Assembly (NCBI GenBank): GCA_025964555.1
Contig: JAOPYQ010000027.1
Coordinates: forward strand, 111,462 to 175,461
Direction of reading: 5' to 3'
DNA from: Thermoleophilia bacterium
Lineage (GTDB): Bacteria > Actinomycetota > Thermoleophilia > Gaiellales > SKUG01
DNA length: 64,000 nucleotides
Part shown: positions 1-64,000 of the stretch, one piece after another
Layout of the letters: every line of letters begins with the position of its first letter
How positions within the stretch are numbered: position 1 is the first letter of the stretch
Position numbers and translations under genes: made by a program
Notes under the pieces: generated by a model
Seen by the model: only the letters and a program-made list of their open reading frames with translations
Told to the model about the DNA's origin: nothing
Databases searched by the model: none

Positions 1-3000
1 CGTTGGCAGATAGGCGTCGTCGGTGAATCCGTTGTGCTCGTCGTCGACCATGAGTTCGATCGCGCCGCCGTCGTATGCGGCGTTCACTTCGCCGGCCAGA
101 TACTTGGCGTGCATGTTGTAGCGATGCTCGACGCGGATGTCGCCGCCGGACGCCGGGATCGATGCCTGGTAGGAGACGGCGGTCCAGACGCGATCACCAT
201 CGAAGCCGGAGTTGACGTTCGAGGTCGGCAACGACTGGTCGCCGACGCCGTATGCCTTGGTGCCACCTGCGGCCCAGCCTGCGGCCGTCGTGGTGTTCCA
301 TGCTCCACCCGTCGCGCCGCTCGTACTCGGCGGTGATACGCCACCGCCGACGGACGCGCCGCTCGACGGCGTCGGGCCGCTCAGGCAGCCCGCGCTCGTG
401 CTCGCCTCGAAGTCCACGGTGCAGATCGGCGACCCGGCTCCGGCTGCGGGCGTGAAGGACGTGACGTTGCCCGCGGTGGTGCCAATCAGGTTGCCGTCGA
501 CGTAGATGCGGTAGGACGTGACGCCCTTGAAGTCCCACGAGGGCGCCCAGGTCAGTGCCGTGCCGACGGGGATCGAAGCGCCCGTCGCCGGCGTCAGCAG
601 GTCGAAGGCGTTCGGCGGGGTGGTGTCGGGCACCGACAGCGCCAGGAAGCTGAACGGGAACGTCGCGGCGTTGCCCACGTTGTCGTACACCTTGACCGAC
701 CAGTTGTGCGGCGCCGTGGTGCCGACGACCGCGCCGCCGAGGATCTGGTACGTGCCGCTGCTCGTTCCCGCGAGGTTGGTGGCGACGACCGTGCCGTCGA
801 CCACGAGGTCGTACTTGGCCACGCCGCTGCCGCCATCGGTGCCGGTGGACCACGAGAACGTCAGCATGCCTTCGTTGACCGTGGCGGTGTTGCCGGGGAA
901 GGTCGCCGTCAGTCCACTCGGAGCGATCGTGTCGATGTTGATCGTGCGCGGTGCACCGGCCGAGGTGACGCGTCCGGCGCTGTCGAACGCGCGCAGCGAC
1001 CACGTCGTCGGGCCTTCGGGCAGCACGATCGGCGACGAGAAGCCTGCCGTCGCGCCCGTGAGGACGTACACGTTGGCTCCTATCGTAAGCTCGATGCGTG
1101 CGAGGCAGTCGTCGTCGGTCGCGGTCCAGCTGAACGCGGGCGTGGTATCGGACGTGTACGAGTTGGCGGCCGGGCTCGCGAAGGCGATGGTCGGCGCGGC
1201 GGCGTCGACGCGGACGTTCATCGGCGACGGCGTGGAGTTCGTCGTCAGGCCGAAGTTGTCCTTCGCGACGACGCGCCACGTGTGCGTGCCACCGGCGAGC
1301 GGCGCGGTGACGGTGTAGCTCGTCGTGGCGGCGCCGACCGAGGTGGCGAGCACGCCGTCGACGTACACGTCGTAGCCTGCCAGGCCGCTCGTCGCATCGG
1401 ACGAGGCCTGCCACGTGAGGGTGGGGGTGGCGCTCGTGTAGGTCGGATCGCTCTCGCACGTCGGCGCACCGGCGCCGTTGGTGATCGCCGGGATCGCAGG
1501 CAGCGCGGCGGGGGCAATGAGGTTGAACGCGGTCGGCGGCACCGAGTCGTTCACGACCGTCAGCGACGGCGTGTCGGTGAAGTTGCCCGCGAAGTCGTAG
1601 GCGCGCACCCACATCGTGTAGGTCCCATCGGGCAGCAGGCCGTAGTCGCGCGACACGTTCGCGGACGTCAGGGTCGTCGACGTTGCGGCGGGCGGACCGG
1701 CCGGGTCGACCCAGAACTCCTGGTACGCGATGCCGCTCGCCACGGGCAGCGCGGGATCGGTCGGCGCCGACCACGACACGACGGTCGCGACGCGCGTGAG
1801 TGTCAGGTCCACGATCGGCGGCGTACGATCGAGGATGAACGTGCGCGTGACGCTCGTCACGGAGCCCGCGGTGTAGGGGTCGAACTGCTCGATGCGCCAC
1901 GTGTGGCTGCCGTCACCCGGATCGGCGGCAAGCGTGTGCTGGGTCGTCGGGTGCACCTGGCTGCCCACGTTCACGCCGTCGAGCCACACGTTGTAGCTGG
2001 TCGGCGCAGGTCCGCCGTCGCTCGGCCAGTGCCAGTCGAGGAGGGGCACGACGTTCGTCGCCGCGCCGTTGGCCGGCGTGTCGAGCAGCGGCACGGGAAT
2101 CGCGCCGTAGCCGGTGAAGAGCACCGGCGCCGTGTCGCGCGTGTTGCCGACCAGGTCGAGCGCGCGAACGAAGACCGTGTGGCCGCCATTGGTGACGCCA
2201 CTCACGAGCGTCGACGTGGTGCCCGCAGGCAGCGTTGCCTTGATCGCGCCGTCGACCCACACCTGGTAGGCGGCGGCGGGAGCAAGTCCGCTGTCGGCGT
2301 CGGACGACGCGCTCCATGCGACGTTGACGAAGCCACGGACGGTCTGGCCGGCGGTCGGGGCCGTGACGGCGAATGCGGTCGGCTGGATCGTGTCGATGCC
2401 GAAGCTGTAGGGCCCGAAGCTCGCGGCGTTGCCGAGCGCGTCGTAGGCGACGAAGCGCCACGTGTGCGCGCCATCGGCCATCGCTGCGGCCGGCGTCCAG
2501 CTGCCCTCGGTGCCGCTCGTGACCGCGGCGGCGCTGGCGGAGCCGTCGAGGAAGACCTCGACGCGGGTGAGGCACGTCGCGTCCGTCGCGTTCCAGTCGA
2601 GCGTCGGCGTGGTGTCACCGCTCCAGCTGCCCATCGCAGGCGAGTTGAGCGAGCCGGACGGCGGGGTCGTGTCGACCTGGATGTTCGTCGGGTAGGCCGG
2701 CGTCGCGTTGACGAAGTTCGCCTGGAAGTCGAGCGCACGCACGCCGAGCGAGTGCGCGCCTTCCGTCAGCGCAGGCGTCGTCCACGTTGTGGCCGGTGCA
2801 GGGACGGTCGCGTCGGGAGCGCCGACGCCGTCGACGTACACGTCGTAGTGCGAGAGGCCGGATTCCGCGTCGCTCGACGGCGTCCACGAGAACGCGGGGG
2901 TCGTGGTCGCGTAGGTCGGCACCGCGCCACAGGTCGGGGCCGGCTGCCCTGTCGTGATCGCCGGTAGAGCGGGGTTGGTGGGCAGGTTGAGCGCGAAGGT

Positions 3001-6000
3001 GGTCGGCGGCGTGATGTCGAAGATGACCTTGGCGATGTCACCTGCGGCGTCCACGGTGTTGGTGACGTTGCCGACGTTGTCGACCTCGACGAGGCGGTAG
3101 CGGTAGCAGGTCGGCTGCACCACGGAGGTATCTACGTACGGGCTCGTGGGATGGCCGATCGGCAGCGGATACGTGGCGTAGCTCGTCCACACGCCACAGG
3201 TGTTGGTGGCGATCGTGTACGGCGCGCTCTGTCGCTCGATGCGCCACGTCGCGATGCCCGAGCCTGCGCCGTCGCCACCGACGGCGTAGGACAGGTCGAC
3301 CATGAAGTCGGTGATGAGCCCGTTCTCCTGGTCGAGCGTCGCGCCGGTCGGAGCCGCGCCATCGACGTTCACGGTGAACGGGATCGTGGTCATCAGGCCG
3401 CTGCCGTTGGCGACCTGCACCACGGGAGCTACGCCAGGCGTGGTGGCGGTCGGCGACCAGGCGTAGCTGCCGTTGTAGAGGCCGCCGGACGTGTAGATGA
3501 ACGTCGACCCGAGCGCCGGGAACACTGCCGCGCCAGTTCCCGATTCGGGGTCGGTTGCCGCGACCGAGATGGTGAAGTTGATCGGGCCCGTCGGTGCTGC
3601 CTTGACCCAGATGGTGTCGGGCGCGGAGAGGTACTGCTCGCCCGGGTTGGTGCCTTCTGCCAGCGTGACGGACGCGCCGGTCGGGGCGGTCGTGTCGACC
3701 ATCCGCGCGGCAGAGACGGGCGAGAAGCCGACGTTGCCGACGTTGTCCGTGGCGGCGACGCGATAGCGGTAGCAGGTCGCATGCGCGAGCGTGTCTGCGT
3801 AGGACGCGCCGCCCGCTGGACCGACCGCGACCCAGGTGGCCGACCACGAGCAGACGCCACCGGCGAGCGTGCCGGTCTCGCGCTGGAGCTGGTAGCCAGC
3901 GATGCCGGAACCGGTGCCGTCGTTGCCGGCGGTGTAGTTGACCGTGAGGGCTGTCGAGGTCGTGTAGCCGCCCGGGTGCGTGACGGTCGCCGCGACCGGC
4001 ACCGCTGCATCGGAGATCACTTCGAACGGCAGGTTGAGCGAGCCGAGGCTGTTGGATCGCACGGCGGCGTTGAGGCCGGCGGGCGGCGCGCCGGCAGCAC
4101 CGGTCCACGAGTAGGTGCGGGTGAAGTTGGGGCCGGGGCCGGGCATCACGCCATTGCCCGTGAAGCCGGCAGCGAGGGCGGGGAACGTGACGTCGAGGAT
4201 CCCGGATGCGGCGGCCGCCGTGGCGTTCGCGTCGAACGTGCCGCTCGTGCCTGCGTTCGTGTTGACGAACAGGCGCGTCGGGTTGGCGAGGTACGTCCAC
4301 TGGGTGCCGGTGTTCTCGGCGAGCGTGATGGAGCCGGTCGGCGGCGTCAGGTCGATCTTGGTGACGTCGGTGCCGGTGAAGGTGCCGACGTTGCCGACGT
4401 TGTCGGTGACGAGCAGGCGGTAGCGCGCGCAGGTGCCGTCGGCGACGACGTCGTTGCGCGTGCCGGCGACGGTGCCCGCCCCGCTCGAGACGGTGGTGGT
4501 GTAGCCCGACCACGTGATGCAGGTGCCCGCGCTCAGCGTCGCGGTGTCACGCAGCAGAGTCCAGCCCTGGATGCCGGAGCCCGCGCCATCCCCGCCACTG
4601 CCAACGTTCACCACGATCGTCGTGGACGGGTTGTAGGAGTTGGGGTTGGTGACGGTGCCCGCGGCCGGGAGCACGGAGTCGGGCGTGAACTCGAACGGCG
4701 TGGAGGCGTTGTTGACCGCGGTCGCGTCGAATGCCTTCGCGTTGAGCGTCGGCGGGTCGGCGACCGCGCCCGCCGTGTTGAAGGAGTACGTCTGCGAGTA
4801 GCGATTCGCCGGGCCGATCGGCACGGTCTGCGACGCGGGCATGCCACCGGTCCAGCCGGCACCGGCCGAGCTGTACTCGACGCGGTTGATGCCGCTCGGA
4901 TCGCTCGCGATGGTGCGCACGTCGAAGGAGTAGGAGCCGGCCGGTGCGGTCGGGTTGTACCAGAGCACGTTGTTGGTGCCGACCGGGCCGGCCCAGTGGG
5001 TGTACTGCGACGTCTCGTTGTAGGAGTCGAAACCGACGAACGGCGGGAAGTTGTCGAGCAGCACGGAGATCGAGTTGGTGGCCGACGGGTTGCCCGCGAC
5101 GTCGAAGCTCGTCGCGGTGAGCGTGTACGTGCCGTCGGCGAAGGTCGAGGTGGCCCAGCTGCAGGTGAAGGTGTAGGCGTTGTAGGCGCCGCCGAGCGTC
5201 GCCGGGTCGCAGATCGTGCCGGTGCCGGGCGCCTGCGGTCCGGTCCAGGTGAGCTTCACCTTGGCGATGCCGGTGTGCACGTCGCTGGCGGTTCCCGAGA
5301 CGTTGAAGGTGCCGCCCTGGACGCTGCCGGACAGCGGCGCACCGATGTTGACGAGCGGTGCGACCAGGTCGACGCGTCGCGCCGTCGTGGGCGTGCTCTG
5401 GCCGACGTTGCCGACGTTGTCGGTGACGTCGAGGCGGTAGCGGTAGCACTGGCTGCCGAGCGCGGTGACGTCGTGGCTGTAGGACGCCGGCGCGATGCCG
5501 ACCCCGCTCGTGACGGAGGCCCACGTGTTCGCGAACGCGCCGCAGCCGTCGTTGGTGAGCGGCGCGGTGTCGACGAACAGGTTCCAGCTGCCGAGGCCGG
5601 ACTCGAGCGCACCTTCGGTGCCGGCGCCGAGCGTGACCGCGACGTTCGCGGTGATCTGGTTGCCGTTGACGACGCTTGCGGCCATACCGGTCGGCGCGGT
5701 GCCGTCGAGGCGCACCTCGAATGGCACGGTGCCGGAGTTGCCCGCCCCGTCGAATGCCGTCGCGACCTTCGCACCCGGTGGGGCGAGCGCGCCGGGGTTC
5801 GCGAACGTGTAGGACATCGTGTAGGCGTTCGCGACCGGGACCGGCGAGGTCGACGTCGCGTTGGTGATGCCCGCGGCCGGGGTCCAGCCGGCGCCAAGTC
5901 CGGGGAACTCGACGCGGTTGACGTTGCTGCCTGCGTCGGATGCCGTCACGCGCGCGTCGAGCTGGTAGGCGCCCGGAGCGGCGTTCGGGTTGACCCACGC

Positions 6001-9000
6001 CACGCTGGCGACCGAGTGCATGGCCGCGCTGCCATAGTCGTTCCAGCTGTGCCAGGCGCGGACCGGAGCGATGTTGTCGACCAGGTAGGTCCGCGTCTGG
6101 ATGACGGACAGGTTGCCGGCACGGTCGCGGGACTGGATCTTGATCGTGTAGATGCCGTCCATCGCCGGGAGCGTGGAGTTCCACGAGCACGACCAGGTCA
6201 GCGCGGTCCACGGTCCACCGAACGCGACGATCGGCGGGCAGGCGTTGCCGGTGAAGTCGGGGGCGGTTCCGGCGTCGGGTCCGTCCGGGCTCTCGTAGGT
6301 CACGACGACCTGGTCGATGCCGCTGCCCGTGTTGGTGTACTCGATGCCGCTTCCGGGCCACACGTCGTCGGCGGTGCCGGTGATGGCGAACGTGCCCGAC
6401 TGTGCGGAGCCGTTGGGCGGGCCGGTGAAGCCGACGTCCGGCTGGCCGAAGTCGAACTTCATGAAGCCGTTGTCGGCGATCGTCGTCATGTTGTCGACGT
6501 TGTCGAACACGCGGACGCGAGTCCTCCAGCAGAACGCGTCCTTGTAGTCGGCGATCATGTCGAAGTTCGGGTCGTTGAGGTAGTGCGTGATGTTGAGCGT
6601 CGTGCCGTTGACGGCGGGACCGGAGTAGCCGGTGATCGACGAGCCGTCGACCCACGGATCCCACGCGCCACACGCGTTGTCGGTGAGCGGCGCCGTCTGC
6701 ACGTCCATGATCCAGCGGCCGATGCCTGAGTCGGCGTCGGTACCGAGCGGCACGCTCTGGGGATACGTGACGGTGTTCTGCAGGCCCGTCATGGGCGGGA
6801 CGGTCGCCGGGCTCGTCGGCGCGAGGCTGTCGGGGCGGATGTCGAAGTCGAGCGCGGGCGAGCCGGTCGCTGCGCCACCGGTGTCGTAGGCGGTCGCGTT
6901 GTTGAGCGCCGGGTCGCCGATCGCGCCGGAGCCGGAGAAGGCGTAGTCCCACGTCCAGGTGTTCGCGGCGCCGACCACGTTGTCGCTGCCACCCGCGCCC
7001 CATGCTGCGCCTGCGCCGAGGTTCGGGAAGTCGACGCGGTCCATGCCGGCGCCGGGATCGCTCGCGGTCACCGTCGCGCGTGCAACGCCGGGATCGACGG
7101 GACCCGAGGGCGCAGGGTTGAACCACAGCAGGTTGCCACCGGGCGAGTAGAGGTAGTTGGAGAGGTTGCCGGCGGGCTCGGTCCAGGAGGTCCAGTTCGC
7201 TGTCGGTGGGCCCAGGTCGATGCTGATCCCGTTGGTGCAGCCGGTCGCCGCTGCGTTGGTCGCGACGTCGACGCCTCGCACGCAGACGTAGTACGTCGTG
7301 CCGTTGACGAGCGCGAGGCCTGAGCGGGTGAGCGTCGTCGCCGTGAGGGGCGCGTTGTCGGCCCACGTGACCAGTGCGCCGGCTGCGCAGTTGGCGCCTC
7401 CCGCGATCGTGGTGATGCAGTACTGGTACTTCTGGAGGCCCGATGCGACGCCGACGCCGGGCGCCGGGTCTGCGACCGCGCTCCAGTTGGCGCTCAGCGT
7501 GTTGGGGCTGCTCGTGTAGCCGACATCGGCGCCTGTGCCGTCGTTGATCGTCGCGGGCACCGGCGGGGCGATCGTGTCGACGCGCTGGCCATCGGAGGAG
7601 ACGGTTCCTGGCGTCGCGTTGCCGGCGACGTCGGTGCCGCGAACGGTGGTGTAGTAGAGCTCGCCCTGGACGAGTGCCAGGGCGGCGCTCGTCTCGGTGA
7701 TCGCCGTAACGTTGTTCGTCCAGTTCTTGACGATCGTGCCCGAGCACGCAATGCCGGTGGAGATGCAGTACTCCCACGACGCGATGCCGCTGAGCGGATC
7801 GCTGCCGCCCGGCCAGTTCGCGGACGCGGTCGTGAGCGACTGCAGCCAGGCGATGTCGGCGCCGGTGCCGTCGAGGACCGCGGGCGGCAGGATCGGCGCG
7901 ACGTTGTCGACGCGCTGTCCGTTGGAGCACAGCGGGGGAGCGGTGACGTTGAGCGCGGTGTCGTACGCGCGCACGCACGAATAGTAGATGGTGCCGTTGG
8001 CGAGGGTCAGTCCGCCGCTCGACTGGTTGAGCGTCAGGCCGGTCGCCGTCCACCCCTTCGTGGGTGTCGCCGCGCAGTCGGCGCCGGTCGGCGAGGTGGT
8101 GAGGCAGTACTCGTAGTGGTCGATGCCCGCGGGGTCGGTGGCGCCGTCCCAGTTGCTCAGCAGCGTGGTGGTGCTCGTCGTCCACGTCACGTCGCCCGGT
8201 CCGGCGCCGTCGCGGGAGGTGCCGAGCCAGGTCGGCGGGCCGACGTCGATCGTGATGCCGTCGCTGCAGGCGAGCGCGCCGTTGTTGGTCGCGACGTCGA
8301 CCGCACGCACGCAGACGCGGTACGTGGAGCCGTTGGTGAGCGTCAGGCCGGCACGGGTCACCGACGTCGCGCCGAGCGGCACGTTGTCGGTCCACGCGAG
8401 CGTCGCGGCGCCGGCGCAGTCGGTGCCGGCGGCGGTCGTGGTGATGCAGAACTGGTACTTGTCGACGCCGGAGGCGAAGCCGACGCCCGGCGCAGGGTCG
8501 GTGACGCCGGCCCAGTTGGCGCTCAGCGTGGTGGTGCTGGACTGGAAGTCGGTGTCGGCGCCGGTGCTGTCGTTGACGGTCGCCGATGCGGTCGGTCCCA
8601 CGGTGTCGACGCGCTGGGAGTTCGACGTCGCCAGCATCGTGCCGCCGTTGCCCGCGTTGTCGTAGCCGCGCACGGTGGTGTAGTACGCCTGGCCCTGGAC
8701 GAGCGTCAGGCCGGCGCTCGTCTGGGCGGCGGTGACGCCCGTGCTCGTCCAGTTCTTGGCGATCGTGCCGGCGCACGACGGGAGCGTCGAGATGCAGTAC
8801 TCCCAGCGGTTGAGGCCGGACAGCGCGTCGCTGCCGCCGGGCCAATTCGCCGACGCCGTGGTGAGCGACTGCAGCCAGGTGAGGTCCGCGCCCGTGCCGT
8901 CGTTGACCGCGGGCGGAACCGTGGGCTCCACCGCGTCGACCGTCTGGCCGTTCGAGCAGAGGGTCGCGCCGGTGTTGCCGGCGTTGTCGGTCGCGCGCAC

Positions 9001-12000
9001 GCACGAGTAGTAGGTGGTGGCGTGCACCAGGCTGAGCGCGTTGCTCGTCTCGGTCAGCGCGAGCGCATTGCCGGTCCACGACCTGGTCCCGCCACCGGCG
9101 CAGTCAGCTCCGGTCGCGGAGGTCGAGAGGCAGTAGTCGTAGCTGCCGATGCCGTTCGCGTCGGTCGCGGCGCTCCAGTGGCTCGACAGGGTGGACAGGC
9201 TCGTCGTCCACACCACGTCGGTCACCGGGCCGACGCCGTCGCGCGACGCGCCGGCCGGCCACACCGGCGGGATGCCGTCGATGAGCACGCCGTCGGAGCA
9301 CGACGATCCGCTGACCGCGTTGCCGGCGAGATCCCAGGAACGGATGCAGACCCGGTACGTGGTGCCGTCTGCGAGCGCGAGGCCCGAGCGCGTGAGCGAC
9401 GTGCCGGTCAGCGGCGCCGTGTCGGTCCAGGCCACGGTCGCCGCGCCGGCGCAGTCGGCGCCGCCAGCGGTAGTGGTGATGCAGTACTGGTACTTGAGCA
9501 GGCCGGAGGCAGGGGCCGGGTCGACGACGGTCGGCCAGTTCGCGTTCAACGTCGTGGCGTTGGACTGCACGTCGATGTCGGCGGCGAGGCTGTCGAGCAC
9601 GGTGTTCGCGGCGAGGGCGGGCGTCGACACCGTGTCCTTGCGCTGGCCGTTCGAGCATGCCGATCCGGCCGAGGGGTTGCCTGCGTTGTCGTACACGCGC
9701 ACGCACGCGAAGTACTGGGTACCTTCGGTGGTCGCGATGGGCGCGGCGGAGACGCTCGTCGCAAGGGCGTTGGTGGTCCAGGTGCGCAGCGCGCCACCGG
9801 CACAGTCGGCGCCGCTCGCGGACGTCGTGATGCAGTACTCCCAGCGGTTCACGCCCGAACCGATGTCCCCGCCACCCGACCAGTTCGCCTGGACCGTGCT
9901 GGCCGGGGTGTTGGTCTGGTTGATCCAGGTGATGTCAGCCGCGGTGCCGTCGTTGACGGTCGGGAGCGTCGGCAGCAGGGTGTCGACGGTCTGGCCGTTG
10001 GAGCACTGCACGGTGGAAGCGTTGCCCGCGGGGTCGTTCGCGCGAACGCACGAGTAGTAGAGGCCGCCCTCGGTGAGCGTCAGTCCGCCGCTTGTCTGGT
10101 TGAGCACGAGCGCGTTGTTGGTCCAGACCTTGGTCGCGCCCGCTGCGCAGTCCGAGCCCGACGGAGAGGTGGAGAGGCAGTACTCGTACTTCGCGACCGT
10201 GTTCGAGTCGGTGGCTGCCGACCAGTTGCTGCCGAGGGTGGTCAGGCTGTTGACCCAGGTCAGGTCGCCGGCGGCGGCGCCGTCGCGCCAGAAGGAGCCG
10301 CCAGGCCACGCCGGCGCGGTGTTGTCGACCTTGTAGGTGTTCGACGCGACGACGCGAACGTTGCCGGCGACGTCAGTGACGGTGAGCTGCAGTTCGTAGT
10401 CACCGTCGATGACTGCCGTCGTGTCCCAGGAGCAGGCCCAGGTCGGCGAGCTCGCGCCCGCGCACGTCACGCCTGTCGGCAGCGGGCCGGCGGGTGAGGG
10501 CGTGATGCGGCGCCACTGGAGTGAATGGGTCGCCACGCCGCTCGCGGCGTCGCTGGCGGTGCCGGACACCGCTACTGTGCCGCGGTTCCAGCTGCCGGTC
10601 GCGGGTGCGGTGATCGCGCCGTTCGGGAGCACGGTGTCGATTCGGAACTGGCCGCACGCACCGACGTCGGGCGCCGCGCATGACGTGGCGGTGAAGTTGT
10701 TCCACGCGCCGATCTGGTCGTCGCCGTTGAAGACGGAATCGTCCTCGACCGTGCGCCCGCGCATGTAATAGGTGCCGTCCGCGAGCGCCGGGGAGGTCCA
10801 GTCGTTGGTGGCGCCACCGAACGTCTGGCCGAAGGTGGAGTTGCCGGTCTGCACCACCGTGGCACAGGTCGCGTTCGAGCAGATCTGGTAGTTGATGTGG
10901 TGGTACCAGTCCGGATCGTCGAGGTCGGCGCGCAGGCGCGGCGTCGAATCGTTGGTCCAGCCGGTCGCCGAGATGGTGGTGGGTGCCGAGAGTCGCTGGT
11001 TGGCCGCGACGCCCGGCGTGTTGGTCGTGGCAGCGCCGAAGTTGATGAACGTGCTGAGCGAGTTCGTGTGGAGCAGTACGTTCGTGTTGTTCGCGCCCGT
11101 GTCGAGGACGACGAGCGCGTACTCGACGAAGACGTGGTCGCTCACGCCCAGGATGTTCGTGCCCGGATTGACCGTCATGTTCGGGATCGTGATGTTCGAG
11201 ATCTGGTTGTTCAGGGCGAACACGACGGGCGCGCTCTGCACCCAGTCCGTGAGCGCGACCGGAGCCGGCGCGTCCTGCATCTCGGTGAACACCGCGTCAC
11301 TCGGCGACGCGAGGCCCTTCCAGATGCGTGCCTTGACCGCGAGCGTCAGCGGGTTCGCGGTAGCCGAGGTCACCTGGATGCGGGCCTGCGCCGAGTACGG
11401 ACCGAGGGGCAGCGTCACGCCGCCGAGCGATTCCTGAGCCCAGCCGAACTGACCGAGCCCCGCGCCGTTGTTGAGCGGGGGGTTGCCGTCGACCGGAAGC
11501 GGATGCGTGGCATTGGTGACCGGCGCCGCTTCCGGCACGGTGGTGTTGCCGTTGGACCAGAACATGTACTCGCTGCCGACCGGCTCGTCGACGTCGCCGA
11601 TGGAGGTGCCCGTGTCGAGGCCACCAGGAGGCGTACCGAACAGGCCATTGACGGTGCCGCTGCCTGGCACGTACGCCGGCGACGGATAGAGCCACTGCGG
11701 GTAGCTCGACGCCGGGTCGAGCACGTACGGCAGCGCGATGCCGCGATCGTCGATCGTGACGCTCAGCAGGTCACCGTCGAGCTTCCACTCGAGGTCCTTG
11801 ATGCGGCGGCCTGCGGCGTTCTGCAGGAACGGCTTGGCGAGCACCACGTCGGCGCCGTAGTGGAGCGAGCCGTCGGCGGCGATGACCGGGCCCTTGCCGC
11901 CCTTCCAGCTGAGCTTCCACCTCCAGGTCCGCACTCCCTGGCTGCGGTGGACGGCGATCGATTCCTTGAGGCTGCCCCAGCCGACCTGCTGGACGACGTC

Positions 12001-12543
12001 GTACTCGGTGGTGGAGTACACCGCGCCGAGACGGTACGCCTGCGCCGGAACCTGCGGCGCGCCCTGCAGGTCCCAGCTGGCACGCTTGCCGCCGGGCAGG
12101 GCGATGTCGAGGCGCCCGTCGAGCGTCCTGGGGAAGGAGACGACCATCGCATCGAGGTCCGTGGTCGGCGTGCCGAGCTTGCGGATCAGCGAGCGGACGA
12201 CCCTGGCCTGGCGAGCGGTTCGGATGCAGGTCCAGATCGTCGACGTGCGCCGGCCGACCTTGCGGGTCGACTTGAACGCACCGAAGCGGCGAAGCTGCGC
12301 GCGCTGCGTGGCGGTCAGTCGGCGGGTCGAGCTGACAGTCGTGGCGCAGCGGATGCTTCGGGTGACGATCCGGGGAACCGGCGTCGCAGCGGCTGCTTCG
12401 GGCGCTGCGGTGCGTGCAGCGGGGGCGGCGAGCGCAGCCGTTGCGGTGGTCACGAGCAGTGCCACCAGGACGGTCGCGAGCAGCACGACGGCACGAACGA
12501 TCGCTCGTCCCGCATGCCGTCGATTCCCCCACGAAGCCCTCAC
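1..12543 (-). CDS. Giant secreted multi-repeat surface protein (>4180 aa; C-terminus runs off the window start): signal peptide, ~650-aa unique N-terminal region, then many Ig/FN3-like modules
   Basis: Absent from the ORF track. None of the listed minus-strand ORFs between 1 and 12643 is in the frame whose codons begin at coordinates divisible by 3, which fits a frame with no stop inside the window. Hand translation of that frame gives Arg-poor, GC3-rich protein. It starts at GTG 12543 (VRASWGNRRHAGRAIVRAVVLLATVLVALLVTTATAALAAP..., signal-peptide-like) and still reads ...AYDGGAIELMVDDEHNGFTDDAYLPT at position 1. Recurrent motifs: C[YA]RYR[LV]xxTDNVGNVG; module borders D[TS]xxP; SxSDxxSG[LV]xxYxVxVDG; Y[QE]YC[IL][ST]T. 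The exact start codon is uncertain. Confidence 0.8.
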   Translation of the reverse strand, partial: MRASWGNRRHAGRAIVRAVVLLATVLVALLVTTATAALAAPAARTAAPEAAAATPVPRIVTRSIRCATTVSSTRRLTATQRAQLRRFGAFKSTRKVGRRTSTIWTCIRTARQARVVRSLIRKLGTPTTDLDAMVVSFPRTLDGRLDIALPGGKRASWDLQGAPQVPAQAYRLGAVYSTTEYDVVQQVGWGSLKESIAVHRSQGVRTWRWKLSWKGGKGPVIAADGSLHYGADVVLAKPFLQNAAGRRIKDLEWKLDGDLLSVTIDDRGIALPYVLDPASSYPQWLYPSPAYVPGSGTVNGLFGTPPGGLDTGTSIGDVDEPVGSEYMFWSNGNTTVPEAAPVTNATHPLPVDGNPPLNNGAGLGQFGWAQESLGGVTLPLGPYSAQARIQVTSATANPLTLAVKARIWKGLASPSDAVFTEMQDAPAPVALTDWVQSAPVVFALNNQISNITIPNMTVNPGTNILGVSDHVFVEYALVVLDTGANNTNVLLHTNSLSTFINFGAATTNTPGVAANQRLSAPTTISATGWTNDSTPRLRADLDDPDWYHHINYQICSNATCATVVQTGNSTFGQTFGGATNDWTSPALADGTYYMRGRTVEDDSVFNGDDQIGAWNNFTATSCAAPDVGACGQFRIDTVLPNGAITAPATGSWNRGTVAVSGTASDAASGVATHSLQWRRITPSPAGPLPTGVTCAGASSPTWACSWDTTAVIDGDYELQLTVTDVAGNVRVVASNTYKVDNTAPAWPGGSFWRDGAAAGDLTWVNSLTTLGSNWSAATDSNTVAKYEYCLSTSPSGSDCAAGATKVWTNNALVLNQTSGGLTLTEGGLYYSCVRANDPAGNASTVQCSNGQTVDTLLPTLPTVNDGTAADITWINQTNTPASTVQANWSGGGDIGSGVNRWEYCITTSASGADCAGGALRTWTTNALATSVSAAPIATTEGTQYFACVRVYDNAGNPSAGSACSNGQRKDTVSTPALAANTVLDSLAADIDVQSNATTLNANWPTVVDPAPASGLLKYQYCITTTAGGADCAGAATVAWTDTAPLTGTSLTRSGLALADGTTYRVCIRSWDLAGNAVSGSSCSDGVLIDGIPPVWPAGASRDGVGPVTDVVWTTSLSTLSSHWSAATDANGIGSYDYCLSTSATGADCAGGGTRSWTGNALALTETSNALSLVHATTYYSCVRATDNAGNTGATLCSNGQTVDAVEPTVPPAVNDGTGADLTWLQSLTTASANWPGGSDALSGLNRWEYCISTLPSCAGTIAKNWTSTGVTAAQTSAGLTLVQGQAYYTTVRGYDNAGNGGTMLATSNSQRVDTVGPTASATVNDSTGADTDFQSSTTTLSANWAGVTDPAPGVGFASGVDKYQFCITTTAAGTDCAGAATLAWTDNVPLGATSVTRAGLTLTNGSTYRVCVRAVDVATNNGALACSDGITIDVGPPTWLGTSRDGAGPGDVTWTTSTTTLLSNWDGATDPAGIDHYEYCLTTSPTGADCAATPTKGWTATGLTLNQSSGGLTLANGTIYYSCVRAYDTALNVTAPPLCSNGQRVDNVAPILPPAVLDGTGADIAWLQSLTTASANWPGGSDPLSGIASWEYCISTGIACSGTIVKNWTNNVTAITETSAALALVQGELYYTTVRGTDVAGNATPGTVSSDGQRVDTIAPPVPATINDGTGADVGYTSSPNTLSANWSAVADPAPGVGVASGLQKYQYCITTIAGGANCAAGALVTWADNAPLTATTLTRSGLALVNGTTYYVCVRGVDVATNAAATGCTNGISIDLGPPTANWTSWTEPAGNLSNYLYSPGGNLLWFNPAPSGPVDPGVARATVTASDPGAGMDRVDFPNLGAGAAWGAGGSDNVVGAANTWTWDYAFSGSGAIGDPALNNATAYDTGGAATGSPALDFDIRPDSLAPTSPATVPPMTGLQNTVTYPQSVPLGTDADSGIGRWIMDVQTAPLTDNACGAWDPWVDGSSITGYSGPAVNGTTLNITHYLNDPNFDMIADYKDAFCWRTRVRVFDNVDNMTTIADNGFMKFDFGQPDVGFTGPPNGSAQSGTFAITGTADDVWPGSGIEYTNTGSGIDQVVVTYESPDGPDAGTAPDFTGNACPPIVAFGGPWTALTWSCSWNSTLPAMDGIYTIKIQSRDRAGNLSVIQTRTYLVDNIAPVRAWHSWNDYGSAAMHSVASVAWVNPNAAPGAYQLDARVTASDAGSNVNRVEFPGLGAGWTPAAGITNATSTSPVPVANAYTMSYTFANPGALAPPGAKVATAFDGAGNSGTVPFEVRLDGTAPTGMAASVVNGNQITANVAVTLGAGTEGALESGLGSWNLFVDTAPLTNDGCGAFANTWASVTSGVGIAPASYSHDVTALGSQCYRYRLDVTDNVGNVGQSTPTTARRVDLVAPLVNIGAPLSGSVQGGTFNVSGTASDVHTGIAKVKLTWTGPQAPGTGTICDPATLGGAYNAYTFTCSWATSTFADGTYTLTATSFDVAGNPSATNSISVLLDNFPPFVGFDSYNETSQYTHWAGPVGTNNVLWYNPTAPAGSYSFDVRTIASDPSGINRVEYSSAGAGWTGGMPASQTVPIGPANRYSQTYSFNTAGAVADPPTLNAKAFDATAVNNASTPFEFTPDSVLPAAGTVTNPNSYNPSTTIVVNVGSGGDGAGSGIQGWTLLRDTATLSAGTCITWSGYTTTVSSGAGTVAGTRNDVVADGTCARYRLLVTDNVGNVGTFTGTDVTKIDLTPPTGSITLAENTGTQWTYLANPTRLFVNTNAGTSGTFDANATAAAASGILDVTFPALAAGFTGNGVMPGPGPNFTRTYSWTGAAGAPPAGLNAAVRSNSLGSLNLPFEVISDAAVPVAATVTHPGGYTTSTALTVNYTAGNDGTGSGIAGYQLQRETGTLAGGVCSWSATWVAVGPAGGASYADTLAHATCYRYRVAATDNVGNVGFSPVSAARMVDTTAPTGASVTLAEGTNPGEQYLSAPDTIWVKAAPTGPINFTISVAATDPESGTGAAVFPALGSTFIYTSGGLYNGSYAWSPTATTPGVAPVVQVANGSGLMTTIPFTVNVDGAAPTGATLDQENGLITDFMVDLSYAVGGDGAGSGIATWRIERQSAPYTIATNTCGVWTSYATYPLPIGHPTSPYVDTSVVQPTCYRYRLVEVDNVGNVTNTVDAAGDIAKVIFDITPPTTFALNLPTNPALPAITTGQPAPTCGAVPTYATTTPAFSWTPSSDAESGLSHYDVYVDGVGAPDATVPAPATTWTTPALTEGAHSLGVRALDFQANFVNATPAYPTNIQVDTTPPSGSLNSPAMGSWSGDTTPTLDWNATDATCLTRVEVFLDGSASAAAVTSGTEGSWTPAAAMADGAHTWRFVAYDALGNAASFGPYSFGIDTIQPTAFAVTAPTAGQTVRGFVNVAWSASSDADSGLAPAAAYQVWVDGAIKATLPAGTTSTLVSGVTNGGHTVFVRALDLVGNTRDTAPVLFTGYGAIPVPLLDTPANGAATNVVPLLDWHWPSDGGPAPTSYNVWLDGVNVGSQVHPTTQHTLAADPGDGSHTWRIEQFDPYTAGSVTSVTRTFILDRTPPIVDLTLTRVATVVSWSAPTDPALPVASGIAYQEFWVDPAGPPAATSTTLTSANVSRDYGLLPDGTYTMWVRAYDFAGNFTDTPSLTVVNDSVPPTAFNLIAPAALPAIPAITNGAGAPTCESDPTYTSATPTLTWQASSDATSGLAGYDVYVDGVLATSVGAATTSYTVTAPLAGGTHTWRVVAKDNFGLTTNSTPSPMNVRVDAAAPTIAFASPAANSYTSDTTPAFSWTATDDDCLARIELTIGANVYVLTGATAGFSSPIVLPEGPTTWSLRAFDSAGRVTSAGAPRTINIDTIAPSGLTATFPGNTATVNEGMLTFSWSTGTDGGSGVAKYDLVVDGTVVATNLAGTSSGTYQILGGAVVGTTAPHNWSVKVYDNVGNAATFPFSFLALSVPDTTPPNAFDLLTPATGASIPVGTALTWAPSWDFKGVTSYRIYVDGNLIGTTAGNVTSFTPAAGAGSPICTVDFEASTSAGCLSGPTPSSGASVGGGVSPPSTSGATGGAWNTTTAAGWAAGGTKAYGVGDQSLPTSNVNSGFDGDRVWTAVSYQASIPASGGDIRVEHRYNMHAKYLAGEVNAAYDGGAIELMVDDEHNGFTDDAYLPT
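7200..10300 (-). repeat. Three tandem ~1.03-kb super-repeats inside the giant gene, each made of three ~114-aa FN3-like modules (nine modules in total)
   Basis: Signature strings recur with constant spacing on the + strand. gatgcag(t/a)actggtact occurs at 7414, 8443 and 9478. gatgcagtactccca occurs at ~7762, 8791 and 9829. gaggcagta occurs at 8101, 9126 and 10184. Sub-period is ~340-348 bp and super-period ~1029-1038 bp. Outer boundaries are approximate. Confidence 0.7.
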
Positions 12544-12689
12544 CCGTGTTGTATCGGTCGTTCGCGGGATGTTCGTGAGTCGTTTGGGCGATTTTCGGGA
12601 GCGTGGTGCAACCGGCGGCGCCATGCGGCCTACGACCGTTCAACGCATGAACTTTTCGGTGGTTTCTCGTTGACGAAGACTGGTCGGAT

Positions 12690-14381
12690 TCAGGTCAGTT
12701 CAGCGACGGAACGCGGACGTTCGACTGACACATCGGAGCCGAGGAGCTCCATCGCACGCTCTGCCATCGCCGTGATCGTGAGGCTCGGATTGACGCCGAC
12801 GTTCGCCGGCATCGTGCTGCCGTCGACGACGAGCAGGCCCTCGTAGCCGAAGGCGCGGTGGCGAGCATCGACCACGCCGCGCGCGGGGTCGGCGCCGATC
12901 GCGCAGCCGCCCAGCAGGTGCGCGGTGATGGGGATGTTGAAGAGTGCCTCGGTCAGCCCACTCTGCGGAATGCCGCCGATGTAGTCGGCGAGGCGCGAGG
13001 CGGATTCGTTGGCGATCGGCAGGAAGGTGGGATTCGGCCGACCGACGTCCTGGGCCGTCGAGTAGCGGATGCCCCGCCCGAGCAGGCGACGCCGACCACG
13101 CAGCTGGATGGCGTTGTCGTACGACTGCATGACCAGCACGAGGAACGATCGTCGTCCCCAGTGCTGCGGCCAGGTGATGCGCGCGAAGCGAACGGGATGC
13201 CGGAGCACCTGGCCGACGAACTTGAGCGGACGGCTCACGCGGGTGCCGTCGCCGACGAGCAGGGTGGACAGCATGCCGATGGCGCCGCCGCCCGCGCCAT
13301 AGGTGACCGGCTCGATGTGGGTCTGCGCGTCGGGCCAGATGCTGCTCGAGATCGCGACGGTCTGCGAGAAGTCGTGCTCGTCGGTGCGGGCGGTGACCGC
13401 GAGGATCGACTCGGAGTTGGTGCGTACGAGGTGACCGACGCGATCGCTCAGTCGCGGGAGCGACCCGGTGAGGCGCTGGCGCAGCAGCAGCTTGGTGCTG
13501 CCGAGCGAGCCCGCGGACACCACGACTCCCAAGCGGGCGCGGAAGGTGCGGCGGCGATGGCGCAGCCAGGCACCCGGACGGGTGGTCTCGACCTGCCAGC
13601 CGTGCGAGCCGTCGGCGTCCGTGTCGGGTGTGCCGTCGAGGCCGAGCGGAACGAGCCGGGTGACCTCGCGGTCGGCGAGGATGCGCGTGCCGGCACGCTC
13701 GGCGAACCAGAGGTAGTTCTTGCGGAGCGTGTTCTTGGCGTTGTAGCGACAGCCGACCATGCAGGCGCCGCAGCGGCGGCATCCGGAGCGGCGCGGTCCG
13801 TCGCCGCCGAAGTAGGGGTCGTCGACCTCCACGCCGGGCTCGCCCAGGAAGACGCCCACGCGGGTCATCTGGAAGGAACCCTCGACTCCGAGGTCGCGAC
13901 CGAGCTGCCGGATGTATCCGTCCGTGACGCCCGCGGGTCCGTAGGTCGTCACGCCCAGCATGTGTTCGGCGGTGTCGTAGTGCGGCGCGAGCTCGGCCTT
14001 CCAGTCGGCGAGGTCCGACCACTGGTCGGCGAGGTAGAAGGCGTCGTCCTTGGGTCGGTACAGGGTGTTGGCGTAGCCGAGGCTGCCGCCGCCCACGCCG
14101 GCGCCGGTGCCGATGAAGATGTCGCGGAAGAGCGAGAGGCGCAGCACGCCGCGCATGCCGAGCTTCGGCGCCCAGAAGAAGCGGCGCAGGTCCCAGGTGC
14201 TCTTCGCGTGCTCGTGGTCCTCGAAGCGGCGCCCGCACTCGAGCATGAGCACCGACTCGCCGCGTTCGGACAGCCGCAGCGCGGAGACGCTGCCACCGAA
14301 GCCGGACCCGACGACGATCCAGTCAGCGTCGAAGCCGTCGGTGTCGCGCGGGGCGTCGGCGGTGGCGTCAGCCTCGGCCAT
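12690..14381 (-). CDS. GMC-family FAD oxidoreductase (cholesterol oxidase ChoD-like)
   Basis: 563-aa ORF with N-terminal FAD fold DWIVVGSGFGGS. Overall resemblance to actinobacterial ChoD-type GMC oxidoreductases (CRRCGACMVGCRYNAKNT segment; C-terminal GMC region DGSTMPANVGVNPSLTI). Confidence 0.85.
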   Translation of the reverse strand: MAEADATADAPRDTDGFDADWIVVGSGFGGSVSALRLSERGESVLMLECGRRFEDHEHAKSTWDLRRFFWAPKLGMRGVLRLSLFRDIFIGTGAGVGGGSLGYANTLYRPKDDAFYLADQWSDLADWKAELAPHYDTAEHMLGVTTYGPAGVTDGYIRQLGRDLGVEGSFQMTRVGVFLGEPGVEVDDPYFGGDGPRRSGCRRCGACMVGCRYNAKNTLRKNYLWFAERAGTRILADREVTRLVPLGLDGTPDTDADGSHGWQVETTRPGAWLRHRRRTFRARLGVVVSAGSLGSTKLLLRQRLTGSLPRLSDRVGHLVRTNSESILAVTARTDEHDFSQTVAISSSIWPDAQTHIEPVTYGAGGGAIGMLSTLLVGDGTRVSRPLKFVGQVLRHPVRFARITWPQHWGRRSFLVLVMQSYDNAIQLRGRRRLLGRGIRYSTAQDVGRPNPTFLPIANESASRLADYIGGIPQSGLTEALFNIPITAHLLGGCAIGADPARGVVDARHRAFGYEGLLVVDGSTMPANVGVNPSLTITAMAERAMELLGSDVSVERPRSVAELT

Positions 14382-15318
14382 GCGGCTCGGACCAGTCAGG
14401 TTCGGGACCGCGCGGCACGATGCCTGACGGGTTGAGCTGGTCGTGCGTGACGAAGTAGTGGCGCTTGATGTGGTCGAAGTCCACGGTCTCGGCGATGCCC
14501 TCGACCTGATAGAGCTCGCGGGCGTGGGCCCAGAGACTGGGGTAGTCGACGATCCGGTGCAGGTTCGTCTTGAAGTGCGTGACGTACACCGCGTCGAAGC
14601 GCAGCAGCGTCGTGAACAGCCGCCAGTCGGCCTCGGTGATGCGGTCGCCCGCCAGGTACCGGCGCTCGGCGAGCATCCCCTCGATGCGGTCCAGGCTCGC
14701 GAACAGCGCGTCGTAGGCGTCGTCGAACGCGGTCTGCGACGTCGCGAACCCGCACGCGTAGACGCCGTTGTTGACCGTGGCGTAGACCCACTCGTTGATC
14801 GAGTCGATCTCCTCGCGCAGGTCTTCGGGGTACAGGTCGAGCTCGGGATGCTCGGCGAACTCGTCGAACGCCGAGTTGAGCATGCGGATCACGTCGCTCG
14901 ACTCGTTGTTGACCACGCGCCTGGTCTTCGTGTCCCAGAGCGTGGGCACGGTGATCCGGCCCTCGAAGGTCGGGTCTGTGGCGAGGTAGCCCTCGGAGAG
15001 GTACTGCCACCCGTTGATGGGATCGGTCTCGCCGTTCGCGGGGTCGCCGTCAGGTGACAGGTTGAAGCGCCAGCCGCGGTCGTCTCGGATCGGGTCGACG
15101 ACGGTCATCCCGATCGCCGATTCGAGGCCCTTGAGGCGGCGCACGATCATCGAACGGTGCGCCCATGGGCAGGCCTTGCACACATACAGGTGGTAGCGAC
15201 CCGCCTCGGCGGGGAACTCGCTCGACCCGTCGCTGGTCACCCAGTCCCGGAAGCGGCTCTGCTGGCGCTTCCACGAGCCATCGGCGCCCGTTTCCTTGAT
15301 GAACTGTGCCTGTGCCAT
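14368..15318 (-). CDS. Glutathionyl-hydroquinone reductase (Xi-class GST, YqjG/ECM4-like)
   Basis: Hallmark CPWAHR motif. Start placed at MAQAQFIKE (ATG 15318); the 88 upstream codons of the listed ORF are Arg-rich junk. Overlaps the start of the downstream GMC gene by 14 nt. Confidence 0.85.
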   Translation of the reverse strand: MAQAQFIKETGADGSWKRQQSRFRDWVTSDGSSEFPAEAGRYHLYVCKACPWAHRSMIVRRLKGLESAIGMTVVDPIRDDRGWRFNLSPDGDPANGETDPINGWQYLSEGYLATDPTFEGRITVPTLWDTKTRRVVNNESSDVIRMLNSAFDEFAEHPELDLYPEDLREEIDSINEWVYATVNNGVYACGFATSQTAFDDAYDALFASLDRIEGMLAERRYLAGDRITEADWRLFTTLLRFDAVYVTHFKTNLHRIVDYPSLWAHARELYQVEGIAETVDFDHIKRHYFVTHDQLNPSGIVPRGPEPDWSEPHGRG

Positions 15319-15338
15319 GGTCCCGCTCCCTCCGCGTC

Positions 15339-16046
15339 CTAGAACGGAGCCTCGGTGGAGATGTCGCGCTCCGGAGTCGGCTCCTTCATCGCACCAGCAT
15401 AGGCAGGTACGTCCTTCTCGGCTTCCGAGCCGGTCGACACGACAGCCTGGTACCACTCGTCGAGCGCCTCGGCGGTTGCCTTGGTGCCGAGCTTGGTCAC
15501 CGCGGCCGGCGGGCAGCTGAGTCCCTTGCCCCAGGCGGCGGAGAAGAGCCCCTCGATGTCGCGGCGCGGCGCGATGACCCACTTCTCGTCAGCGTCGACG
15601 TAGTCGTCGTCGAGCGCCTTCACGAGGGCGTCGGCATCCGGCACCTTGGTGCCGGTCCAGACGGCAACCCCGCCGTGCTCGAGGTCGTGGACGACGAAGC
15701 CGTCCTCGATCGGGGAGTCGTAGATGCCGAACGGCGCCCAGTCCTCGTAGTGCTTGCCGGTCGTCGGCGGGAAGCTGTCGCTCAGGCGCTTGCCCTCGTC
15801 GACGTGCTCGGCCTCCTGGAGCTCGTACGTGCCGAACACGCAGCCCGCGTCCACGAGGTCCTTCCCGGCGGTGCCCAGCGTGTCGGTGAGGTCCTCGTCG
15901 GCATCGGGTGCGTCGACGGTGCGGATCTTGACGGGCCCGTCGGTATCGCTCGACTGCTTCGGGCTGGAATCGTCACCGCAGCCCGCCGCGAGGAGCGCGG
16001 CGAGCACGAGGGCGGTGAAGCTGGAGAAGGTGCGCATGACTGACAT
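15339..16046 (-). CDS. Lipoprotein, DUF3105-like
   Basis: Signal peptide with lipobox LLAAGC. Acidic mature protein with an EHGGVAVW-type segment that I recall from DUF3105. Confidence 0.7.
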   Translation of the reverse strand: MSVMRTFSSFTALVLAALLAAGCGDDSSPKQSSDTDGPVKIRTVDAPDADEDLTDTLGTAGKDLVDAGCVFGTYELQEAEHVDEGKRLSDSFPPTTGKHYEDWAPFGIYDSPIEDGFVVHDLEHGGVAVWTGTKVPDADALVKALDDDYVDADEKWVIAPRRDIEGLFSAAWGKGLSCPPAAVTKLGTKATAEALDEWYQAVVSTGSEAEKDVPAYAGAMKEPTPERDISTEAPF

Positions 16047-16084
16047 GGGGTGCGCCTACCCGGCCTCGCGCGCCCGACAAACCG

Positions 16085-19000
16085 TCACGCGCTCGTGGAA
16101 CCGGCGAGCGGGCGGGGTTCGGTCGGCAGTTCCTCGCGCGGATCGTCCGTGAGGTCGGTCATGTCGCGGTCGCGGTCGAGCAGGCGGAACACCGCCGGCA
16201 CGATCACGAGGGTCAGCAGCGTCGCGACGAGCAGCCCGCCGATGACGACGGTGCCGAGCGACTGGCTGATGATGCCGCCCTCGCCGGAGATGCCCAGCGC
16301 GAGCGGGGTGAGTGCCGCGATCGTGGCGGCCGCCGTCATGAGCACGGGGCGCACGCGCAGTCGCGCGGCCTGGATGAGCGCCTCGTCGCGAGGCACGCCC
16401 TGGCGGCGCAGCTTGAGCGCCGCGTCCACGAGCAGGATCGAGTTGGACACGATGATGCCGATCAGCAGCAGCTGGCCGATCATCGCCGGCAGTCCCAGCG
16501 CGCGCTGGGTGACGATGAGCGCGCCGAACGAGCCGATGAACGAGAACAGGATCGGCGCGAGGATCGTGAACGGGTGCGCGAGCGATCCGAAGAACACGAC
16601 GAGCACGAAGAACACGAGCGTGATCGCCACGAGCATCGCGATCATCATGTCCTTGAACATCTCGTTGACGAATGCCGCGTCGCCCTGCTCCCAGTCGAGC
16701 GTGACCCCCTTCGGCAGGTCGAGCTTCTCCACCGCGGCGCGGATGTCCTTGGTGGTGCCTGCCGTGTCCTCGCCCAGCATGCGGGCGGTGATGCTGCCCG
16801 ACAGGCGGCCTTCCACGCGGTTGACGAAGAGCGGGCTGGAGGCCTGCTCGAAGGTCGCGACCCGTGCGAGCGGGAGCGTGGAGCCATCGCCGGTCGCGAC
16901 GGGCAGCTTGCCGAGCTGCTTGGGGTCACCGCTCACGCGCGTGCCGCCGCCGCTCACGACGACCGGCAGGACGCCGTCCTCATCCACCGTGATGGGGGTG
17001 GTCACGCCGCGCAGTGCGGCCTGGACGGCGTCGGCCGACACCGGCGCGTCCGCCTTGGCGCGCACGAGCAGCTGCGGGACCTCCTGCGCGGCCTGCGCCT
17101 CGATCTCGACGAGGTCCCAGCCATTCGCGCGCTTGTGCAGGAGCTCGTCGACCTGGGTGGCGGCCGTCGCGATGGACGCCTGGTCGTCGCCTTCGAGGTT
17201 GACCTGGAATGTGCCGCTCGGGGGGCCGTCGGTCAGCACCATGACGCTGAAGCCGTCGTCGTACTCCTTGAGCCCGAACGTGCGCAGCTTGCGCTCGGCG
17301 GCCTCGCCGTCGGCGCCGTCCTCGAGCGTGAAGAAGAACTCGGCGGTCGACGAGCCGATCGTCGGATCGAACGCGGCGTTGCCGCTGGGAATGCCATAGG
17401 TGAGCTGGACGTCCTTGAGTCCGTCGACCTTGGCGATCTCCTCGTCGAGCGGTGCGAGCAGCCTGCGCGCCTGTTCGACGGACGTGCCTGGCGGCAGCTG
17501 CGCGGTGCCGATGACCTGGCTCGCGCCCTCCGACGGGAGGAACTGCACCGGGATCGCACCCGCACCGACGGCGCCGAAGACGGCGACCATCGAGAGGATC
17601 GCGACGATGAGCACGGGCCAGCGCCAGCGGATGCCGAACTTCGTGGCAGGGATCACGGCGCGCGCGAGGGTGTCCTCGTTCGGGTCGTGCGGGCGGCCCG
17701 AGGGGCGCAGCACGTAGCTGCCGACGACCGGGATGAGCGTCACGGCGACGAGCAGCGAAGCGAGCAGCGCGGCCGTGACGATGATCGAGAAGGAGAGGAA
17801 GATCTCCGAGATGAGCCCGCCGACGAGACCGATCGGCAGGAACACTGCGGCGGTGGCGATGGTCGAGGACGCGATCGCGACCGCGACCTCGCTCGTGCCG
17901 TCGATCATCGCGCGATGGCGGGTGGCTCCGCGCTCGAGGTGCTTGTGGATGTTCTCGAGGACGACGATGCCGTCGTCGATGACGCGGCCGACCGCGATCG
18001 TGAGCCCGGCGAGAGTGATGATGTTGATCGTGAGGCCGAGCATCCACGCGGCGAGGATGCCGAACACGATCGAGGTCGGGATCGAGATCGCGGCGACGAG
18101 CGTGCCGCGCACGCTGCGCAGGAACAGGAAGATCACGATGACGGCGAACAGCGCGCCGAGCGATCCCTCGATGATGAGGCCCATGATCGAGGAGCGGATG
18201 TCACTCGCGGATTCGTAGAGCACCGACACCGCGTTGCCATCGAGGCGCTTCTCGGCCGTGTCGAGCACGTCGATGGTGCCGTCGACGGCGGTGACCTCGT
18301 CCTTGCCGGTCTCGCGGAACACCGAGATCGTGAGCGCCGGATCGCCGTTCACCGAGGCGTAGCCGCCGTCGGCTGCATCGGACTCGACGATGGTGGCGAC
18401 GTCCGCGAGCTGCGTGCCGCCGACGCGCAGCTGGCCGAGCTCACCGGCACTGCCGAGGTCGGCGCCCTCGACGACGAGCCCGACGGGTGCGCCGCCAGGT
18501 CCGGGGACGATGCCGGCGTTGGTGCGGGTGCGGCTCGATTCGATCGCGTCGGCGACCGCCTGGGCGGTGATTCCGCGCTCGAGTGCACTGGGCTCGAGCG
18601 TGACCGACACCTGCGGATCGCTGCCGCCGCCCACGTCCACGCGCGCGACGCCGTCGACCGATTCGAGGTCGGCCTGGATCTCGGCGGCGTCACGCGTGAG
18701 GCCGGCGAGGTCGCCGTCGGTTGCGCTCAGCGTGGCGAGCACCACCGCCTGCTCCTGGAAGCCGCCGGCGAACTCGGGGTCCTCGACGATGTCAGGCAGG
18801 TCGAGCTTGGCGATGCGCTCGGTGACGAGGCGCTCGAGCTCCTTGGAGTCGCTGCCGTACGCGAGCTCGGTGTAGAGGCGCAGCTGGCCGTCGGAGGCGA
18901 CCGTCGTGACGCCCTCGACACCCTCGATGGTCGCGACGGCCCGCTCGACCGGCTTGGCGACCTGCTCGTCGAGCGTCGCCGCGTCCACGCCGGGCGCGGC

Positions 19001-19150
19001 CATCGTGCCGATGCTGAACGGGAAGTCGAAGTCCGGGAACAGCTGCTGTCGCAGCTGGGTGGCGCCGACGATGCCGCCGAGCAGCACGAGGACGGTGGCG
19101 AGCAGGACGACGGATCGGCGCGCGAGGCACCACGTGACGAGGGCATGCAT
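16085..19150 (-). CDS. RND-superfamily efflux permease (AcrB/HAE-like, 12-TM, 1021 aa)
   Basis: Length, two large extracytoplasmic loops, and two hydrophobic blocks with typical RND repeats (e.g. GALFAVIVIFLFLRS and SLAHPFTILAPILFSFIGSFGAL). Confidence 0.9.
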   Translation of the reverse strand: MHALVTWCLARRSVVLLATVLVLLGGIVGATQLRQQLFPDFDFPFSIGTMAAPGVDAATLDEQVAKPVERAVATIEGVEGVTTVASDGQLRLYTELAYGSDSKELERLVTERIAKLDLPDIVEDPEFAGGFQEQAVVLATLSATDGDLAGLTRDAAEIQADLESVDGVARVDVGGGSDPQVSVTLEPSALERGITAQAVADAIESSRTRTNAGIVPGPGGAPVGLVVEGADLGSAGELGQLRVGGTQLADVATIVESDAADGGYASVNGDPALTISVFRETGKDEVTAVDGTIDVLDTAEKRLDGNAVSVLYESASDIRSSIMGLIIEGSLGALFAVIVIFLFLRSVRGTLVAAISIPTSIVFGILAAWMLGLTINIITLAGLTIAVGRVIDDGIVVLENIHKHLERGATRHRAMIDGTSEVAVAIASSTIATAAVFLPIGLVGGLISEIFLSFSIIVTAALLASLLVAVTLIPVVGSYVLRPSGRPHDPNEDTLARAVIPATKFGIRWRWPVLIVAILSMVAVFGAVGAGAIPVQFLPSEGASQVIGTAQLPPGTSVEQARRLLAPLDEEIAKVDGLKDVQLTYGIPSGNAAFDPTIGSSTAEFFFTLEDGADGEAAERKLRTFGLKEYDDGFSVMVLTDGPPSGTFQVNLEGDDQASIATAATQVDELLHKRANGWDLVEIEAQAAQEVPQLLVRAKADAPVSADAVQAALRGVTTPITVDEDGVLPVVVSGGGTRVSGDPKQLGKLPVATGDGSTLPLARVATFEQASSPLFVNRVEGRLSGSITARMLGEDTAGTTKDIRAAVEKLDLPKGVTLDWEQGDAAFVNEMFKDMMIAMLVAITLVFFVLVVFFGSLAHPFTILAPILFSFIGSFGALIVTQRALGLPAMIGQLLLIGIIVSNSILLVDAALKLRRQGVPRDEALIQAARLRVRPVLMTAAATIAALTPLALGISGEGGIISQSLGTVVIGGLLVATLLTLVIVPAVFRLLDRDRDMTDLTDDPREELPTEPRPLAGSTSA

Positions 19151-19408
19151 GCCGACAGGCTACCCGAGCTTTGTTGAACTTGACCCTGAAATTGGGACCT
19201 CAGGACCCGTCACTCCGTTTTTCGGGAGGACTGGCCGGGCGCTGGCGTGCCCGAGTGCCCCACGCCGCGCGAGGTGCGGTCACTGACTAACCCTGTGGGT
19301 CAGTAGGTGACCGAACCTCCCCGCGAACCGCACCTGCGTCGCACGTTGCGGTCGCAGGGCGCCCGAATCGTGCGACACGTGGCGCGAGCGGGTTGGCGCG
19401 AGCGGGGG

Positions 19409-21763
19409 TCAGACCGCGTCGGCGTGCTCGGCGCGGTGGGCGTGCGCTCCGACGGCGTTGGGCTCGAGCGCGCGCTCGATCACCTCGTGCAGCTGCAGGG
19501 ATGGCTGGAACGTCATCACGTCGCGCACCTCCTGCGGCACGTCGGCGAGGTCGGCCCGGTTGCGTTCGGGAAGCACGACCTCGGTGAGGCCGGCAGCGTG
19601 CGCCGCGAGCACCTTCTGCTTGAGCCCGCCGATCGGCAGCACCTTGCCCTGGAGCGTCAGCTCACCCGTCATCCCGAGCGTGTGGCGCACGGGGCGGCCG
19701 GTCAGCAGCGACACGAGCGCGGTCGCCATCGTGATGCCGGCGCTCGGGCCATCCTTGGGAATGGCTCCCGCCGGCACGTGCAGGTGGAAGGTGCGTCCCT
19801 CGAACGCGGACTGGTCGATGCCGAAGCTGTCGGCGTTCGCGCGCACGTGGCTCAGTGCGATGCGCGCGCTCTCGCGCATGACGTCGCCGAGCTGGCCGGT
19901 GAGCACGAGCTCGCCACCGCTCGAGCCGGAGGACGGCATCGACGTCGCCTCGACGAAGAGCACGTCCCCGCCGGTGCCGGTGACTGCGAGGCCGGTCGCG
20001 ACGCCAGGCACTGCGGTGCGCTCGGCGCTCTCATGCCAGACCCGTCGCTTGCCCAGTGCCGCGCGTGCGGCATCGGGGTCGACGACGATCGTCGACGTGT
20101 CGTCCTCGGTGTCAGTCGAGCCGGCGCCGACCACGCGCGTCGCGGTCTTGCGGGCGACGGTCGCGAGCGCGCGGTCGAGCTGGCGGACGCCGCCCTCACG
20201 CGTGTACTCGTCGATGATCGCGCGCACGGCCTCGTCGACCAGCGTGACCTCGCCCTCGCGCAGTCCTGCCCGGTCACGCTGGCGTGGCCAGAGGTGGCGC
20301 GAACCGATCGCGACCTTCTCCTCGGTCGTGTAGCCGTCGAAGGGGATGACCTCCATGCGGTCGAGCAGCGGGCCGGGGATCTGTTCGGCGACGTTCGCCG
20401 TCGCGATGAAGAACACGCCGGACAGGTCGAGGTCGACATCCAGGTAGTGGTCACGGAACGTGTGGTTCTGGGCCGGGTCGAGCACCTCGAGCAGGGCGCT
20501 CGAGGGATCGCCGCGCCAGTCCGCGCCGACCTTGTCGACCTCGTCGAGCAGGATCACCGGGTTCATCGTGCCGGCATCGCGCAAGGCCCGGACGAGTCGA
20601 CCGGGAAGCGCGCCGACGTACGTGCGTCGGTGGCCGCGAATCTCCGCCTCGTCGCGCATGCCACCGAGTGACATGCGGACGAACTTGCGTCCGAGTGCGT
20701 GGGCGATCGACTCGCCGATCGACGTCTTGCCGGTGCCGGGAGGTCCGACGAGCGTGAGGATCGCGCCGGAACGCGGGTCGGCTTCGATCTCGCGCTCGAT
20801 GCGCAGCTTGCGCACGGACAGGTGCTCGATGATGCGGTCCTTCACGTCGTCGAGGCCCGCGTGCTCGTCGTCGAGCACCTCGCGCGCGCGAGTCACGTCG
20901 AGCTCGTCCACGGTGCGCTCGCCCCATGGCACGTCGAGCAGCCAGTCGAGGTAGGTGCGGATGGTCTGCGCTTCCATCCCGCCGTCGCCCATGCGATCGA
21001 GGCGGCCGAGCTCGCGCTCGAACTGCTCGCGCACTGCGTCGGGCATGCCGGAGGCATCGAGCTTGGTGCGGTACTCGTCGATGACGGACGCGTCGTCGTC
21101 GCCCAGCTCCTTGCGGATCGAGTCCATCTGCTTGCGCAGGAAGAAGTCGCGCTGCTGCTTCTGGGTCTCGTCCTGGATGTTGTCGCGCACGCGGCGTCGT
21201 ACCTGCAGCTCCGCGAGGACCTCGCGCTGCAGCTCGAGCGCGAGGGCGAGGCGCTCCTCGACGTCGAGCTTCTCGAGGATCTGGACCTTCTGCTCGTGTC
21301 GCAGGTCGGGCGAGTAGCCGGCGGTGTCGGCGAGCGTGCCGGCGTCGGTGATCGCGCGCACGAACTGGCTCACGCGATCGTCGATGCCACGGATCTCGAT
21401 GATCTCCTCGACGATCGCCCGATACTCGCGCTCGGCCTCGGCGGTGCGTGCGCGGGGCGGGTTCTCGTCGGGGTGGGGTTCGACCGGCACGTAGAGGCGC
21501 CCATCGATGCCGGTGGTGGCGACGCCCGGCACGCCGCGATCTCCGCCGGTGACGACGGCGGCGCGACCGCCGCGGGGCAGGCGACCGACCTCGGTGACGT
21601 CGGCGATCACGCCGACGTTCGCGTACACGCCATCGTCGTCGCGCGGCACGAGCAGCACTCGGTCGCCGACGGACACGTCGACGTCGAGGGGCAGCGAGAT
21701 CGTCATGTCCGGGAAGACGACCGTGTCGTCGACGGGGACCAGGAGCAGCAGTTCGTGAGACAT
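19409..21763 (-). CDS. lon: ATP-dependent Lon protease
   Basis: Starts at MSHELLLLVPV (ATG 21763). Walker A GPPGTGKTS; catalytic serine motif PKDGPSAGITM. The listed 1524-aa ORF extends another 740 Arg-rich codons upstream, which I reject. Confidence 0.95.
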   Translation of the reverse strand: MSHELLLLVPVDDTVVFPDMTISLPLDVDVSVGDRVLLVPRDDDGVYANVGVIADVTEVGRLPRGGRAAVVTGGDRGVPGVATTGIDGRLYVPVEPHPDENPPRARTAEAEREYRAIVEEIIEIRGIDDRVSQFVRAITDAGTLADTAGYSPDLRHEQKVQILEKLDVEERLALALELQREVLAELQVRRRVRDNIQDETQKQQRDFFLRKQMDSIRKELGDDDASVIDEYRTKLDASGMPDAVREQFERELGRLDRMGDGGMEAQTIRTYLDWLLDVPWGERTVDELDVTRAREVLDDEHAGLDDVKDRIIEHLSVRKLRIEREIEADPRSGAILTLVGPPGTGKTSIGESIAHALGRKFVRMSLGGMRDEAEIRGHRRTYVGALPGRLVRALRDAGTMNPVILLDEVDKVGADWRGDPSSALLEVLDPAQNHTFRDHYLDVDLDLSGVFFIATANVAEQIPGPLLDRMEVIPFDGYTTEEKVAIGSRHLWPRQRDRAGLREGEVTLVDEAVRAIIDEYTREGGVRQLDRALATVARKTATRVVGAGSTDTEDDTSTIVVDPDAARAALGKRRVWHESAERTAVPGVATGLAVTGTGGDVLFVEATSMPSSGSSGGELVLTGQLGDVMRESARIALSHVRANADSFGIDQSAFEGRTFHLHVPAGAIPKDGPSAGITMATALVSLLTGRPVRHTLGMTGELTLQGKVLPIGGLKQKVLAAHAAGLTEVVLPERNRADLADVPQEVRDVMTFQPSLQLHEVIERALEPNAVGAHAHRAEHADAV

Positions 21764-21780
21764 GTCGGAATCCTCAGGTC

Positions 21781-21804
21781 TGGCACTCTCCGAAACGAGT
21801 GCCA
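21781..21804 (-). promoter_or_regulatory. Perfect 8-bp-arm inverted repeat in the lon leader (TGGCACTC-N8-GAGTGCCA)
   Basis: Read directly. Lies 18-41 nt upstream of the lon ATG, just before a GAGGA Shine-Dalgarno-like element. Could be an operator or a 5'-UTR hairpin. Confidence 0.3.
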
Positions 21805-21946
21805 ACTGCGAGTACCGTACGCCCGTTTCCTTGCGCTCGCAACTACATGCCCGTTTTAGCGGGGCCGTGCCCGAAAACGACGTCGCCATCAGGGGTGCCC
21901 AGGGCGGATCGGTCGCCCCTGGCGAGCTGGGCGCGGTCGTCTGGTG

Positions 21947-22049
21947 ACTGTCGCAGCCTGCCTCCACATGCTGGTGGCAGGTTGCCGCGGTCGATTCGCG
22001 TCGGCGAACTGTCGCATCCCGCCTCCACATGTTGGTGGTGCGCTGCCGC
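21947..22049. repeat. Two 42-bp direct repeats (35/42 identical) spaced 61 bp start-to-start, in the lon / dtxR-MCO divergent intergenic region
   Basis: Copy A 21947-21988: actgtcgcagcctgcctccacatgctggtggcaggttgccgc. Copy B 22008-22049: actgtcgcatcccgcctccacatgttggtggtgcgctgccgc. Shared core: GCCTCCACATGyTGGTGG. Confidence 0.6.
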
Positions 22050-22132
22050 AGCTTGGCCGCAGTTGGGCCACAGTGGGAGGTCGTTGGGTTGGTGCTCGCC
22101 CCAGGTATAAATATTTCGGCGGCCTTGCGCCA

Positions 22133-22154
22133 GAGTTTCGTCATGGCTAAACTC
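22133..22154 (+). promoter_or_regulatory. Palindrome GAGTTT-N10-AAACTC ending 5 bp before the dtxR-MCO start; candidate autoregulatory operator
   Basis: Read directly. An unusually AT-rich box, ggtataaatatttc, lies ~20 bp upstream at about 22103-22117 in an otherwise GC-rich intergenic region. Confidence 0.35.
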
Positions 22155-22159
22155 CGGTT

Positions 22160-23953
22160 ATGGCGACCCATCTCTCTGCATTGCGGAATGGCGTAGCTCC
22201 TCGGTCGGTTGCGGTCGAGGACTATGTGAAGTGCATCTGGACCCTCGAGGAATCCGGTGAGGAGCCCACGGGGAGCGCGATCGCGGCCAAGCTCGAGGTC
22301 TCGCCCGCGTCGGTCACCGGCATGGGTCGCAAGCTCGTCCAGCTCGGACTGGTCGAGCAGGAGCCCTACCGTCCGTGGCGCCTGACGGCCAGTGGTCGAC
22401 TGCTGGCACTCGAGATCGTTCGCCACCACCGCCTGCTCGAGCTGTTCCTCGCCCGCTCGCTCGGGATGGGCTGGGACCGCATCCACGCCGAGGCGGAAGT
22501 GCTCGAGCACCACATCAGCGAGGAGCTCGAGGAGCTCATCGCGACGGCGCTCGGCGACCCCGAGTTCGACCCGCACGGTCACCCGATCCCGACGCGCGAC
22601 GGCACGATGCCGACCCGGCGCATGCGATCGATCCTCGACGTGCCCGCGGGCGACGTCGCCACGATCGTCCAGGTGCGCGGCGAGACGCCCGAACTGCTGC
22701 GCTACCTGGACGAGCACGGCCTGCTCGTCGGCACGGCGGTGACCGTGGTCGCGCACGAGCCGGTCGCCGGAACCACGTCGGTTCGCGTGCGCGGCGAGGA
22801 CCCGCTCGTGGTGATGGGCAACGACCTCGCATCGCGCATCGATGTCGACGGCGACCCGCACCCGGCTGCCGGTGACCGACCGGCGTCGGAGCGCTCCGCC
22901 GCCGAGCGGCTCGCGGCCGATCCTGCCGAGCGCGGCTCGGTGGAGGCGCGCATCATCGCGGTCGGCGCGGCAACCATCGCGCTGCTCGTGGCCGCACTCG
23001 CGGCAGTGCTGTTCGTGCAGGGCGCACCCGACGGCGAGCGCCGCATCCTCGCGGCCGACGCGCACGCCGCGATGCACGGCGACGGCTCGTCGGAGGATGC
23101 GCGCTCGGCGATGATCGGCGAGCAGGTCCCCGCGCCGGGCGGCCCGCACGACACCGACGACATCCTCTACCCACCGCCCGCCCAGCCCTACGAGCCGGGT
23201 CGGGTGCGCGAATTCACGCTCGACGTCGAGGAGACGATGCTCGAAGTCGCACCCGGACTGAAATTCCCGGCGTGGACGTTCAACGGCAGCGCCCCCGGAC
23301 CCGTGCTGCGCGTGACCGAGGGCGACCGCGTGCGCATCACGCTGCGCAACAAGAGCACCCAGCCGCACACGCTGCACAGCCACGGCATCCACACGTCCGA
23401 CCAGGACGGCGTGTTCGAGATCGTCGCGCCCGGCGAGGAGCACGTGTACGAATTCACCGCCGGACCCGCTGGCGTGATGCCGTACCACTGCCACGTCATG
23501 CCGCTCAAGAAGCACATCGGCAAGGGCCTCTACGGCACGATCATCATCGACCCGAAGGTGCCGCGACCCAAGGCGAAGGAGCTGACGATGGTCATGAACG
23601 CCTTCGACACCGACTACGACGGCGAGAACGAGGTCTACGCCGTCAACGGCAAGGCCTTCTACTACGCCAAGTACCCGATCAAGGTGAAGCGCGGCGAGCT
23701 GGTCCGGATCTTCCTGACCAACATGACCGAGAACGATCCGATCAACTCGTTCCACCTGCACGGCAATTTCTTCACCTACTGGCCGGTGACGTTCGACAAC
23801 CCCAGCCTGTACACCGACGTGGTGTCGCAGATCCAGGGTGACCGAGGCATCATCGAGGCGCGATTCCCCTCCACGGGCGAGTACATGTTCCACGCGCACC
23901 AGACCGAGTTCGGCGACCTCGGCTGGATGGGATTCTTCGAGGTGGTCGCATGA
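22160..23953 (+). CDS. Fusion protein: DtxR/MntR-family metalloregulator (wHTH + metal/dimerisation + FeoA/SH3-like domain) - linker - one TM helix - two-domain multicopper oxidase
   Basis: Single uninterrupted 597-aa ORF. N-terminal part: EDYVKCIW, RHHRLLELFL, HAEAEVLEHHIS, DPHGHPIP, then an SH3-like segment (aa ~155-228). Hydrophobic helix ARIIAVGAATIALLVAALAAVLFV (aa ~263-286). C-terminal part carries copper motifs HTLHSH (403-408), YHCH...H (442-452), FHLHG (531-535) and FHAH (577-580). Confidence 0.85.
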   Translation: MATHLSALRNGVAPRSVAVEDYVKCIWTLEESGEEPTGSAIAAKLEVSPASVTGMGRKLVQLGLVEQEPYRPWRLTASGRLLALEIVRHHRLLELFLARSLGMGWDRIHAEAEVLEHHISEELEELIATALGDPEFDPHGHPIPTRDGTMPTRRMRSILDVPAGDVATIVQVRGETPELLRYLDEHGLLVGTAVTVVAHEPVAGTTSVRVRGEDPLVVMGNDLASRIDVDGDPHPAAGDRPASERSAAERLAADPAERGSVEARIIAVGAATIALLVAALAAVLFVQGAPDGERRILAADAHAAMHGDGSSEDARSAMIGEQVPAPGGPHDTDDILYPPPAQPYEPGRVREFTLDVEETMLEVAPGLKFPAWTFNGSAPGPVLRVTEGDRVRITLRNKSTQPHTLHSHGIHTSDQDGVFEIVAPGEEHVYEFTAGPAGVMPYHCHVMPLKKHIGKGLYGTIIIDPKVPRPKAKELTMVMNAFDTDYDGENEVYAVNGKAFYYAKYPIKVKRGELVRIFLTNMTENDPINSFHLHGNFFTYWPVTFDNPSLYTDVVSQIQGDRGIIEARFPSTGEYMFHAHQTEFGDLGWMGFFEVVA

Positions 23954-25182
23954 GCAGCATCGATACCGACGTGTCAGTCGCACCGGTCGAGGCCGGCAGC
24001 CGCATCGCCTCGATCGGCGTCGCGGTCATGCCGATCGTGGTGCTCGTGGCGATCGTCGCCGCGGTCCTCGCCGGCGGCGACAGGATCCTCGGGGGCTTCG
24101 GACACAACCCACCACCGGCCGACGAGGTCGTCGTCGATCGCGTGCACTTCGTGGACGGCCACATCGAGGTGTCGATCACGAACCCGCAGAGCGACCCGAT
24201 CACGCCTGCGGTCGTGTACGTCGACTCGGCGATCGCGTACGGCGTGGAGGGCCTCGGCGAGGAGCTCGGGCGCCACGACGACGCGACGCTCGTCATCCCG
24301 TACCCGTGGATCCAGGACGATCCGTACACGATCGACATCACCTCTTCGAGCGGCATCACCACGACCGTGGACGTGCCCGCGGCGGTGCCGGCGGCGCGTG
24401 TGGATGCGGGTGGCCTCGGCTGGGGCGCGCTCATCGGCATCCTCGTCGGCGTCGTGCCGGTCGCGCTCGGACTCGCGTGGCTGCCCGCGATGCGACGGCT
24501 GCGCCCGTCGATCGTGGCGGGATTCGTCGCCTTCACCGGTGGCCTGCTGCTGTTCCTGGCGATCGATGCGACTGCGGAGGCCTTCGACGTGCAGGCGCGT
24601 GTGCTGCCCGCGTTCGGGGGTGCCGGCCTCATCGCGATGGGGATCGTCGCGAGCATGGTGGCCATCTCGTTGCTCGGACGCTGGCTGCGGCACGGCGTGG
24701 TGGAGGACGATCGTGACGCGACGTCGACCGCGATGACGCTGGCGTTGCTCGTCGCGGTCGGCATCGGCGTGCACAACCTCGGCGAGGGGCTCGCGATCGG
24801 CTCGAGCTTCTCGCTCGGCGAGGGGTCGCTTGCGGTGTCGCTCATCGTGGGCTTCATGGTGCACAACCTCACCGAGGGCATCGGCATCGCTGCGCCGATC
24901 GCCTCGGCGCGCGGATCGCTTCGCGCGTGGCCGGCGATCGGGCTCGCGCTCGTCGCCGGCGTTCCGGCGGTGGCGGGGATCTGGCTCGGCCGCTACGTCG
25001 AGGGCAACCTGTTCGCAGCGCTCTGCTTCTCGATCGCGGCAGGTGCTGCGCTGCAGGTGGTCGTCGAGGTCTCGAAGTTCGTGCGGCGCGCGCCGGGTGG
25101 CGGATTCACCGCGCCGGGCGTGCAGGCCGGATTCGCGCTCGGGATGGTCGCGATGTGGCTGACCGGCTCGCTCGCCGGCTGA
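23950..25182 (+). CDS. ZIP-family divalent metal permease with an extra N-terminal TM helix and a ~120-aa extracytoplasmic domain
   Basis: ZIP signature helices HNLGEGLAIG and HNLTEGIGIA. Start overlaps the upstream stop (ATGA at 23950-23953). Confidence 0.85.
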   Translation: MSSIDTDVSVAPVEAGSRIASIGVAVMPIVVLVAIVAAVLAGGDRILGGFGHNPPPADEVVVDRVHFVDGHIEVSITNPQSDPITPAVVYVDSAIAYGVEGLGEELGRHDDATLVIPYPWIQDDPYTIDITSSSGITTTVDVPAAVPAARVDAGGLGWGALIGILVGVVPVALGLAWLPAMRRLRPSIVAGFVAFTGGLLLFLAIDATAEAFDVQARVLPAFGGAGLIAMGIVASMVAISLLGRWLRHGVVEDDRDATSTAMTLALLVAVGIGVHNLGEGLAIGSSFSLGEGSLAVSLIVGFMVHNLTEGIGIAAPIASARGSLRAWPAIGLALVAGVPAVAGIWLGRYVEGNLFAALCFSIAAGAALQVVVEVSKFVRRAPGGGFTAPGVQAGFALGMVAMWLTGSLAG

Positions 25183-25186
25183 GGGA

Positions 25187-25807
25187 TCAGCGCTCGATGG
25201 TGTCGAGCGTGCGAAGCCACCTGACGATGTGCGGGAGACTGTCCACGAACGCGCCGGGCTCGAGCGACTCGCGGTAGCACGCTGCCTGGAGCATTCCGAG
25301 CCAGCCGAACGCGACGTAGTCGGGGTCGAGGTCCGGGTCGGTGACTCCCTGCTGCTGGCCGAGGCCGATGGCCATCCGTACCTGTTCGAGCGTCTCGTGC
25401 TCGATCGCTGCGAGCAGGGCCCGAACCGCCTGCTTGTCCACGGTCACCGCGATCCGTCGCAGCTGGTGCAGCTCGAGGAACTCCGGCTCGTGGATCATCC
25501 GCTCGAGGTACTGCGCAGACTGCTGCACGATGTCGTTGCCAGCCGTCGCGTACTCGTCGTAGAGGCGGCGAACCCGATCCATCGAATCCTGGAGCGACTG
25601 CATGAACAGGTCGAGCTTTCCGGCGAAGTGCTTGTAGAGCATCGGCTCGCTGCATCCGGCGACCCGCGCGATGCTCGCCGTGCTGGCGCCGTAGTAGCCG
25701 ACGCGGGCGAACTCCGAGCGCGCTGCACGGAGGATCCCCTTGCGCCGCTCGTCCCCGGTCAGGCGGGGGCGGGGCGGGTCATACTCGGTGAGTGCGGGTT
25801 CGCGCAT
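25187..25807 (-). CDS. TetR-family transcriptional regulator
   Basis: Starts at MREPALTEY (ATG 25807). HTH ASTASIARVAGCSEPMLYKHF. The upstream part of the listed 373-aa ORF is rejected. Confidence 0.9.
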   Translation of the reverse strand: MREPALTEYDPPRPRLTGDERRKGILRAARSEFARVGYYGASTASIARVAGCSEPMLYKHFAGKLDLFMQSLQDSMDRVRRLYDEYATAGNDIVQQSAQYLERMIHEPEFLELHQLRRIAVTVDKQAVRALLAAIEHETLEQVRMAIGLGQQQGVTDPDLDPDYVAFGWLGMLQAACYRESLEPGAFVDSLPHIVRWLRTLDTIER

Positions 25808-25843
25808 GCCCCTCGATCGTAGACCGGGTGGCGTGGATAAATT

Positions 25844-25870
25844 CGTTCGAACGGAAGGAATGTATACGTT
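25844..25870. promoter_or_regulatory. Two palindromes in the TetR divergent promoter: CGTTCGAACG (perfect 10-mer, 25844-25853) and AATGTATACGTT (10/12, 25859-25870)
   Basis: Read directly. AT-rich island between the TetR start (25807) and the divergent GTG start (25898); a typical TetR operator position. Confidence 0.4.
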
Positions 25871-25897
25871 GGCGGCATCAGTTGGAAGGATCGTAGG

Positions 25898-26581
25898 GTG
25901 ACGTGGCCCACGCGAATCCTGTTGTTGTGCACGGCGTGCTGCTTGCTCGTCCCGGCGACCGCCTTCGGGCACGGCGCCGAGGACAAGAAATACCGTACGG
26001 AGATCGTTTCGATCGAGCCGTCGGGGCTCCCCGTCGACGTGCGGATGAGCAAGGGCGACGAGATCCGGTTCGAGAACCAGGGCGACGAGGACCTGATGCT
26101 GTGCGGCTATGACGCCGACACGTGCGAGGAGTGGGTCAGGATCGGCCCCGACGGCGTCTTCGTCGACACGAACTCCAAGGCGTACTACTCCAACTCGGAG
26201 GAGGACCAGCCCGGCGCCGTGCCGGAGGACGCCGGCGAGGGCCCTCCCGGCTTCGAGCGCGTGCGCGAGGCGCCGGCCTTCTACGCCTACCACGACCATC
26301 GCGTGCACTGGATGGGGCGGGCACTCCCGCCGGGGGTCGACGACTCCGACCCGTCGACCCAGAAGGTCATGGATGGCGAGGTCCGGTTCCGGTACGGCGA
26401 CACGCCGGGCACCGTGAAGGTGCGCGTCGACTACGTCGGCGGACAGACGTGGCTGCAGCGATACGGCGAGCAGCTCATCGTCGCCGGCGGCATCCTCGTG
26501 ATGATCGTCGTGTTCGCGATCGACGCGGTGAGGCGCCGGCGGCGCGCTGCGTCACCCGTCGTCGCGGACGACGAGGTGTAA
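25898..26581 (+). CDS. Secreted, C-terminally membrane-anchored protein of unknown function with a His-rich motif
   Basis: GTG start preceded by GGAAGGA. Signal peptide ILLLCTACCLLVPATAFG followed by HGAED. Motif YAYHDHRVHWM. C-terminal TM LIVAGGILVMIVVFAI followed by RRRRR. Confidence 0.65.
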   Translation: MTWPTRILLLCTACCLLVPATAFGHGAEDKKYRTEIVSIEPSGLPVDVRMSKGDEIRFENQGDEDLMLCGYDADTCEEWVRIGPDGVFVDTNSKAYYSNSEEDQPGAVPEDAGEGPPGFERVREAPAFYAYHDHRVHWMGRALPPGVDDSDPSTQKVMDGEVRFRYGDTPGTVKVRVDYVGGQTWLQRYGEQLIVAGGILVMIVVFAIDAVRRRRRAASPVVADDEV

Positions 26582-26618
26582 CTCGCCCCGAGTGCCGGGG
26601 CGGGGTGCTCGCGCCAGA

Positions 26619-26975
26619 CTAGAAGCCGAAGGCGGCGGGCTCGACGAGGAACGCCGCGTCGGCGGCGAGGTTCGACCAGCCGATGATGGCATCCTTGTGT
26701 GCCGAGAAGTCCGTGCCTGCCGGAGCGGAGCGCATCTCCTTGGCGAGCGCCATCGCGGCGTCGGCCGCGGCGCCGAGCGCCGTGGCGACCTCACGCGAAC
26801 CGGAGTCGCGCGTGGTGGTCATGCGCAGCGACGGGATGCCCTGGTAGGACAGTCGCGCTGCGGCGTCGAGCGCTGCGGCGGCGTCTGCGCTGCCGAGCTT
26901 GCTCGCGGCGGCCTGGAAGCCGTTGGCGGCGTCGTGGAAGATGCTGGTGGTGATGGTGGGGGGAAGCGGCTGCAT
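26619..26975 (-). CDS. Hypothetical Ala-rich 118-aa protein
   Basis: High-GC3 frame from MQPLPPTITTSIFHDAANGF (ATG 26975). The upstream 49 codons of the listed ORF look non-coding. No family recognised. Confidence 0.5.
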   Translation of the reverse strand: MQPLPPTITTSIFHDAANGFQAAASKLGSADAAAALDAAARLSYQGIPSLRMTTTRDSGSREVATALGAAADAAMALAKEMRSAPAGTDFSAHKDAIIGWSNLAADAAFLVEPAAFGF

Positions 26976-27103
26976 GTGCTGATGTTCGCGCGCACCCGGT
27001 CGAAGTGGAGCCCGCCGACGCGCGCGATGGCCGCCCTGACGCGCCGATGGCCCGTTTGACCACGAGCGTTCATGGTCCGCGTGGCGCGGGTAGGCGGCCG
27101 GCG

Positions 27104-27820
27104 ATGGCAGACACGGTGACACTCAGCGAACAGGTCGAGGAGCTCGAGGCGCGCATCGCCACGCTCGAGGCGCGGATCCAGGCCCTCGAGGCGGGCGCGA
27201 GCCCCAGCCGCCGTTCGGGCAGCAGCGGAAGCGGCTCGTCGGCAGCGCTCGAGGTCGACGCGCGCGAGTGGACGACCCCGTACGCGATCGCCGAGCTCGA
27301 GGTCGCCGAGACGTGGATCGAGCTGCACGAGACGTCGGCGCGCCCGCAGCTGCAGCGGCTCATCCGCCAGGTCGTCGAGGAGGAAGGCCCGATCACCGAG
27401 CGCCTCGTGCTCGATCGCGTGCGCCGCGCATGGGGCCTCAAGCGCGCGGGCGGTCGGGTCCAGGAGGCGTTCGACCAGGCCGTTCGTCAGCTCGTCGCCC
27501 GCGCGCTCGTCGAACGTGACGACGATGCACTGCGACTGCCTGGAACGTCCCTCGTGACCGTGCGCGTGCCGACGAGCGAGGAAGCGACCCGCCGAGGCGC
27601 GGAGGATGTCCCGCGCGTGGAACTCGCGCTGGCGATGGTCCGCACCGCGCACGCTGCTGGCGGCTCGGTCGCGATCGACGACCTGACGATGCAGGTCGCC
27701 AAGCTCTTCGGCTGGACCCGTCGCGGCGGCGCGATCCAGGAGCGGCTGGATGCTGCCCTCGAACTGGCCGCTGCTCGGGGCGACGTGACCATCGACGCCA
27801 GGCGCGTTTCCGCCGCCTGA
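27104..27820 (+). CDS. Coiled-coil protein with a DUF3320-like C-terminal domain (standalone)
   Basis: Starts at MADTVTLSEQVEELEARIATLEARIQALE (ATG 27104). The segment LIRQVVEEEGPITERLVLDRVRRAWGLKRAGGRVQEAFDQAV matches my recollection of DUF3320, which normally forms the C-terminus of large helicase/nuclease proteins. Confidence 0.6.
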   Translation: MADTVTLSEQVEELEARIATLEARIQALEAGASPSRRSGSSGSGSSAALEVDAREWTTPYAIAELEVAETWIELHETSARPQLQRLIRQVVEEEGPITERLVLDRVRRAWGLKRAGGRVQEAFDQAVRQLVARALVERDDDALRLPGTSLVTVRVPTSEEATRRGAEDVPRVELALAMVRTAHAAGGSVAIDDLTMQVAKLFGWTRRGGAIQERLDAALELAAARGDVTIDARRVSAA

Positions 27821-27959
27821 TCCACAGAGGCGGCCACGCCGTGGCCGGGAACGGGATCGCGTCGATTCACGCGGGCCTCCGCGCGGGCGCCCGCGAGGGC
27901 GCACGAGCTCGTGCGGCATGCATTGCCGGATCCGACGATCCGTGGTTCGCTGGAGGAGC

Positions 27960-28898
27960 ATGACCTCGACCTCCGTCAGCGCGAACCCGTCACTGACCGC
28001 ACCCGCGGGTGCTGCGGTCGTGCCTGGCACCAGCGCGATCGGCACGCCGGCAGCCCCGGCCACCGGGATCATCGGCGGCGGCGCGACGCCACCCGCGGAT
28101 CCCGCGCAGCTCATCGCCCTGCTGACGACGCTGCTCACGCTCCTTCGATCGATGCCGGGCGCGCAGGGCGCGCAGGTCGGCGCAGCCAGCGTGCAGGGCG
28201 GCGGCGGCGCCGCAGCTCCGGTGCAGCCTGGCGTCTCCGGTTTCGGCCCGACCACCATGGGTGGCTTCGTGGCGCTCGGTGCGACGCAGTCCGACGGCTT
28301 CGGCAGCGCGATGGGCTCGACCGTGGGCGGCGCACTGCTCGGCGGCACGCTCGGCACGTCGACCTCGCTCTCCAACGGCTCGGTGCCCGGCTACCTGCCG
28401 TCGATCGGCTCGGTCATCGGCGGCGGCGGTTCGTTCGGCACGCCCGCACCCGATCCCAATTTCGGCACGACGACGTTCGGCGGGTTCTCCGCGATCTCGC
28501 CGACGCCCGCCCCGACCCCGAGCACCTTCGGCACCGCGCCGACCGGCGCGACCACCGTCGGTGGCGTCGCGCTCGGTACCGTGGCAGGCGCCACGGGTGG
28601 CGGTGCAGCCGCAGCTCCTGCCGCCACGCCGCAGATCGACATGCGCCGCGTGCTCGGCACGCCCCGCGCAGGCGACGTGATCGACACGATCCTCAAGCGC
28701 GCCACGCTCAGCGCGGCCGCATCGCACAGCGAGGGCCAGTACATCGTCCTCCAGGACGCGAGCGGCGCGCAGCTGCAGGCACACGTGCACGGCGCGTGGT
28801 CCTCGAACCCGACGCGCATCCTCGAAGGCATCCAGCGCGGCTTCGTCCAGGTGCACCTGCACGAGGACGGCACGCTGCACCTGCACGACGTCGTCTGA
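27960..28898 (+). CDS. Low-complexity Gly/Thr/Ala/Pro-rich protein with FG-type repeats and a ~80-aa His-rich C-terminal domain
   Basis: ATG 27960 preceded by a strong GGAGGAG. High GC3. Repeats GFG, SFGT, NFGT, TFGG and TFGT. C-terminus: QYIVLQDASGAQLQAHVHGAW...VQVHLHEDGTLHLHDVV. Confidence 0.65.
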   Translation: MTSTSVSANPSLTAPAGAAVVPGTSAIGTPAAPATGIIGGGATPPADPAQLIALLTTLLTLLRSMPGAQGAQVGAASVQGGGGAAAPVQPGVSGFGPTTMGGFVALGATQSDGFGSAMGSTVGGALLGGTLGTSTSLSNGSVPGYLPSIGSVIGGGGSFGTPAPDPNFGTTTFGGFSAISPTPAPTPSTFGTAPTGATTVGGVALGTVAGATGGGAAAAPAATPQIDMRRVLGTPRAGDVIDTILKRATLSAAASHSEGQYIVLQDASGAQLQAHVHGAWSSNPTRILEGIQRGFVQVHLHEDGTLHLHDVV

Positions 28899-28932
28899 CG
28901 CCTCGTGTGAAGCGTCGATGAAGACGGTCCGC

Positions 28933-28958
28933 CAACGCACGCACGCGTGCTAGCGTTG
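28933..28958. promoter_or_regulatory. Nested palindrome CAACGC-AC-GCACGCGTGC-TA-GCGTTG, ending 5 bp before the response-regulator start codon
   Basis: Read directly. Either the terminator hairpin of the upstream gene or an autoregulatory operator. Confidence 0.3.
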
Positions 28959-28963
28959 CGACC

Positions 28964-29773
28964 ATGACCGGCACCGACGGGCGCAACATCGTCGTCATCG
29001 AGGACGAGGACGCCATCCGTGACGTCCTCGCCTACAACCTCGAACGCGCCGGCTTCGAGGTCGCGACCGCAGGCGATGGCCGCGAGGGACTGCAGCTGGT
29101 GCGCGACCGCATCCCGAGCCTCGTGCTGCTCGACCTCATGCTTCCGGAGCTCGACGGCCTCGAGGTGTGTCGTCGCCTGCGATCGGATCCCGCGACCGCG
29201 CGCATTCCCGTGATCATGCTCACCGCGAAGGGTGACGAGGCCGAGATCATCGAAGGGCTCGAGGCCGGCGCGGACGACTACGTCACCAAGCCGTTCTCGC
29301 CACGCGAGCTCGTCGCGCGCGTGCAGGCGAACCTGCGCCGCAGCGGACGCGCGGGAGACGACGCGGCCGTCGAAGCGGAGCGCGTCGGCGCGGACGCCGA
29401 TGCAGCCGACGGAGCAGACGGGGCGTCGGCCGACGTCGACAGTGCGCTCGCGACCGATCCCGCCCGCCAGCGCGTGCAGGTCGGCGAGGTCGTGGTCGAT
29501 CCGGACCGGCACGAGGTGCTCGTGGCGGGCAGCGACATCCGCTTCACGCGCACCGAGCTGCGCCTGCTGCACGTGCTGCTGCGCCGTCCGGGGCGCGTCT
29601 ACACGCGCGAACAGCTGGTCGAGCGCGTGATGGGCGACAACGCCTGGGTGACCGATCGCACGATCGACGTGCACGTGCGCGCGATCCGTCGCAAGCTCGG
29701 CGCGCATGCGGACGCCATCGAGACGATCCGCGGCGTGGGGTATCGTGGGCGCGACGTGGAGGAGCGCGCATGA
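28964..29773 (+). CDS. OmpR/PhoB-family response regulator with an expanded acidic Ala/Asp linker
   Basis: Receiver motifs VLLDLMLPELDG and LTAKG. Winged-helix C-terminus FTRTELRLLHVLL...IETIRGVGYR. A ~45-aa linker (GDDAAVEAERVGADADAADGADGASADVDSA) sits between the domains. Confidence 0.9.
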   Translation: MTGTDGRNIVVIEDEDAIRDVLAYNLERAGFEVATAGDGREGLQLVRDRIPSLVLLDLMLPELDGLEVCRRLRSDPATARIPVIMLTAKGDEAEIIEGLEAGADDYVTKPFSPRELVARVQANLRRSGRAGDDAAVEAERVGADADAADGADGASADVDSALATDPARQRVQVGEVVVDPDRHEVLVAGSDIRFTRTELRLLHVLLRRPGRVYTREQLVERVMGDNAWVTDRTIDVHVRAIRRKLGAHADAIETIRGVGYRGRDVEERA

Positions 29774-30951
29774 CACCACCCCCAGACACAGATCCGCTGC
29801 GGCTGCCGCTGCTCGGACGCAACGCAGCAGCAGAGCGACTCGTACGCGAGCGCACGTGGATGCTCGAACAGCGCGTGCGCGAACTCGAGCGCGAACGACA
29901 GGACCTCGGTCGCATCCTGCGCGGCCTGGGGGAGGGCGTCATCGCCGTCGACCGCGCGGGGATCGTCGTCCACGCCAATCCCGCCGCCATCTCGATGCTC
30001 GGCCTCGACACCACCTCGCTGCTCGGCAGCCACATGTTCGTGGCCATCCAGCAGCCCGGCGTGTGCGACCTCGTGGAGGACGTCATGCGCGGCGACGAAG
30101 GCCGCCTCGTTCGCGAGCTCGTGATCGAAGGACCGGCGGGCGGCGACGCCGTGCTCGTGGTGTCGGTGCGGCCGCTGCGCAAGGCCGGCAGCGAGGATGG
30201 CGAGGCCGAAGGCGCGATCGCCGTCGTGCGCGACGTCACCGAGCTGCGCCGCCTCGAGCGCGCGCGCCAGGACTTCTTCGGGAATGTCAGTCACGAGCTC
30301 AAGACGCCCGTCACCGCGATCCGCGGCGCGATCGAGACGATCATCGACGACCCGGACATGACCGACGAGGTGCGCGCGCGCTTCCTCGACGGCGCGAGCC
30401 ATCACGCGATGCGACTGTCGGCGCTCGTCACCGACCTGCTCGCCCTCGCGCGACTCGAGGAAGGTCCGGGAGCGCTGCAGCGCACCGACGTCGACGTCGC
30501 CGGACTCGTCGGCGAGGTGCTCGCCGGCGCCGAGTCCACCGCCGGTCGCCGCGACATCGTGCTGGAACTCGCGGTCGAGACGATCGACGGCGCGCCGACG
30601 TTCACGGTGCAGGGCGACGAGGAGGCGCTGCGCCAGGCGATCGGCAACCTCGTCGACAACGCCGTCGCGCACAGCGACGAAGGTGGCGCGGTGCGAGTGG
30701 GGCTCGCGCGCACCGGCGAGGTCGTCCGCATTGCCGTGCAGGACAACGGCAGCGGCATCCCGGAAGATGCAGTCGAGCGGGTGTTCGAGCGCTTCTACCG
30801 CGTCGATGCCGCCCGCTCGCGTGCGCGTGGCGGGACCGGGATCGGGCTGTCGATCGTCAAGCACGTCGCGCAGGCGCACGGCGGATCGGTCGGCGTCGAG
30901 AGCGACCTGGGCGTCGGCAGCACGTTCACGCTCCTGCTCCCGGTTTCGTGA
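29770..30951 (+). CDS. Soluble PAS-domain sensor histidine kinase
   Basis: H-box SHELKTP. N and G boxes DNAVAHS, DNGSGIP and GTGIGLSIV. N-terminal coiled coil plus PAS-like GVIAVDRAGIVVHANPAA. No hydrophobic helix. Start overlaps the regulator stop (ATGA). Confidence 0.9.
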   Translation: MTPPPDTDPLRLPLLGRNAAAERLVRERTWMLEQRVRELERERQDLGRILRGLGEGVIAVDRAGIVVHANPAAISMLGLDTTSLLGSHMFVAIQQPGVCDLVEDVMRGDEGRLVRELVIEGPAGGDAVLVVSVRPLRKAGSEDGEAEGAIAVVRDVTELRRLERARQDFFGNVSHELKTPVTAIRGAIETIIDDPDMTDEVRARFLDGASHHAMRLSALVTDLLALARLEEGPGALQRTDVDVAGLVGEVLAGAESTAGRRDIVLELAVETIDGAPTFTVQGDEEALRQAIGNLVDNAVAHSDEGGAVRVGLARTGEVVRIAVQDNGSGIPEDAVERVFERFYRVDAARSRARGGTGIGLSIVKHVAQAHGGSVGVESDLGVGSTFTLLLPVS

Positions 30952-30980
30952 CGCGCCGCTCGCGGTACCCACGAACCAGC

Positions 30981-31274
30981 ATGGCTTCAGGTGACGTGAT
31001 CGAGCTCGAGCGGGTCGTCGGACCAGGGACGAACCTGGGTGGCGGCGCAAAGGTCGTGGTGCTCAACGACGACCACAACACGTTCGAGGGCGTGGCGATG
31101 GCGCTGTCGCGGGTGCTGCCCGGCGTGGATTTCGATGGCGGCCTGGCGTTCGCCACGCGCATCCACACGGAAGGTCGCGCCGAGGTGTGGAGCGGCTCGC
31201 TCGAAGTGGCCGAGCTGTACTGGCAGCAGCTGCGCGATTCGGGGCTCACGATGGCCCCGATCGAGCGCGGGTAA
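30981..31274 (+). CDS. clpS: ATP-dependent Clp protease adaptor ClpS
   Basis: 97 aa from MASGDVIELE. Core VVVLNDDHNTFEGVAMALSRVLPG is typical of ClpS. Confidence 0.9.
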   Translation: MASGDVIELERVVGPGTNLGGGAKVVVLNDDHNTFEGVAMALSRVLPGVDFDGGLAFATRIHTEGRAEVWSGSLEVAELYWQQLRDSGLTMAPIERG

Positions 31275-31280
31275 CCGCCG

Positions 31281-32450
31281 GTGATCGACGTCTTCCTGGT
31301 GCTCATGGTCGTGGGCGCGGGCGTGCTCGGATGGCGACGAGGCTTGGCCGTGTCGATCGCCGCGGGACTCGTGTTCACCGCGGCGGGACTGCCGCTGGCG
31401 GCGCTCGCGGCGGCGATCGGTCGACCTGCGCCCGCGCTCGCCTTCATCATCGGCGGCATCCTGGGACTGGTGCCGCTGGCGCTGCGCCTCGAGGCGCTGA
31501 CGGACTGGCTCGATGAGCTGCTCGAGAGCGACGCGCTGCAGGTCGCGGACAAGGTCGGTGGCGCCGTCGCCAACACGCTCATCGCTGCGACGCTCGGGTG
31601 GTTCGTCGCGGCGCTCGCCTCGATCGCGCCGGGGGATTCGCCGACGCTCTCGGCGATGCGCAGCTCGGCGGTGTTCGGCGCGCTGGTGGAGGCGGTCCCG
31701 CCGCAGGGCGCGCTCGGCGTGGTGGTGCTGCGCTCGGGGCTGGTGCCGGCGCTCAACGGTCCGCTCGTGCTCGCGGAAGATCCGGATCCGGCGTCGGCGA
31801 CGAAGCCTGCGGTGCTCGCGGCGCGCCGGAGCGTGCTGCAGGTTCGCAGCACGGCGTGCGACAAGATCGTCACCGGCACGGGATGGGTCGCGGGTCCCGG
31901 AATCGTCGTGACGAACGCGCACGTCGTGGCGGGCACGCGGCGGAGCTTCCTGTCAGGCGGTCCGCAGTACACGGGCGCGGCGGCGACGGTGACGGCGTTC
32001 GACCCGGTGAACGACATCGCGGTGCTCGCGCTCGATCCGGGGCAGCGCGCGCAGCTGCCACCGGTGCTGCGCATCGTCGAGCGCGTGCAGCACGGCGAGC
32101 CGGCAGCAGTGATCGGCTATCCGCTCGGCGGGAGCCAGACGGCCGAGCCGGCACGCATTGATCGCGTCGCGCCGTACGACGTGGAGCCGCTCACGGGTGG
32201 GGCGACGTCCGTCGCGAACATCCTCGCCTTCCGCGCGAAGGTGCAGCCCGGCAACTCGGGTGGTCCGGTCGTCGCCGAGGACGGCAGCGTGCTCGGGCTC
32301 GTGGTCGCCCAGGCGCTCGGGCAGCGCACCCAGGCGGCATACGGAGTTGCGAGCGCCGACCTGCTCAAGGCCATCGCCGCCGGTTCGAGCCGCGTGCCGA
32401 TCGCGACGGGCCGCTGCCTCGAGGAAGCCGAGCTCACCACCGAGCGCTAG
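31281..32450 (+). CDS. marP: MarP-type membrane serine protease (CvpA-like 4-TM domain + trypsin-like S1 domain)
   Basis: GTG start. N-terminal TM block. Catalytic triad context TNAHVV, NDIAVL and GNSGGPV. Confidence 0.8.
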   Translation: MIDVFLVLMVVGAGVLGWRRGLAVSIAAGLVFTAAGLPLAALAAAIGRPAPALAFIIGGILGLVPLALRLEALTDWLDELLESDALQVADKVGGAVANTLIAATLGWFVAALASIAPGDSPTLSAMRSSAVFGALVEAVPPQGALGVVVLRSGLVPALNGPLVLAEDPDPASATKPAVLAARRSVLQVRSTACDKIVTGTGWVAGPGIVVTNAHVVAGTRRSFLSGGPQYTGAAATVTAFDPVNDIAVLALDPGQRAQLPPVLRIVERVQHGEPAAVIGYPLGGSQTAEPARIDRVAPYDVEPLTGGATSVANILAFRAKVQPGNSGGPVVAEDGSVLGLVVAQALGQRTQAAYGVASADLLKAIAAGSSRVPIATGRCLEEAELTTER

Positions 32451-32478
32451 AGGTCGTGGCTAGTGCACGGGTCCGCGA

Positions 32479-33183
32479 TCAGACCGCGGAGCGTGCGCCG
32501 AGCGAGGTGACGCCGGCGCGCGGGCCGTCGTCGGTGCCGATTCCCTCGTCGGACACGGCGATCGCCAGGCCGAACTCGGGAACGTTGTTGATCTTCGCGT
32601 CGCGGGCGAACAGGCGATCGCGCGACATCAGGTACAGCTCCGGGATGATCTCCGCGACGAGCTCGCCCTTGGCGTAGACGCGCACGACCGAGCTCTGCGA
32701 CACGACGATGGCGACGGCCTTCGTCTGGGCCGTGATCGAGCTGCCGGCGGCGTGGCGCGTGCCGAGCCCGAGGCCGAAGGATTCCGAGCCGCTGATCTCC
32801 ACGTTGATGTAGCGCGCGGCGGAGTGGAAAAAGCCCTCGTGGTCGACGACGAAGCCGCCATCGAGCTGGGAGAGCTCCTTGATCGTCTCGCGAAGGTCCG
32901 CGCGCGAGACGTGCAGCAGGTCGCGGTCGTGTCCCTTGAGCGGGTCGAGCAGCAGCGGGCGCGAGCGTTCGAGGACGGCTTCGTGGTCGCCGAACACGAA
33001 CAGCGTCCCGACCTTGCGGCCCTCGCGACCCTCGCGAGCGAGCTCGACGGCGAGCTCGATGAGCTCCTCGAGCACCTGGCGCTTCTGGTCGGTGCACTTG
33101 ACGCGGTCACACACCGAACCGAAGAGGCGCTCGATCACGTCGGAGCGCTGGTCAGGGGCGAATGCGTTCGGGAAGTCGGCCAT
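32479..33183 (-). CDS. Cytosolic DisA_N/DAC-domain protein (putative diadenylate cyclase with variant motifs)
   Basis: Collinear with the CdaA DAC core. LDGGFVV sits where DGA is expected, and LGTRHAAGSSIT where GTRHRAA is expected, followed by AIVVSQSS..V. No TM segment. Confidence 0.75.
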   Translation of the reverse strand: MADFPNAFAPDQRSDVIERLFGSVCDRVKCTDQKRQVLEELIELAVELAREGREGRKVGTLFVFGDHEAVLERSRPLLLDPLKGHDRDLLHVSRADLRETIKELSQLDGGFVVDHEGFFHSAARYINVEISGSESFGLGLGTRHAAGSSITAQTKAVAIVVSQSSVVRVYAKGELVAEIIPELYLMSRDRLFARDAKINNVPEFGLAIAVSDEGIGTDDGPRAGVTSLGARSAV

Positions 33184-33211
33184 GGGCGCAGCGTAGCACC
33201 GAGTTCACCGA

Positions 33212-34111
33212 TCAGATGATCGACGCTCCGAAGAGCGAGCAGATGAGCTCGGACGCGGTCTCGGCCGTCTGGTTGCGCACGTCGAGGACCGGGTTCACCT
33301 CGACGATGTCGACGCTGTCGGGCTTCGCCGTGGCGATGATCTCGAGCAGCGTGTGCGCCTCGCGATAGTTGAGCCCGCCACGCACCGGGGTGCCGACACC
33401 AGGAGCATCGCGCGGATCCAGCGCGTCCAGGTCGAGCGAGACGTGCAGGAAGGATGCCCCTTCGGTGATCTCGAGCGCCTCGTCTGCGACGGCGGCAATG
33501 CCGCGACGGTCGATCTCCTGCATCGTGATCACGCGGGGCGCCTCGGGCGTGCGCAGGAACGCGCGCTCGTGCTGGTCCAGGTCGCGCGCGGCGATGATGA
33601 CCGTCTTCTTGTGGTCGAGTGCGCGTGCGGGCCAGCGGTCGGAAGCGAAGCGTGGATCGTCCGCGCAGCGCCCGAGTGCGACGGCGAGCGGCATGCCGTG
33701 GACGTTGCCGCTCGGCGAGGTGGCGGGCGTGTTGACGTCCGCGTGCGCGTCGATCCAGATCGCGCCGCCCGGACCGTGCACGCTCGCCATGCCGCGCAGC
33801 GAGCCGATCGCGACGGAGTGGTCGCCGCCGAGCAGCATCGGGACGCATTCACGCTCGACCGCGTCGACCGTCATCTGGGCGGCTGCATCGCAGGCGCGCA
33901 GGATCTCCTCGACGAAGTGCGCGTCACCGGCGCCGGAATCGACGAGGCCGCGCGTTCGCACGAGCACGTTGCCGAGCTCGACGACGTCGATGCCCAGGTC
34001 GGTCAGGCGCTGGGTCATGCTCGTCAGGCGCAGCGCGGACGGGCCCATGTCGACACCACGCCGATTGCCGCCGAGGTCCATGGGAAAGCCGATGATGCCG
34101 ATGCGTCGCAT
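33212..34111 (-). CDS. rocF: Arginase
   Basis: Ureohydrolase Mn motifs GGDHSVAIG, DAHADVNTP and SLDLDALDP. Confidence 0.9.
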   Translation of the reverse strand: MRRIGIIGFPMDLGGNRRGVDMGPSALRLTSMTQRLTDLGIDVVELGNVLVRTRGLVDSGAGDAHFVEEILRACDAAAQMTVDAVERECVPMLLGGDHSVAIGSLRGMASVHGPGGAIWIDAHADVNTPATSPSGNVHGMPLAVALGRCADDPRFASDRWPARALDHKKTVIIAARDLDQHERAFLRTPEAPRVITMQEIDRRGIAAVADEALEITEGASFLHVSLDLDALDPRDAPGVGTPVRGGLNYREAHTLLEIIATAKPDSVDIVEVNPVLDVRNQTAETASELICSLFGASII

Positions 34112-34162
34112 GGGCCGAGCCTACCGGCCGCGGGTCCGCGGGGCGACGCGGGCGACGCGTGC

Positions 34163-34618
34163 TCAGGGGCGCACGGCGCCGACGTATGCGGCGCCGCTCG
34201 GAAGCGGTGCCACCTCGACACGGCGACCGGTACCGGGCGCGTGCACGTACTGGCCGTCGCCGACGTACACGCCGACGTGGCCGAAGCCGCGATCCCACGT
34301 CCAGACGAGGTCGCCGCGCTGGAGCGCCGACCGGCGCACGCGAGCGCCGTGGTTCCACAGGTCGTAGCTGCTGCGAGCCGCGAGCGGCGCGCCCACCGTG
34401 GCGTACGCGAAGGTCACGAGGCCGGAGCAGTCGAAGCGCTTCGGACCAGCGGATCCGGTGTGGTACGGCGAGCCGACCTTGCCGAGCGCGGTGACCGTGG
34501 CGGCCTCGCGCTGCGCCGGCGTGGTGGCGATCACGCCCGACGCGGCGTGCGCGGGGGCGCCCAGGGCGAGCATCGCCCCGAGCATGCACAGCATCGTTGT
34601 CATCGTCCGTCGCACCAT
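34163..34618 (-). CDS. Secreted NlpC/P60 peptidoglycan endopeptidase (151 aa)
   Basis: Starts at MVRRTMTTMLCMLGAMLALGAPAHA (ATG 34618). Catalytic FDCSGLV and GHVGVYVG. The listed 361-aa ORF is an artefactual extension. Confidence 0.85.
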   Translation of the reverse strand: MVRRTMTTMLCMLGAMLALGAPAHAASGVIATTPAQREAATVTALGKVGSPYHTGSAGPKRFDCSGLVTFAYATVGAPLAARSSYDLWNHGARVRRSALQRGDLVWTWDRGFGHVGVYVGDGQYVHAPGTGRRVEVAPLPSGAAYVGAVRP

Positions 34619-34752
34619 CGCCGGGATGAATTCGGCCGGTGCGGCGATCGAATTGAATGGCCTGAAGCGACTGAAATGCCTGCAGACGGCCACAGCACGT
34701 GGACGACCTGCAGCAACCGCGCCGTGGCGTGGATGCACCCGGTTCGGGGTGC

Positions 34753-35226
34753 CTACGGGCGTACGGCGCCGACGAACGCGCCGCCGCCGGGCAACTGCGC
34801 GACCTCGACGTGGCGACCCGACCCCGGGGCGTGGACGTAGCGGCCCCCGCCGAGGTACATGCCGACGTGGCCGAGGCCGCGATCGTAGGTCCACACGAGG
34901 TCGCCGCGCTTGAGGCCGGCGCGCCTGATGCGCACGCCGTGGCGGAACAGGTCGTAGCTCGTGCGCGCAGCGAGCGGCTTGCCGGCGCGGCGGTAGGCGT
35001 AGTTGACGAGCCCGGAGCAGTCGAAGCTGCTTGGCCCGGTGGCGCCCCACACGTAGGGGGAGCCTGCCTTGTGGGCGGCGACGCTGGCAGCCTGCATGCG
35101 CTGCTTGGCAGTGGTCGAGACGTGTCGGCCAGCTGCGTCGGCAGCTGGCGTGAATGCGAGCAGCGCACCCAGTGCGGACAGGACGGTGGTGGTCTTGGAG
35201 GGGAACATGGCGGCGACTGTCGGCAC
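34753..35226 (-). CDS. Secreted NlpC/P60 peptidoglycan endopeptidase, tandem paralogue
   Basis: Signal peptide. FDCSGLV, GHVGMYLG and the same C-terminal ...FVGAVRP as the neighbouring gene. Alternative start at MFPSK (35208). Confidence 0.85.
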   Translation of the reverse strand: MPTVAAMFPSKTTTVLSALGALLAFTPAADAAGRHVSTTAKQRMQAASVAAHKAGSPYVWGATGPSSFDCSGLVNYAYRRAGKPLAARTSYDLFRHGVRIRRAGLKRGDLVWTYDRGLGHVGMYLGGGRYVHAPGSGRHVEVAQLPGGGAFVGAVRP

Positions 35227-35340
35227 CCTCGGAGACGCCTTGAGTCACCGTCCCGCGCCTGAACCGTCCAGCATTCGGAGCACGCCCATGGATCGAAAGC
35301 GGCCCCGCGCGTCCGCGGATTTCGTGCTAGACGGCCAGCC

Positions 35341-36858
35341 CTAGCGGATGCCGGGGATCCGCCGCCAGAGCTTCACCACGCGCAGCAGCATCCGCGCGCG
35401 CTTGGGCGAATCGGTCACCCGCAGCAGCAGCTCGTAGCCGCCACCCTTCGCGAACGACTCCACGATCGACTGCTGGCGGCAGTACTTCTGGATGCCCGAC
35501 GCGGCGTGGCGTCGCCCGAGCCCCGACTGGCGGATGCCGCCCATCGGCACGTCGTAGGAGTTGTAGATGAGCAGCGTGGAGTTGACGTTCGCCGTGCCGA
35601 CCTCGAGCCGCCTCGCGATCGCACGTGCCTCGCGTCGCCCACCGGCCCACACCGACCCGTTGAGCCCGAGCTCGGAATCGTTGGCGAGCTCGAGCGCGTG
35701 CTCGGCGCTGCGCACCCGCTCGAGGCGCACCACCGGCCCGAACGTCTCGTCCGCGTGCGCCAGCATCGTCGAGTTCGTGTCGGTCAGCAGCGTCGGCGTC
35801 ACGAACGCCGCGCCCGCCGCGGGCACGTCGGCGCCGCCGACCAGCACGGTCGCGCCCTTGTCGATCGCATCCTGCACGTGCGCGCGCACCTGGCCCGCGT
35901 GCTCGACGCTCGCGAGCGATCCCATGTCAGCGGAGAAGTCCGTCGACCAGCGCACGTCGAGTTCGCCGACGCGCCGGGTGGCGGCGGCGACGAATTCGTC
36001 CCAGATCTCCTCGTGCACGTACACGCGCTCGACGCAGATGCAGGTCTGGCCCGAGTTCGCGAAGCCGCCCGTCATGAGCCCGTGCACGGCGTCGTCGACG
36101 TTCGCGCCCGGCAGCACGAGCATCGGGTTCTTGCCGCCGAGCTCGAGCGAGGACGGGATGAGGCGCTGCGCCGCGCCCGTGGCGATGATGCGCCCGGTGG
36201 CCGTCGAGCCCGTGAAGCCGATCATGTCGACCGCGTCCAAGAGGGGTTCGCCGAGGTCCGGTCCGGTGCCGACGAGCACCTGGAACAGGTCGCCGTCGAG
36301 CCCGGCCTCGATGAGCAGCTCGCGCGCGAGCAGCGTCGACATCGGGGTGACCTCGCTCGGCTTGGTGAGCACCGCGTTGCCGGCGAGCAGTGCCGGCAGC
36401 GCGTCGGCTACGCCGAGGATGAACGGGAAATTCCAGGGCGTGATCATCCCGATCAGGCCGTGCGGGTGCCACGCGGTGCGTGCGCGCGTCAGCAGGGGCA
36501 CGCCGCCGCGTGCCCGCTTCTCGTGCAGGTGGCGGCGGCCGTGCGCGAGGTAGTAGCGCGCGGTGCCGGCCACGGTGACGAGCTCGGCGAGCGCGTCGCG
36601 TCGCGCCTTGCCGTTCTCACGCTGGATGGTGTCCAGGATCTCGTCCTGGCGTTCGAACACCAGGTCGTGGAAGCGGGCGACGACCTTCGCTCGCTCACGC
36701 CACGTTCGCGCGGCCCAGCGTGCCTGCGCCGCGCGAGCTGCACGAGCCATCGCCTCGACGCCCGCCGGATCGGTCGTGGGAATGGACGCGACGAGCTCGC
36801 CCGTGGCCGGGTTGTGCACGTCGAGCTGGGCAGGGGTCGGGGGCGCGGTGGTCTCCAT
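35341..36858 (-). CDS. NAD(P)-dependent aldehyde dehydrogenase (succinate-semialdehyde dehydrogenase-like)
   Basis: Starts at METTAPPTPAQLDVHNPATGE (ATG 36858). Motifs ELGGKNP and GQTCICVER (catalytic Cys). Confidence 0.9.
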   Translation of the reverse strand: METTAPPTPAQLDVHNPATGELVASIPTTDPAGVEAMARAARAAQARWAARTWRERAKVVARFHDLVFERQDEILDTIQRENGKARRDALAELVTVAGTARYYLAHGRRHLHEKRARGGVPLLTRARTAWHPHGLIGMITPWNFPFILGVADALPALLAGNAVLTKPSEVTPMSTLLARELLIEAGLDGDLFQVLVGTGPDLGEPLLDAVDMIGFTGSTATGRIIATGAAQRLIPSSLELGGKNPMLVLPGANVDDAVHGLMTGGFANSGQTCICVERVYVHEEIWDEFVAAATRRVGELDVRWSTDFSADMGSLASVEHAGQVRAHVQDAIDKGATVLVGGADVPAAGAAFVTPTLLTDTNSTMLAHADETFGPVVRLERVRSAEHALELANDSELGLNGSVWAGGRREARAIARRLEVGTANVNSTLLIYNSYDVPMGGIRQSGLGRRHAASGIQKYCRQQSIVESFAKGGGYELLLRVTDSPKRARMLLRVVKLWRRIPGIR

Positions 36859-36904
36859 CGTGTGGTGCGTACCCGGTGGACGGCTACGTGCGATCATTGA
36901 CGGC

Positions 36905-37180
36905 ATGTCGCGCCGAATCCTCAACTGGTGGGAGGGCCTGACCGGACGAGGTCGGGTGCTCGTGGGCATCCCCGTGGCGTGGGTGGCGCTGTTCGCCTTC
37001 CACCAGCTGTTCCCGCTGCTCGACCAGGTCGATCGCGCGATGTACGCGACGATGGAGGCCGTGCCGATCGCGCTCGTGCTCGCGTGGGCCACCCAGAACG
37101 AGATGCGCCGCCGCCTCGAGCGCGCGGACGCGATCTCGAAGTGGGAAGCCGACCACCCCGGCGAGACCTGGCGTGGCTGA
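36905..37180 (+). CDS. Small membrane protein (91 aa), unknown function
   Basis: High-GC3 frame from MSRRILNWWEG. Two hydrophobic segments. Its stop overlaps the next gene's GTG. Confidence 0.55.
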   Translation: MSRRILNWWEGLTGRGRVLVGIPVAWVALFAFHQLFPLLDQVDRAMYATMEAVPIALVLAWATQNEMRRRLERADAISKWEADHPGETWRG

Positions 37181-37742
37181 CGCAGCGCCCGCGGCGCCGA
37201 TGCGGCGCGTGCTCGTCAGCGGCATCAGCGGAGCGGGCAAGACCACGCTCGCCAGGCGGGTCGCCGCAGCCCTCGACCTGCCATACACCGAGCTCGACGC
37301 CCTCCACCACGGCCCGGGCTGGATCAAGCGACCCGAGTTCGAGGCCGACACCGCCGCCCTCGCAGCCAGCGATCGCTGGATCACGGAGGACCAGTACCAG
37401 TCCTTCATCGGCGACCTGCTCTGGCAACGCGCCGACACGTTGCTCTGGCTCGACCTGCCGCGGCGCGTCGTGATGTGGCGCGTCGTCACGCGCACCTTCG
37501 TGCGCATGGTGCTGCGGACGCCGCTCTACAACGGCAATCGCGAGCGGGTGCGCAACCTGCTCAGCTCCGGCCATCCGATCCGATGGGCCTGGACCCACCA
37601 CGCAGATCGGCGGGCGCGGACCCAGGAGCAGGTGGCGGCGCATCCGGACGTCGTCGTCGTGCGCTTTCGGTCCACTGCCGACGTCGCGGCGTGGTGCGGT
37701 CGCCTGGGTGCTCGCGCCGAGGTGTCGTCGCCCGAACCGTGA
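37173..37742 (+). CDS. P-loop NTPase / adenylate-kinase-like AAA protein
   Basis: Walker A GISGAGKTTLA. About 190 aa. Alternative start at ATG 37200 (MRRVLVSG). Confidence 0.75.
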   Translation: MADAAPAAPMRRVLVSGISGAGKTTLARRVAAALDLPYTELDALHHGPGWIKRPEFEADTAALAASDRWITEDQYQSFIGDLLWQRADTLLWLDLPRRVVMWRVVTRTFVRMVLRTPLYNGNRERVRNLLSSGHPIRWAWTHHADRRARTQEQVAAHPDVVVVRFRSTADVAAWCGRLGARAEVSSPEP

Positions 37743-37773
37743 TGCCTGCGGAACTTCGGGCATACACCCCGTC

Positions 37774-38586
37774 GTGATCGAGTTCCGAGATGTCAGCAAG
37801 CGTTACCCGGACGGCACCGTCGCCGTCGAGTCGTTCAGCTTCGTCGTGCCGTCGCACGAGACGGTCGTGTTCGTCGGCTCCTCGGGATCCGGCAAGACGA
37901 CGTTGCTGCGGATGGTCAACCGGATGGTGGATCCGACCTCGGGCACGGTGCTCATCGACGACCAGGACGTGCAGCAGGTCGACAAGGTGCAGCTGCGCCG
38001 CTCGATCGGCTATGTGCTGCAGGGCGTCGGGCTGCTGCCGCACCGCACGATCCTCGACAACGTCGCCACCGTGCCGATGCTCCGGGGCGTCTCGCGCGCG
38101 CACGCGAGGAAGGACGCGCTCGGGCTGCTCGACCGTGTCGGCCTCGATCGCGCGCTCGCCACGCGATATCCGAGCCAGCTGTCGGGTGGGCAGCAGCAGC
38201 GCGTCGGCGTGGCGCGCGCGCTCGCCGCGGATCCCAACATCCTGCTCATGGACGAGCCGTTCGGCGCCGTGGACCCGATCGTGCGCGCCGAGCTGCAGGT
38301 GGAGCTGCGGCGCCTGCAGTCCGAGCTGGGCAAGACGACGGTGTTCGTGACGCACGACGTGGACGAGGCCTTCAAGATCGGTGACCGGGTCGTGATCCTG
38401 AGCGCGGGCGGCAGGATCGAGCAGGCCGACACGCCGGAGCGCATCGTGGCCCATCCCGCCAACGACTTCGTCGCCGACTTCATCGGCGCACGCTCGGCCA
38501 GGCGCACGCTGCGCGTACAGGATGTCGACGGTCGCGAGGTCGTCGTCGACGGCGACGGCCGTCCGGTCGGAATGCTCGCCACGTGA
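37774..38586 (+). CDS. ABC transporter ATP-binding protein (osmoprotectant OpuC/ProV-type)
   Basis: GTG 37774 (VIEFRDVSKRY). Walker A GSSGSGKTT, signature LSGGQQQRV, Walker B LLMDEPF. Confidence 0.9.
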   Translation: MIEFRDVSKRYPDGTVAVESFSFVVPSHETVVFVGSSGSGKTTLLRMVNRMVDPTSGTVLIDDQDVQQVDKVQLRRSIGYVLQGVGLLPHRTILDNVATVPMLRGVSRAHARKDALGLLDRVGLDRALATRYPSQLSGGQQQRVGVARALAADPNILLMDEPFGAVDPIVRAELQVELRRLQSELGKTTVFVTHDVDEAFKIGDRVVILSAGGRIEQADTPERIVAHPANDFVADFIGARSARRTLRVQDVDGREVVVDGDGRPVGMLAT

Positions 38587-39278
38587 ACTGGCTGTCGCAG
38601 AACACGGACCTGGTCTTCGACCTGACGCTCACGCACCTGCGCCTGTCGATCCCGCCGATCCTGCTGAGCCTCGTGCTCGCGATCGCGATCGGCTACCTCG
38701 CGCATCGCCAACGCTTCGCGCGCGGCCCGGTGCTGACGCTCACCGGGCTGCTGTACGCGGTGCCGTCGCTGCCGCTGTTCATCATGATCCCGGTCGTGTT
38801 CGGCACGCCGCTGCGTTCGGGCTCGACGATGATCATCGCGCTGACCATCTACGGCGTCGCGCTGCTCGTGCGCTCCGCCGCCGATGCGTTCGGCTCCGTC
38901 GACCGGAGCGTGCACGAGACGGCGAACGCGGTGGGCTTCTCGCCGTGGGCGAGGTTCTGGCGCGTCGAGCTGCCGCTCGCGGGCCCGGTCCTGCTCGCCG
39001 GACTGCGCGTGGTCGCGGTCAGCACGGTCAGCCTCGTCACCGTCGGTGCAGTCATCGGCATCCAGAGCCTCGGCACGCTGTTCACCGACGGCTTCCAGCG
39101 CGGCATCCAGGCCGAGATCTTCACCGGCGTCATCCTCACGATCCTCGTCGGCTACCTCCTCGACACCGCGTGCGTGTGGACGGGCCGGCTGCTCATGCCA
39201 TGGACGCGCCCGCGCCCGCGCACGAACTCGCGCGCACCGCTGCACGTGCCCGCCGACGTCGCAGGAGGCGCACGATGA
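38583..39278 (+). CDS. ABC transporter permease (Opu-type)
   Basis: Multi-TM BPD-type permease. Overlaps the upstream stop by 4 nt. Confidence 0.85.
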   Translation: MNWLSQNTDLVFDLTLTHLRLSIPPILLSLVLAIAIGYLAHRQRFARGPVLTLTGLLYAVPSLPLFIMIPVVFGTPLRSGSTMIIALTIYGVALLVRSAADAFGSVDRSVHETANAVGFSPWARFWRVELPLAGPVLLAGLRVVAVSTVSLVTVGAVIGIQSLGTLFTDGFQRGIQAEIFTGVILTILVGYLLDTACVWTGRLLMPWTRPRPRTNSRAPLHVPADVAGGAR

Positions 39279-39946
39279 CGCTGGTGCAGGGCGCCCTCGA
39301 CTGGCTCGGCGATCCCGCCAACTGGCGCGGACTGTCGGGCATCCAGCAGCGACTCGTCGAACACCTCGCGATCACCGGAGCCGTGATCCTCGTCGCCGCG
39401 CTCATCGCACTGCCGCTCGGGATCCTCGTCGGGCACACGCGGCGCGGCCGGGGGACGGTCGTCGCACTCACGAGCGGCGTGCGGTCGATCCCGACGCTCG
39501 GCCTGCTCACGATCCTCGCGCTCAACCTCGGGATCGGGCTCACCGCGCCGGTGCTCGCACTCATCGTGCTGGCGATCCCGCCACTGCTTGCGGGCGCGTA
39601 TGCCGGGATCGAATCGGTCAGCGTCGACGCGGTCGATGCATCGCGCGGGATCGGCATGACCGAGTGGCAGCTGGTGCGCGCCGTCGAGGTGCCGCTCGCG
39701 CTGCCGGTGATCGTCGGCGGGCTGCGCTCCGCGACGTTGCAGGTGGTGGCCACGGCGACCTTGGCGGCCTATGTCGCGGATGCGGGGCTCGGCAGGTTCC
39801 TGTTCAGCGGACTCAAGCAACGACAGTATTCGGAGATGTTGGGCGGCGCGATCCTCGTGGCGACCCTGGCGCTCGTGCTAGAAACCGCACTCGCGCTCAT
39901 GCAGCGAGTGCTGACGACAGTTCCCCCAGACACAGGACGACCATGA
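39275..39946 (+). CDS. ABC transporter permease (Opu-type), second subunit
   Basis: Starts at MTLVQGALDWLGD (ATG 39275, ATGA overlap). Multi-TM. Confidence 0.85.
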   Translation: MTLVQGALDWLGDPANWRGLSGIQQRLVEHLAITGAVILVAALIALPLGILVGHTRRGRGTVVALTSGVRSIPTLGLLTILALNLGIGLTAPVLALIVLAIPPLLAGAYAGIESVSVDAVDASRGIGMTEWQLVRAVEVPLALPVIVGGLRSATLQVVATATLAAYVADAGLGRFLFSGLKQRQYSEMLGGAILVATLALVLETALALMQRVLTTVPPDTGRP

Positions 39947-40875
39947 ACCCCTCGCTCCACCGCCGCCTGCTCCAGTTCGGCATCGCAGCCCTCGCATCCG
40001 TCGCGCTCGTCGCGTGTGGCAGCGACGACTCCGATCCGCTCAAGGATTCCTCCTCGTCCAAGACGTCGTCGGGTGAGACGATCGTGATCGGCTCGCAGGA
40101 CTACTACTCGAGCGAGATCATCGCCGAGATCTATGCGCAGGCCCTCGAGTCCGCGGACTACACGGTCAAGCGCGACTTCAAGATCGGCCAGCGCGAGGTG
40201 TACGTGCCGGAGATCGAGAACGGCTCGATCGACCTGTTCCCGGAGTACAGCGGTCCGCTGCTGCAGTACTGGGAACCGAAGACCGAGGCGCGCCTGAGCG
40301 TCGACGTCTTCGACGCGCTCGTGGAGGCCGCGCCCAAGGGGCTCAATATCCTCGACCAGTCCGACGCCACCGACCAGGACTCCTACGTCGTGACTCGCGA
40401 GTTCGCGGACGAGTACGACCTCGAGACGCTCGAGGACCTCGCCAAGGTCGACGACAAGCTCACGATCGGGGCGAACTCCGAGCTCGAAGGTCGCCCCAAC
40501 GGACCGAAGGGTCTCGAGAAGGCGTACGGGTTCGAGCCCGCGTTCACCCCGATCGAGGACAGCGGTGGCCCGCTCACGGTCAAGGCGCTCAAGGACGGCA
40601 CCATCCAGATGGCGATCATCTACACCGCCGACCCGTCGATCTCGAAGAACGACCTCGTCGCGCTCCAGGACACCAAGGGCCTGTTCCTCGCGTCGCACGT
40701 CGTCCCCGTCGCCAGCGACAAGCTCGACGACGACGCGGTCGCGATCATCAACAAGATCAGCGCCGAGCTGACACCCGAAGGCCTCGTGGCCCTCAACGCC
40801 GAGAGCGTCGACAAGCAGTCACCGGCGAAGGACATCGCCAAGGGCTGGCTCGCCGACCACGACGTCACCGCCTAG
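39943..40875 (+). CDS. Glycine betaine/choline-type ABC substrate-binding lipoprotein
   Basis: ATG 39943 (ATGA overlap). Lipobox LVACGS. OpuBC/OpuCC-like core: IVIGSQDYYSSEIIAEIYAQALE...FPEYSG. Confidence 0.85.
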   Translation: MNPSLHRRLLQFGIAALASVALVACGSDDSDPLKDSSSSKTSSGETIVIGSQDYYSSEIIAEIYAQALESADYTVKRDFKIGQREVYVPEIENGSIDLFPEYSGPLLQYWEPKTEARLSVDVFDALVEAAPKGLNILDQSDATDQDSYVVTREFADEYDLETLEDLAKVDDKLTIGANSELEGRPNGPKGLEKAYGFEPAFTPIEDSGGPLTVKALKDGTIQMAIIYTADPSISKNDLVALQDTKGLFLASHVVPVASDKLDDDAVAIINKISAELTPEGLVALNAESVDKQSPAKDIAKGWLADHDVTA

Positions 40876-40957
40876 CAGCGCGAATCAGCTCCCGTTCGTT
40901 CACTGACCCCGCAGGCGGGTAGCCCGTGGGGAAACGCGAGAGCGAATGGGAGGCGAC

Positions 40958-41704
40958 ATGCACCTGCAGCGTGATGCGGCGCCCGGGATCCACCGGATCG
41001 AGGACGCCTACGTGAACTGGTACCTCGTCGAGGCCGAGGATGGCGTCTGCATCGTGGACGCCGGCCATCCGCGGTCGTGGCACTCGCTGGAGCGAGTCCT
41101 CGAGGGACTCGGTCGCGTGCCCGGCGACATCAAGGCGGTGGTGCTGACCCATGCCCACTTCGACCACGTCGGTTTCGCCGAACGCGCGCGCACCGAGCTC
41201 GACGTCCCGGTCTGGGTGCACGAGGCGGACGAGGCGCTCGCATCGGACCCGTGGGACTACGAGCACGAGCGCAGTCGACTGCCGTACGCGGCGAAGCATC
41301 CGTCCTTCGACGTCGCGTTCGCGGCGATGGGCGCCGAGGGCGCGCTGTTCGTACGAGGCGTGCAGGAGGTGCGCACGTTCACCGACGGCCAGGTGCTCGC
41401 GGTGCCGGGATCGCCGACGGTCGTGCACGTCCCGGGCCACACCCACGGATCCTGTGCCCTGTACTACCCCGAGCGGGACACGCTCATCACCGGCGACGCC
41501 ATCGTGACGCACGATCCGTACACGAACGGCGACGGCCCTCGCATCATCGCTGGGGCCGCCACCGCCGACTCGGCCCAGGCGCTCGCCTCGCTGGACGCGC
41601 TCCTGCAGACACCTGCGACGCTACTGCTCGTGGGGCACGGCGAGCCGTGGGTCGACGGCGTGGAGTCGGCGGTCGCGGCGGCGCGCGAGGTTGGCGCCAC
41701 CTGA
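40958..41704 (+). CDS. MBL-fold metallo-hydrolase
   Basis: THAHFDH (HxHxDH) and later PGHTHGS. GGGAGG sits 4 nt before ATG 40958, so I prefer that start to the listed 40946. Confidence 0.85.
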   Translation: MHLQRDAAPGIHRIEDAYVNWYLVEAEDGVCIVDAGHPRSWHSLERVLEGLGRVPGDIKAVVLTHAHFDHVGFAERARTELDVPVWVHEADEALASDPWDYEHERSRLPYAAKHPSFDVAFAAMGAEGALFVRGVQEVRTFTDGQVLAVPGSPTVVHVPGHTHGSCALYYPERDTLITGDAIVTHDPYTNGDGPRIIAGAATADSAQALASLDALLQTPATLLLVGHGEPWVDGVESAVAAAREVGAT

Positions 41705-41794
41705 CGCCATCTGACGCGACCGGCTCCCGGCCCGGCGCTGCCTCTGCACGTGCGTGGCCTGCTTCCATGCAGGCGTGGCCGAGCACCCCGTCGC

Positions 41795-42634
41795 CTACCG
41801 CGTGATCGCGCCGCACGGCGCGGCCACCTCGATGCAGTCCCAGCGCAGCTGGCGCAGGGTCGGCATGCGCCACGCGTTCCAGAAGTCGCCGTGCATGCCG
41901 GTCGGGTCGAGCATGTCGTCGGCGAGGCGCACGATCGTCGGCGACTGCGGCCGCACCGGCCACGTCACGAGCGTCGCCACGCGCATGATCGCCACGGGGT
42001 GGCTCGACGGGCAGACCGTGTGCGGCGTGGCGCCGCCGACCGATGCGTAGGCCATGTGCGACCTGTGGTTGGCGGAATCGAGGTGGCGCCCGTCCCAGCA
42101 GTCGGGGAAGCGCACCCACGCGCCAAGCCGCTCGCCGTTCCGGCAGGCCGGCACGACGTTGGACTGCGTCATGCGCCCGCGGCCCACGCACTGCCAGCTC
42201 GTCACGCGCATCGACTGCGGCGTGGTCGAGTGCAGGTCGCCCGCGATCATCCGCAGCCCGCGCGGCGGAGCGGCGGCCTGGCGCTTGCCGGCGCGTTGGT
42301 AGTACACGGTCATGGCGCCATGCACGAGCGTGCTGCGTACCTCGAGCGTCGGAACCCAGTACGCCGCGGTGTCGCTGCGGCTCGCGCAGCTCGTCGCGGA
42401 ACGCTCGAGCGACGCGGTCGTCGAGGCGGCATCGGCGGAGCGCGCACCGAAGAACTCGTGGCGGTGCGCAGCGCCCGGACGGCCGGGATAGACGATCGGG
42501 TCGTCGTTCGCGACATGCGAGCTCGCGCACTCGACCCTGAAGGAATTCGCGAGCGCGTCGGACGGCGCGGCGAACGTCGTCCCCATGAGTGCGAGGAGCA
42601 GCGTGAGCGTGAGCGGGAGTGGACGGCGGTGCAT
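41795..42634 (-). CDS. Secreted DUF1996-like protein
   Basis: Signal peptide. The pattern DDPIVYPGRPGAAHRHEFFG and a Cys-rich body match what I recall of DUF1996. Its start lies 1 nt after the upstream gene's stop. Confidence 0.7.
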   Translation of the reverse strand: MHRRPLPLTLTLLLALMGTTFAAPSDALANSFRVECASSHVANDDPIVYPGRPGAAHRHEFFGARSADAASTTASLERSATSCASRSDTAAYWVPTLEVRSTLVHGAMTVYYQRAGKRQAAAPPRGLRMIAGDLHSTTPQSMRVTSWQCVGRGRMTQSNVVPACRNGERLGAWVRFPDCWDGRHLDSANHRSHMAYASVGGATPHTVCPSSHPVAIMRVATLVTWPVRPQSPTIVRLADDMLDPTGMHGDFWNAWRMPTLRQLRWDCIEVAAPCGAITR

Positions 42635-42635
42635 G

Positions 42636-44495
42636 TCAGTACGTGCCGTTCGGACCGATCGTGGGGATCGGCTGCGCGCCGGGACAACCGCGGTTGGATC
42701 CGGTCCACGGCAGCTTCACCACGACGCTCGAGGCGTTGTCGTCCTCGTTGGATTCGTAGATGACGTTCGTGGGGTCGGCGACGTGCACGTAGGCGAAGCA
42801 GCCGCGCAGGCCGGTGACGTCGATCCAGTTCTCGTGGTAGGTGGACGGGTACACGTCGCTCCAGCCGACGGACGTGCCGAGCGTGACGGTCTGCTGCGAG
42901 AGGCGCTGGCTGCAGCCCGGGAAGTGGTAGCGGCGCGGTGAGCCGGGGAGCCGGCCGAACCGGCGCTGGAGGTCCCGGAGGCAGTACACCGTCTTGGGGC
43001 CGATCTTGGTGCGTTCGACGGGGTCGCCGGCGGCGTTGAGGCGCCACAGTTCCATGCGCGCGGCGCCGTTCCACTTCCAGTAGCGGTACTGGCCGGGGAC
43101 CGCCTTGAACAGCAGCTTCGCGCCGGTGTCGATGAGCACGGGGGTGTCGTTGACGCGGTGCAGCACCTGTCGCGCGGCCATCGTGAACTGGCTGTCGCGG
43201 CGGCCGCGGAGCGAGGCCGGCCCGGTGCCGCGGCTGTCGAGCGAGTTGGTGCTGTAGAGGATCGAGCGTCGACCGCGGTGGCCAAGGGCGACGTCCGCGG
43301 GCCTGGACATGCGCAGGTTCGGACAGCGGAAGCTCGCCTCGTCCGGGCCGTAGCAGGGGTTGAGGGGGCGGCTGCGCGGGCCGGTGGTCGGATACAGGTA
43401 GTGCAGGCGCCAGGTCGCGTCGTCGGGCATCGGGGTCGGCTCGCCGGGGCGGTCGGGGTGGGGCACGCCACGCCATGACCAGGCGAGTGCGCCGGCATAG
43501 CCCTGGCGAACGTACGCGTCGAGGGCAGTGGACGCGGCGTCGTCGGAGGGGGCGTCGAAGCCGCCGATCATGATCGGGGCGTCGGCGGCCTCGGCGGCGC
43601 GAACGTCGGCAGCGGCGCGGCAGGTGGCGCAGGCGTCGCCGGACATCGTGGTGATGTGCTGGGGGTCGTAGGCGTCGACGCGGAGGCCGGTCCAGACGTC
43701 GATGCGGGTGATGTCGCTCGGGCCGATGAGGATGTTCTTGGTCGGGGCGGCCGCGCGCAGCGGCTCGATGATCCCGGCGGCATGGAGGCGCAGCTGTTCG
43801 CGGGTCGCGAGGGCGGTGTCGGCGAGGCGTTCGGCGCCGGTGACGACCTCCCACCCGAACAGGTGGTGGTGGTTGCGATAGCGCGCGAACAGCGGGCGCA
43901 GCGCGGCGCCGAGCGCGGCGGACTGGGCGGGGTCGGTGATCCAGGAGCGCGGGATGCTGTCCGGGTCGGGAAAGAGCACCGGGAGGAGGAAGACGTCGTT
44001 GCGCTCGGCGAGCGTGAGGGCGACCTCCATGTCGAACACCACGGCGGGGTTGACGGCGGTGGGGGTGCCGTCGGCGGTTCGCTGCACCTGCCAGGCATCG
44101 TTGGGGAAGAGTTCCCAGCGCACGACGCGAACGCCGCGGCGCGACATGTCGCGGAAGATGACGTCGAGCTTGTCCCGGTTGGCACGAACGCCTCGGGTGC
44201 GGCCGCAGCCGAAGTCGCAGCCACGATCGATCCAGGGGAGATTGGCGCCGAGCGCGAACCAGCGGCCGTTGAACGCGTCGAGGGGCGCGATCGGCTGGAC
44301 CGGCGTGGCGGCGCCGGCAGCCGGAGCTGCAGCGAGCGTCGGGGTCGTCGTCGCGGCGGCGGCGGCGGCGAAGGCCGCGAGCACGAGAACGCCGACGAGC
44401 GTGATCGCCCTCCCGTACGCGCGCGCACGCGCGCGCGGGAACGAGAAACGACCGGCGAGACGGTCGAGGATGGTGGATTCCGGATCCAGAAGCAT
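42636..44495 (-). CDS. Secreted two-domain protein: GH5-like TIM-barrel domain + C-terminal lysyl-oxidase-like domain
   Basis: N-terminal anchor or signal (ITLVGVLVLAAFAAAAAA). Mannanase/cellulase-like segments FALGANLPWIDRGCDFG and VRVVRWELFP. The C-terminal ~220 aa are collinear with the LOX catalytic domain (GPKTVYCLRD; GWSDVYPSTYHENWIDVTGLRGCFAYVHVADPTNVIYESNEDDN). Confidence 0.7.
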   Translation of the reverse strand: MLLDPESTILDRLAGRFSFPRARARAYGRAITLVGVLVLAAFAAAAAATTTPTLAAAPAAGAATPVQPIAPLDAFNGRWFALGANLPWIDRGCDFGCGRTRGVRANRDKLDVIFRDMSRRGVRVVRWELFPNDAWQVQRTADGTPTAVNPAVVFDMEVALTLAERNDVFLLPVLFPDPDSIPRSWITDPAQSAALGAALRPLFARYRNHHHLFGWEVVTGAERLADTALATREQLRLHAAGIIEPLRAAAPTKNILIGPSDITRIDVWTGLRVDAYDPQHITTMSGDACATCRAAADVRAAEAADAPIMIGGFDAPSDDAASTALDAYVRQGYAGALAWSWRGVPHPDRPGEPTPMPDDATWRLHYLYPTTGPRSRPLNPCYGPDEASFRCPNLRMSRPADVALGHRGRRSILYSTNSLDSRGTGPASLRGRRDSQFTMAARQVLHRVNDTPVLIDTGAKLLFKAVPGQYRYWKWNGAARMELWRLNAAGDPVERTKIGPKTVYCLRDLQRRFGRLPGSPRRYHFPGCSQRLSQQTVTLGTSVGWSDVYPSTYHENWIDVTGLRGCFAYVHVADPTNVIYESNEDDNASSVVVKLPWTGSNRGCPGAQPIPTIGPNGTY

Positions 44496-44746
44496 GGTCG
44501 CTATGTATCACGCCGAGGCCGGGCCGCGCATGGTGCGACGCCTCCCGAACGATCGATCCGGAGCGTGCTGGAAGGTCTGCAATGCGTCGAAGGCCAAGGG
44601 TGCGGCCCTGCGTCCGACGGGCTTTTTCGTCGTCGAGCGGTAGAATTCCGGAAATTCGAGGGCGTAGGGTGCATGCAGCCTGCGACATGGCGGCCATCGC
44701 GGGCCTTGACCCGAACACACGTCCGTCCCTAAGGTTCCCGCTCCAG

Positions 44747-45673
44747 ATGGCCCCATCCACATGGACATCCCCGCGTCGCCTCGCGACGCTCATGGGATGC
44801 ACGATCGCCGCCCTCGCGCTGCTGCTCCCCGCCGCGCAGGTCTCATCGGCATCGAGCATCGCCCAGCTTGCCTCCCGCCTCGCGGCCGACGCCGGTGGGC
44901 TCGCGGATGCGCGAACGGACCTCGAGCAGGTCCGTGACGAGTTGCGTGCCGTGCGCGGCGAACACCGTCGGCTGCGGGTCGAAGTCGAAGGTCGTCTCGT
45001 CGCGATCTACAAGCACGGCGGTGGCGGCGATGCACTCGCCCGCATGGCCGGCGGCGAGTCGATGCGCGACGTCGGCAACTCGCTCGACGCGCTCGACCAC
45101 GTGGCAGACCAGGACGCCCGGCTGCTCAAGCGCTGGCAGCTGCTCGACGCCAAGCGCACGCGACTGCTCAAGCGGCGAACGCACCTCGAGCACGAGATCG
45201 ACCGGCTCGAGGAGCGAGTGCAGTCCTCGCGTGAGCGACTGAGCGCCGCCGAGGCGCGCGTCGCGAAGGCGCGACGCGACGCGGCGGCGATGGCGACGAT
45301 CCAGGATTCGCCACTGCTGCCGAGGGTCGGCAATCCCGAGGTGACGGCGGTCGAGGCCGAGAGCGGCTCGAACCCGTCCGCGGACCAGCCGATCGGCTTC
45401 CAGCAGTCGGGCACGGCGTCGGTGTACCACGATTCCTTCGCCGGCGAGGAGACCGCCAACGGCGAGGTCTACGACCCGAACGCGTTCACGGCGGCACACC
45501 CGTCGCTGCCGTTCGGCACGTGGGTCACGGTGAGCGGGCCCGGTGGCTCGATCCAGGTGCGCATCAATGACAGGGGCCCCTTCGTCGGTGGCCGCATCAT
45601 CGACCTGTCGCGGGCGGCGGGCGATGCGATCGGGCTGAGCCTCGGTTCGGTGACGCTCAGCGTCGATGCGTAG
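44747..45673 (+). CDS. Secreted coiled-coil + RlpA-like double-psi beta-barrel (DPBB) protein
   Basis: Starts at MAPSTWTSPRRLATLMGCTIAALALLLPAAQ (ATG 44747). C-terminal DPBB: ASVYHDSFAGEETANGEVYDPNAFTAAHPSLPFGTWVTV...VRINDRGPF. Confidence 0.8.
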   Translation: MAPSTWTSPRRLATLMGCTIAALALLLPAAQVSSASSIAQLASRLAADAGGLADARTDLEQVRDELRAVRGEHRRLRVEVEGRLVAIYKHGGGGDALARMAGGESMRDVGNSLDALDHVADQDARLLKRWQLLDAKRTRLLKRRTHLEHEIDRLEERVQSSRERLSAAEARVAKARRDAAAMATIQDSPLLPRVGNPEVTAVEAESGSNPSADQPIGFQQSGTASVYHDSFAGEETANGEVYDPNAFTAAHPSLPFGTWVTVSGPGGSIQVRINDRGPFVGGRIIDLSRAAGDAIGLSLGSVTLSVDA

Positions 45674-45679
45674 ACGGCG

Positions 45680-48085
45680 CTAGTGCGCCCACTCGACTCG
45701 CGGCACGCGGCGCTGGAGCGCGGCGGGCATCCACCAGTTCGCGGGGCCGAGCCAGCGCATCGTGGCGGGCAGCAGCAGCACGCGCACGATCGTCGCGTCG
45801 AGCGCGAGCGCGACCGCCATCCCGAAGCCGATCTGCTTGATGAGCACGAGCTCGGTCGTGGTGAACGCGATGCCGATGACGATGAGGATGAGTGCCGCCC
45901 CGGTGACGAGGGGCGCGGTGGCGGCCACGCCGCGCGCCGTGGCTTCCTGGTCGTCGTGACCGGCCTGGTAGAGCTCAGTGACCTTGGCGAGCATGAACAC
46001 CTCGTAGTCCATCGACAGGCCGAAGAGCAGGCAGAACAGGATGATCGGGATCGTCGCCTCGGTGTAGCCGATCGGCGCGGTGCCGAGCAGGTCGATCCCG
46101 ACGCCGTTCTGGAAGACCGCGATCACCACCCCGAGCGAGGCGAGGATCGACAGCGTGTCGAGGACGATCGCCTTGAACGGAAGCGTCAGCGAGCGGAACG
46201 CGACGGCGAGCACGATGAGCGTCGAGACGAACATGAGGATGAGCGTGTGCGGCATGCTCGACTTGATCGCGTGCAGGAACTCGATCTCGCCCGCGCCCTG
46301 TCCGCTCACGAGCATCTCGACCGGGAAGTTCGTGCCCTGCACCTCGCGCGCAACGGCTCGCGACACGGCGCCGCCATTGCCGAGTGACCGGTCGCCGTAG
46401 GCGTTGAGCAGCGTGCGGCCGCGCTCCTTGTCGATCTTGACGATCTCGGTGCGGCGGATGTGCTCGACGCCGAGCAACTGCGCCTCGATCGTGTCGAGCT
46501 CGGCCTGCTTCGACGTGCTCGCGATCATGATCACCGGCGACTCGACGCGCTCGTCGAACTTCGACTCGAGCTGGCGCTTGGCGACCATCGACAACGAGTC
46601 GGGCGGCAGGATGTCGTCGTGGGGCACGTCGAGGTGCGCGCCGAGCGTCGGGCTTGCGAGCACGACGAGGATGGCGATGCCGCCGAAGATCGACAGGCCC
46701 GGCTTCTTCATGACGAGATGTGCGAGCCGGTACCAGCCCGTCGTCGTGGGGTCGCGGTCCACCTGCACGCGGCGCACGGTCCACTTCTCCACGCGATGGC
46801 CGATCAGGCCGAGCACGGCGGGCAGGAGCGTGAGCGACGCGAGCACCGTGACGGCGACGACGACCACGCCGCCGAGCGCGATCGCGAACATGATCGGCAG
46901 CGGCATCGCGGCGAGTGCGCCGATGCCCGCGATGACCGCAACGCCGCTGATCGCGGCGGCCCGGCCACTGGTGGCGACCGTGGTGATCGTCGCCTCGCGG
47001 ACGGTGCGACCCGCGGCGAGCTCCTCACGGAAGCGCGACACGCCCAGCAACGAGTAGTCGATGCCGAGCCCGAAGCCGAGCATCGATGCGATGTTCATCA
47101 CGAAGATCGACAGGCCGAGCGGGATCGACAGCACGTGCAGGATCGCGAGCGTCACGACCACCGAGGTCAGGCCGACGAGCAGCGGGATGCTCGCGGCGAC
47201 GACCGTGCCGAAGACGAACAGCAGCACGAGCAGCGCGAGTGGCGTACCGATCGCCTCGGCCTTGGCGAGGTCACGCTTGGACAGTGCCGTCGTGTCGGCG
47301 AACACCGCCATCGTTCCCGCGATCTGGAATTCGTCGCGATCGTAGCCGGCCGACTCGATCGTCGCGAGCAGTTCCTCGTAGCCGTTGATCGCGATGTCGT
47401 CGGTGTCGTCGAAGTAGATCGTGAACGCGACGAGCCGCCCGTCCGTCGACGCGCGCGCCTTCCCGACGGACAGCACGTGGGGCACCCGGTACAGCGCCGG
47501 CGTGATCTTGTCGAAGCGCTTCGTTGCTGCATCGAGCGGACCCGGCACCATCACGACCTGCTGGCCGACCGGCATGCGGAACTCGTCGCGCATCTCCTCG
47601 ATGACCTGGATCGCCTCGCCGTCCTTGAGCAGGAAGCCGCCCTGGGTGAACGACTTCTCGGCTGTGCCCGCCAGCGGCAGGCAGGCGAGGACCATCACGA
47701 TCCATCCCCACGTGATCGTCTTGCGCGCCTGCCACACGCCCTCGGCGAATCGGACGAGGCCGCCGCCGGTATCGGGCAGCGACGAGGGCGACGGTGCCGG
47801 CGCTCCGGGCAGCCCCACGAACACCTCGCCGGGAAGCGCGCCTGACGGTGCGCCCGGGTGCGCAGCCGGGATGCCCGAGGCCGCGTCGTCGAACATGAGG
47901 TCGGCGCAGCGCGCCCAGACGAGTCGACCTGCGCCGGCGTCGACGAGGGCGAATGCGCCATCGAGGCGAACGATCGTGCCGCGCAGGCCGTCCTCGGTGG
48001 AGACGATGTCGCCCGGGACGACGCGTGCTGGCACCGGGCGCGCGCGTGGCGGCCGGAGGAGGAAGACGACCGCGACGGCCGCCAT
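45680..48085 (-). CDS. MMPL-family (RND-type) lipid transporter with a ~115-aa N-terminal extension
   Basis: Two 6-TM MMPL blocks (e.g. GLGIDYSLLGVSRFREE and LLFGLSMDYEVFMLAKV). GC3 stays high back to ATG 48085. Alternative start at ATG 47896. Confidence 0.85.
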   Translation of the reverse strand: MAAVAVVFLLRPPRARPVPARVVPGDIVSTEDGLRGTIVRLDGAFALVDAGAGRLVWARCADLMFDDAASGIPAAHPGAPSGALPGEVFVGLPGAPAPSPSSLPDTGGGLVRFAEGVWQARKTITWGWIVMVLACLPLAGTAEKSFTQGGFLLKDGEAIQVIEEMRDEFRMPVGQQVVMVPGPLDAATKRFDKITPALYRVPHVLSVGKARASTDGRLVAFTIYFDDTDDIAINGYEELLATIESAGYDRDEFQIAGTMAVFADTTALSKRDLAKAEAIGTPLALLVLLFVFGTVVAASIPLLVGLTSVVVTLAILHVLSIPLGLSIFVMNIASMLGFGLGIDYSLLGVSRFREELAAGRTVREATITTVATSGRAAAISGVAVIAGIGALAAMPLPIMFAIALGGVVVVAVTVLASLTLLPAVLGLIGHRVEKWTVRRVQVDRDPTTTGWYRLAHLVMKKPGLSIFGGIAILVVLASPTLGAHLDVPHDDILPPDSLSMVAKRQLESKFDERVESPVIMIASTSKQAELDTIEAQLLGVEHIRRTEIVKIDKERGRTLLNAYGDRSLGNGGAVSRAVAREVQGTNFPVEMLVSGQGAGEIEFLHAIKSSMPHTLILMFVSTLIVLAVAFRSLTLPFKAIVLDTLSILASLGVVIAVFQNGVGIDLLGTAPIGYTEATIPIILFCLLFGLSMDYEVFMLAKVTELYQAGHDDQEATARGVAATAPLVTGAALILIVIGIAFTTTELVLIKQIGFGMAVALALDATIVRVLLLPATMRWLGPANWWMPAALQRRVPRVEWAH

Positions 48086-48225
48086 GCATGCAAGTGCCCA
48101 GAAGATGGCGACGTCCCCTTTCCCGCGTCGGACCCGCCCTGCCTGAGCTTCGATTCAGGTTCGCCTCGCGTCTCATGCGCGTGTCGAGTCGATGCTCGGT
48201 ATGGTCGCGACCTGCCGACGACGGT

Positions 48226-48240
48226 GGCCCGAAACGGGCC
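48226..48240. promoter_or_regulatory. Perfect hairpin/palindrome GGCCCG-AAA-CGGGCC overlapping a direct repeat of GAAACGG, in the mmpL / thiolase divergent intergenic region
   Basis: Read directly. GAAACGG occurs at 48231-48237 and 48243-48249, 12 bp apart. Confidence 0.3.
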
Positions 48241-48331
48241 ATGAAACGGCCGTCTGCGGTAATCCCGATGATCTGGTAACGAGGTAGCCGGTTCGCGCCG
48301 GAACGTGCTCCATGACGAGGTACGACACGCG

Positions 48332-49429
48332 ATGACAGCGACCCCATCACGAAACCGCCGAGGCAGCCTGCACCGACAGGTGCGGCCCGCGATCACGCGA
48401 ACGGTGAACCGCCCGACCGTGCGCGCGGCGATCGCCGGTGTCGCCTCGTACCTGCCCGACGAGGTCGTCACCTCCGAGGAGGTCGAGCGCCGCATCGCCG
48501 AGGCGAGCGTCGAGCACGGCTTCGTGCCGGTGCCCGGCATCGTCGAGAAGCTCACGGGCGTTCGCGAGCGCCGCTACAAGCGCCGCGACCAGAACACCTC
48601 CGACCTCGCGGTGGAGGCCGCCATCAAGGCGATGGCGATGGCGGGTGTCACCATCGACGACATCGACCTCATCGTGTTCGGCTCGTCGAGCCAGGACCTC
48701 ATCGAGCCCGCGACCGCGCACATCGTGAGCGCGAAGCTCGGCGGCCGCGCGGTCGTCTTCGACATCAAGAACGCCTGCAACTCGTTCATGAACGGCATGC
48801 AGGTCGCCGATGCGCTCATCCGCACCGGCCAGTACAGGAAGGCGCTCATCTGCTCGGGCGAGTGCCCAAGCGAAGCGGTGCGCTGGGAGATTCGCGACAC
48901 GCAGCACATGAAGGACTCGTTCGCCGGCTACACGTTCGGCGATGCCGGCGCCGCGATGGTCCTCGAAGCGCGCACCGATGGCACCGGCATCCATGAGATC
49001 GACGTGGTCGCAGCGAGCCGGTACTGGGAGCTGTGCACCCTGCCGACCGGCGGCAGCATGCACCCCCGCGACCTGGAGAAGACGTACTTCGAGGGCGACG
49101 GCACGGCGCTGCGCGACGCGTTCATCGAAGTCGGCCCTGGCGTGATCATCGAGCTGTTCAAGCGCACGCGCACCACGTTCGACGACTATGACGTCGTGCT
49201 GTTCCACCAGGTGAGCGAGCAGATGCTCGACGTGTTCCTGAACGTGAGCGGCGTGCCGGAGGAGAAGGTCGTGCGAACGGTGGACCTGCTCGGCAACGTC
49301 GCCAGCACGACGCTGCCGATCCAGCTCGAGAAGGCGATGGAGTCCGGACGCGCCAAGCCCGGCGACAACGTGCTGTGGATCGGCGTCGGAGCGGGCATCA
49401 GCACCGTCGTGATGACCACGCGCCTGTAG
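48332..49429 (+). CDS. KASIII/FabH-like thiolase (OleA-like candidate)
   Basis: Thiolase fold with Cys (DIKNACNSF), His (VLFHQVS) and Asn (LGNVAST). Start is ATG 48332, or GTG 48305 as listed. Confidence 0.85.
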   Translation: MTATPSRNRRGSLHRQVRPAITRTVNRPTVRAAIAGVASYLPDEVVTSEEVERRIAEASVEHGFVPVPGIVEKLTGVRERRYKRRDQNTSDLAVEAAIKAMAMAGVTIDDIDLIVFGSSSQDLIEPATAHIVSAKLGGRAVVFDIKNACNSFMNGMQVADALIRTGQYRKALICSGECPSEAVRWEIRDTQHMKDSFAGYTFGDAGAAMVLEARTDGTGIHEIDVVAASRYWELCTLPTGGSMHPRDLEKTYFEGDGTALRDAFIEVGPGVIIELFKRTRTTFDDYDVVLFHQVSEQMLDVFLNVSGVPEEKVVRTVDLLGNVASTTLPIQLEKAMESGRAKPGDNVLWIGVGAGISTVVMTTRL

Positions 49430-49561
49430 GTCGCGCTGCTCGATGGACCTGTACCTGCCGACCCGATGACACCTCCACGGATCGTCGCGCCCGTGCGACG
49501 CTGCGTGGATCTGCGGCGACGGGCAGGTTCGTGACCTCGGCATGAGGGACAGAACCGAGGC

Positions 49562-50869
49562 ATGTCCGTCGAATCGACCACTCCTGCCTCGACCGGGGCG
49601 TCCCACGCCGCGGAGCCCCGCGACTGGGATCCTGCCGCCCCTGCGAAGCGCCGGAGCGAGCGACGCCTGCTCGCAGCGTCGCGTCCGCTCGCGTGGTTCC
49701 TGCTGCACGCGATCGTGCGCAATCGCCGCGACGTCGTGCACATCCCACGATTGGGCTACGTCATCACGGGCGCGGTCGCGTGTCGCGAAGCGGCCGTCGA
49801 CAGCGAACACTTCCGCAAGGACGGCCCCAAGAGCGCCGGCGCGCTGCTCACCCAGGTGATGGGCAAGACGGCGCTGCTCAACATGGAGGGCCCCGACCAC
49901 GTCGCGCTGCGGCGACGCCTGCAGGGGCTGTTCACGCCCAAGTTCGTCAACGAGCTCGCGGATCGCGCGCTCGCCCCGATCTCGGCGGAGGTCGTCGCCG
50001 ACCTGCAGGCCGGGAAGACGCTCGACGTGTCGCTGCTCGCGCGGCGCGTAACCGGCACGATGATGTGCCACATGGTCGGACTGCGCCTGGAGGGCGAGGC
50101 CCGAGAGAAACGGGCTCGCGAGATGTACAAGCTCGGCCAGCGGCTCGTGGGCATGGTCCCCACGAACATGAAGGAGCTCGACGAGCGCGAGGTCGCCGCA
50201 GCCAAGGCGGTGTTCGAGCAGCTCGTCGACGGCATCGACGAGGTGCACGCCGACGGCGACGAGAACACCATCCCCGGCCGCCTGCGCGAGCTCGGCTTCG
50301 ACCTGGAGGAGACGCGTGGCGTCGTGGGCATGCTGCTCATCGCCGGCACCGAGACGACGTCGACGGCGCTCGTTCGGATCACGTCGCTGCTTTACGACAC
50401 GTCGCAGTGGAAGCGACTGCAGCGCCATCGCGAGCTGCTCGACAACGCGATCGAAGAGGGCCTGCGCTGCGCGACGCCGGTGCCGGTGTCGACTCGAACG
50501 TCCGCCAAGGACTTCACCTTCCACGGCACGAAGATCCGCAAGGACGAGCTCGTGCTCATCGCGTGGGCGCGCGCCATCCGCGACGACCGCGTGATCGAGC
50601 GCGGCACCGAGTTCGACATCGCGCGCGAGATCCCCCGCGAGCTGCGGCTCATCTGGTTCGGCGCCGGCCCACACTTCTGCCTCGGCTACAACCTGGCGAT
50701 GCGCGAGCTCACGACGGTGCTCACCGCGCTGCTCGACGGAGCACCGGAGATCGAGATCACGAAGCGCAAGGCAGCCCGGAAGGTGCTGCTGCCCACATGG
50801 GACGAGCTGTACGTGCGCCGCGCGGGCGGCGCCGCGACGAGCCACGCGCCGGCCGGGGCGAGCGCATGA
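49562..50869 (+). CDS. Cytochrome P450 (first of three)
   Basis: I-helix AGTETT, ExxR (EGLR), heme loop FGAGPHFCLG. Confidence 0.9.
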   Translation: MSVESTTPASTGASHAAEPRDWDPAAPAKRRSERRLLAASRPLAWFLLHAIVRNRRDVVHIPRLGYVITGAVACREAAVDSEHFRKDGPKSAGALLTQVMGKTALLNMEGPDHVALRRRLQGLFTPKFVNELADRALAPISAEVVADLQAGKTLDVSLLARRVTGTMMCHMVGLRLEGEAREKRAREMYKLGQRLVGMVPTNMKELDEREVAAAKAVFEQLVDGIDEVHADGDENTIPGRLRELGFDLEETRGVVGMLLIAGTETTSTALVRITSLLYDTSQWKRLQRHRELLDNAIEEGLRCATPVPVSTRTSAKDFTFHGTKIRKDELVLIAWARAIRDDRVIERGTEFDIAREIPRELRLIWFGAGPHFCLGYNLAMRELTTVLTALLDGAPEIEITKRKAARKVLLPTWDELYVRRAGGAATSHAPAGASA

Positions 50870-52506
50870 CGAGCAGCGCGGTCACCGACGCACGCGACAT
50901 CGCCGGGATCATCGAGCGTCTCCACGGCGCCGGGTTCGAGGTCATGGTCGACGAGCTCGTCCGCGCGGCGCGCACCGTCGGCGACGGCGTGCTCATGACC
51001 GAAGGCAGGCGCACGGTCACGGGCGCGGAGGTCGCGCACGCCTTTGACGTGCTGCCACGCGCGCTCGCGGCGCGCGGGATGCGCCCGGGGCAGGTGGTGC
51101 TGTTCGGCGTGCGTCCGGGAATCGATGCGCTCCTGCTGCTGCTCGGCGCGATGCGAACCGGCGCGATCGTGACGTTCGTGGATCCGGGCGTCGGCAGCGA
51201 GCTGTTCGAGCGACGCCTCGAGCTGCTCGCCCCCGACTGGGTCATGGCCGAATCGCTGCTCTACGTCGCCTCGGCCCCGACCCCGCTGCGCGGGTACCTG
51301 CGCCGTCGTGGGCTGACACTGCCGCGCCTGTCGAAGCTGCCCGGCACGCACATCCGCGTCGGTCGACGATTTCCAGGCGTGCCCAGGGGCGAGTCGCTCG
51401 ACGACCTGCTGGCCGACGCGACCGTCGCGGATCGCGCACTGCCCGCGCTCGACGTCGATGCGCCGAGCCTCGTCATCTTCACGTCCGGCACGACCGGCGA
51501 CCCCAAGGGCGTCCAGCACACGGGCCGCTCCATGGCAGCAGCCGTGCGTCTGTTCCTGCAGCACTTCGAGCTGCCGCCCGATTCGGTGATGTACAACCAC
51601 AACATCCACTCGTTCGTGATGGCGATCCTCGCGCAGGTGCCCACCGTCGTGGAGCCGATGGAGTTCCGGACCACCCGATTCATCGAGCACTGCGAGTCGC
51701 ACGGAGTCACGCACACGTTCGGCCTTCCGGTCGATGCGTACACGATGGTGCAGTACTGCGAAGCGCGCGACCGCAAGCTCCCGCAGTCCCTGCGCCAGAT
51801 GGTGCTGTACTCGGCGCCGGTCACCACGGGCGTGCTCGAGCGCATCCACGCGATCGCGCACCCGCAGCTCCGCGTGACCTGCGCCTACGCGATGACAGAG
51901 GCTGCGCCAGTGGCCTGGATCGACTCGCGTGACAAGTGCGCCTGGAAGGGCGACGGCGACGTCGTGGGGCCGATCGCCCCCGAGGTCGAGTACCGCATCG
52001 ATGCCGACACCCACGAGCTGCACATCAAGGGCGACAACATCCACCGTGGTTACGCGAACATCCACCCCGACCGCATCGAGTGGCACGCGACCGGCGACCT
52101 GGCGCGTGTCGACGAGGCCGGCAACATCGTGCTCATGGGTCGCGCCAAGGACATGATCATCCGCGGCGACTTCAACCTGTATCCGGGCCTGTACGAGGAG
52201 ACCGTCAGCCGCATCCCCGGCGTCGGCGCGTGCGCGTTCATCGGACGCCCGGATCCGGTCACCGCCGACGAGCGTGTCCTGCTGTTCGTCGAGCCCGATC
52301 CGCGCGAGTTCACCCGTGGCGACGGCGACAGGCTCGCGAAGGAGATCATGCGCGCCCTGGAAGGCGGCGGCGAGCTCGGGATCGATCGCAAGGCGCTCCC
52401 GGACGAAGTCCGCGTGCTCGACGCGCTGCCGCGCTCCGGTCGCTCGAGCAAGATCGACCACAAGGCGCTGCGCCAGCTCGCGGTGGAGGACGCCGCGCAT
52501 GCGTGA
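50866..52506 (+). CDS. ANL-superfamily adenylate-forming enzyme (acyl-AMP/CoA ligase or OleC-like beta-lactone synthetase), 546 aa
   Basis: ATG 50866 overlaps the P450 stop (ATGA). Motifs FTSGTTGDPKGV and TGDLARVDEAGN. Confidence 0.85.
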   Translation: MTSSAVTDARDIAGIIERLHGAGFEVMVDELVRAARTVGDGVLMTEGRRTVTGAEVAHAFDVLPRALAARGMRPGQVVLFGVRPGIDALLLLLGAMRTGAIVTFVDPGVGSELFERRLELLAPDWVMAESLLYVASAPTPLRGYLRRRGLTLPRLSKLPGTHIRVGRRFPGVPRGESLDDLLADATVADRALPALDVDAPSLVIFTSGTTGDPKGVQHTGRSMAAAVRLFLQHFELPPDSVMYNHNIHSFVMAILAQVPTVVEPMEFRTTRFIEHCESHGVTHTFGLPVDAYTMVQYCEARDRKLPQSLRQMVLYSAPVTTGVLERIHAIAHPQLRVTCAYAMTEAAPVAWIDSRDKCAWKGDGDVVGPIAPEVEYRIDADTHELHIKGDNIHRGYANIHPDRIEWHATGDLARVDEAGNIVLMGRAKDMIIRGDFNLYPGLYEETVSRIPGVGACAFIGRPDPVTADERVLLFVEPDPREFTRGDGDRLAKEIMRALEGGGELGIDRKALPDEVRVLDALPRSGRSSKIDHKALRQLAVEDAAHA

Positions 52507-53284
52507 CGCGTCCGAGCCCGGGCACGCGACATGGGTCGTGGTGCCCGGCTACAACGAGGAAGCCTGGATCGGATCGACGATCGACTCGCTCGCGCGCCAG
52601 GAGAACGCGTCCGAGCTGACGGTGCTGGTCGTGGACAACGCGAGCACCGACGACACCGCAGGCGCGGTGGCGACGGCTGCCGATCGCAATCCGGGCCTCG
52701 ACGTACGCGTGCTGCGCGAGGACGAGAAGGGCACCGGCGCCGCGAGCGACACCGGCTTCCGGCACGCGATCGCACATGGCGCGACGGTCGTGCTGCGCAC
52801 CGACTCGGACTGCGTCGCCGATCCCGACTGGGCGAGGACGATGCTCGCTGCGGTCAACGACCGCAACCTCGACCTCGTTGCCGGCAACCTGCGCCAGCGC
52901 ACCGACGACGGCATGGGCACGGCGCTCGGTCCGGTGCTCGTCCCCGTCGTGCTCGCGCTCATCCGCTTCATCGGGCGCGTGCGCCCCAACAACAACGACA
53001 ACCCTGCCTACCGGACGAAGTTCGTCGTGACACCGGGCGCGAACCTGGCGATCCGCGCGCAGGCCTACCTCGATTCGGGCGGCTTTCCACGCACCGCGAT
53101 CGAGGACGCCCACGAGGACAAGGCGATCGTCAATGCCGTGCGGCTCGTGAGCGACCGCATCGGCTTCGAGAAGCGGTCGATGGTGCGTTTCTCCAACCGG
53201 CGCGTGGCACGGAACGGGTTGCTCAAGGTGCTGCGCTGGTACTTCAACCATGGCGGAGGCGGCGCGGAGGTGGACGTTCGATGA
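52499..53284 (+). CDS. Family 2 glycosyltransferase (soluble, 261 aa)
   Basis: ATG 52499 overlaps the upstream gene by 8 nt. Motifs VVVPGYNEE, VDNASTDDT and RTDSD (DxD). Confidence 0.8.
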   Translation: MRDASEPGHATWVVVPGYNEEAWIGSTIDSLARQENASELTVLVVDNASTDDTAGAVATAADRNPGLDVRVLREDEKGTGAASDTGFRHAIAHGATVVLRTDSDCVADPDWARTMLAAVNDRNLDLVAGNLRQRTDDGMGTALGPVLVPVVLALIRFIGRVRPNNNDNPAYRTKFVVTPGANLAIRAQAYLDSGGFPRTAIEDAHEDKAIVNAVRLVSDRIGFEKRSMVRFSNRRVARNGLLKVLRWYFNHGGGGAEVDVR

Positions 53285-54279
53285 GCGACGATCAGGCAAT
53301 GACACCTCGCCGGTCACGCGTGGCGGTGACGGGCGCAAGCGGGTTCGTCGGCGGCAAGGCGGCCGACTGGCTCGAGGAGCATGGCTACGAGGTGTACCGC
53401 TTCGGCCGCCGCTCGGTGACCAAGGTGCCCGAGCGCATCCGTGACAGCTATCGCAGCTGGGACATCGAGGCCGGCAAGCTCGACCAGGCGCCCGAGGTCG
53501 ACGCGGTCGTGCACTGCGCCGGCGCCGTCGACGACTGGGGCGTGTACGAGCCCTTCCGCCTCGCGAACGTCGAGGGCACGCGCACCGTGCTGCAGACCTT
53601 TCCCCACGCACGCTTCGTGCACGTCTCGAGTGCGAGCGTCTACGACCCCCACGCGGACCACTCCCTCGTGCGCGAGGACCAGGCGGACCCGGCCGACGAA
53701 GCCGACACCGCGCGCGTCACGTGGCTCAACCCCTACGGGCGTACCAAGCGCATGGCCGAGAACGTCGTCGCCACCACCGCCACCAACCGCTCGATCATCC
53801 TGCGCCCGCACGCCGTGTATGGCCCGGGTGACACGCAGCTGCTGCCGCGACTGACATCGCGCATCCGCTTCGGTCGTCTCATCGTCGCAGGAGACGAGAC
53901 GGTGCGCGTATCGCTCACGCACGTCGACAACTTCTCCTACGCGATCCAGCTCGCGATCGAGTCCGACGCCACCGGGGCATTCAACATCTCCGACCCGACC
54001 GCACCCACGCTCGGCGAGTGCCTCACGACGGTGCTGCGCACGATCGGCAAGCCCGAGCGACTGCTGTGGCTGCCGACAGGACCCGTCACCGCGCTCGCAT
54101 TCGTGATGGAGGCGGCGTGCGGGTTCGGCCGCGGACCCAAGCCGCCGATCACGCGCTTCCAGCTGTCGCACCTGACGCGCGACTTCGTCTACGACCTGAC
54201 GAAGGCGCGCGAGCAGCTCGGCTACGACCCGGCGATCGACCTGCCGCAGGGGCTCGAGACCGTCGACGTGCCTGCGTAG
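53281..54279 (+). CDS. NAD-dependent epimerase/dehydratase-family SDR (3-beta-HSD/OleD-like), 332 aa
   Basis: ATGA overlap at 53281. Rossmann VTGASGFVGG; catalytic YGRTK. Confidence 0.8.
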   Translation: MSDDQAMTPRRSRVAVTGASGFVGGKAADWLEEHGYEVYRFGRRSVTKVPERIRDSYRSWDIEAGKLDQAPEVDAVVHCAGAVDDWGVYEPFRLANVEGTRTVLQTFPHARFVHVSSASVYDPHADHSLVREDQADPADEADTARVTWLNPYGRTKRMAENVVATTATNRSIILRPHAVYGPGDTQLLPRLTSRIRFGRLIVAGDETVRVSLTHVDNFSYAIQLAIESDATGAFNISDPTAPTLGECLTTVLRTIGKPERLLWLPTGPVTALAFVMEAACGFGRGPKPPITRFQLSHLTRDFVYDLTKAREQLGYDPAIDLPQGLETVDVPA

Positions 54280-54345
54280 CGCGTTTCGCTCGACCGCCGT
54301 ACGGAAACGCACGGTGAACGACCCACCGTCGACAGGGGAACACCC

Positions 54346-55659
54346 GTGAGCTGTCCGATCGATCATGCAGGCGCGTCGGCGATCGCCGATGCCGCCTGGG
54401 GCCCCGGCCCGCAGGCACGCCCCGGCGCCAAGGGCGCGAAGGCGAACGAGCACAAGGTCTTTCGCGCCTCCCAGCGCCTCATGTGGTACTTCAACATGTA
54501 TGCGCGCTGGCGCGGCAAGCGCGGCGCGGACGTGGTGGCAATCCCGTTCCTGGGCTACGGGATCAACGGTGCGGTCGCGGTGCGCGAGATGCTGCTCGAC
54601 GAGGCGCGCTTCCCGAACACGAACTCCAGGCCCGAGACCGTGCTGTTGAGCCAGGTCGTCGGCCCGGCGTCGCTCACGAACCAGAACGGCAAGCCGCACC
54701 GCGACCTGCGGCTGCAGCTGACCGACCTGTTCACGCCCAGATACGTGAGCGAGCTGTGCGACCGCGTGCTCACCGACGTGATGGACAACCTCGAGCGCCA
54801 GCTGCGCGCGGGCGAGACGGTCGACATGGCGCGCTTCACGAAGATCATGACCGGCGCGATCGTCGCGGACCTCAACGGCGAGGAGTTCGAGACGGTCGAG
54901 GCGCAGGAACGGCGCGCACTCGAGCTGTCGGAGCTCGGTCGTCAGCTCGCGAACATGATCCCCGCGCGGCTGCGTCCGTTCACGCCGAAGGAGCTGGCGA
55001 AGGTCAACGAGCGTCTCGACCTGCTGGTGGAGGGGCTCGAGGAGACGTACGAAGCCGGCGAGGAGCGCACGGTGCCGGGCCGCTTCAAGGCGCGCGGGGT
55101 GCCGTGGGACGTCGCGCGGGGCATCCTCGTCGTGCTCATCCTCGGTGGGCTCGAGACCACGCAGTCGGGCGGTTCCAGGCTCGTCGCGCTCCTGAGCGAC
55201 ACGAACCAGTGGGCCGACCTGCACGCGCGCCCCGACAAGCTCATGGAGACGATCGACGAGAGCATCCGTGTCACGACTCCCGTGCCGATCATCACGCGCT
55301 GGGTCGCCGAGGACACGGTGTTCCGCGGCACGCGCATGAAGCAGGACAAGCTGGTCGTGGCGTTCCTCAACAACGCGGTGCGCGACGAGCGCGTGATCCC
55401 CGACGGCGGGGACTTCTGCCCGGCGCGCACGATCCCGCGCGAGCTGCGCCAGCTGCACTTCGGTGCCGGCCCGCACTTCTGCATCGGCAACAACCTCGCG
55501 CGCGGCGAGATGAAGATGTTCATGGAGCGCGTGCTGCGGGTGCCGGGCGAGATCGAGGTCGTCGACCGAACGTTCGCCAAGCACTGCCTCATCCCGACGT
55601 ACAAGCACCTGATGGTGCGGATCAAGCCGGGCAGCGCGAGCAAGCAGCACGCAGCGTGA
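54346..55659 (+). CDS. Cytochrome P450 (second of three)
   Basis: GTG start. I-helix LGGLETT, ExxR (ESIR), heme loop FGAGPHFCIG. Confidence 0.9.
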   Translation: MSCPIDHAGASAIADAAWGPGPQARPGAKGAKANEHKVFRASQRLMWYFNMYARWRGKRGADVVAIPFLGYGINGAVAVREMLLDEARFPNTNSRPETVLLSQVVGPASLTNQNGKPHRDLRLQLTDLFTPRYVSELCDRVLTDVMDNLERQLRAGETVDMARFTKIMTGAIVADLNGEEFETVEAQERRALELSELGRQLANMIPARLRPFTPKELAKVNERLDLLVEGLEETYEAGEERTVPGRFKARGVPWDVARGILVVLILGGLETTQSGGSRLVALLSDTNQWADLHARPDKLMETIDESIRVTTPVPIITRWVAEDTVFRGTRMKQDKLVVAFLNNAVRDERVIPDGGDFCPARTIPRELRQLHFGAGPHFCIGNNLARGEMKMFMERVLRVPGEIEVVDRTFAKHCLIPTYKHLMVRIKPGSASKQHAA

Positions 55660-56942
55660 GCGCAACCACGACCGGTGGGGCAGCACCCCGCGTGGTGCAG
55701 CCCAACGCCGCCGCGCTCGAAGCCATGCGACACGCCGACCCCGGCGCGAAGCTCGCGAAGCGGCACGAGGCGAAGCTGTTTCGCGCCTCGCAGCGCATCT
55801 TCTGGTGCTTCAACATGTACGCGCGGTATCGGCGCCGCGACATCGTGAAGGTCCCGTTCCTGGGCTATGCCATCAACGGCGCCGTCGCGGTGCGCGAGGC
55901 GCTGCTCGATGCGGAGAAGTTCCCGAACACCAACTCCAGGCCCGACACCGTGCTCGTGACGCAGCTCGTCGGCCCGCAGTCGCTCACCAACCAGAACGGC
56001 GAGCCGCACAAGCAGCTGCGACTGCAGCTGCAGGACCTATTCACGCCGAAGTACGTTCGCGACCTGTGCGACCGCGTGCTGACCCCCGTCATGGACGACG
56101 TTCGCGCAGCGCTCCTGCGCGGCGAGACGGTCGACGTGTCGCGCTGGGCGCGCATCATCACCGGCACGATCGTGATGAGCATGAACGGCGAGCACCTGAC
56201 CGGCGCGGCGCGGGACGAGCGGGCGATGGAACTCACCGAGATCGGGCGCGAGATCGCGAACATGGTCCCGGCGCGGCTCAAGGCCGTGGGCGACAAGCGA
56301 GTCGACCACGCGAACGCGCTCGTCGACCGGCTCATCGTCGGCGTCCGCGAGACGTACGAGGCTGGCGACGAGGGGACGATTCCGGGTCGCATGAAGGCGC
56401 GCGGGATCCCGTGGGAGGTCGCGCGCGGACTCATCGTGGTGCTCATCCTGGGCGGCACGGAGACGACGCAGTCGGGCAGCGCGCGGATCGTCGCGATGCT
56501 CACCGACACGAACCAGTGGGGCGTGCTGCGCGCCGACCACAACCTGCTCGACAACGCCATGGACGAGGGCCTGCGCGCGTGCACGCCCGTGCCGATCATC
56601 ACGCGCTGGGTGGCGAAGGACTGCGAGTTCCGCGGAACGAAGATGCGCAAGGACAAGCTCGTCGTCACGTTCCTCAACAACGCGGTGCGCGACAAGCGCG
56701 TGATCGATCGCGGCGGCGACTTCGACATCACGCGAACGATCCCGCGTGAGCTGCGCCTGCTCAACTTCGGCGCCGGGCCGCACTTCTGCCTCGGCTACAA
56801 CCTCGCCAAGCGCGAGATCGGCATGATGCTTGAGCAGCTCCTCGCCCTCCCGCGAGAGGTGGAGATCGTCGATCGCACCTACGCCGACGCCGTGCTCATG
56901 CCGGCGTACAGGCACCTGATGATCCGCATGCGGCCGGCCTGA
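55656..56942 (+). CDS. Cytochrome P450 (third of three; close paralogue of the second)
   Basis: GTG 55656 overlaps the upstream stop (GTGA). LGGTETT, EGLR and FGAGPHFCLG. Long collinear identity with the preceding P450 (FRASQR..W.FNMYAR...FPNTNSRP.TVL...LTNQNG.PH). Confidence 0.9.
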   Translation: MSATTTGGAAPRVVQPNAAALEAMRHADPGAKLAKRHEAKLFRASQRIFWCFNMYARYRRRDIVKVPFLGYAINGAVAVREALLDAEKFPNTNSRPDTVLVTQLVGPQSLTNQNGEPHKQLRLQLQDLFTPKYVRDLCDRVLTPVMDDVRAALLRGETVDVSRWARIITGTIVMSMNGEHLTGAARDERAMELTEIGREIANMVPARLKAVGDKRVDHANALVDRLIVGVRETYEAGDEGTIPGRMKARGIPWEVARGLIVVLILGGTETTQSGSARIVAMLTDTNQWGVLRADHNLLDNAMDEGLRACTPVPIITRWVAKDCEFRGTKMRKDKLVVTFLNNAVRDKRVIDRGGDFDITRTIPRELRLLNFGAGPHFCLGYNLAKREIGMMLEQLLALPREVEIVDRTYADAVLMPAYRHLMIRMRPA

Positions 56943-57055
56943 ACGAGTGGCCCGAATCACTGCCTGTGCGTCATCGACGTCACATCCCCCGTGACTTTCA
57001 TGACGCACATGCCACGAGGACGGAACCGCAGGGCCCGCCGACACGACGTACAGGC

Positions 57056-58363
57056 ATGCCGGTACGCCGGAACATCTCGCTGCTCATCGCAGGAAACGGC
57101 GCGTCGCTGCTCGGCGACGGCATGTTCGTGGTCGCCATCGGCTTCGCCGTGTTCGCGGTCGGCGGTGGCGCGGGCGCGCTCGGCGTGATCCTGCTGGCGG
57201 GCGTGGCGACGATCTTCGCGTGCATCCTGCCCGCGGGGGTGCTGGTGGATCGGGTCTCGCGTCGCCGCGTGCTCGTCGGCGCGGACGTCGTCCGTTGCCT
57301 CATCCAGCTGTCCAGTGCGGCGATCGTCGCGCACGACGACGCCCACTGGTGGTGGCTGCTGCCGGGATCGATCCTGTTCGGCGCGGTCACCGCGCTGCAC
57401 CAGCCGGCGACGATGTCGTTCACGGCCGAGGTCGCTCCGCCGGAGGAGCTCGAGAAGGTGAATGGATCGATCCAGGCGCTGCGCGGCCTGGGCATCGTGC
57501 TCGGCGGCGCCATCGCAGGATGGATCGTCGCCACGCGTGGACCGGTCGACGTCATGGTCGTCGACGCGATCACGTTCCTGGTCTGCGCGATCTGCATCGC
57601 CGCGATCCGCATGCCTGATCACGCGGAGGCCACGCCCGCGGCTCGCGTCGCGGGTGGAACGACAGGCGTCGACGACATCAAGGCCGCGGTGTCGGTCGTG
57701 CGATCGCACACCTGGCTCGTGCACGGACTGCTGCTCATCACCGGGTTCGTGGTGGTGAGCTACGGACCGATCCAGGTCGTCGGGCCCGCCGCCGCCGAGG
57801 ACAACGCAGTCGCCGCGGGAATGTCAGCCTCGATGTTCTGGGCATGGATGTCAGCCGCCACCGCGATCGGGATGATCGTGGGCGGCGTGACTGCGTTCGT
57901 GCGCCCCGTCGGCGAGACGATGAACGCGCTGCGCATCCTGCTCGTGCTCGGCGCGCTCGGGCCGATCGGCATGGCCGCAGGCGTCGAGCCGCTCCTGACG
58001 CTCCCCGGCTTCGCGGCGATCGGCGGCGCGATGGGGCTGTTCTCCTCCGGCTGGGAATCGGTCAAGCAGTCCCGCATCGAGCAGCGCATGCTCGCGCGGG
58101 TCGCATCGCTCGACATGTTCGCGCAGCTCGTCGGGATGATGGTCGGCGTGACGGCCGCCGCGGCGATCGCGACGTTCATGAGCACCGACGCGGTGCTGTG
58201 GTGGATCGGGATCGGCTGCGCCGCGCTCGCCGTGGTCTCGGCCACGAGCCCCGCCCTCACCGGGATCTTCCGCGTGCGCGCGGGTGAGCTGGCGAGCGCA
58301 GGTGAGCTGGCGAATTCGGGTGGCGAACCGACCGATGCCGTCGCGCCGGCGCTCGCGAACTGA
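57056..58363 (+). CDS. MFS transporter (EntS/MFS_3-like exporter)
   Basis: Starts at MPVRRNISLLIAGNGASLLGDGMF (ATG 57056). About 12 hydrophobic helices. Confidence 0.85.
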   Translation: MPVRRNISLLIAGNGASLLGDGMFVVAIGFAVFAVGGGAGALGVILLAGVATIFACILPAGVLVDRVSRRRVLVGADVVRCLIQLSSAAIVAHDDAHWWWLLPGSILFGAVTALHQPATMSFTAEVAPPEELEKVNGSIQALRGLGIVLGGAIAGWIVATRGPVDVMVVDAITFLVCAICIAAIRMPDHAEATPAARVAGGTTGVDDIKAAVSVVRSHTWLVHGLLLITGFVVVSYGPIQVVGPAAAEDNAVAAGMSASMFWAWMSAATAIGMIVGGVTAFVRPVGETMNALRILLVLGALGPIGMAAGVEPLLTLPGFAAIGGAMGLFSSGWESVKQSRIEQRMLARVASLDMFAQLVGMMVGVTAAAAIATFMSTDAVLWWIGIGCAALAVVSATSPALTGIFRVRAGELASAGELANSGGEPTDAVAPALAN

Positions 58364-58372
58364 CGTGGCTGG

Positions 58373-59575
58373 CTACGCCGCCTCGTAGTACTGCACGTCG
58401 TTGCCCTCGCCCCAGCCTTCGCGGTCCAGGTCGATCACGGGCTCGTCTTCGCGGGGCATCGCGACCTTCGGCGCTTCCTCCACGACGACCGGCAGCTCGT
58501 GCTCGGCGACGAGCAGCTCGTGCAGCAGCAGCGCGTCGCGGATGAGCTCGTCGAGCGTCTCCATGTCGTCGGGCGCGCCGTCACGCGTGACGACGAGCAG
58601 GTCGCCGACGATGTCGACGTCCATCGGATGCTCGGCCAGGTACTGGTCCATGCGCTGGTCCACGAGCTGCTGCAGTGCGCGCTGGTCCTGCTCCGGCGTC
58701 GCGGCCAGGTGGGCGCGGCATTCCGCGAAGCCGGGGGCGATCAGTCCACCGAGCATCGCGCGCAGCAGGATCGGGCGCTGGGCGTAGTGGTCGGCGCGGA
58801 TGCTCGCACCCTTCCAGCGGGCGGCGGCGGCCTCGGGCATCGGCATCACGACGATGCCGGCACGCCAGTGGGTGGCGTGGTCGCCGTACTCGGCATCCGG
58901 CGGCAGCTCGGCGCGGCGCAGCACGCTGCCGACGATCGCCTCGCGCCCGACGACCTTGCGACGTGCGACGTGCTCGAACGTGCGATCGGCGAGCCCACCG
59001 ATGAGCGGCGACCGATCGAGCAGTCCCGGCATGATCTTGCCCGGCCCGGCCGCAGCGCCCGGCTCGAAGCCGCGGCTCGCGCACCAGTGGTACCAGAAAC
59101 CGACGCGTGCCTGGACGTGGATGAGGATGCGCACCGCGACCGGGATGAGGACACCGAAGCCGACACCGATGCCGAGCTTGATGCCGGTGCCGAAACCGCC
59201 GGGGTGCAGGATCGACGTGATCGCGAAGTACCAGCACAGGAGCGTCACCGCGACGGCACCGGCGAGCTGCGCGCCCTCGAGGCTCAGCAGCCGCTCCACG
59301 GTGAACTTGGCTCGCTCCGCGGGTGGCTCGACCGATCCCCGTGGCGAGCCCTCGAAGACGAGATCCTTGGGTCGCGGATGCAGGAGGCCGTCGTCAGCCA
59401 ATGTCGGCTTCTCGAGCTTCGGCGCGTCGAGGTAGTAGACCTCGGCTTCCTCGGGTTCGGGCTCCGGGAGCGCGACGTGCTCGGTCCAGCCCATGCCGTC
59501 CCACCAGCGCACGCCTCCAGACCCCGCGGGATCGGGGTACCAACCTGGTGCTGGTGCGGCCTGGCTCAGTGTCAT
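58373..59575 (-). CDS. DUF2510-domain membrane protein
   Basis: Starts at MTLSQAAPAPGWYPDPAGSGGVRWWDGMGWTEH (the DUF2510 signature). Central TM pair. The upstream 51 codons of the listed ORF are rejected. Confidence 0.75.
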   Translation of the reverse strand: MTLSQAAPAPGWYPDPAGSGGVRWWDGMGWTEHVALPEPEPEEAEVYYLDAPKLEKPTLADDGLLHPRPKDLVFEGSPRGSVEPPAERAKFTVERLLSLEGAQLAGAVAVTLLCWYFAITSILHPGGFGTGIKLGIGVGFGVLIPVAVRILIHVQARVGFWYHWCASRGFEPGAAAGPGKIMPGLLDRSPLIGGLADRTFEHVARRKVVGREAIVGSVLRRAELPPDAEYGDHATHWRAGIVVMPMPEAAAARWKGASIRADHYAQRPILLRAMLGGLIAPGFAECRAHLAATPEQDQRALQQLVDQRMDQYLAEHPMDVDIVGDLLVVTRDGAPDDMETLDELIRDALLLHELLVAEHELPVVVEEAPKVAMPREDEPVIDLDREGWGEGNDVQYYEAA

Positions 59576-59751
59576 CACCTGGGCGTGGACAAGGGGTGCG
59601 TGGGTGCGTGTCCGCACGCGGTACGGGCGGACAATCGAACCATCGGCACGGCGAACGTCGGCCTTGAGCCCCGGCGAGCGGCGTCGTGCTGCGGTATTGT
59701 CGGCGTCGAGCCGCGGAATTCCGCCCATTCGACCCCATCAGGAGGCCCCAG

Positions 59752-60744
59752 ATGATCGTGACCACCAAGGAGCTGTTCCAGCACGCCTACGGGAAGTACG
59801 CCGTCGGGGCCTACAACATCAACAACCTCGAGCAGGCGATGGGGCTGTTCCGAGGCAACCTCGGGAAGCTCGAGAGCGCCGATGCAGCCGTGGACGAGGC
59901 CGTCGCGGCCCCGTTCATCATCCAGATCTCGCGCGGCGCGCGCAGCTACACCGACAAGCGCATGCTCGAGGCCGTCATCCGCGGCGCGGACGAGGTGTTT
60001 CCGGAGGCCGTGTTCGCCGTGCACCTCGACCACGGCACCGAGGAGTCCTGTTACGACTGCATCGACTCCGGGTTCTACTCGAGCGTGATGATCGACGCCT
60101 CGCACGAGGACTTCGAGGAGAACATCGCGATCACCAAGCGCGTGGTCGAGCGTGCCCACGCCAAGGGCATCGTCGTGGAAGCCGAGCTCGGACAGCTCGG
60201 CGGCGTCGAGGAGGACATCGAGGTCTCGGAGGAGCACGCGTCGCTCACGGATCCCGACCAGGCCGTCGAGTTCGTGGAGCGCACCGGCTGCGACTCGCTG
60301 GCCGTCGCCATCGGTACCTCGCACGGTGCGTACAAGTTCGCCGGTGGTCAGGGCCTGCACTTCGATCGCATCGAGGCGATCCAGGGGCTGCTGCCGGACT
60401 TCCCGCTCGTGATGCACGGCTCCTCGAGCGTCCCGAAGGAGTGGGTCGACCGGATCAACGAGGCGGGCGGCGACATGCCGGGCGCGTCGGGCGTGCCGGA
60501 GGACCAGTACCTGCCCGCCGCGAAGCTCGGCGTGACGAAGGTCAACATCGACACGGACGGCCGCCTCGTGTGGTGCGCGATCCACCGCGAGTTCTTCCGC
60601 GACAAGCCTGCCGAGTTCGACCTGCGCGGTCCCGGCAAGCCGTTCATGAACGCGTACGCGGAGTTCATCGCGCACAAGAACCAGAAGCTCGGTTCGGCAG
60701 GTCAGCTCGCGGGCGTCAAGGAGACGCTCGCGGTCACGGCGTGA
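59752..60744 (+). CDS. fba: Class II fructose-1,6-bisphosphate aldolase
   Basis: AGGAGG lies 6 nt before ATG 59752. Motifs AVHLDHG, AIGTSHGAYK and LVMHGSSSVP. Confidence 0.95.
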   Translation: MIVTTKELFQHAYGKYAVGAYNINNLEQAMGLFRGNLGKLESADAAVDEAVAAPFIIQISRGARSYTDKRMLEAVIRGADEVFPEAVFAVHLDHGTEESCYDCIDSGFYSSVMIDASHEDFEENIAITKRVVERAHAKGIVVEAELGQLGGVEEDIEVSEEHASLTDPDQAVEFVERTGCDSLAVAIGTSHGAYKFAGGQGLHFDRIEAIQGLLPDFPLVMHGSSSVPKEWVDRINEAGGDMPGASGVPEDQYLPAAKLGVTKVNIDTDGRLVWCAIHREFFRDKPAEFDLRGPGKPFMNAYAEFIAHKNQKLGSAGQLAGVKETLAVTA

Positions 60745-60771
60745 GCACGGGCGTGACGCTCGGCGACTGAC

Positions 60772-61326
60772 TCAGCGCACCACGAAGTACGCGACGGCCC
60801 CGAGGGCCAGGAGCACGAGGACGATCGGGAACAGCTTCCCGCCGACCCGCTTCTGGACGAAGGGGCCGTCGGTCGTTTCGGTGCCGGTCGGCATCGCGCC
60901 GCTTGCGGGAATGGCTGACGACGTTGCGGCCATCGTCGAGCCGGAGGTCGCACCCGCCGTGGCGCCATAGCTCGGGGGCGGCGGATTCGATCCACCGCCG
61001 CCGATCTTGCCGTCGCCGTCGATGTCCTGACCGGTCGCCAGCTCGATGTTCTGGATCACGTGGTCGGGCATGAACTTGTGGTACCGCTTGAGCTTCTCGA
61101 GCGCCTCGGGCGGAAGCGTCGCGCCGTTGAGCGAGATGTCCTCGGTCGAGTGCGACGAGGACTGCTGCATCGTGGCGTTGCCCTGGCCGTCGAGCGTGAT
61201 GTCCATCGTCGCGCCGGAGCCGTCGGCGCGTCGGAGGGTGCCCGTGCGGCGCAGCTCGTCGAACTCGGGATCGGTGACCCCCTGCGCGCGCAGGAGCTGT
61301 TCGGCGAGTGGCGGTATCTCGTGCAT
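60772..61326 (-). CDS. Hypothetical tail-anchored membrane protein
   Basis: 184-aa high-GC3 ORF. Contains DGDGKIGGGGSNPPPP, a Ser/Thr/Ala-rich linker and a C-terminal TM LFPIVLVLLALGAVAYFVV. Confidence 0.55.
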   Translation of the reverse strand: MHEIPPLAEQLLRAQGVTDPEFDELRRTGTLRRADGSGATMDITLDGQGNATMQQSSSHSTEDISLNGATLPPEALEKLKRYHKFMPDHVIQNIELATGQDIDGDGKIGGGGSNPPPPSYGATAGATSGSTMAATSSAIPASGAMPTGTETTDGPFVQKRVGGKLFPIVLVLLALGAVAYFVVR

Positions 61327-61484
61327 GCAGGCGGGTTACCCACGTCGCGACGGTCGCATGCCGACGTGCGCGGCATCGCACCATTGGATGCCGTCACGCT
61401 GCAGACGCTGCAGACCTGCTTGCGCGTTGCTGCTCCGTGGTTTCACCATCGTTCGAACATCGTTTGACTGGGAGGAATGTCACC

Positions 61485-62804
61485 ATGGATCTGCAGCACC
61501 GAACCCGCGCGCTTCGACGCGCTCTTCGCGACCACCTGCCACTCGTCGTCGTCGGCACATGCGTCGCCGCGACGAGCGCATATGGCGCCGTCTCGATTTC
61601 TGGACAGAGCATCATCAACGGGACCGTCACGAGCGCGGACGTTCGCAATGGTTCGCTGCAGCTCGTGGACCTGTCGCCCAAGGCACGCCGCTCGATGCGG
61701 GGAGCCGCCGGCGCGACCGGAGCAGGTGGCGCCACTGGCGCCGCCGGGCTTGCGGGCCTCGCCGGACCGATGGGTCCCGTTGGGCCGATGGGTCCGGCCG
61801 GCAAGTGGAGCGGCGTGACCGCGAGCTCGGGCGACACGAGCGTGGACAACGACACGAATTCAGGGGACGCCAACAACGTTGGTGTCCCTGGACCTGCCGG
61901 CGCGATGGGTCCGCAGGGCCCCGCGGGCGACAAGGGCGCGCCCGGCGACAAGGGCGCGCCCGGCGACAAGGGCGCACCCGGTGACAAGGGCGAGGGCGGC
62001 GACAAGGGCGAGAAGGGCGACAAGGGCGAGGGCGGCGACAAGGGCGAGAAGGGTGACAAGGGCGACAAGGGCGAGGGTGGCGACAAGGGCGAGAAGGGTG
62101 ACAAGGGTGACAAGGGTGACAAGGGACAAGGCGGCGACAAGGGCGAGAAGGGTGACAAGGGTGAAGGCGGCGACAAGGGCGACAAGGGTGACAAGGGAGA
62201 AGGCGGCGACAAGGGTGAGAAGGGCGACAAGGGCGACAAGGGTGAGCCTGGCGAGAAGGGCAACAAGGGCGACCAGGGCGAGCTTGGCCTGATGGGCATG
62301 ACCGGACTCACCGGCGACAAGGGCGCGAAGGGTGACAAGGGTGACAAGGGCGACGACGGCCTGTCCGGTGGCAAGGGAGACAAGGGCGAGAAGGGTGACA
62401 AGGGTGAGAAGGGTGACGCCGGCAGCGCCGGTACGACCGGACCCATCGGACCCATGGGACCCGTCGGGCCGATCGGACCGCAGGGCATCCAGGGCCTGAC
62501 CGGCCCGGCCTTCGTTCCCACGCTCGACGTCGTGCTTGGCACGCCTGTCTCGACCGGCAACGGGTCCGACCCGACCGCCTCCGCGACGGCTGCGTGCAAC
62601 AACGCAGATGCGAACGGCGACGACATCCTCATCGGCGGTGGCTTCCAGCGCACGGATGCCACGGCCAACGCGGGTCGCGTCGACGCGTCGTTCCTCAACA
62701 CGCCGCCGAACCCCGACGTGTGGACTGTCACGTTCCGACGTGACAGCTCCACCAACAACACGAACGTCAGCTATCGCGCATACGCGATCTGCCTCGTCGT
62801 CTGA
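61485..62804 (+). CDS. Membrane-anchored collagen-like triple-helix repeat protein (GDK-rich) with a ~98-aa C-terminal globular domain
   Basis: GGGAGG lies upstream of ATG 61485. N-terminal anchor LPLVVVGTCVAATSAYG. A first short G-X-Y run (GAAGATGAGGATGAAGLAGLAGPMGPVGPMGPAG) is followed by 70 uninterrupted G-X-Y triplets. Confidence 0.85.
   Translation: MDLQHRTRALRRALRDHLPLVVVGTCVAATSAYGAVSISGQSIINGTVTSADVRNGSLQLVDLSPKARRSMRGAAGATGAGGATGAAGLAGLAGPMGPVGPMGPAGKWSGVTASSGDTSVDNDTNSGDANNVGVPGPAGAMGPQGPAGDKGAPGDKGAPGDKGAPGDKGEGGDKGEKGDKGEGGDKGEKGDKGDKGEGGDKGEKGDKGDKGDKGQGGDKGEKGDKGEGGDKGDKGDKGEGGDKGEKGDKGDKGEPGEKGNKGDQGELGLMGMTGLTGDKGAKGDKGDKGDDGLSGGKGDKGEKGDKGEKGDAGSAGTTGPIGPMGPVGPIGPQGIQGLTGPAFVPTLDVVLGTPVSTGNGSDPTASATAACNNADANGDDILIGGGFQRTDATANAGRVDASFLNTPPNPDVWTVTFRRDSSTNNTNVSYRAYAICLVV
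61881..62510 (+). repeat. 630-bp uninterrupted G-X-Y coding repeat dominated by 9-bp GGYGACAAG (Gly-Asp-Lys) and GGCGAGAAG (Gly-Glu-Lys) units
   Basis: Read directly. Runs from GVPGPAG at 61881 to GLTGPA at 62510. Highly iterated GDKGEKGDKGEGGDKG blocks. Confidence 0.9.
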
Positions 62805-62827
62805 TCAGGCGTCGAATCGGGAGCTGG

Positions 62828-62845
62828 CCGCGCGGCGTCGCGCGG
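62828..62845. terminator. GC hairpin CCGCGCG-GCGT-CGCGCGG downstream of the collagen-like gene
   Basis: 7-bp perfect stem with a 4-nt loop, 24 nt after the stop codon. No U-tract, so this is weak. Confidence 0.3.
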
Positions 62846-63250
62846 GCTCGGGCCTAGTGTCCGAGCTCGCCGGCGCCGCGCTTCGCGTCGGGGCCGAGGT
62901 GCTCGTCGACGTCCGGAGCGATCCAGTCGCTCGGCATCGCAGGAACGCCGGGCAGCGGCGCAGCAGGAGGCGGGGCCAGCTCGCCGTTGGGCGATGGCTC
63001 ATGGAAGACGCCGCTCGTGCCCACGGCACGCGACGCTGCTCCTACCTGGTCGGGATGCACTCCCGCTGACCTCCTGGCGAATCTCCGACGCGCCGATTGG
63101 GCCGCGCCATCGTGACCGTTCCTCGCGTGCGTGACGAGCAACGTTCCAGCCCATGGTGCAACGAGCCGGGCCGCATGTCCACCGCCAGTTCCACGAACCG
63201 TCGACGCCACCGTCGGTCACGACACCCCATGCGAGGATAGGGGCCAGCCA

Positions 63251-64000
63251 ATGGCCGCCGACCCGACATCCCGCCCCGACCTTCGCGTGTACCTGGCCGT
63301 CCCCGACGCCCATCGTGAGCGGGCAGCGTGGGCGCTCGAAGCGCTCCTGGCACGCGCGCGCATCCCGAACTGGCGGCTGGTCGAAGGAGATGAAGACGTC
63401 GACCTGGCGCTGCCTGCCGACGCCGCGCAATGGGACTTCGTCGCCGATCGCGAGCCCGACGCAGAGCGCGACCCGCTCGCGTTCACCTTCTGGTGGCTCG
63501 CGCGCGTGGAGGAGCAGCTCGCGCCGGAGGACGCGTTCGACGAGCATGGCCGATTCCGGTTCGAGCGATCGGCTTCGGCGCGCGCGCCGCACGCCGTGCC
63601 CGTCGACGAGCTCGCGGAGCGCATCGCCACCGACACTGGCCTGGCGCGCGCGCCGCACGCGGACGGCGAACCCACGTGGCGGGTCGTCGCCACCCACGAC
63701 ATCGACCTTCCGCTGCGCTGGACGCGGGTCGGCCGTCGCCGCGCGCTGCGCTCGATCCGGAACGACCTGCGCGCCGGGCGGATCTTCCCCGCGCTGCGCA
63801 CCACGCTCGCCTACGTCGCGGGCCTGCTGCCCGGGCGCGACCCGTGGGACAACTTCGCGGCGATCACGGACCTGGAACGCGCCGAAGGCGCCGAGTCCAC
63901 CAGCTACCTGCTCGTTGGCAGGCACGCGCCCGAGGATGGCGACGCGGAGCTGCACGATCGAGGTCGCTCCTGGATCGGCAGCGAGCGTGGCGCGGCGCTC
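63251..64000 (+). CDS. Partial CDS (N-terminal 250 aa), possibly a polysaccharide-deacetylase-family protein with a DUF7033-like N-terminus
   Basis: Not in the ORF track because there is no stop in the window. ATG 63251 opens a high-GC3 frame: MAADPTSRPDLRVYLAVPDAHRERAAWALEALL...FTFWWLARVEEQLAPEDAFDEHGRFRFERS...PVDELAERI. Family assignment is from memory only. Confidence 0.5.
   Translation, partial: MAADPTSRPDLRVYLAVPDAHRERAAWALEALLARARIPNWRLVEGDEDVDLALPADAAQWDFVADREPDAERDPLAFTFWWLARVEEQLAPEDAFDEHGRFRFERSASARAPHAVPVDELAERIATDTGLARAPHADGEPTWRVVATHDIDLPLRWTRVGRRRALRSIRNDLRAGRIFPALRTTLAYVAGLLPGRDPWDNFAAITDLERAEGAESTSYLLVGRHAPEDGDAELHDRGRSWIGSERGAAL

Follow-up and report, generated by a model that had tools for sequence, protein, structure and literature searches.

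What does a pathway make that joins an OleA-like thiolase, an OleD-like reductase and an ANL adenylate-forming enzyme to P450s and a glycosyltransferase, and has no OleB? The question is raised by an operon of seven genes in an uncultured soil actinobacterium of the class Thermoleophilia. The operon was studied within a 64-kb stretch of DNA, referred to here as the window, whose GC content is 70%.

Structure of the operon

The genes follow one another on one strand in the order KASIII, P450, ANL, GT2, SDR, P450, P450. They lie at the coordinates given in the original prediction, and all seven of its domain assignments match Pfam. The features discussed below are:

45680..48085, (-) strand, MmpL-family RND transporter, divergent from the operon (Pfam MMPL)
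48332..49429, (+) strand, OleA-like KASIII thiolase, 365 aa (Pfam ACP_syn_III and ACP_syn_III_C)
49562..50869, (+) strand, core P450 (P450a), 435 aa (Pfam p450)
50866..52506, (+) strand, ANL adenylate-forming enzyme, 546 aa (Pfam AMP-binding and AMP-binding_C)
52499..53284, (+) strand, family-2 (GT-A fold) glycosyltransferase, 261 aa (Pfam Glycos_transf_2)
53281..54279, (+) strand, OleD-like extended SDR, 332 aa (Pfam Epimerase/3Beta_HSD)
54346..55659, (+) strand, accessory P450b, 437 aa (Pfam p450)
55656..56942, (+) strand, accessory P450c, 428 aa (Pfam p450)
56962..57012, (+) strand, stable hairpin 20 nt past the P450c stop (folding energy versus shuffles)
57056..58363, (+) strand, MFS transporter (Pfam MFS_1)

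The four overlaps of start and stop codons that had been claimed can be read straight from the sequence: ATGA at 50866 (P450a/ANL), the 8-nt overlap ATGCGTGA at 52499 (ANL/GT2), ATGA at 53281 (GT2/SDR), and GTGA at 55656, where the P450b stop meets the P450c start. The junctions from KASIII to P450a (gap of 132 bp) and from SDR to P450b (66 bp) are uncoupled. GC3 of the seven reading frames is 0.90-0.94. For the thiolase, ATG 48332, which has a GAGG about 10 nt upstream, is a better start than the alternative GTG 48305. The closest relative, locus L003, has the same nine-gene layout at 77-85% identity and includes an orthologue of P450b. A single seven-gene unit, as originally proposed, is plausible, but in L003 an inserted gene splits P450b and P450c from the core. 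We conclude that the seven-gene operon is real and that the conservation of its layout is more than chance.

The hairpin has 22-nt arms and a folding energy of -30.2 kcal/mol (z = -4.64), and none of 200 shuffled sequences was equally stable; in L003 the same position is occupied by a hairpin whose sequence differs. It has no U-tract and was not reported by a consensus terminator scan. We regard it as the probable 3' end or terminator of the operon. The MFS reading frame opens at 56966, and its likely start at 57056, chosen on the basis of GC3, lies 3' of the hairpin.

Distribution of the cassette

A scan of species-representative genomes returned 515 relatives of the ANL enzyme. Among the best 80 of these 515, a five-gene core of KASIII, GT2, P450, ANL and SDR is complete at 70 of 80 loci, which is the outcome of the synteny check across related genomes that had been suggested. 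Core-bearing loci occur in Actinomycetota, Gemmatimonadota, a myxobacterium (Polyangiales) and a Gammaproteobacteria genome; Catellatospora (Micromonosporaceae) also carries the cassette. On these counts the core would extend to hundreds of bacterial species. The core is found in two gene orders, with GT2 as an invariant member, and the version in the window has, in addition, two P450 paralogues, an MmpL gene that diverges from the operon, an MFS transporter and the strong hairpin. An OleB gene was found neither in the window nor at any of 82 related loci, and a search of all 64 kb of the window likewise found no gene for an ACP, a thioesterase or an NRPS, in agreement with the earlier reading of the locus, nor one for malonyl transfer.

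The thiolase and the reductase

The thiolase had been predicted to be OleA-like rather than a housekeeping FabH, and its residues, models and fold bear this out. Its Glu125 is the equivalent of OleA Glu117, at a position where FabH enzymes carry Phe or Ile, and it shares with OleA an 'HQVS' motif, whereas FabH has 'HQAN'. Of 76 cassette thiolases, 73 have the Glu125 equivalent, among them all 73 of the main cassette, and Cys149, His292 and Asn322 are invariant. The best NCBIfam model is NF006720 (207 bits, below its cutoff of 285), which a check on canonical OleA identified as the OleA model, and the top five Foldseek matches of an AlphaFold2 model in the PDB are all OleA from X. campestris. 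Decarboxylating KASIII enzymes of the FabH/PqsD type have the fold and the Cys-His-Asn triad in common with the window thiolase, and their overall scores are similar: by BLAST, OleA (116 bits) and E. coli FabH (111 bits) lie at the same distance from the enzyme. The FabH models, too, score under their cutoffs, and the cassette family profile favours OleA, giving it 174 bits versus 158 bits for E. coli FabH. Identity to canonical OleA is about 30% (29.6% to a Xanthomonas-type OleA). Two orthologues are labelled 'acyl-CoA:acyl-CoA alkyltransferase' by JGI.

The assignment of the SDR as OleD-like is clearly borne out. Two OleD models lead its NCBIfam matches by far (141 and 113 bits, the next unrelated family reaching 67), although the 141 bits compare with a curated cutoff of 580. 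The enzyme is 31% identical to canonical OleD across 330 aa, the cassette SDR profile scores 217 bits on canonical OleD, and TGxxGxxG and Y152xxxK156 are invariant; it is predicted to be a 2-alkyl-3-oxoalkanoate reductase. Judged from sequence and structural matches, the Ole-like reading holds for the thiolase and the SDR, two of the three core enzymes.

The fact that, by plain sequence scores, OleA is no nearer to the thiolase than FabH and PqsD are favours a different scheme, in which PqsA/PqsD- or FabH-style priming would lead to a linear 3-hydroxy-acyl glycolipid that has no head-to-head joint. The ANL enzyme would activate an unusual, perhaps P450-oxidised, acid as a CoA ester or adenylate, the KASIII would condense it with malonyl-CoA or malonyl-ACP in a decarboxylating reaction, reduction of the β-keto group by the SDR would follow, and GT2 would glycosylate. 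Such a scheme also draws on L009-L011 (Chloroflexia and an unclassified Proteobacteria genome), where the same ANL, GT2 and P450 occur with an SDR and a FabH-like thiolase that lacks the Glu; L009, which alone among them was annotated with Pfam, also encodes a metallo-β-lactamase-fold protein. Because of these Glu-less thiolases, the ANL/GT2/P450 trio is not strictly bound to OleA chemistry. We nevertheless consider the priming scheme unlikely, as the OleA-specific Glu is universal in the main cassette, the window has neither an ACP nor a malonyl-transfer gene, the top fold matches of the thiolase are OleA structures, and the family nearest to the SDR, OleD, acts on free 2-alkyl-3-keto acids.

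The adenylate-forming enzyme and the glycosyltransferase

The case for an OleC-like ANL enzyme is weaker than had been claimed. Its core-motif residues, including the C-terminal Lys529, are invariant across the family, and NF006754, the OleC-family model, gives it 141 bits, second among 90 models and against a cutoff of 478. The same model is first in four of five other family members tested and second in the fifth, in each case far under the cutoff, and the OleC models align chiefly with the N-terminal ANL domain. Identity to canonical OleC is 23% (68-74 bits), which is about equal to that with FadD-type ligases, and the reciprocal family profile has no preference for OleC, scoring an unrelated actinomycete ANL paralogue at 158 bits and OleC at 142 bits. 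The enzyme reaches at most 157 bits on every CoA-ligase model, compared to 320-430 bits for real ligases on the generic long-chain ligase model. By these scores it differs from bona fide CoA ligases, and its standing as a distant relative of the β-lactone synthetase OleC is equivocal. The lack of a convincing OleC also counts in favour of the priming scheme.

GT2 has invariant 'RTDxD' and 'EDxHED' motifs, and its AlphaFold2 model (pLDDT 90) finds only generic GT-A matches at a TM score of about 0.6. Many of its orthologues are named after CrtQ in UniRef. CrtQ glycosylates a carboxylate, and MmpL transporters typically export acylated glycolipids. The MmpL gene of the window matches Pfam MMPL at 4e-63, and in NCBIfam it comes closest to the MmpL3 model (262 bits, under the cutoff). 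An MmpL gene also adjoins the cassette in L003, L007, L021, L030 and L048, and an MFS gene lies downstream of the cassette in L002, L003, L007 and L009. We regard the MmpL transporter as a candidate lipid exporter.

These observations bear on a second alternative, in which the front end is the same Ole-like one and the ANL enzyme has a role other than β-lactone synthesis: the 2-alkyl-3-hydroxy acid that it activates would be passed on to CoA, a sugar or some other nucleophile, giving an open-chain mycolic-acid-like glycolipid or a glycosyl ester. The position of the ANL enzyme outside the curated OleC models, with its mainly N-terminal match, is consistent with this, as are the CrtQ names, the MmpL neighbour and one ANL-GT2 fusion protein (P0029) within the same cassette. 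The CrtQ name, however, is an automatic label, the fusion comes from a single short-read contig at the 8-nt overlap, where one indel would suffice to create it, and the OleC family remains the best specific model for most members of the ANL family. We consider this second alternative unlikely.

The P450s

All three P450s retain FGAGPHFC(L/I)G, ExxR and (A/G)GxET; in P450a the heme Cys, ExxR and AGTET are intact. P450b and P450c share 62% identity, and P450c and P450a share 47%. In the PDB, both P450a (96 bits) and P450b match reconstructed ancestral CYP125 proteins best. This match could point to a catabolic operon for lipids or steroid side chains, in which a CYP125-like hydroxylase would be joined by an acyl-CoA ligase, a dehydrogenase of the 3β-HSD type and a thiolase; the SDR also matches 3Beta_HSD and, weakly, human sterol-4-alpha-carboxylate 3-dehydrogenase, and the ANL enzyme weakly matches the FadD3 and CasG models. 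We disfavour such an operon as very improbable: every match to a catabolic family is far under its cutoff, GT2 belongs to the invariant core, the thiolase, with its OleA Glu, belongs to the condensing KASIII type and not to the degradative thiolases, and the flanking genes are exporters, not uptake systems.

Comparison with known systems

The gene combination had been thought unrecorded, but it has already been described for Actinoplanes atraurantiacus (Smith et al., mBio 2020, PMC7064751), whose cluster contains OleA, a glycosyltransferase, OleC, a P450 and OleD, in a genome that has no oleB. That cluster was predicted to make a hydroxylated, glycosylated β-lactone, of which no product was isolated (PMC7064751). 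Its purified thiolase, 29.1% identical to Xanthomonas OleA, condensed no C8-C16 acyl-CoA, although turnover of p-nitrophenyl hexanoate in cells showed that it forms an acyl-enzyme (PMC7064751). The inactivity of this homologue makes Claisen chemistry in the thiolase clade only putative, and it adds to the support for the priming scheme. The window shares the five domain types and the level of identity to Xanthomonas OleA (about 29%), and the likeness is one of domain types and identity level, the Actinoplanes protein being absent among the 120 matches listed. Catellatospora, one of the carriers of the cassette, belongs like Actinoplanes to the Micromonosporaceae. The window differs in its gene order, its two extra P450 paralogues, its divergent MmpL and MFS genes, and its Thermoleophilia host.

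Compared by enzyme types, NltABCD (nocardiolactone, Nocardia) and LstABCD (lipstatin, Streptomyces) resemble the window in that KASIII-type head-to-head condensation is combined with a reductase of the OleD type and an ANL enzyme, and OleB is missing. Their KASIII is a heterodimer with the Cys and Glu on separate subunits, whereas both residues lie in the single thiolase of the window, and their clusters have no core P450 or GT2. Shared with the OleABCD systems of Xanthomonas, Shewanella and Micrococcus are an OleA of the homodimer type, in which Cys, His, Asn and Glu are all present, a reductase of the OleD kind, and an ANL enzyme; for most of the cassette ANL proteins tested, the OleC family is the best specific model. 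In contrast to them, the window has no OleB and adds a P450, GT2 and exporters, and its identities are only 30% to OleA, 23% to OleC and 31% to OleD, with all curated cutoffs missed.

Proposed pathway

From the genes observed, their catalytic residues and family affinities, the conservation of the cassette and the lack of OleB, we infer all chemical steps of an Ole-type head-to-head lipid pathway that has no decarboxylase, a reading to which we give somewhat better than an even chance. Recurrence of exporters beside the cassette supports it; the scores of the thiolase, ANL enzyme and SDR, all far under curated Ole-type cutoffs, count against it. The same pathway was inferred by Smith et al. 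(2020) for the A. atraurantiacus cluster (PMC7064751).

In this head-to-head pathway, the homodimeric OleA-like thiolase would join two acyl-CoAs non-decarboxylatively to a 2-alkyl-3-keto acid, with Cys149 holding one chain and Glu125 of the partner subunit deprotonating the other, and the OleD-like SDR would reduce this to a 2-alkyl-3-hydroxy acid. The ANL enzyme would then adenylate the carboxylate; the most economical outcome would be β-lactone closure, as by OleC/NltC, and an ester or CoA thioester may form instead. The core P450 would hydroxylate an alkyl chain, and GT2 would glycosylate a hydroxyl or possibly the carboxylate. Within a known type of pathway the operon is an orphan variant, in which the two further P450 paralogues of the Thermoleophilia version may carry out more oxidations and the amphiphilic product would be exported by the MmpL transporter, the MFS transporter or both.

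Organization of the operon

The original prediction described seven genes on the same strand, and a Pfam search of the window's open reading frames agrees with it in both coordinates and domains. The five genes of the core cassette (KASIII, GT2, P450, ANL and SDR) are contiguous in the window and are followed by two accessory P450 genes; the whole set lies between genes for an MmpL protein and an MFS transporter.

Genes and features of the operon and its flanks (window positions)
45680-48085, divergent from the operon: MmpL gene, flanking the seven-gene set
48332-49429, + strand: KASIII thiolase (Pfam ACP_syn_III and ACP_syn_III_C)
49562-50869, + strand: P450a, the core P450 (Pfam p450)
50866-52506, + strand: ANL enzyme (Pfam AMP-binding and AMP-binding_C)
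52499-53284, + strand: GT2 (Pfam domain)
53281-54279, + strand: extended SDR (Pfam Epimerase and 3Beta_HSD)
54346-55659, + strand: P450b, accessory (Pfam p450)
55656-56942, + strand: P450c, accessory (Pfam p450)
56962-57012: hairpin, 20 nt past the last stop codon (inverted-repeat and folding tools)
Downstream flank of the operon: MFS transporter gene

The four start/stop overlaps that had been claimed read in the sequence exactly as described. The remaining two junctions are gaps of 132 bp (KASIII/P450a) and 66 bp (SDR/P450b), in which folding revealed no significant hairpin (z = -0.9 and -0.6). The seven operon frames have GC3 values of 0.90-0.94 in a window of ~70% G+C, and all three P450s retain the heme-cysteine loop, the ExxR motif and the I-helix acid-alcohol pair. 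The hairpin that follows the last gene is very stable (-30.2 kcal/mol, z = -4.6), and the closest related locus, L003, carries a hairpin of different sequence at the equivalent position; we take this element to mark the operon's 3' end. A scan of 45-60 kb for consensus promoters and terminators returned nothing exceeding shuffle expectation, and Rfam and tRNA scans of the window gave no matches.

The remainder of the window encodes unrelated functions, among them a fructose-bisphosphate aldolase, an aldehyde dehydrogenase, an ABC transporter and Lon protease. Annotation of the 64 kb contains no genes for an α/β-hydrolase, ACP, thioesterase, NRPS, ferredoxin or NDP-sugar functions, in agreement with the predicted absence of an ACP, a thioesterase and an NRPS. 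The olefin pathway OleABCD includes the decarboxylating α/β-hydrolase OleB, and in this respect the cassette differs from it, as had been claimed: tblastn with canonical OleB found no match across the window and 82 cassette loci.

Several other features of the window were recorded. A giant ORF on the minus strand (1-12147), of at least 4,049 codons and with no stop, extends past the window start; its Pfam matches are only to the bacterial Ig-like families Big_13, Big_7, Big_3_2 and Big_3_3, and it presumably encodes a giant protein of the surface or adhesin type. A single 600-codon ORF on the plus strand (22151-23953) joins a DtxR/IdeR-type metal repressor (Fe_dep_repress, Fe_dep_repr_C and FeoA; residues 22-232) to two multicopper-oxidase domains (residues 360-598). 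This ORF, which may represent either a genuine fusion or the reading through of two genes, overlaps the opposite-strand Lon ORF at 19409-23149, whose N-terminal extension is implausibly long, the Lon domains beginning at residue 469. A collagen triple-helix repeat protein is encoded at 61665-62804 on the plus strand (Pfam Collagen, 2.7e-34). Besides the MmpL adjoining the operon, the window holds a second RND transporter, of AcrB type (minus strand, 16085-19150), and two NlpC/P60 peptidase genes in tandem (minus strand, 34163-35226).

The thiolase and the SDR are OleA-like and OleD-like

Plain BLAST and PDB scores are uninformative for separating OleA from FabH, or OleC from FadD. The thiolase scores 116 bits against OleA and 111 bits against E. 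coli FabH by BLAST, and among its PDB matches Burkholderia FabH (132 bits) stands above Xanthomonas OleA (107-113 bits). Residue-level, curated-model and control comparisons were therefore needed.

Glu117 of OleA serves as the base for non-decarboxylative Claisen condensation. Its counterpart in the window thiolase is Glu125, which lies in the segment QDLIEPATA, opposite RDYLEPSTA in an alignment with the X. oryzae OleA structure 3fk5 (Glu117 was assigned by register with Cys143), whereas the three FabHs aligned have Phe or Ile at this position. Of 76 cassette thiolases from related loci, 73 have this glutamate, and the KASIII-fold residues shared with OleA, Cys149, His292 and Asn322, are invariant in all 76. 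The window enzyme also carries the HQVS motif of OleA, as compared to HQAN in FabH. Its best NCBIfam match is NF006720 (207 bits, missing the curated cutoff of 285), established as the OleA model by the 465 bits that canonical OleA scores; the canonical oleABCD reference is locus L084, which was found by a metagenome scan. In the reverse direction, OleA reaches 174 bits with a profile of the cassette thiolases, versus 158 bits for E. coli FabH. An AlphaFold2 model of the thiolase (pLDDT 84) superimposes on OleA and FabH structures alike with a TM score of ~0.8, and its top five Foldseek matches are X. campestris OleA, narrowly above FabH. Together, the glutamate, the HQVS motif, the curated-model ranking and the modeled fold support well the earlier assignment of an OleA-like thiolase, a predicted condensing enzyme. 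In the nocardiolactone system, the corresponding NltAB enzyme is a heterodimer with the glutamate on NltB.

The SDR was likewise predicted to be OleD-like, and its assignment as a predicted reductase of this type is well supported. Residues T17-G18-x-x-G21-x-x-G24, S116/S119, Y152 and K156 of the extended-SDR fold are invariant across the family. The two models that rank first for the window protein are both OleD models (141 and 113 bits, far short of the cutoff of 580), and the next family follows at 67 bits. Identity to canonical OleD amounts to 31% over 330 residues, and OleD reaches 217 bits with a profile of the cassette SDRs.

The ANL enzyme represents a deep, separate lineage

The window's ANL protein matches at 100% identity an NCBI entry that derives from a Thermoleophilia metagenome-assembled genome. 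The adenylation motifs of the ANL enzyme are intact, with T206-S207-G208-T209-T210, Y341..T344-E345, G410-D411, G425-R426..K428-D429 and K529 invariant. The original prediction of an OleC-like β-lactone synthetase is weakly supported. In its favor is the ranking of NF006754, an OleC-family model verified by the 747 bits of canonical OleC: this model is second of 90 for the window enzyme and first in four of five other ANL family members tested (134-200 bits across the five). Genuine CoA ligases used as controls (E. coli FadD and a pair of actinomycete paralogues) behave differently: they reach 320-430 bits with a generic long-chain ligase model, and NF006754 is absent from their top 25 models. 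Against the prediction, the window enzyme reaches 141 bits with NF006754 where the cutoff is 478, shares 23% identity with canonical OleC (68-74 bits), with FadD-type ligases scoring about equally, and the reciprocal ANL-family profile is equivocal, as OleC (142 bits) ranks below one unrelated paralogue (158 bits). From the low OleC identity, the NF006754 ranking, the CoA-ligase controls and the equivocal reciprocal profile, we place the cassette ANL in a deep, separate lineage whose best specific affinity is to the β-lactone synthetases, with ring closure as a candidate chemistry. The nocardiolactone work describes β-lactone synthetases as a tight ANL clade.

The structure prediction for the adjoining GT2 is good, and a fold search with it yields generic GT-A matches only, so that no acceptor can be proposed. 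At one related locus, L165, an 804-aa ANL-GT2 fusion (protein P0029, positions 3387-5801) occurs within an otherwise typical cassette; either a genuine fusion or a frameshift where the genes overlap could account for it. We rejected P0029 as strong evidence for functional linkage because it is known from one short-read contig of 7 kb and because the window's ANL and GT2 genes share an 8-nt overlap.

Distribution and variants of the cassette

Scanning species-representative genomes with an ANL alignment recovered 515 relatives. The full KASIII, GT2, P450, ANL and SDR set lies within 5.5 kb in 70 of the best 80 loci, 64 of which have the order KASIII-GT2-P450-ANL-SDR. The window's gene order occurs in three of the best 80 and, with an extra P450 inserted, in L006; more than one P450 is found nearby in 40 and an MmpL gene in five. 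Among the hosts in which all five core genes occur are Thermoleophilia, Mycobacterium intermedium, Mycolicibacterium cosmeticum, Actinomadura, Catellatospora, Lentzea, Saccharothrix, Spirillospora, Streptomyces, Gemmatimonadaceae and Polyangiales. A gammaproteobacterial locus (L030) has KASIII, P450, ANL, SDR and MmpL genes, with GT2 not detected.

The closest relative, L003, comes from another Thermoleophilia assembly and shares the window's nine-gene layout, with a 1.3-kb insertion containing an unrelated ORF between the SDR and P450b genes. This insertion marks the P450b/P450c pair as an accessory module that can be separated from the core. Identity is 62% between P450b and P450c, as compared to 47% between P450c and the core P450a, which identifies the pair as lineage-specific duplicates. 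The inserted 328-aa ORF (L003, 9093-10079), which splits the operon and is unrelated to the pathway, has a C-terminus that by eye resembles a DUF559-type endonuclease domain.

Two mycobacterial loci, L004 (M. intermedium) and L005 (M. cosmeticum), have the Thermoleophilia gene order and encode proteins 49-68% identical to those of the window. Other actinomycete copies are more distant (mostly 36-54%), and the far greater closeness of L004 and L005 suggests horizontal transfer between Thermoleophilia and these mycobacterial lineages.

A different arrangement is seen at L009-L011 (two Chloroflexia genomes and one unclassified Proteobacteria genome), where relatives of the ANL enzyme (~40% identity) occur, accompanied in L009 and L011 by relatives of GT2 and P450. 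The KASIII proteins there are FabH-like and lack the OleA glutamate, including both of the two in L011. L009 (3243-11593), the only variant annotated with Pfam, encodes, in this order, an SDR, a metallo-β-lactamase-fold protein, KASIII, P450, MFS, GT2 and ANL. These loci suggest that the ANL/GT2/P450 module can pair with other condensing chemistry; on one reading, the SDR and ANL enzymes would be supplied with a free β-keto acid in both versions of the locus.

Relation to a published cluster and candidate product

The gene combination is already on record. It was described in Actinoplanes atraurantiacus, whose genome lacks oleB, by Smith et al. (mBio 2020, PMC7064751), who proposed condensation, reduction, hydroxylation, glycosylation and β-lactone ring closure; the pathway originally predicted for the window is essentially this published prediction for the cassette type. 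Both clusters combine an OleA-like enzyme, a glycosyltransferase, ANL, P450 and an OleD-like enzyme without oleB, and the identities of their thiolases to OleA are essentially equal (29.6% for the window against a Xanthomonas-type OleA, 29.1% for A. atraurantiacus against X. campestris OleA; PMC7064751). The A. atraurantiacus thiolase, the only tested relative of the cassette type, turned over p-nitrophenyl hexanoate in cells and, when purified, gave no condensation with C8-C16 acyl-CoAs (PMC7064751). A. atraurantiacus is absent among the 120 matches listed for a Catellatospora orthologue query, which are mostly Actinomadura and Spirillospora, and full-text literature searches found no later paper giving the product of the cassette.

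The Thermoleophilia locus is an elaborated variant of this cassette, with three P450s, MmpL and an MFS transporter. A role in steroid or lipid catabolism was rejected on two grounds: the core invariably includes GT2, and its thiolase is of the KASIII/OleA type. We tentatively propose, as a possibility that falls somewhat short of probable, that the cassette encodes an undescribed, widespread class of exported, oxygenated and glycosylated lipids, either mycolic-acid-like (α-branched, β-hydroxy) or β-lactones, in non-mycolate Actinomycetota, Gemmatimonadota, myxobacteria and others. In that case, the ANL enzyme would form a deeply branching sister group to the β-lactone synthetases, perhaps with another acceptor, and the Thermoleophilia version, with its three P450s and MmpL, would give the most heavily oxidised member.

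Lipids of both kinds have pharmacological and physiological importance: nocardiolactone and lipstatin, from which orlistat derives, are β-lactones, and the mycolic acids belong to the α-branched β-hydroxy lipids. To our knowledge, few pathways of head-to-head condensation have been characterised. The pathway idea is already published; the present work adds how widely the cassette occurs, the forms that it takes and a concrete target in the search for its product, the 515 ANL relatives belonging mostly to natural-product-rich genera, plus uncultured soil lineages. For biocatalysis, the cassette is a source of single-subunit OleA enzymes and of a divergent ANL lineage, and it would carry head-to-head chemistry over to oxidised, glycosylated products.
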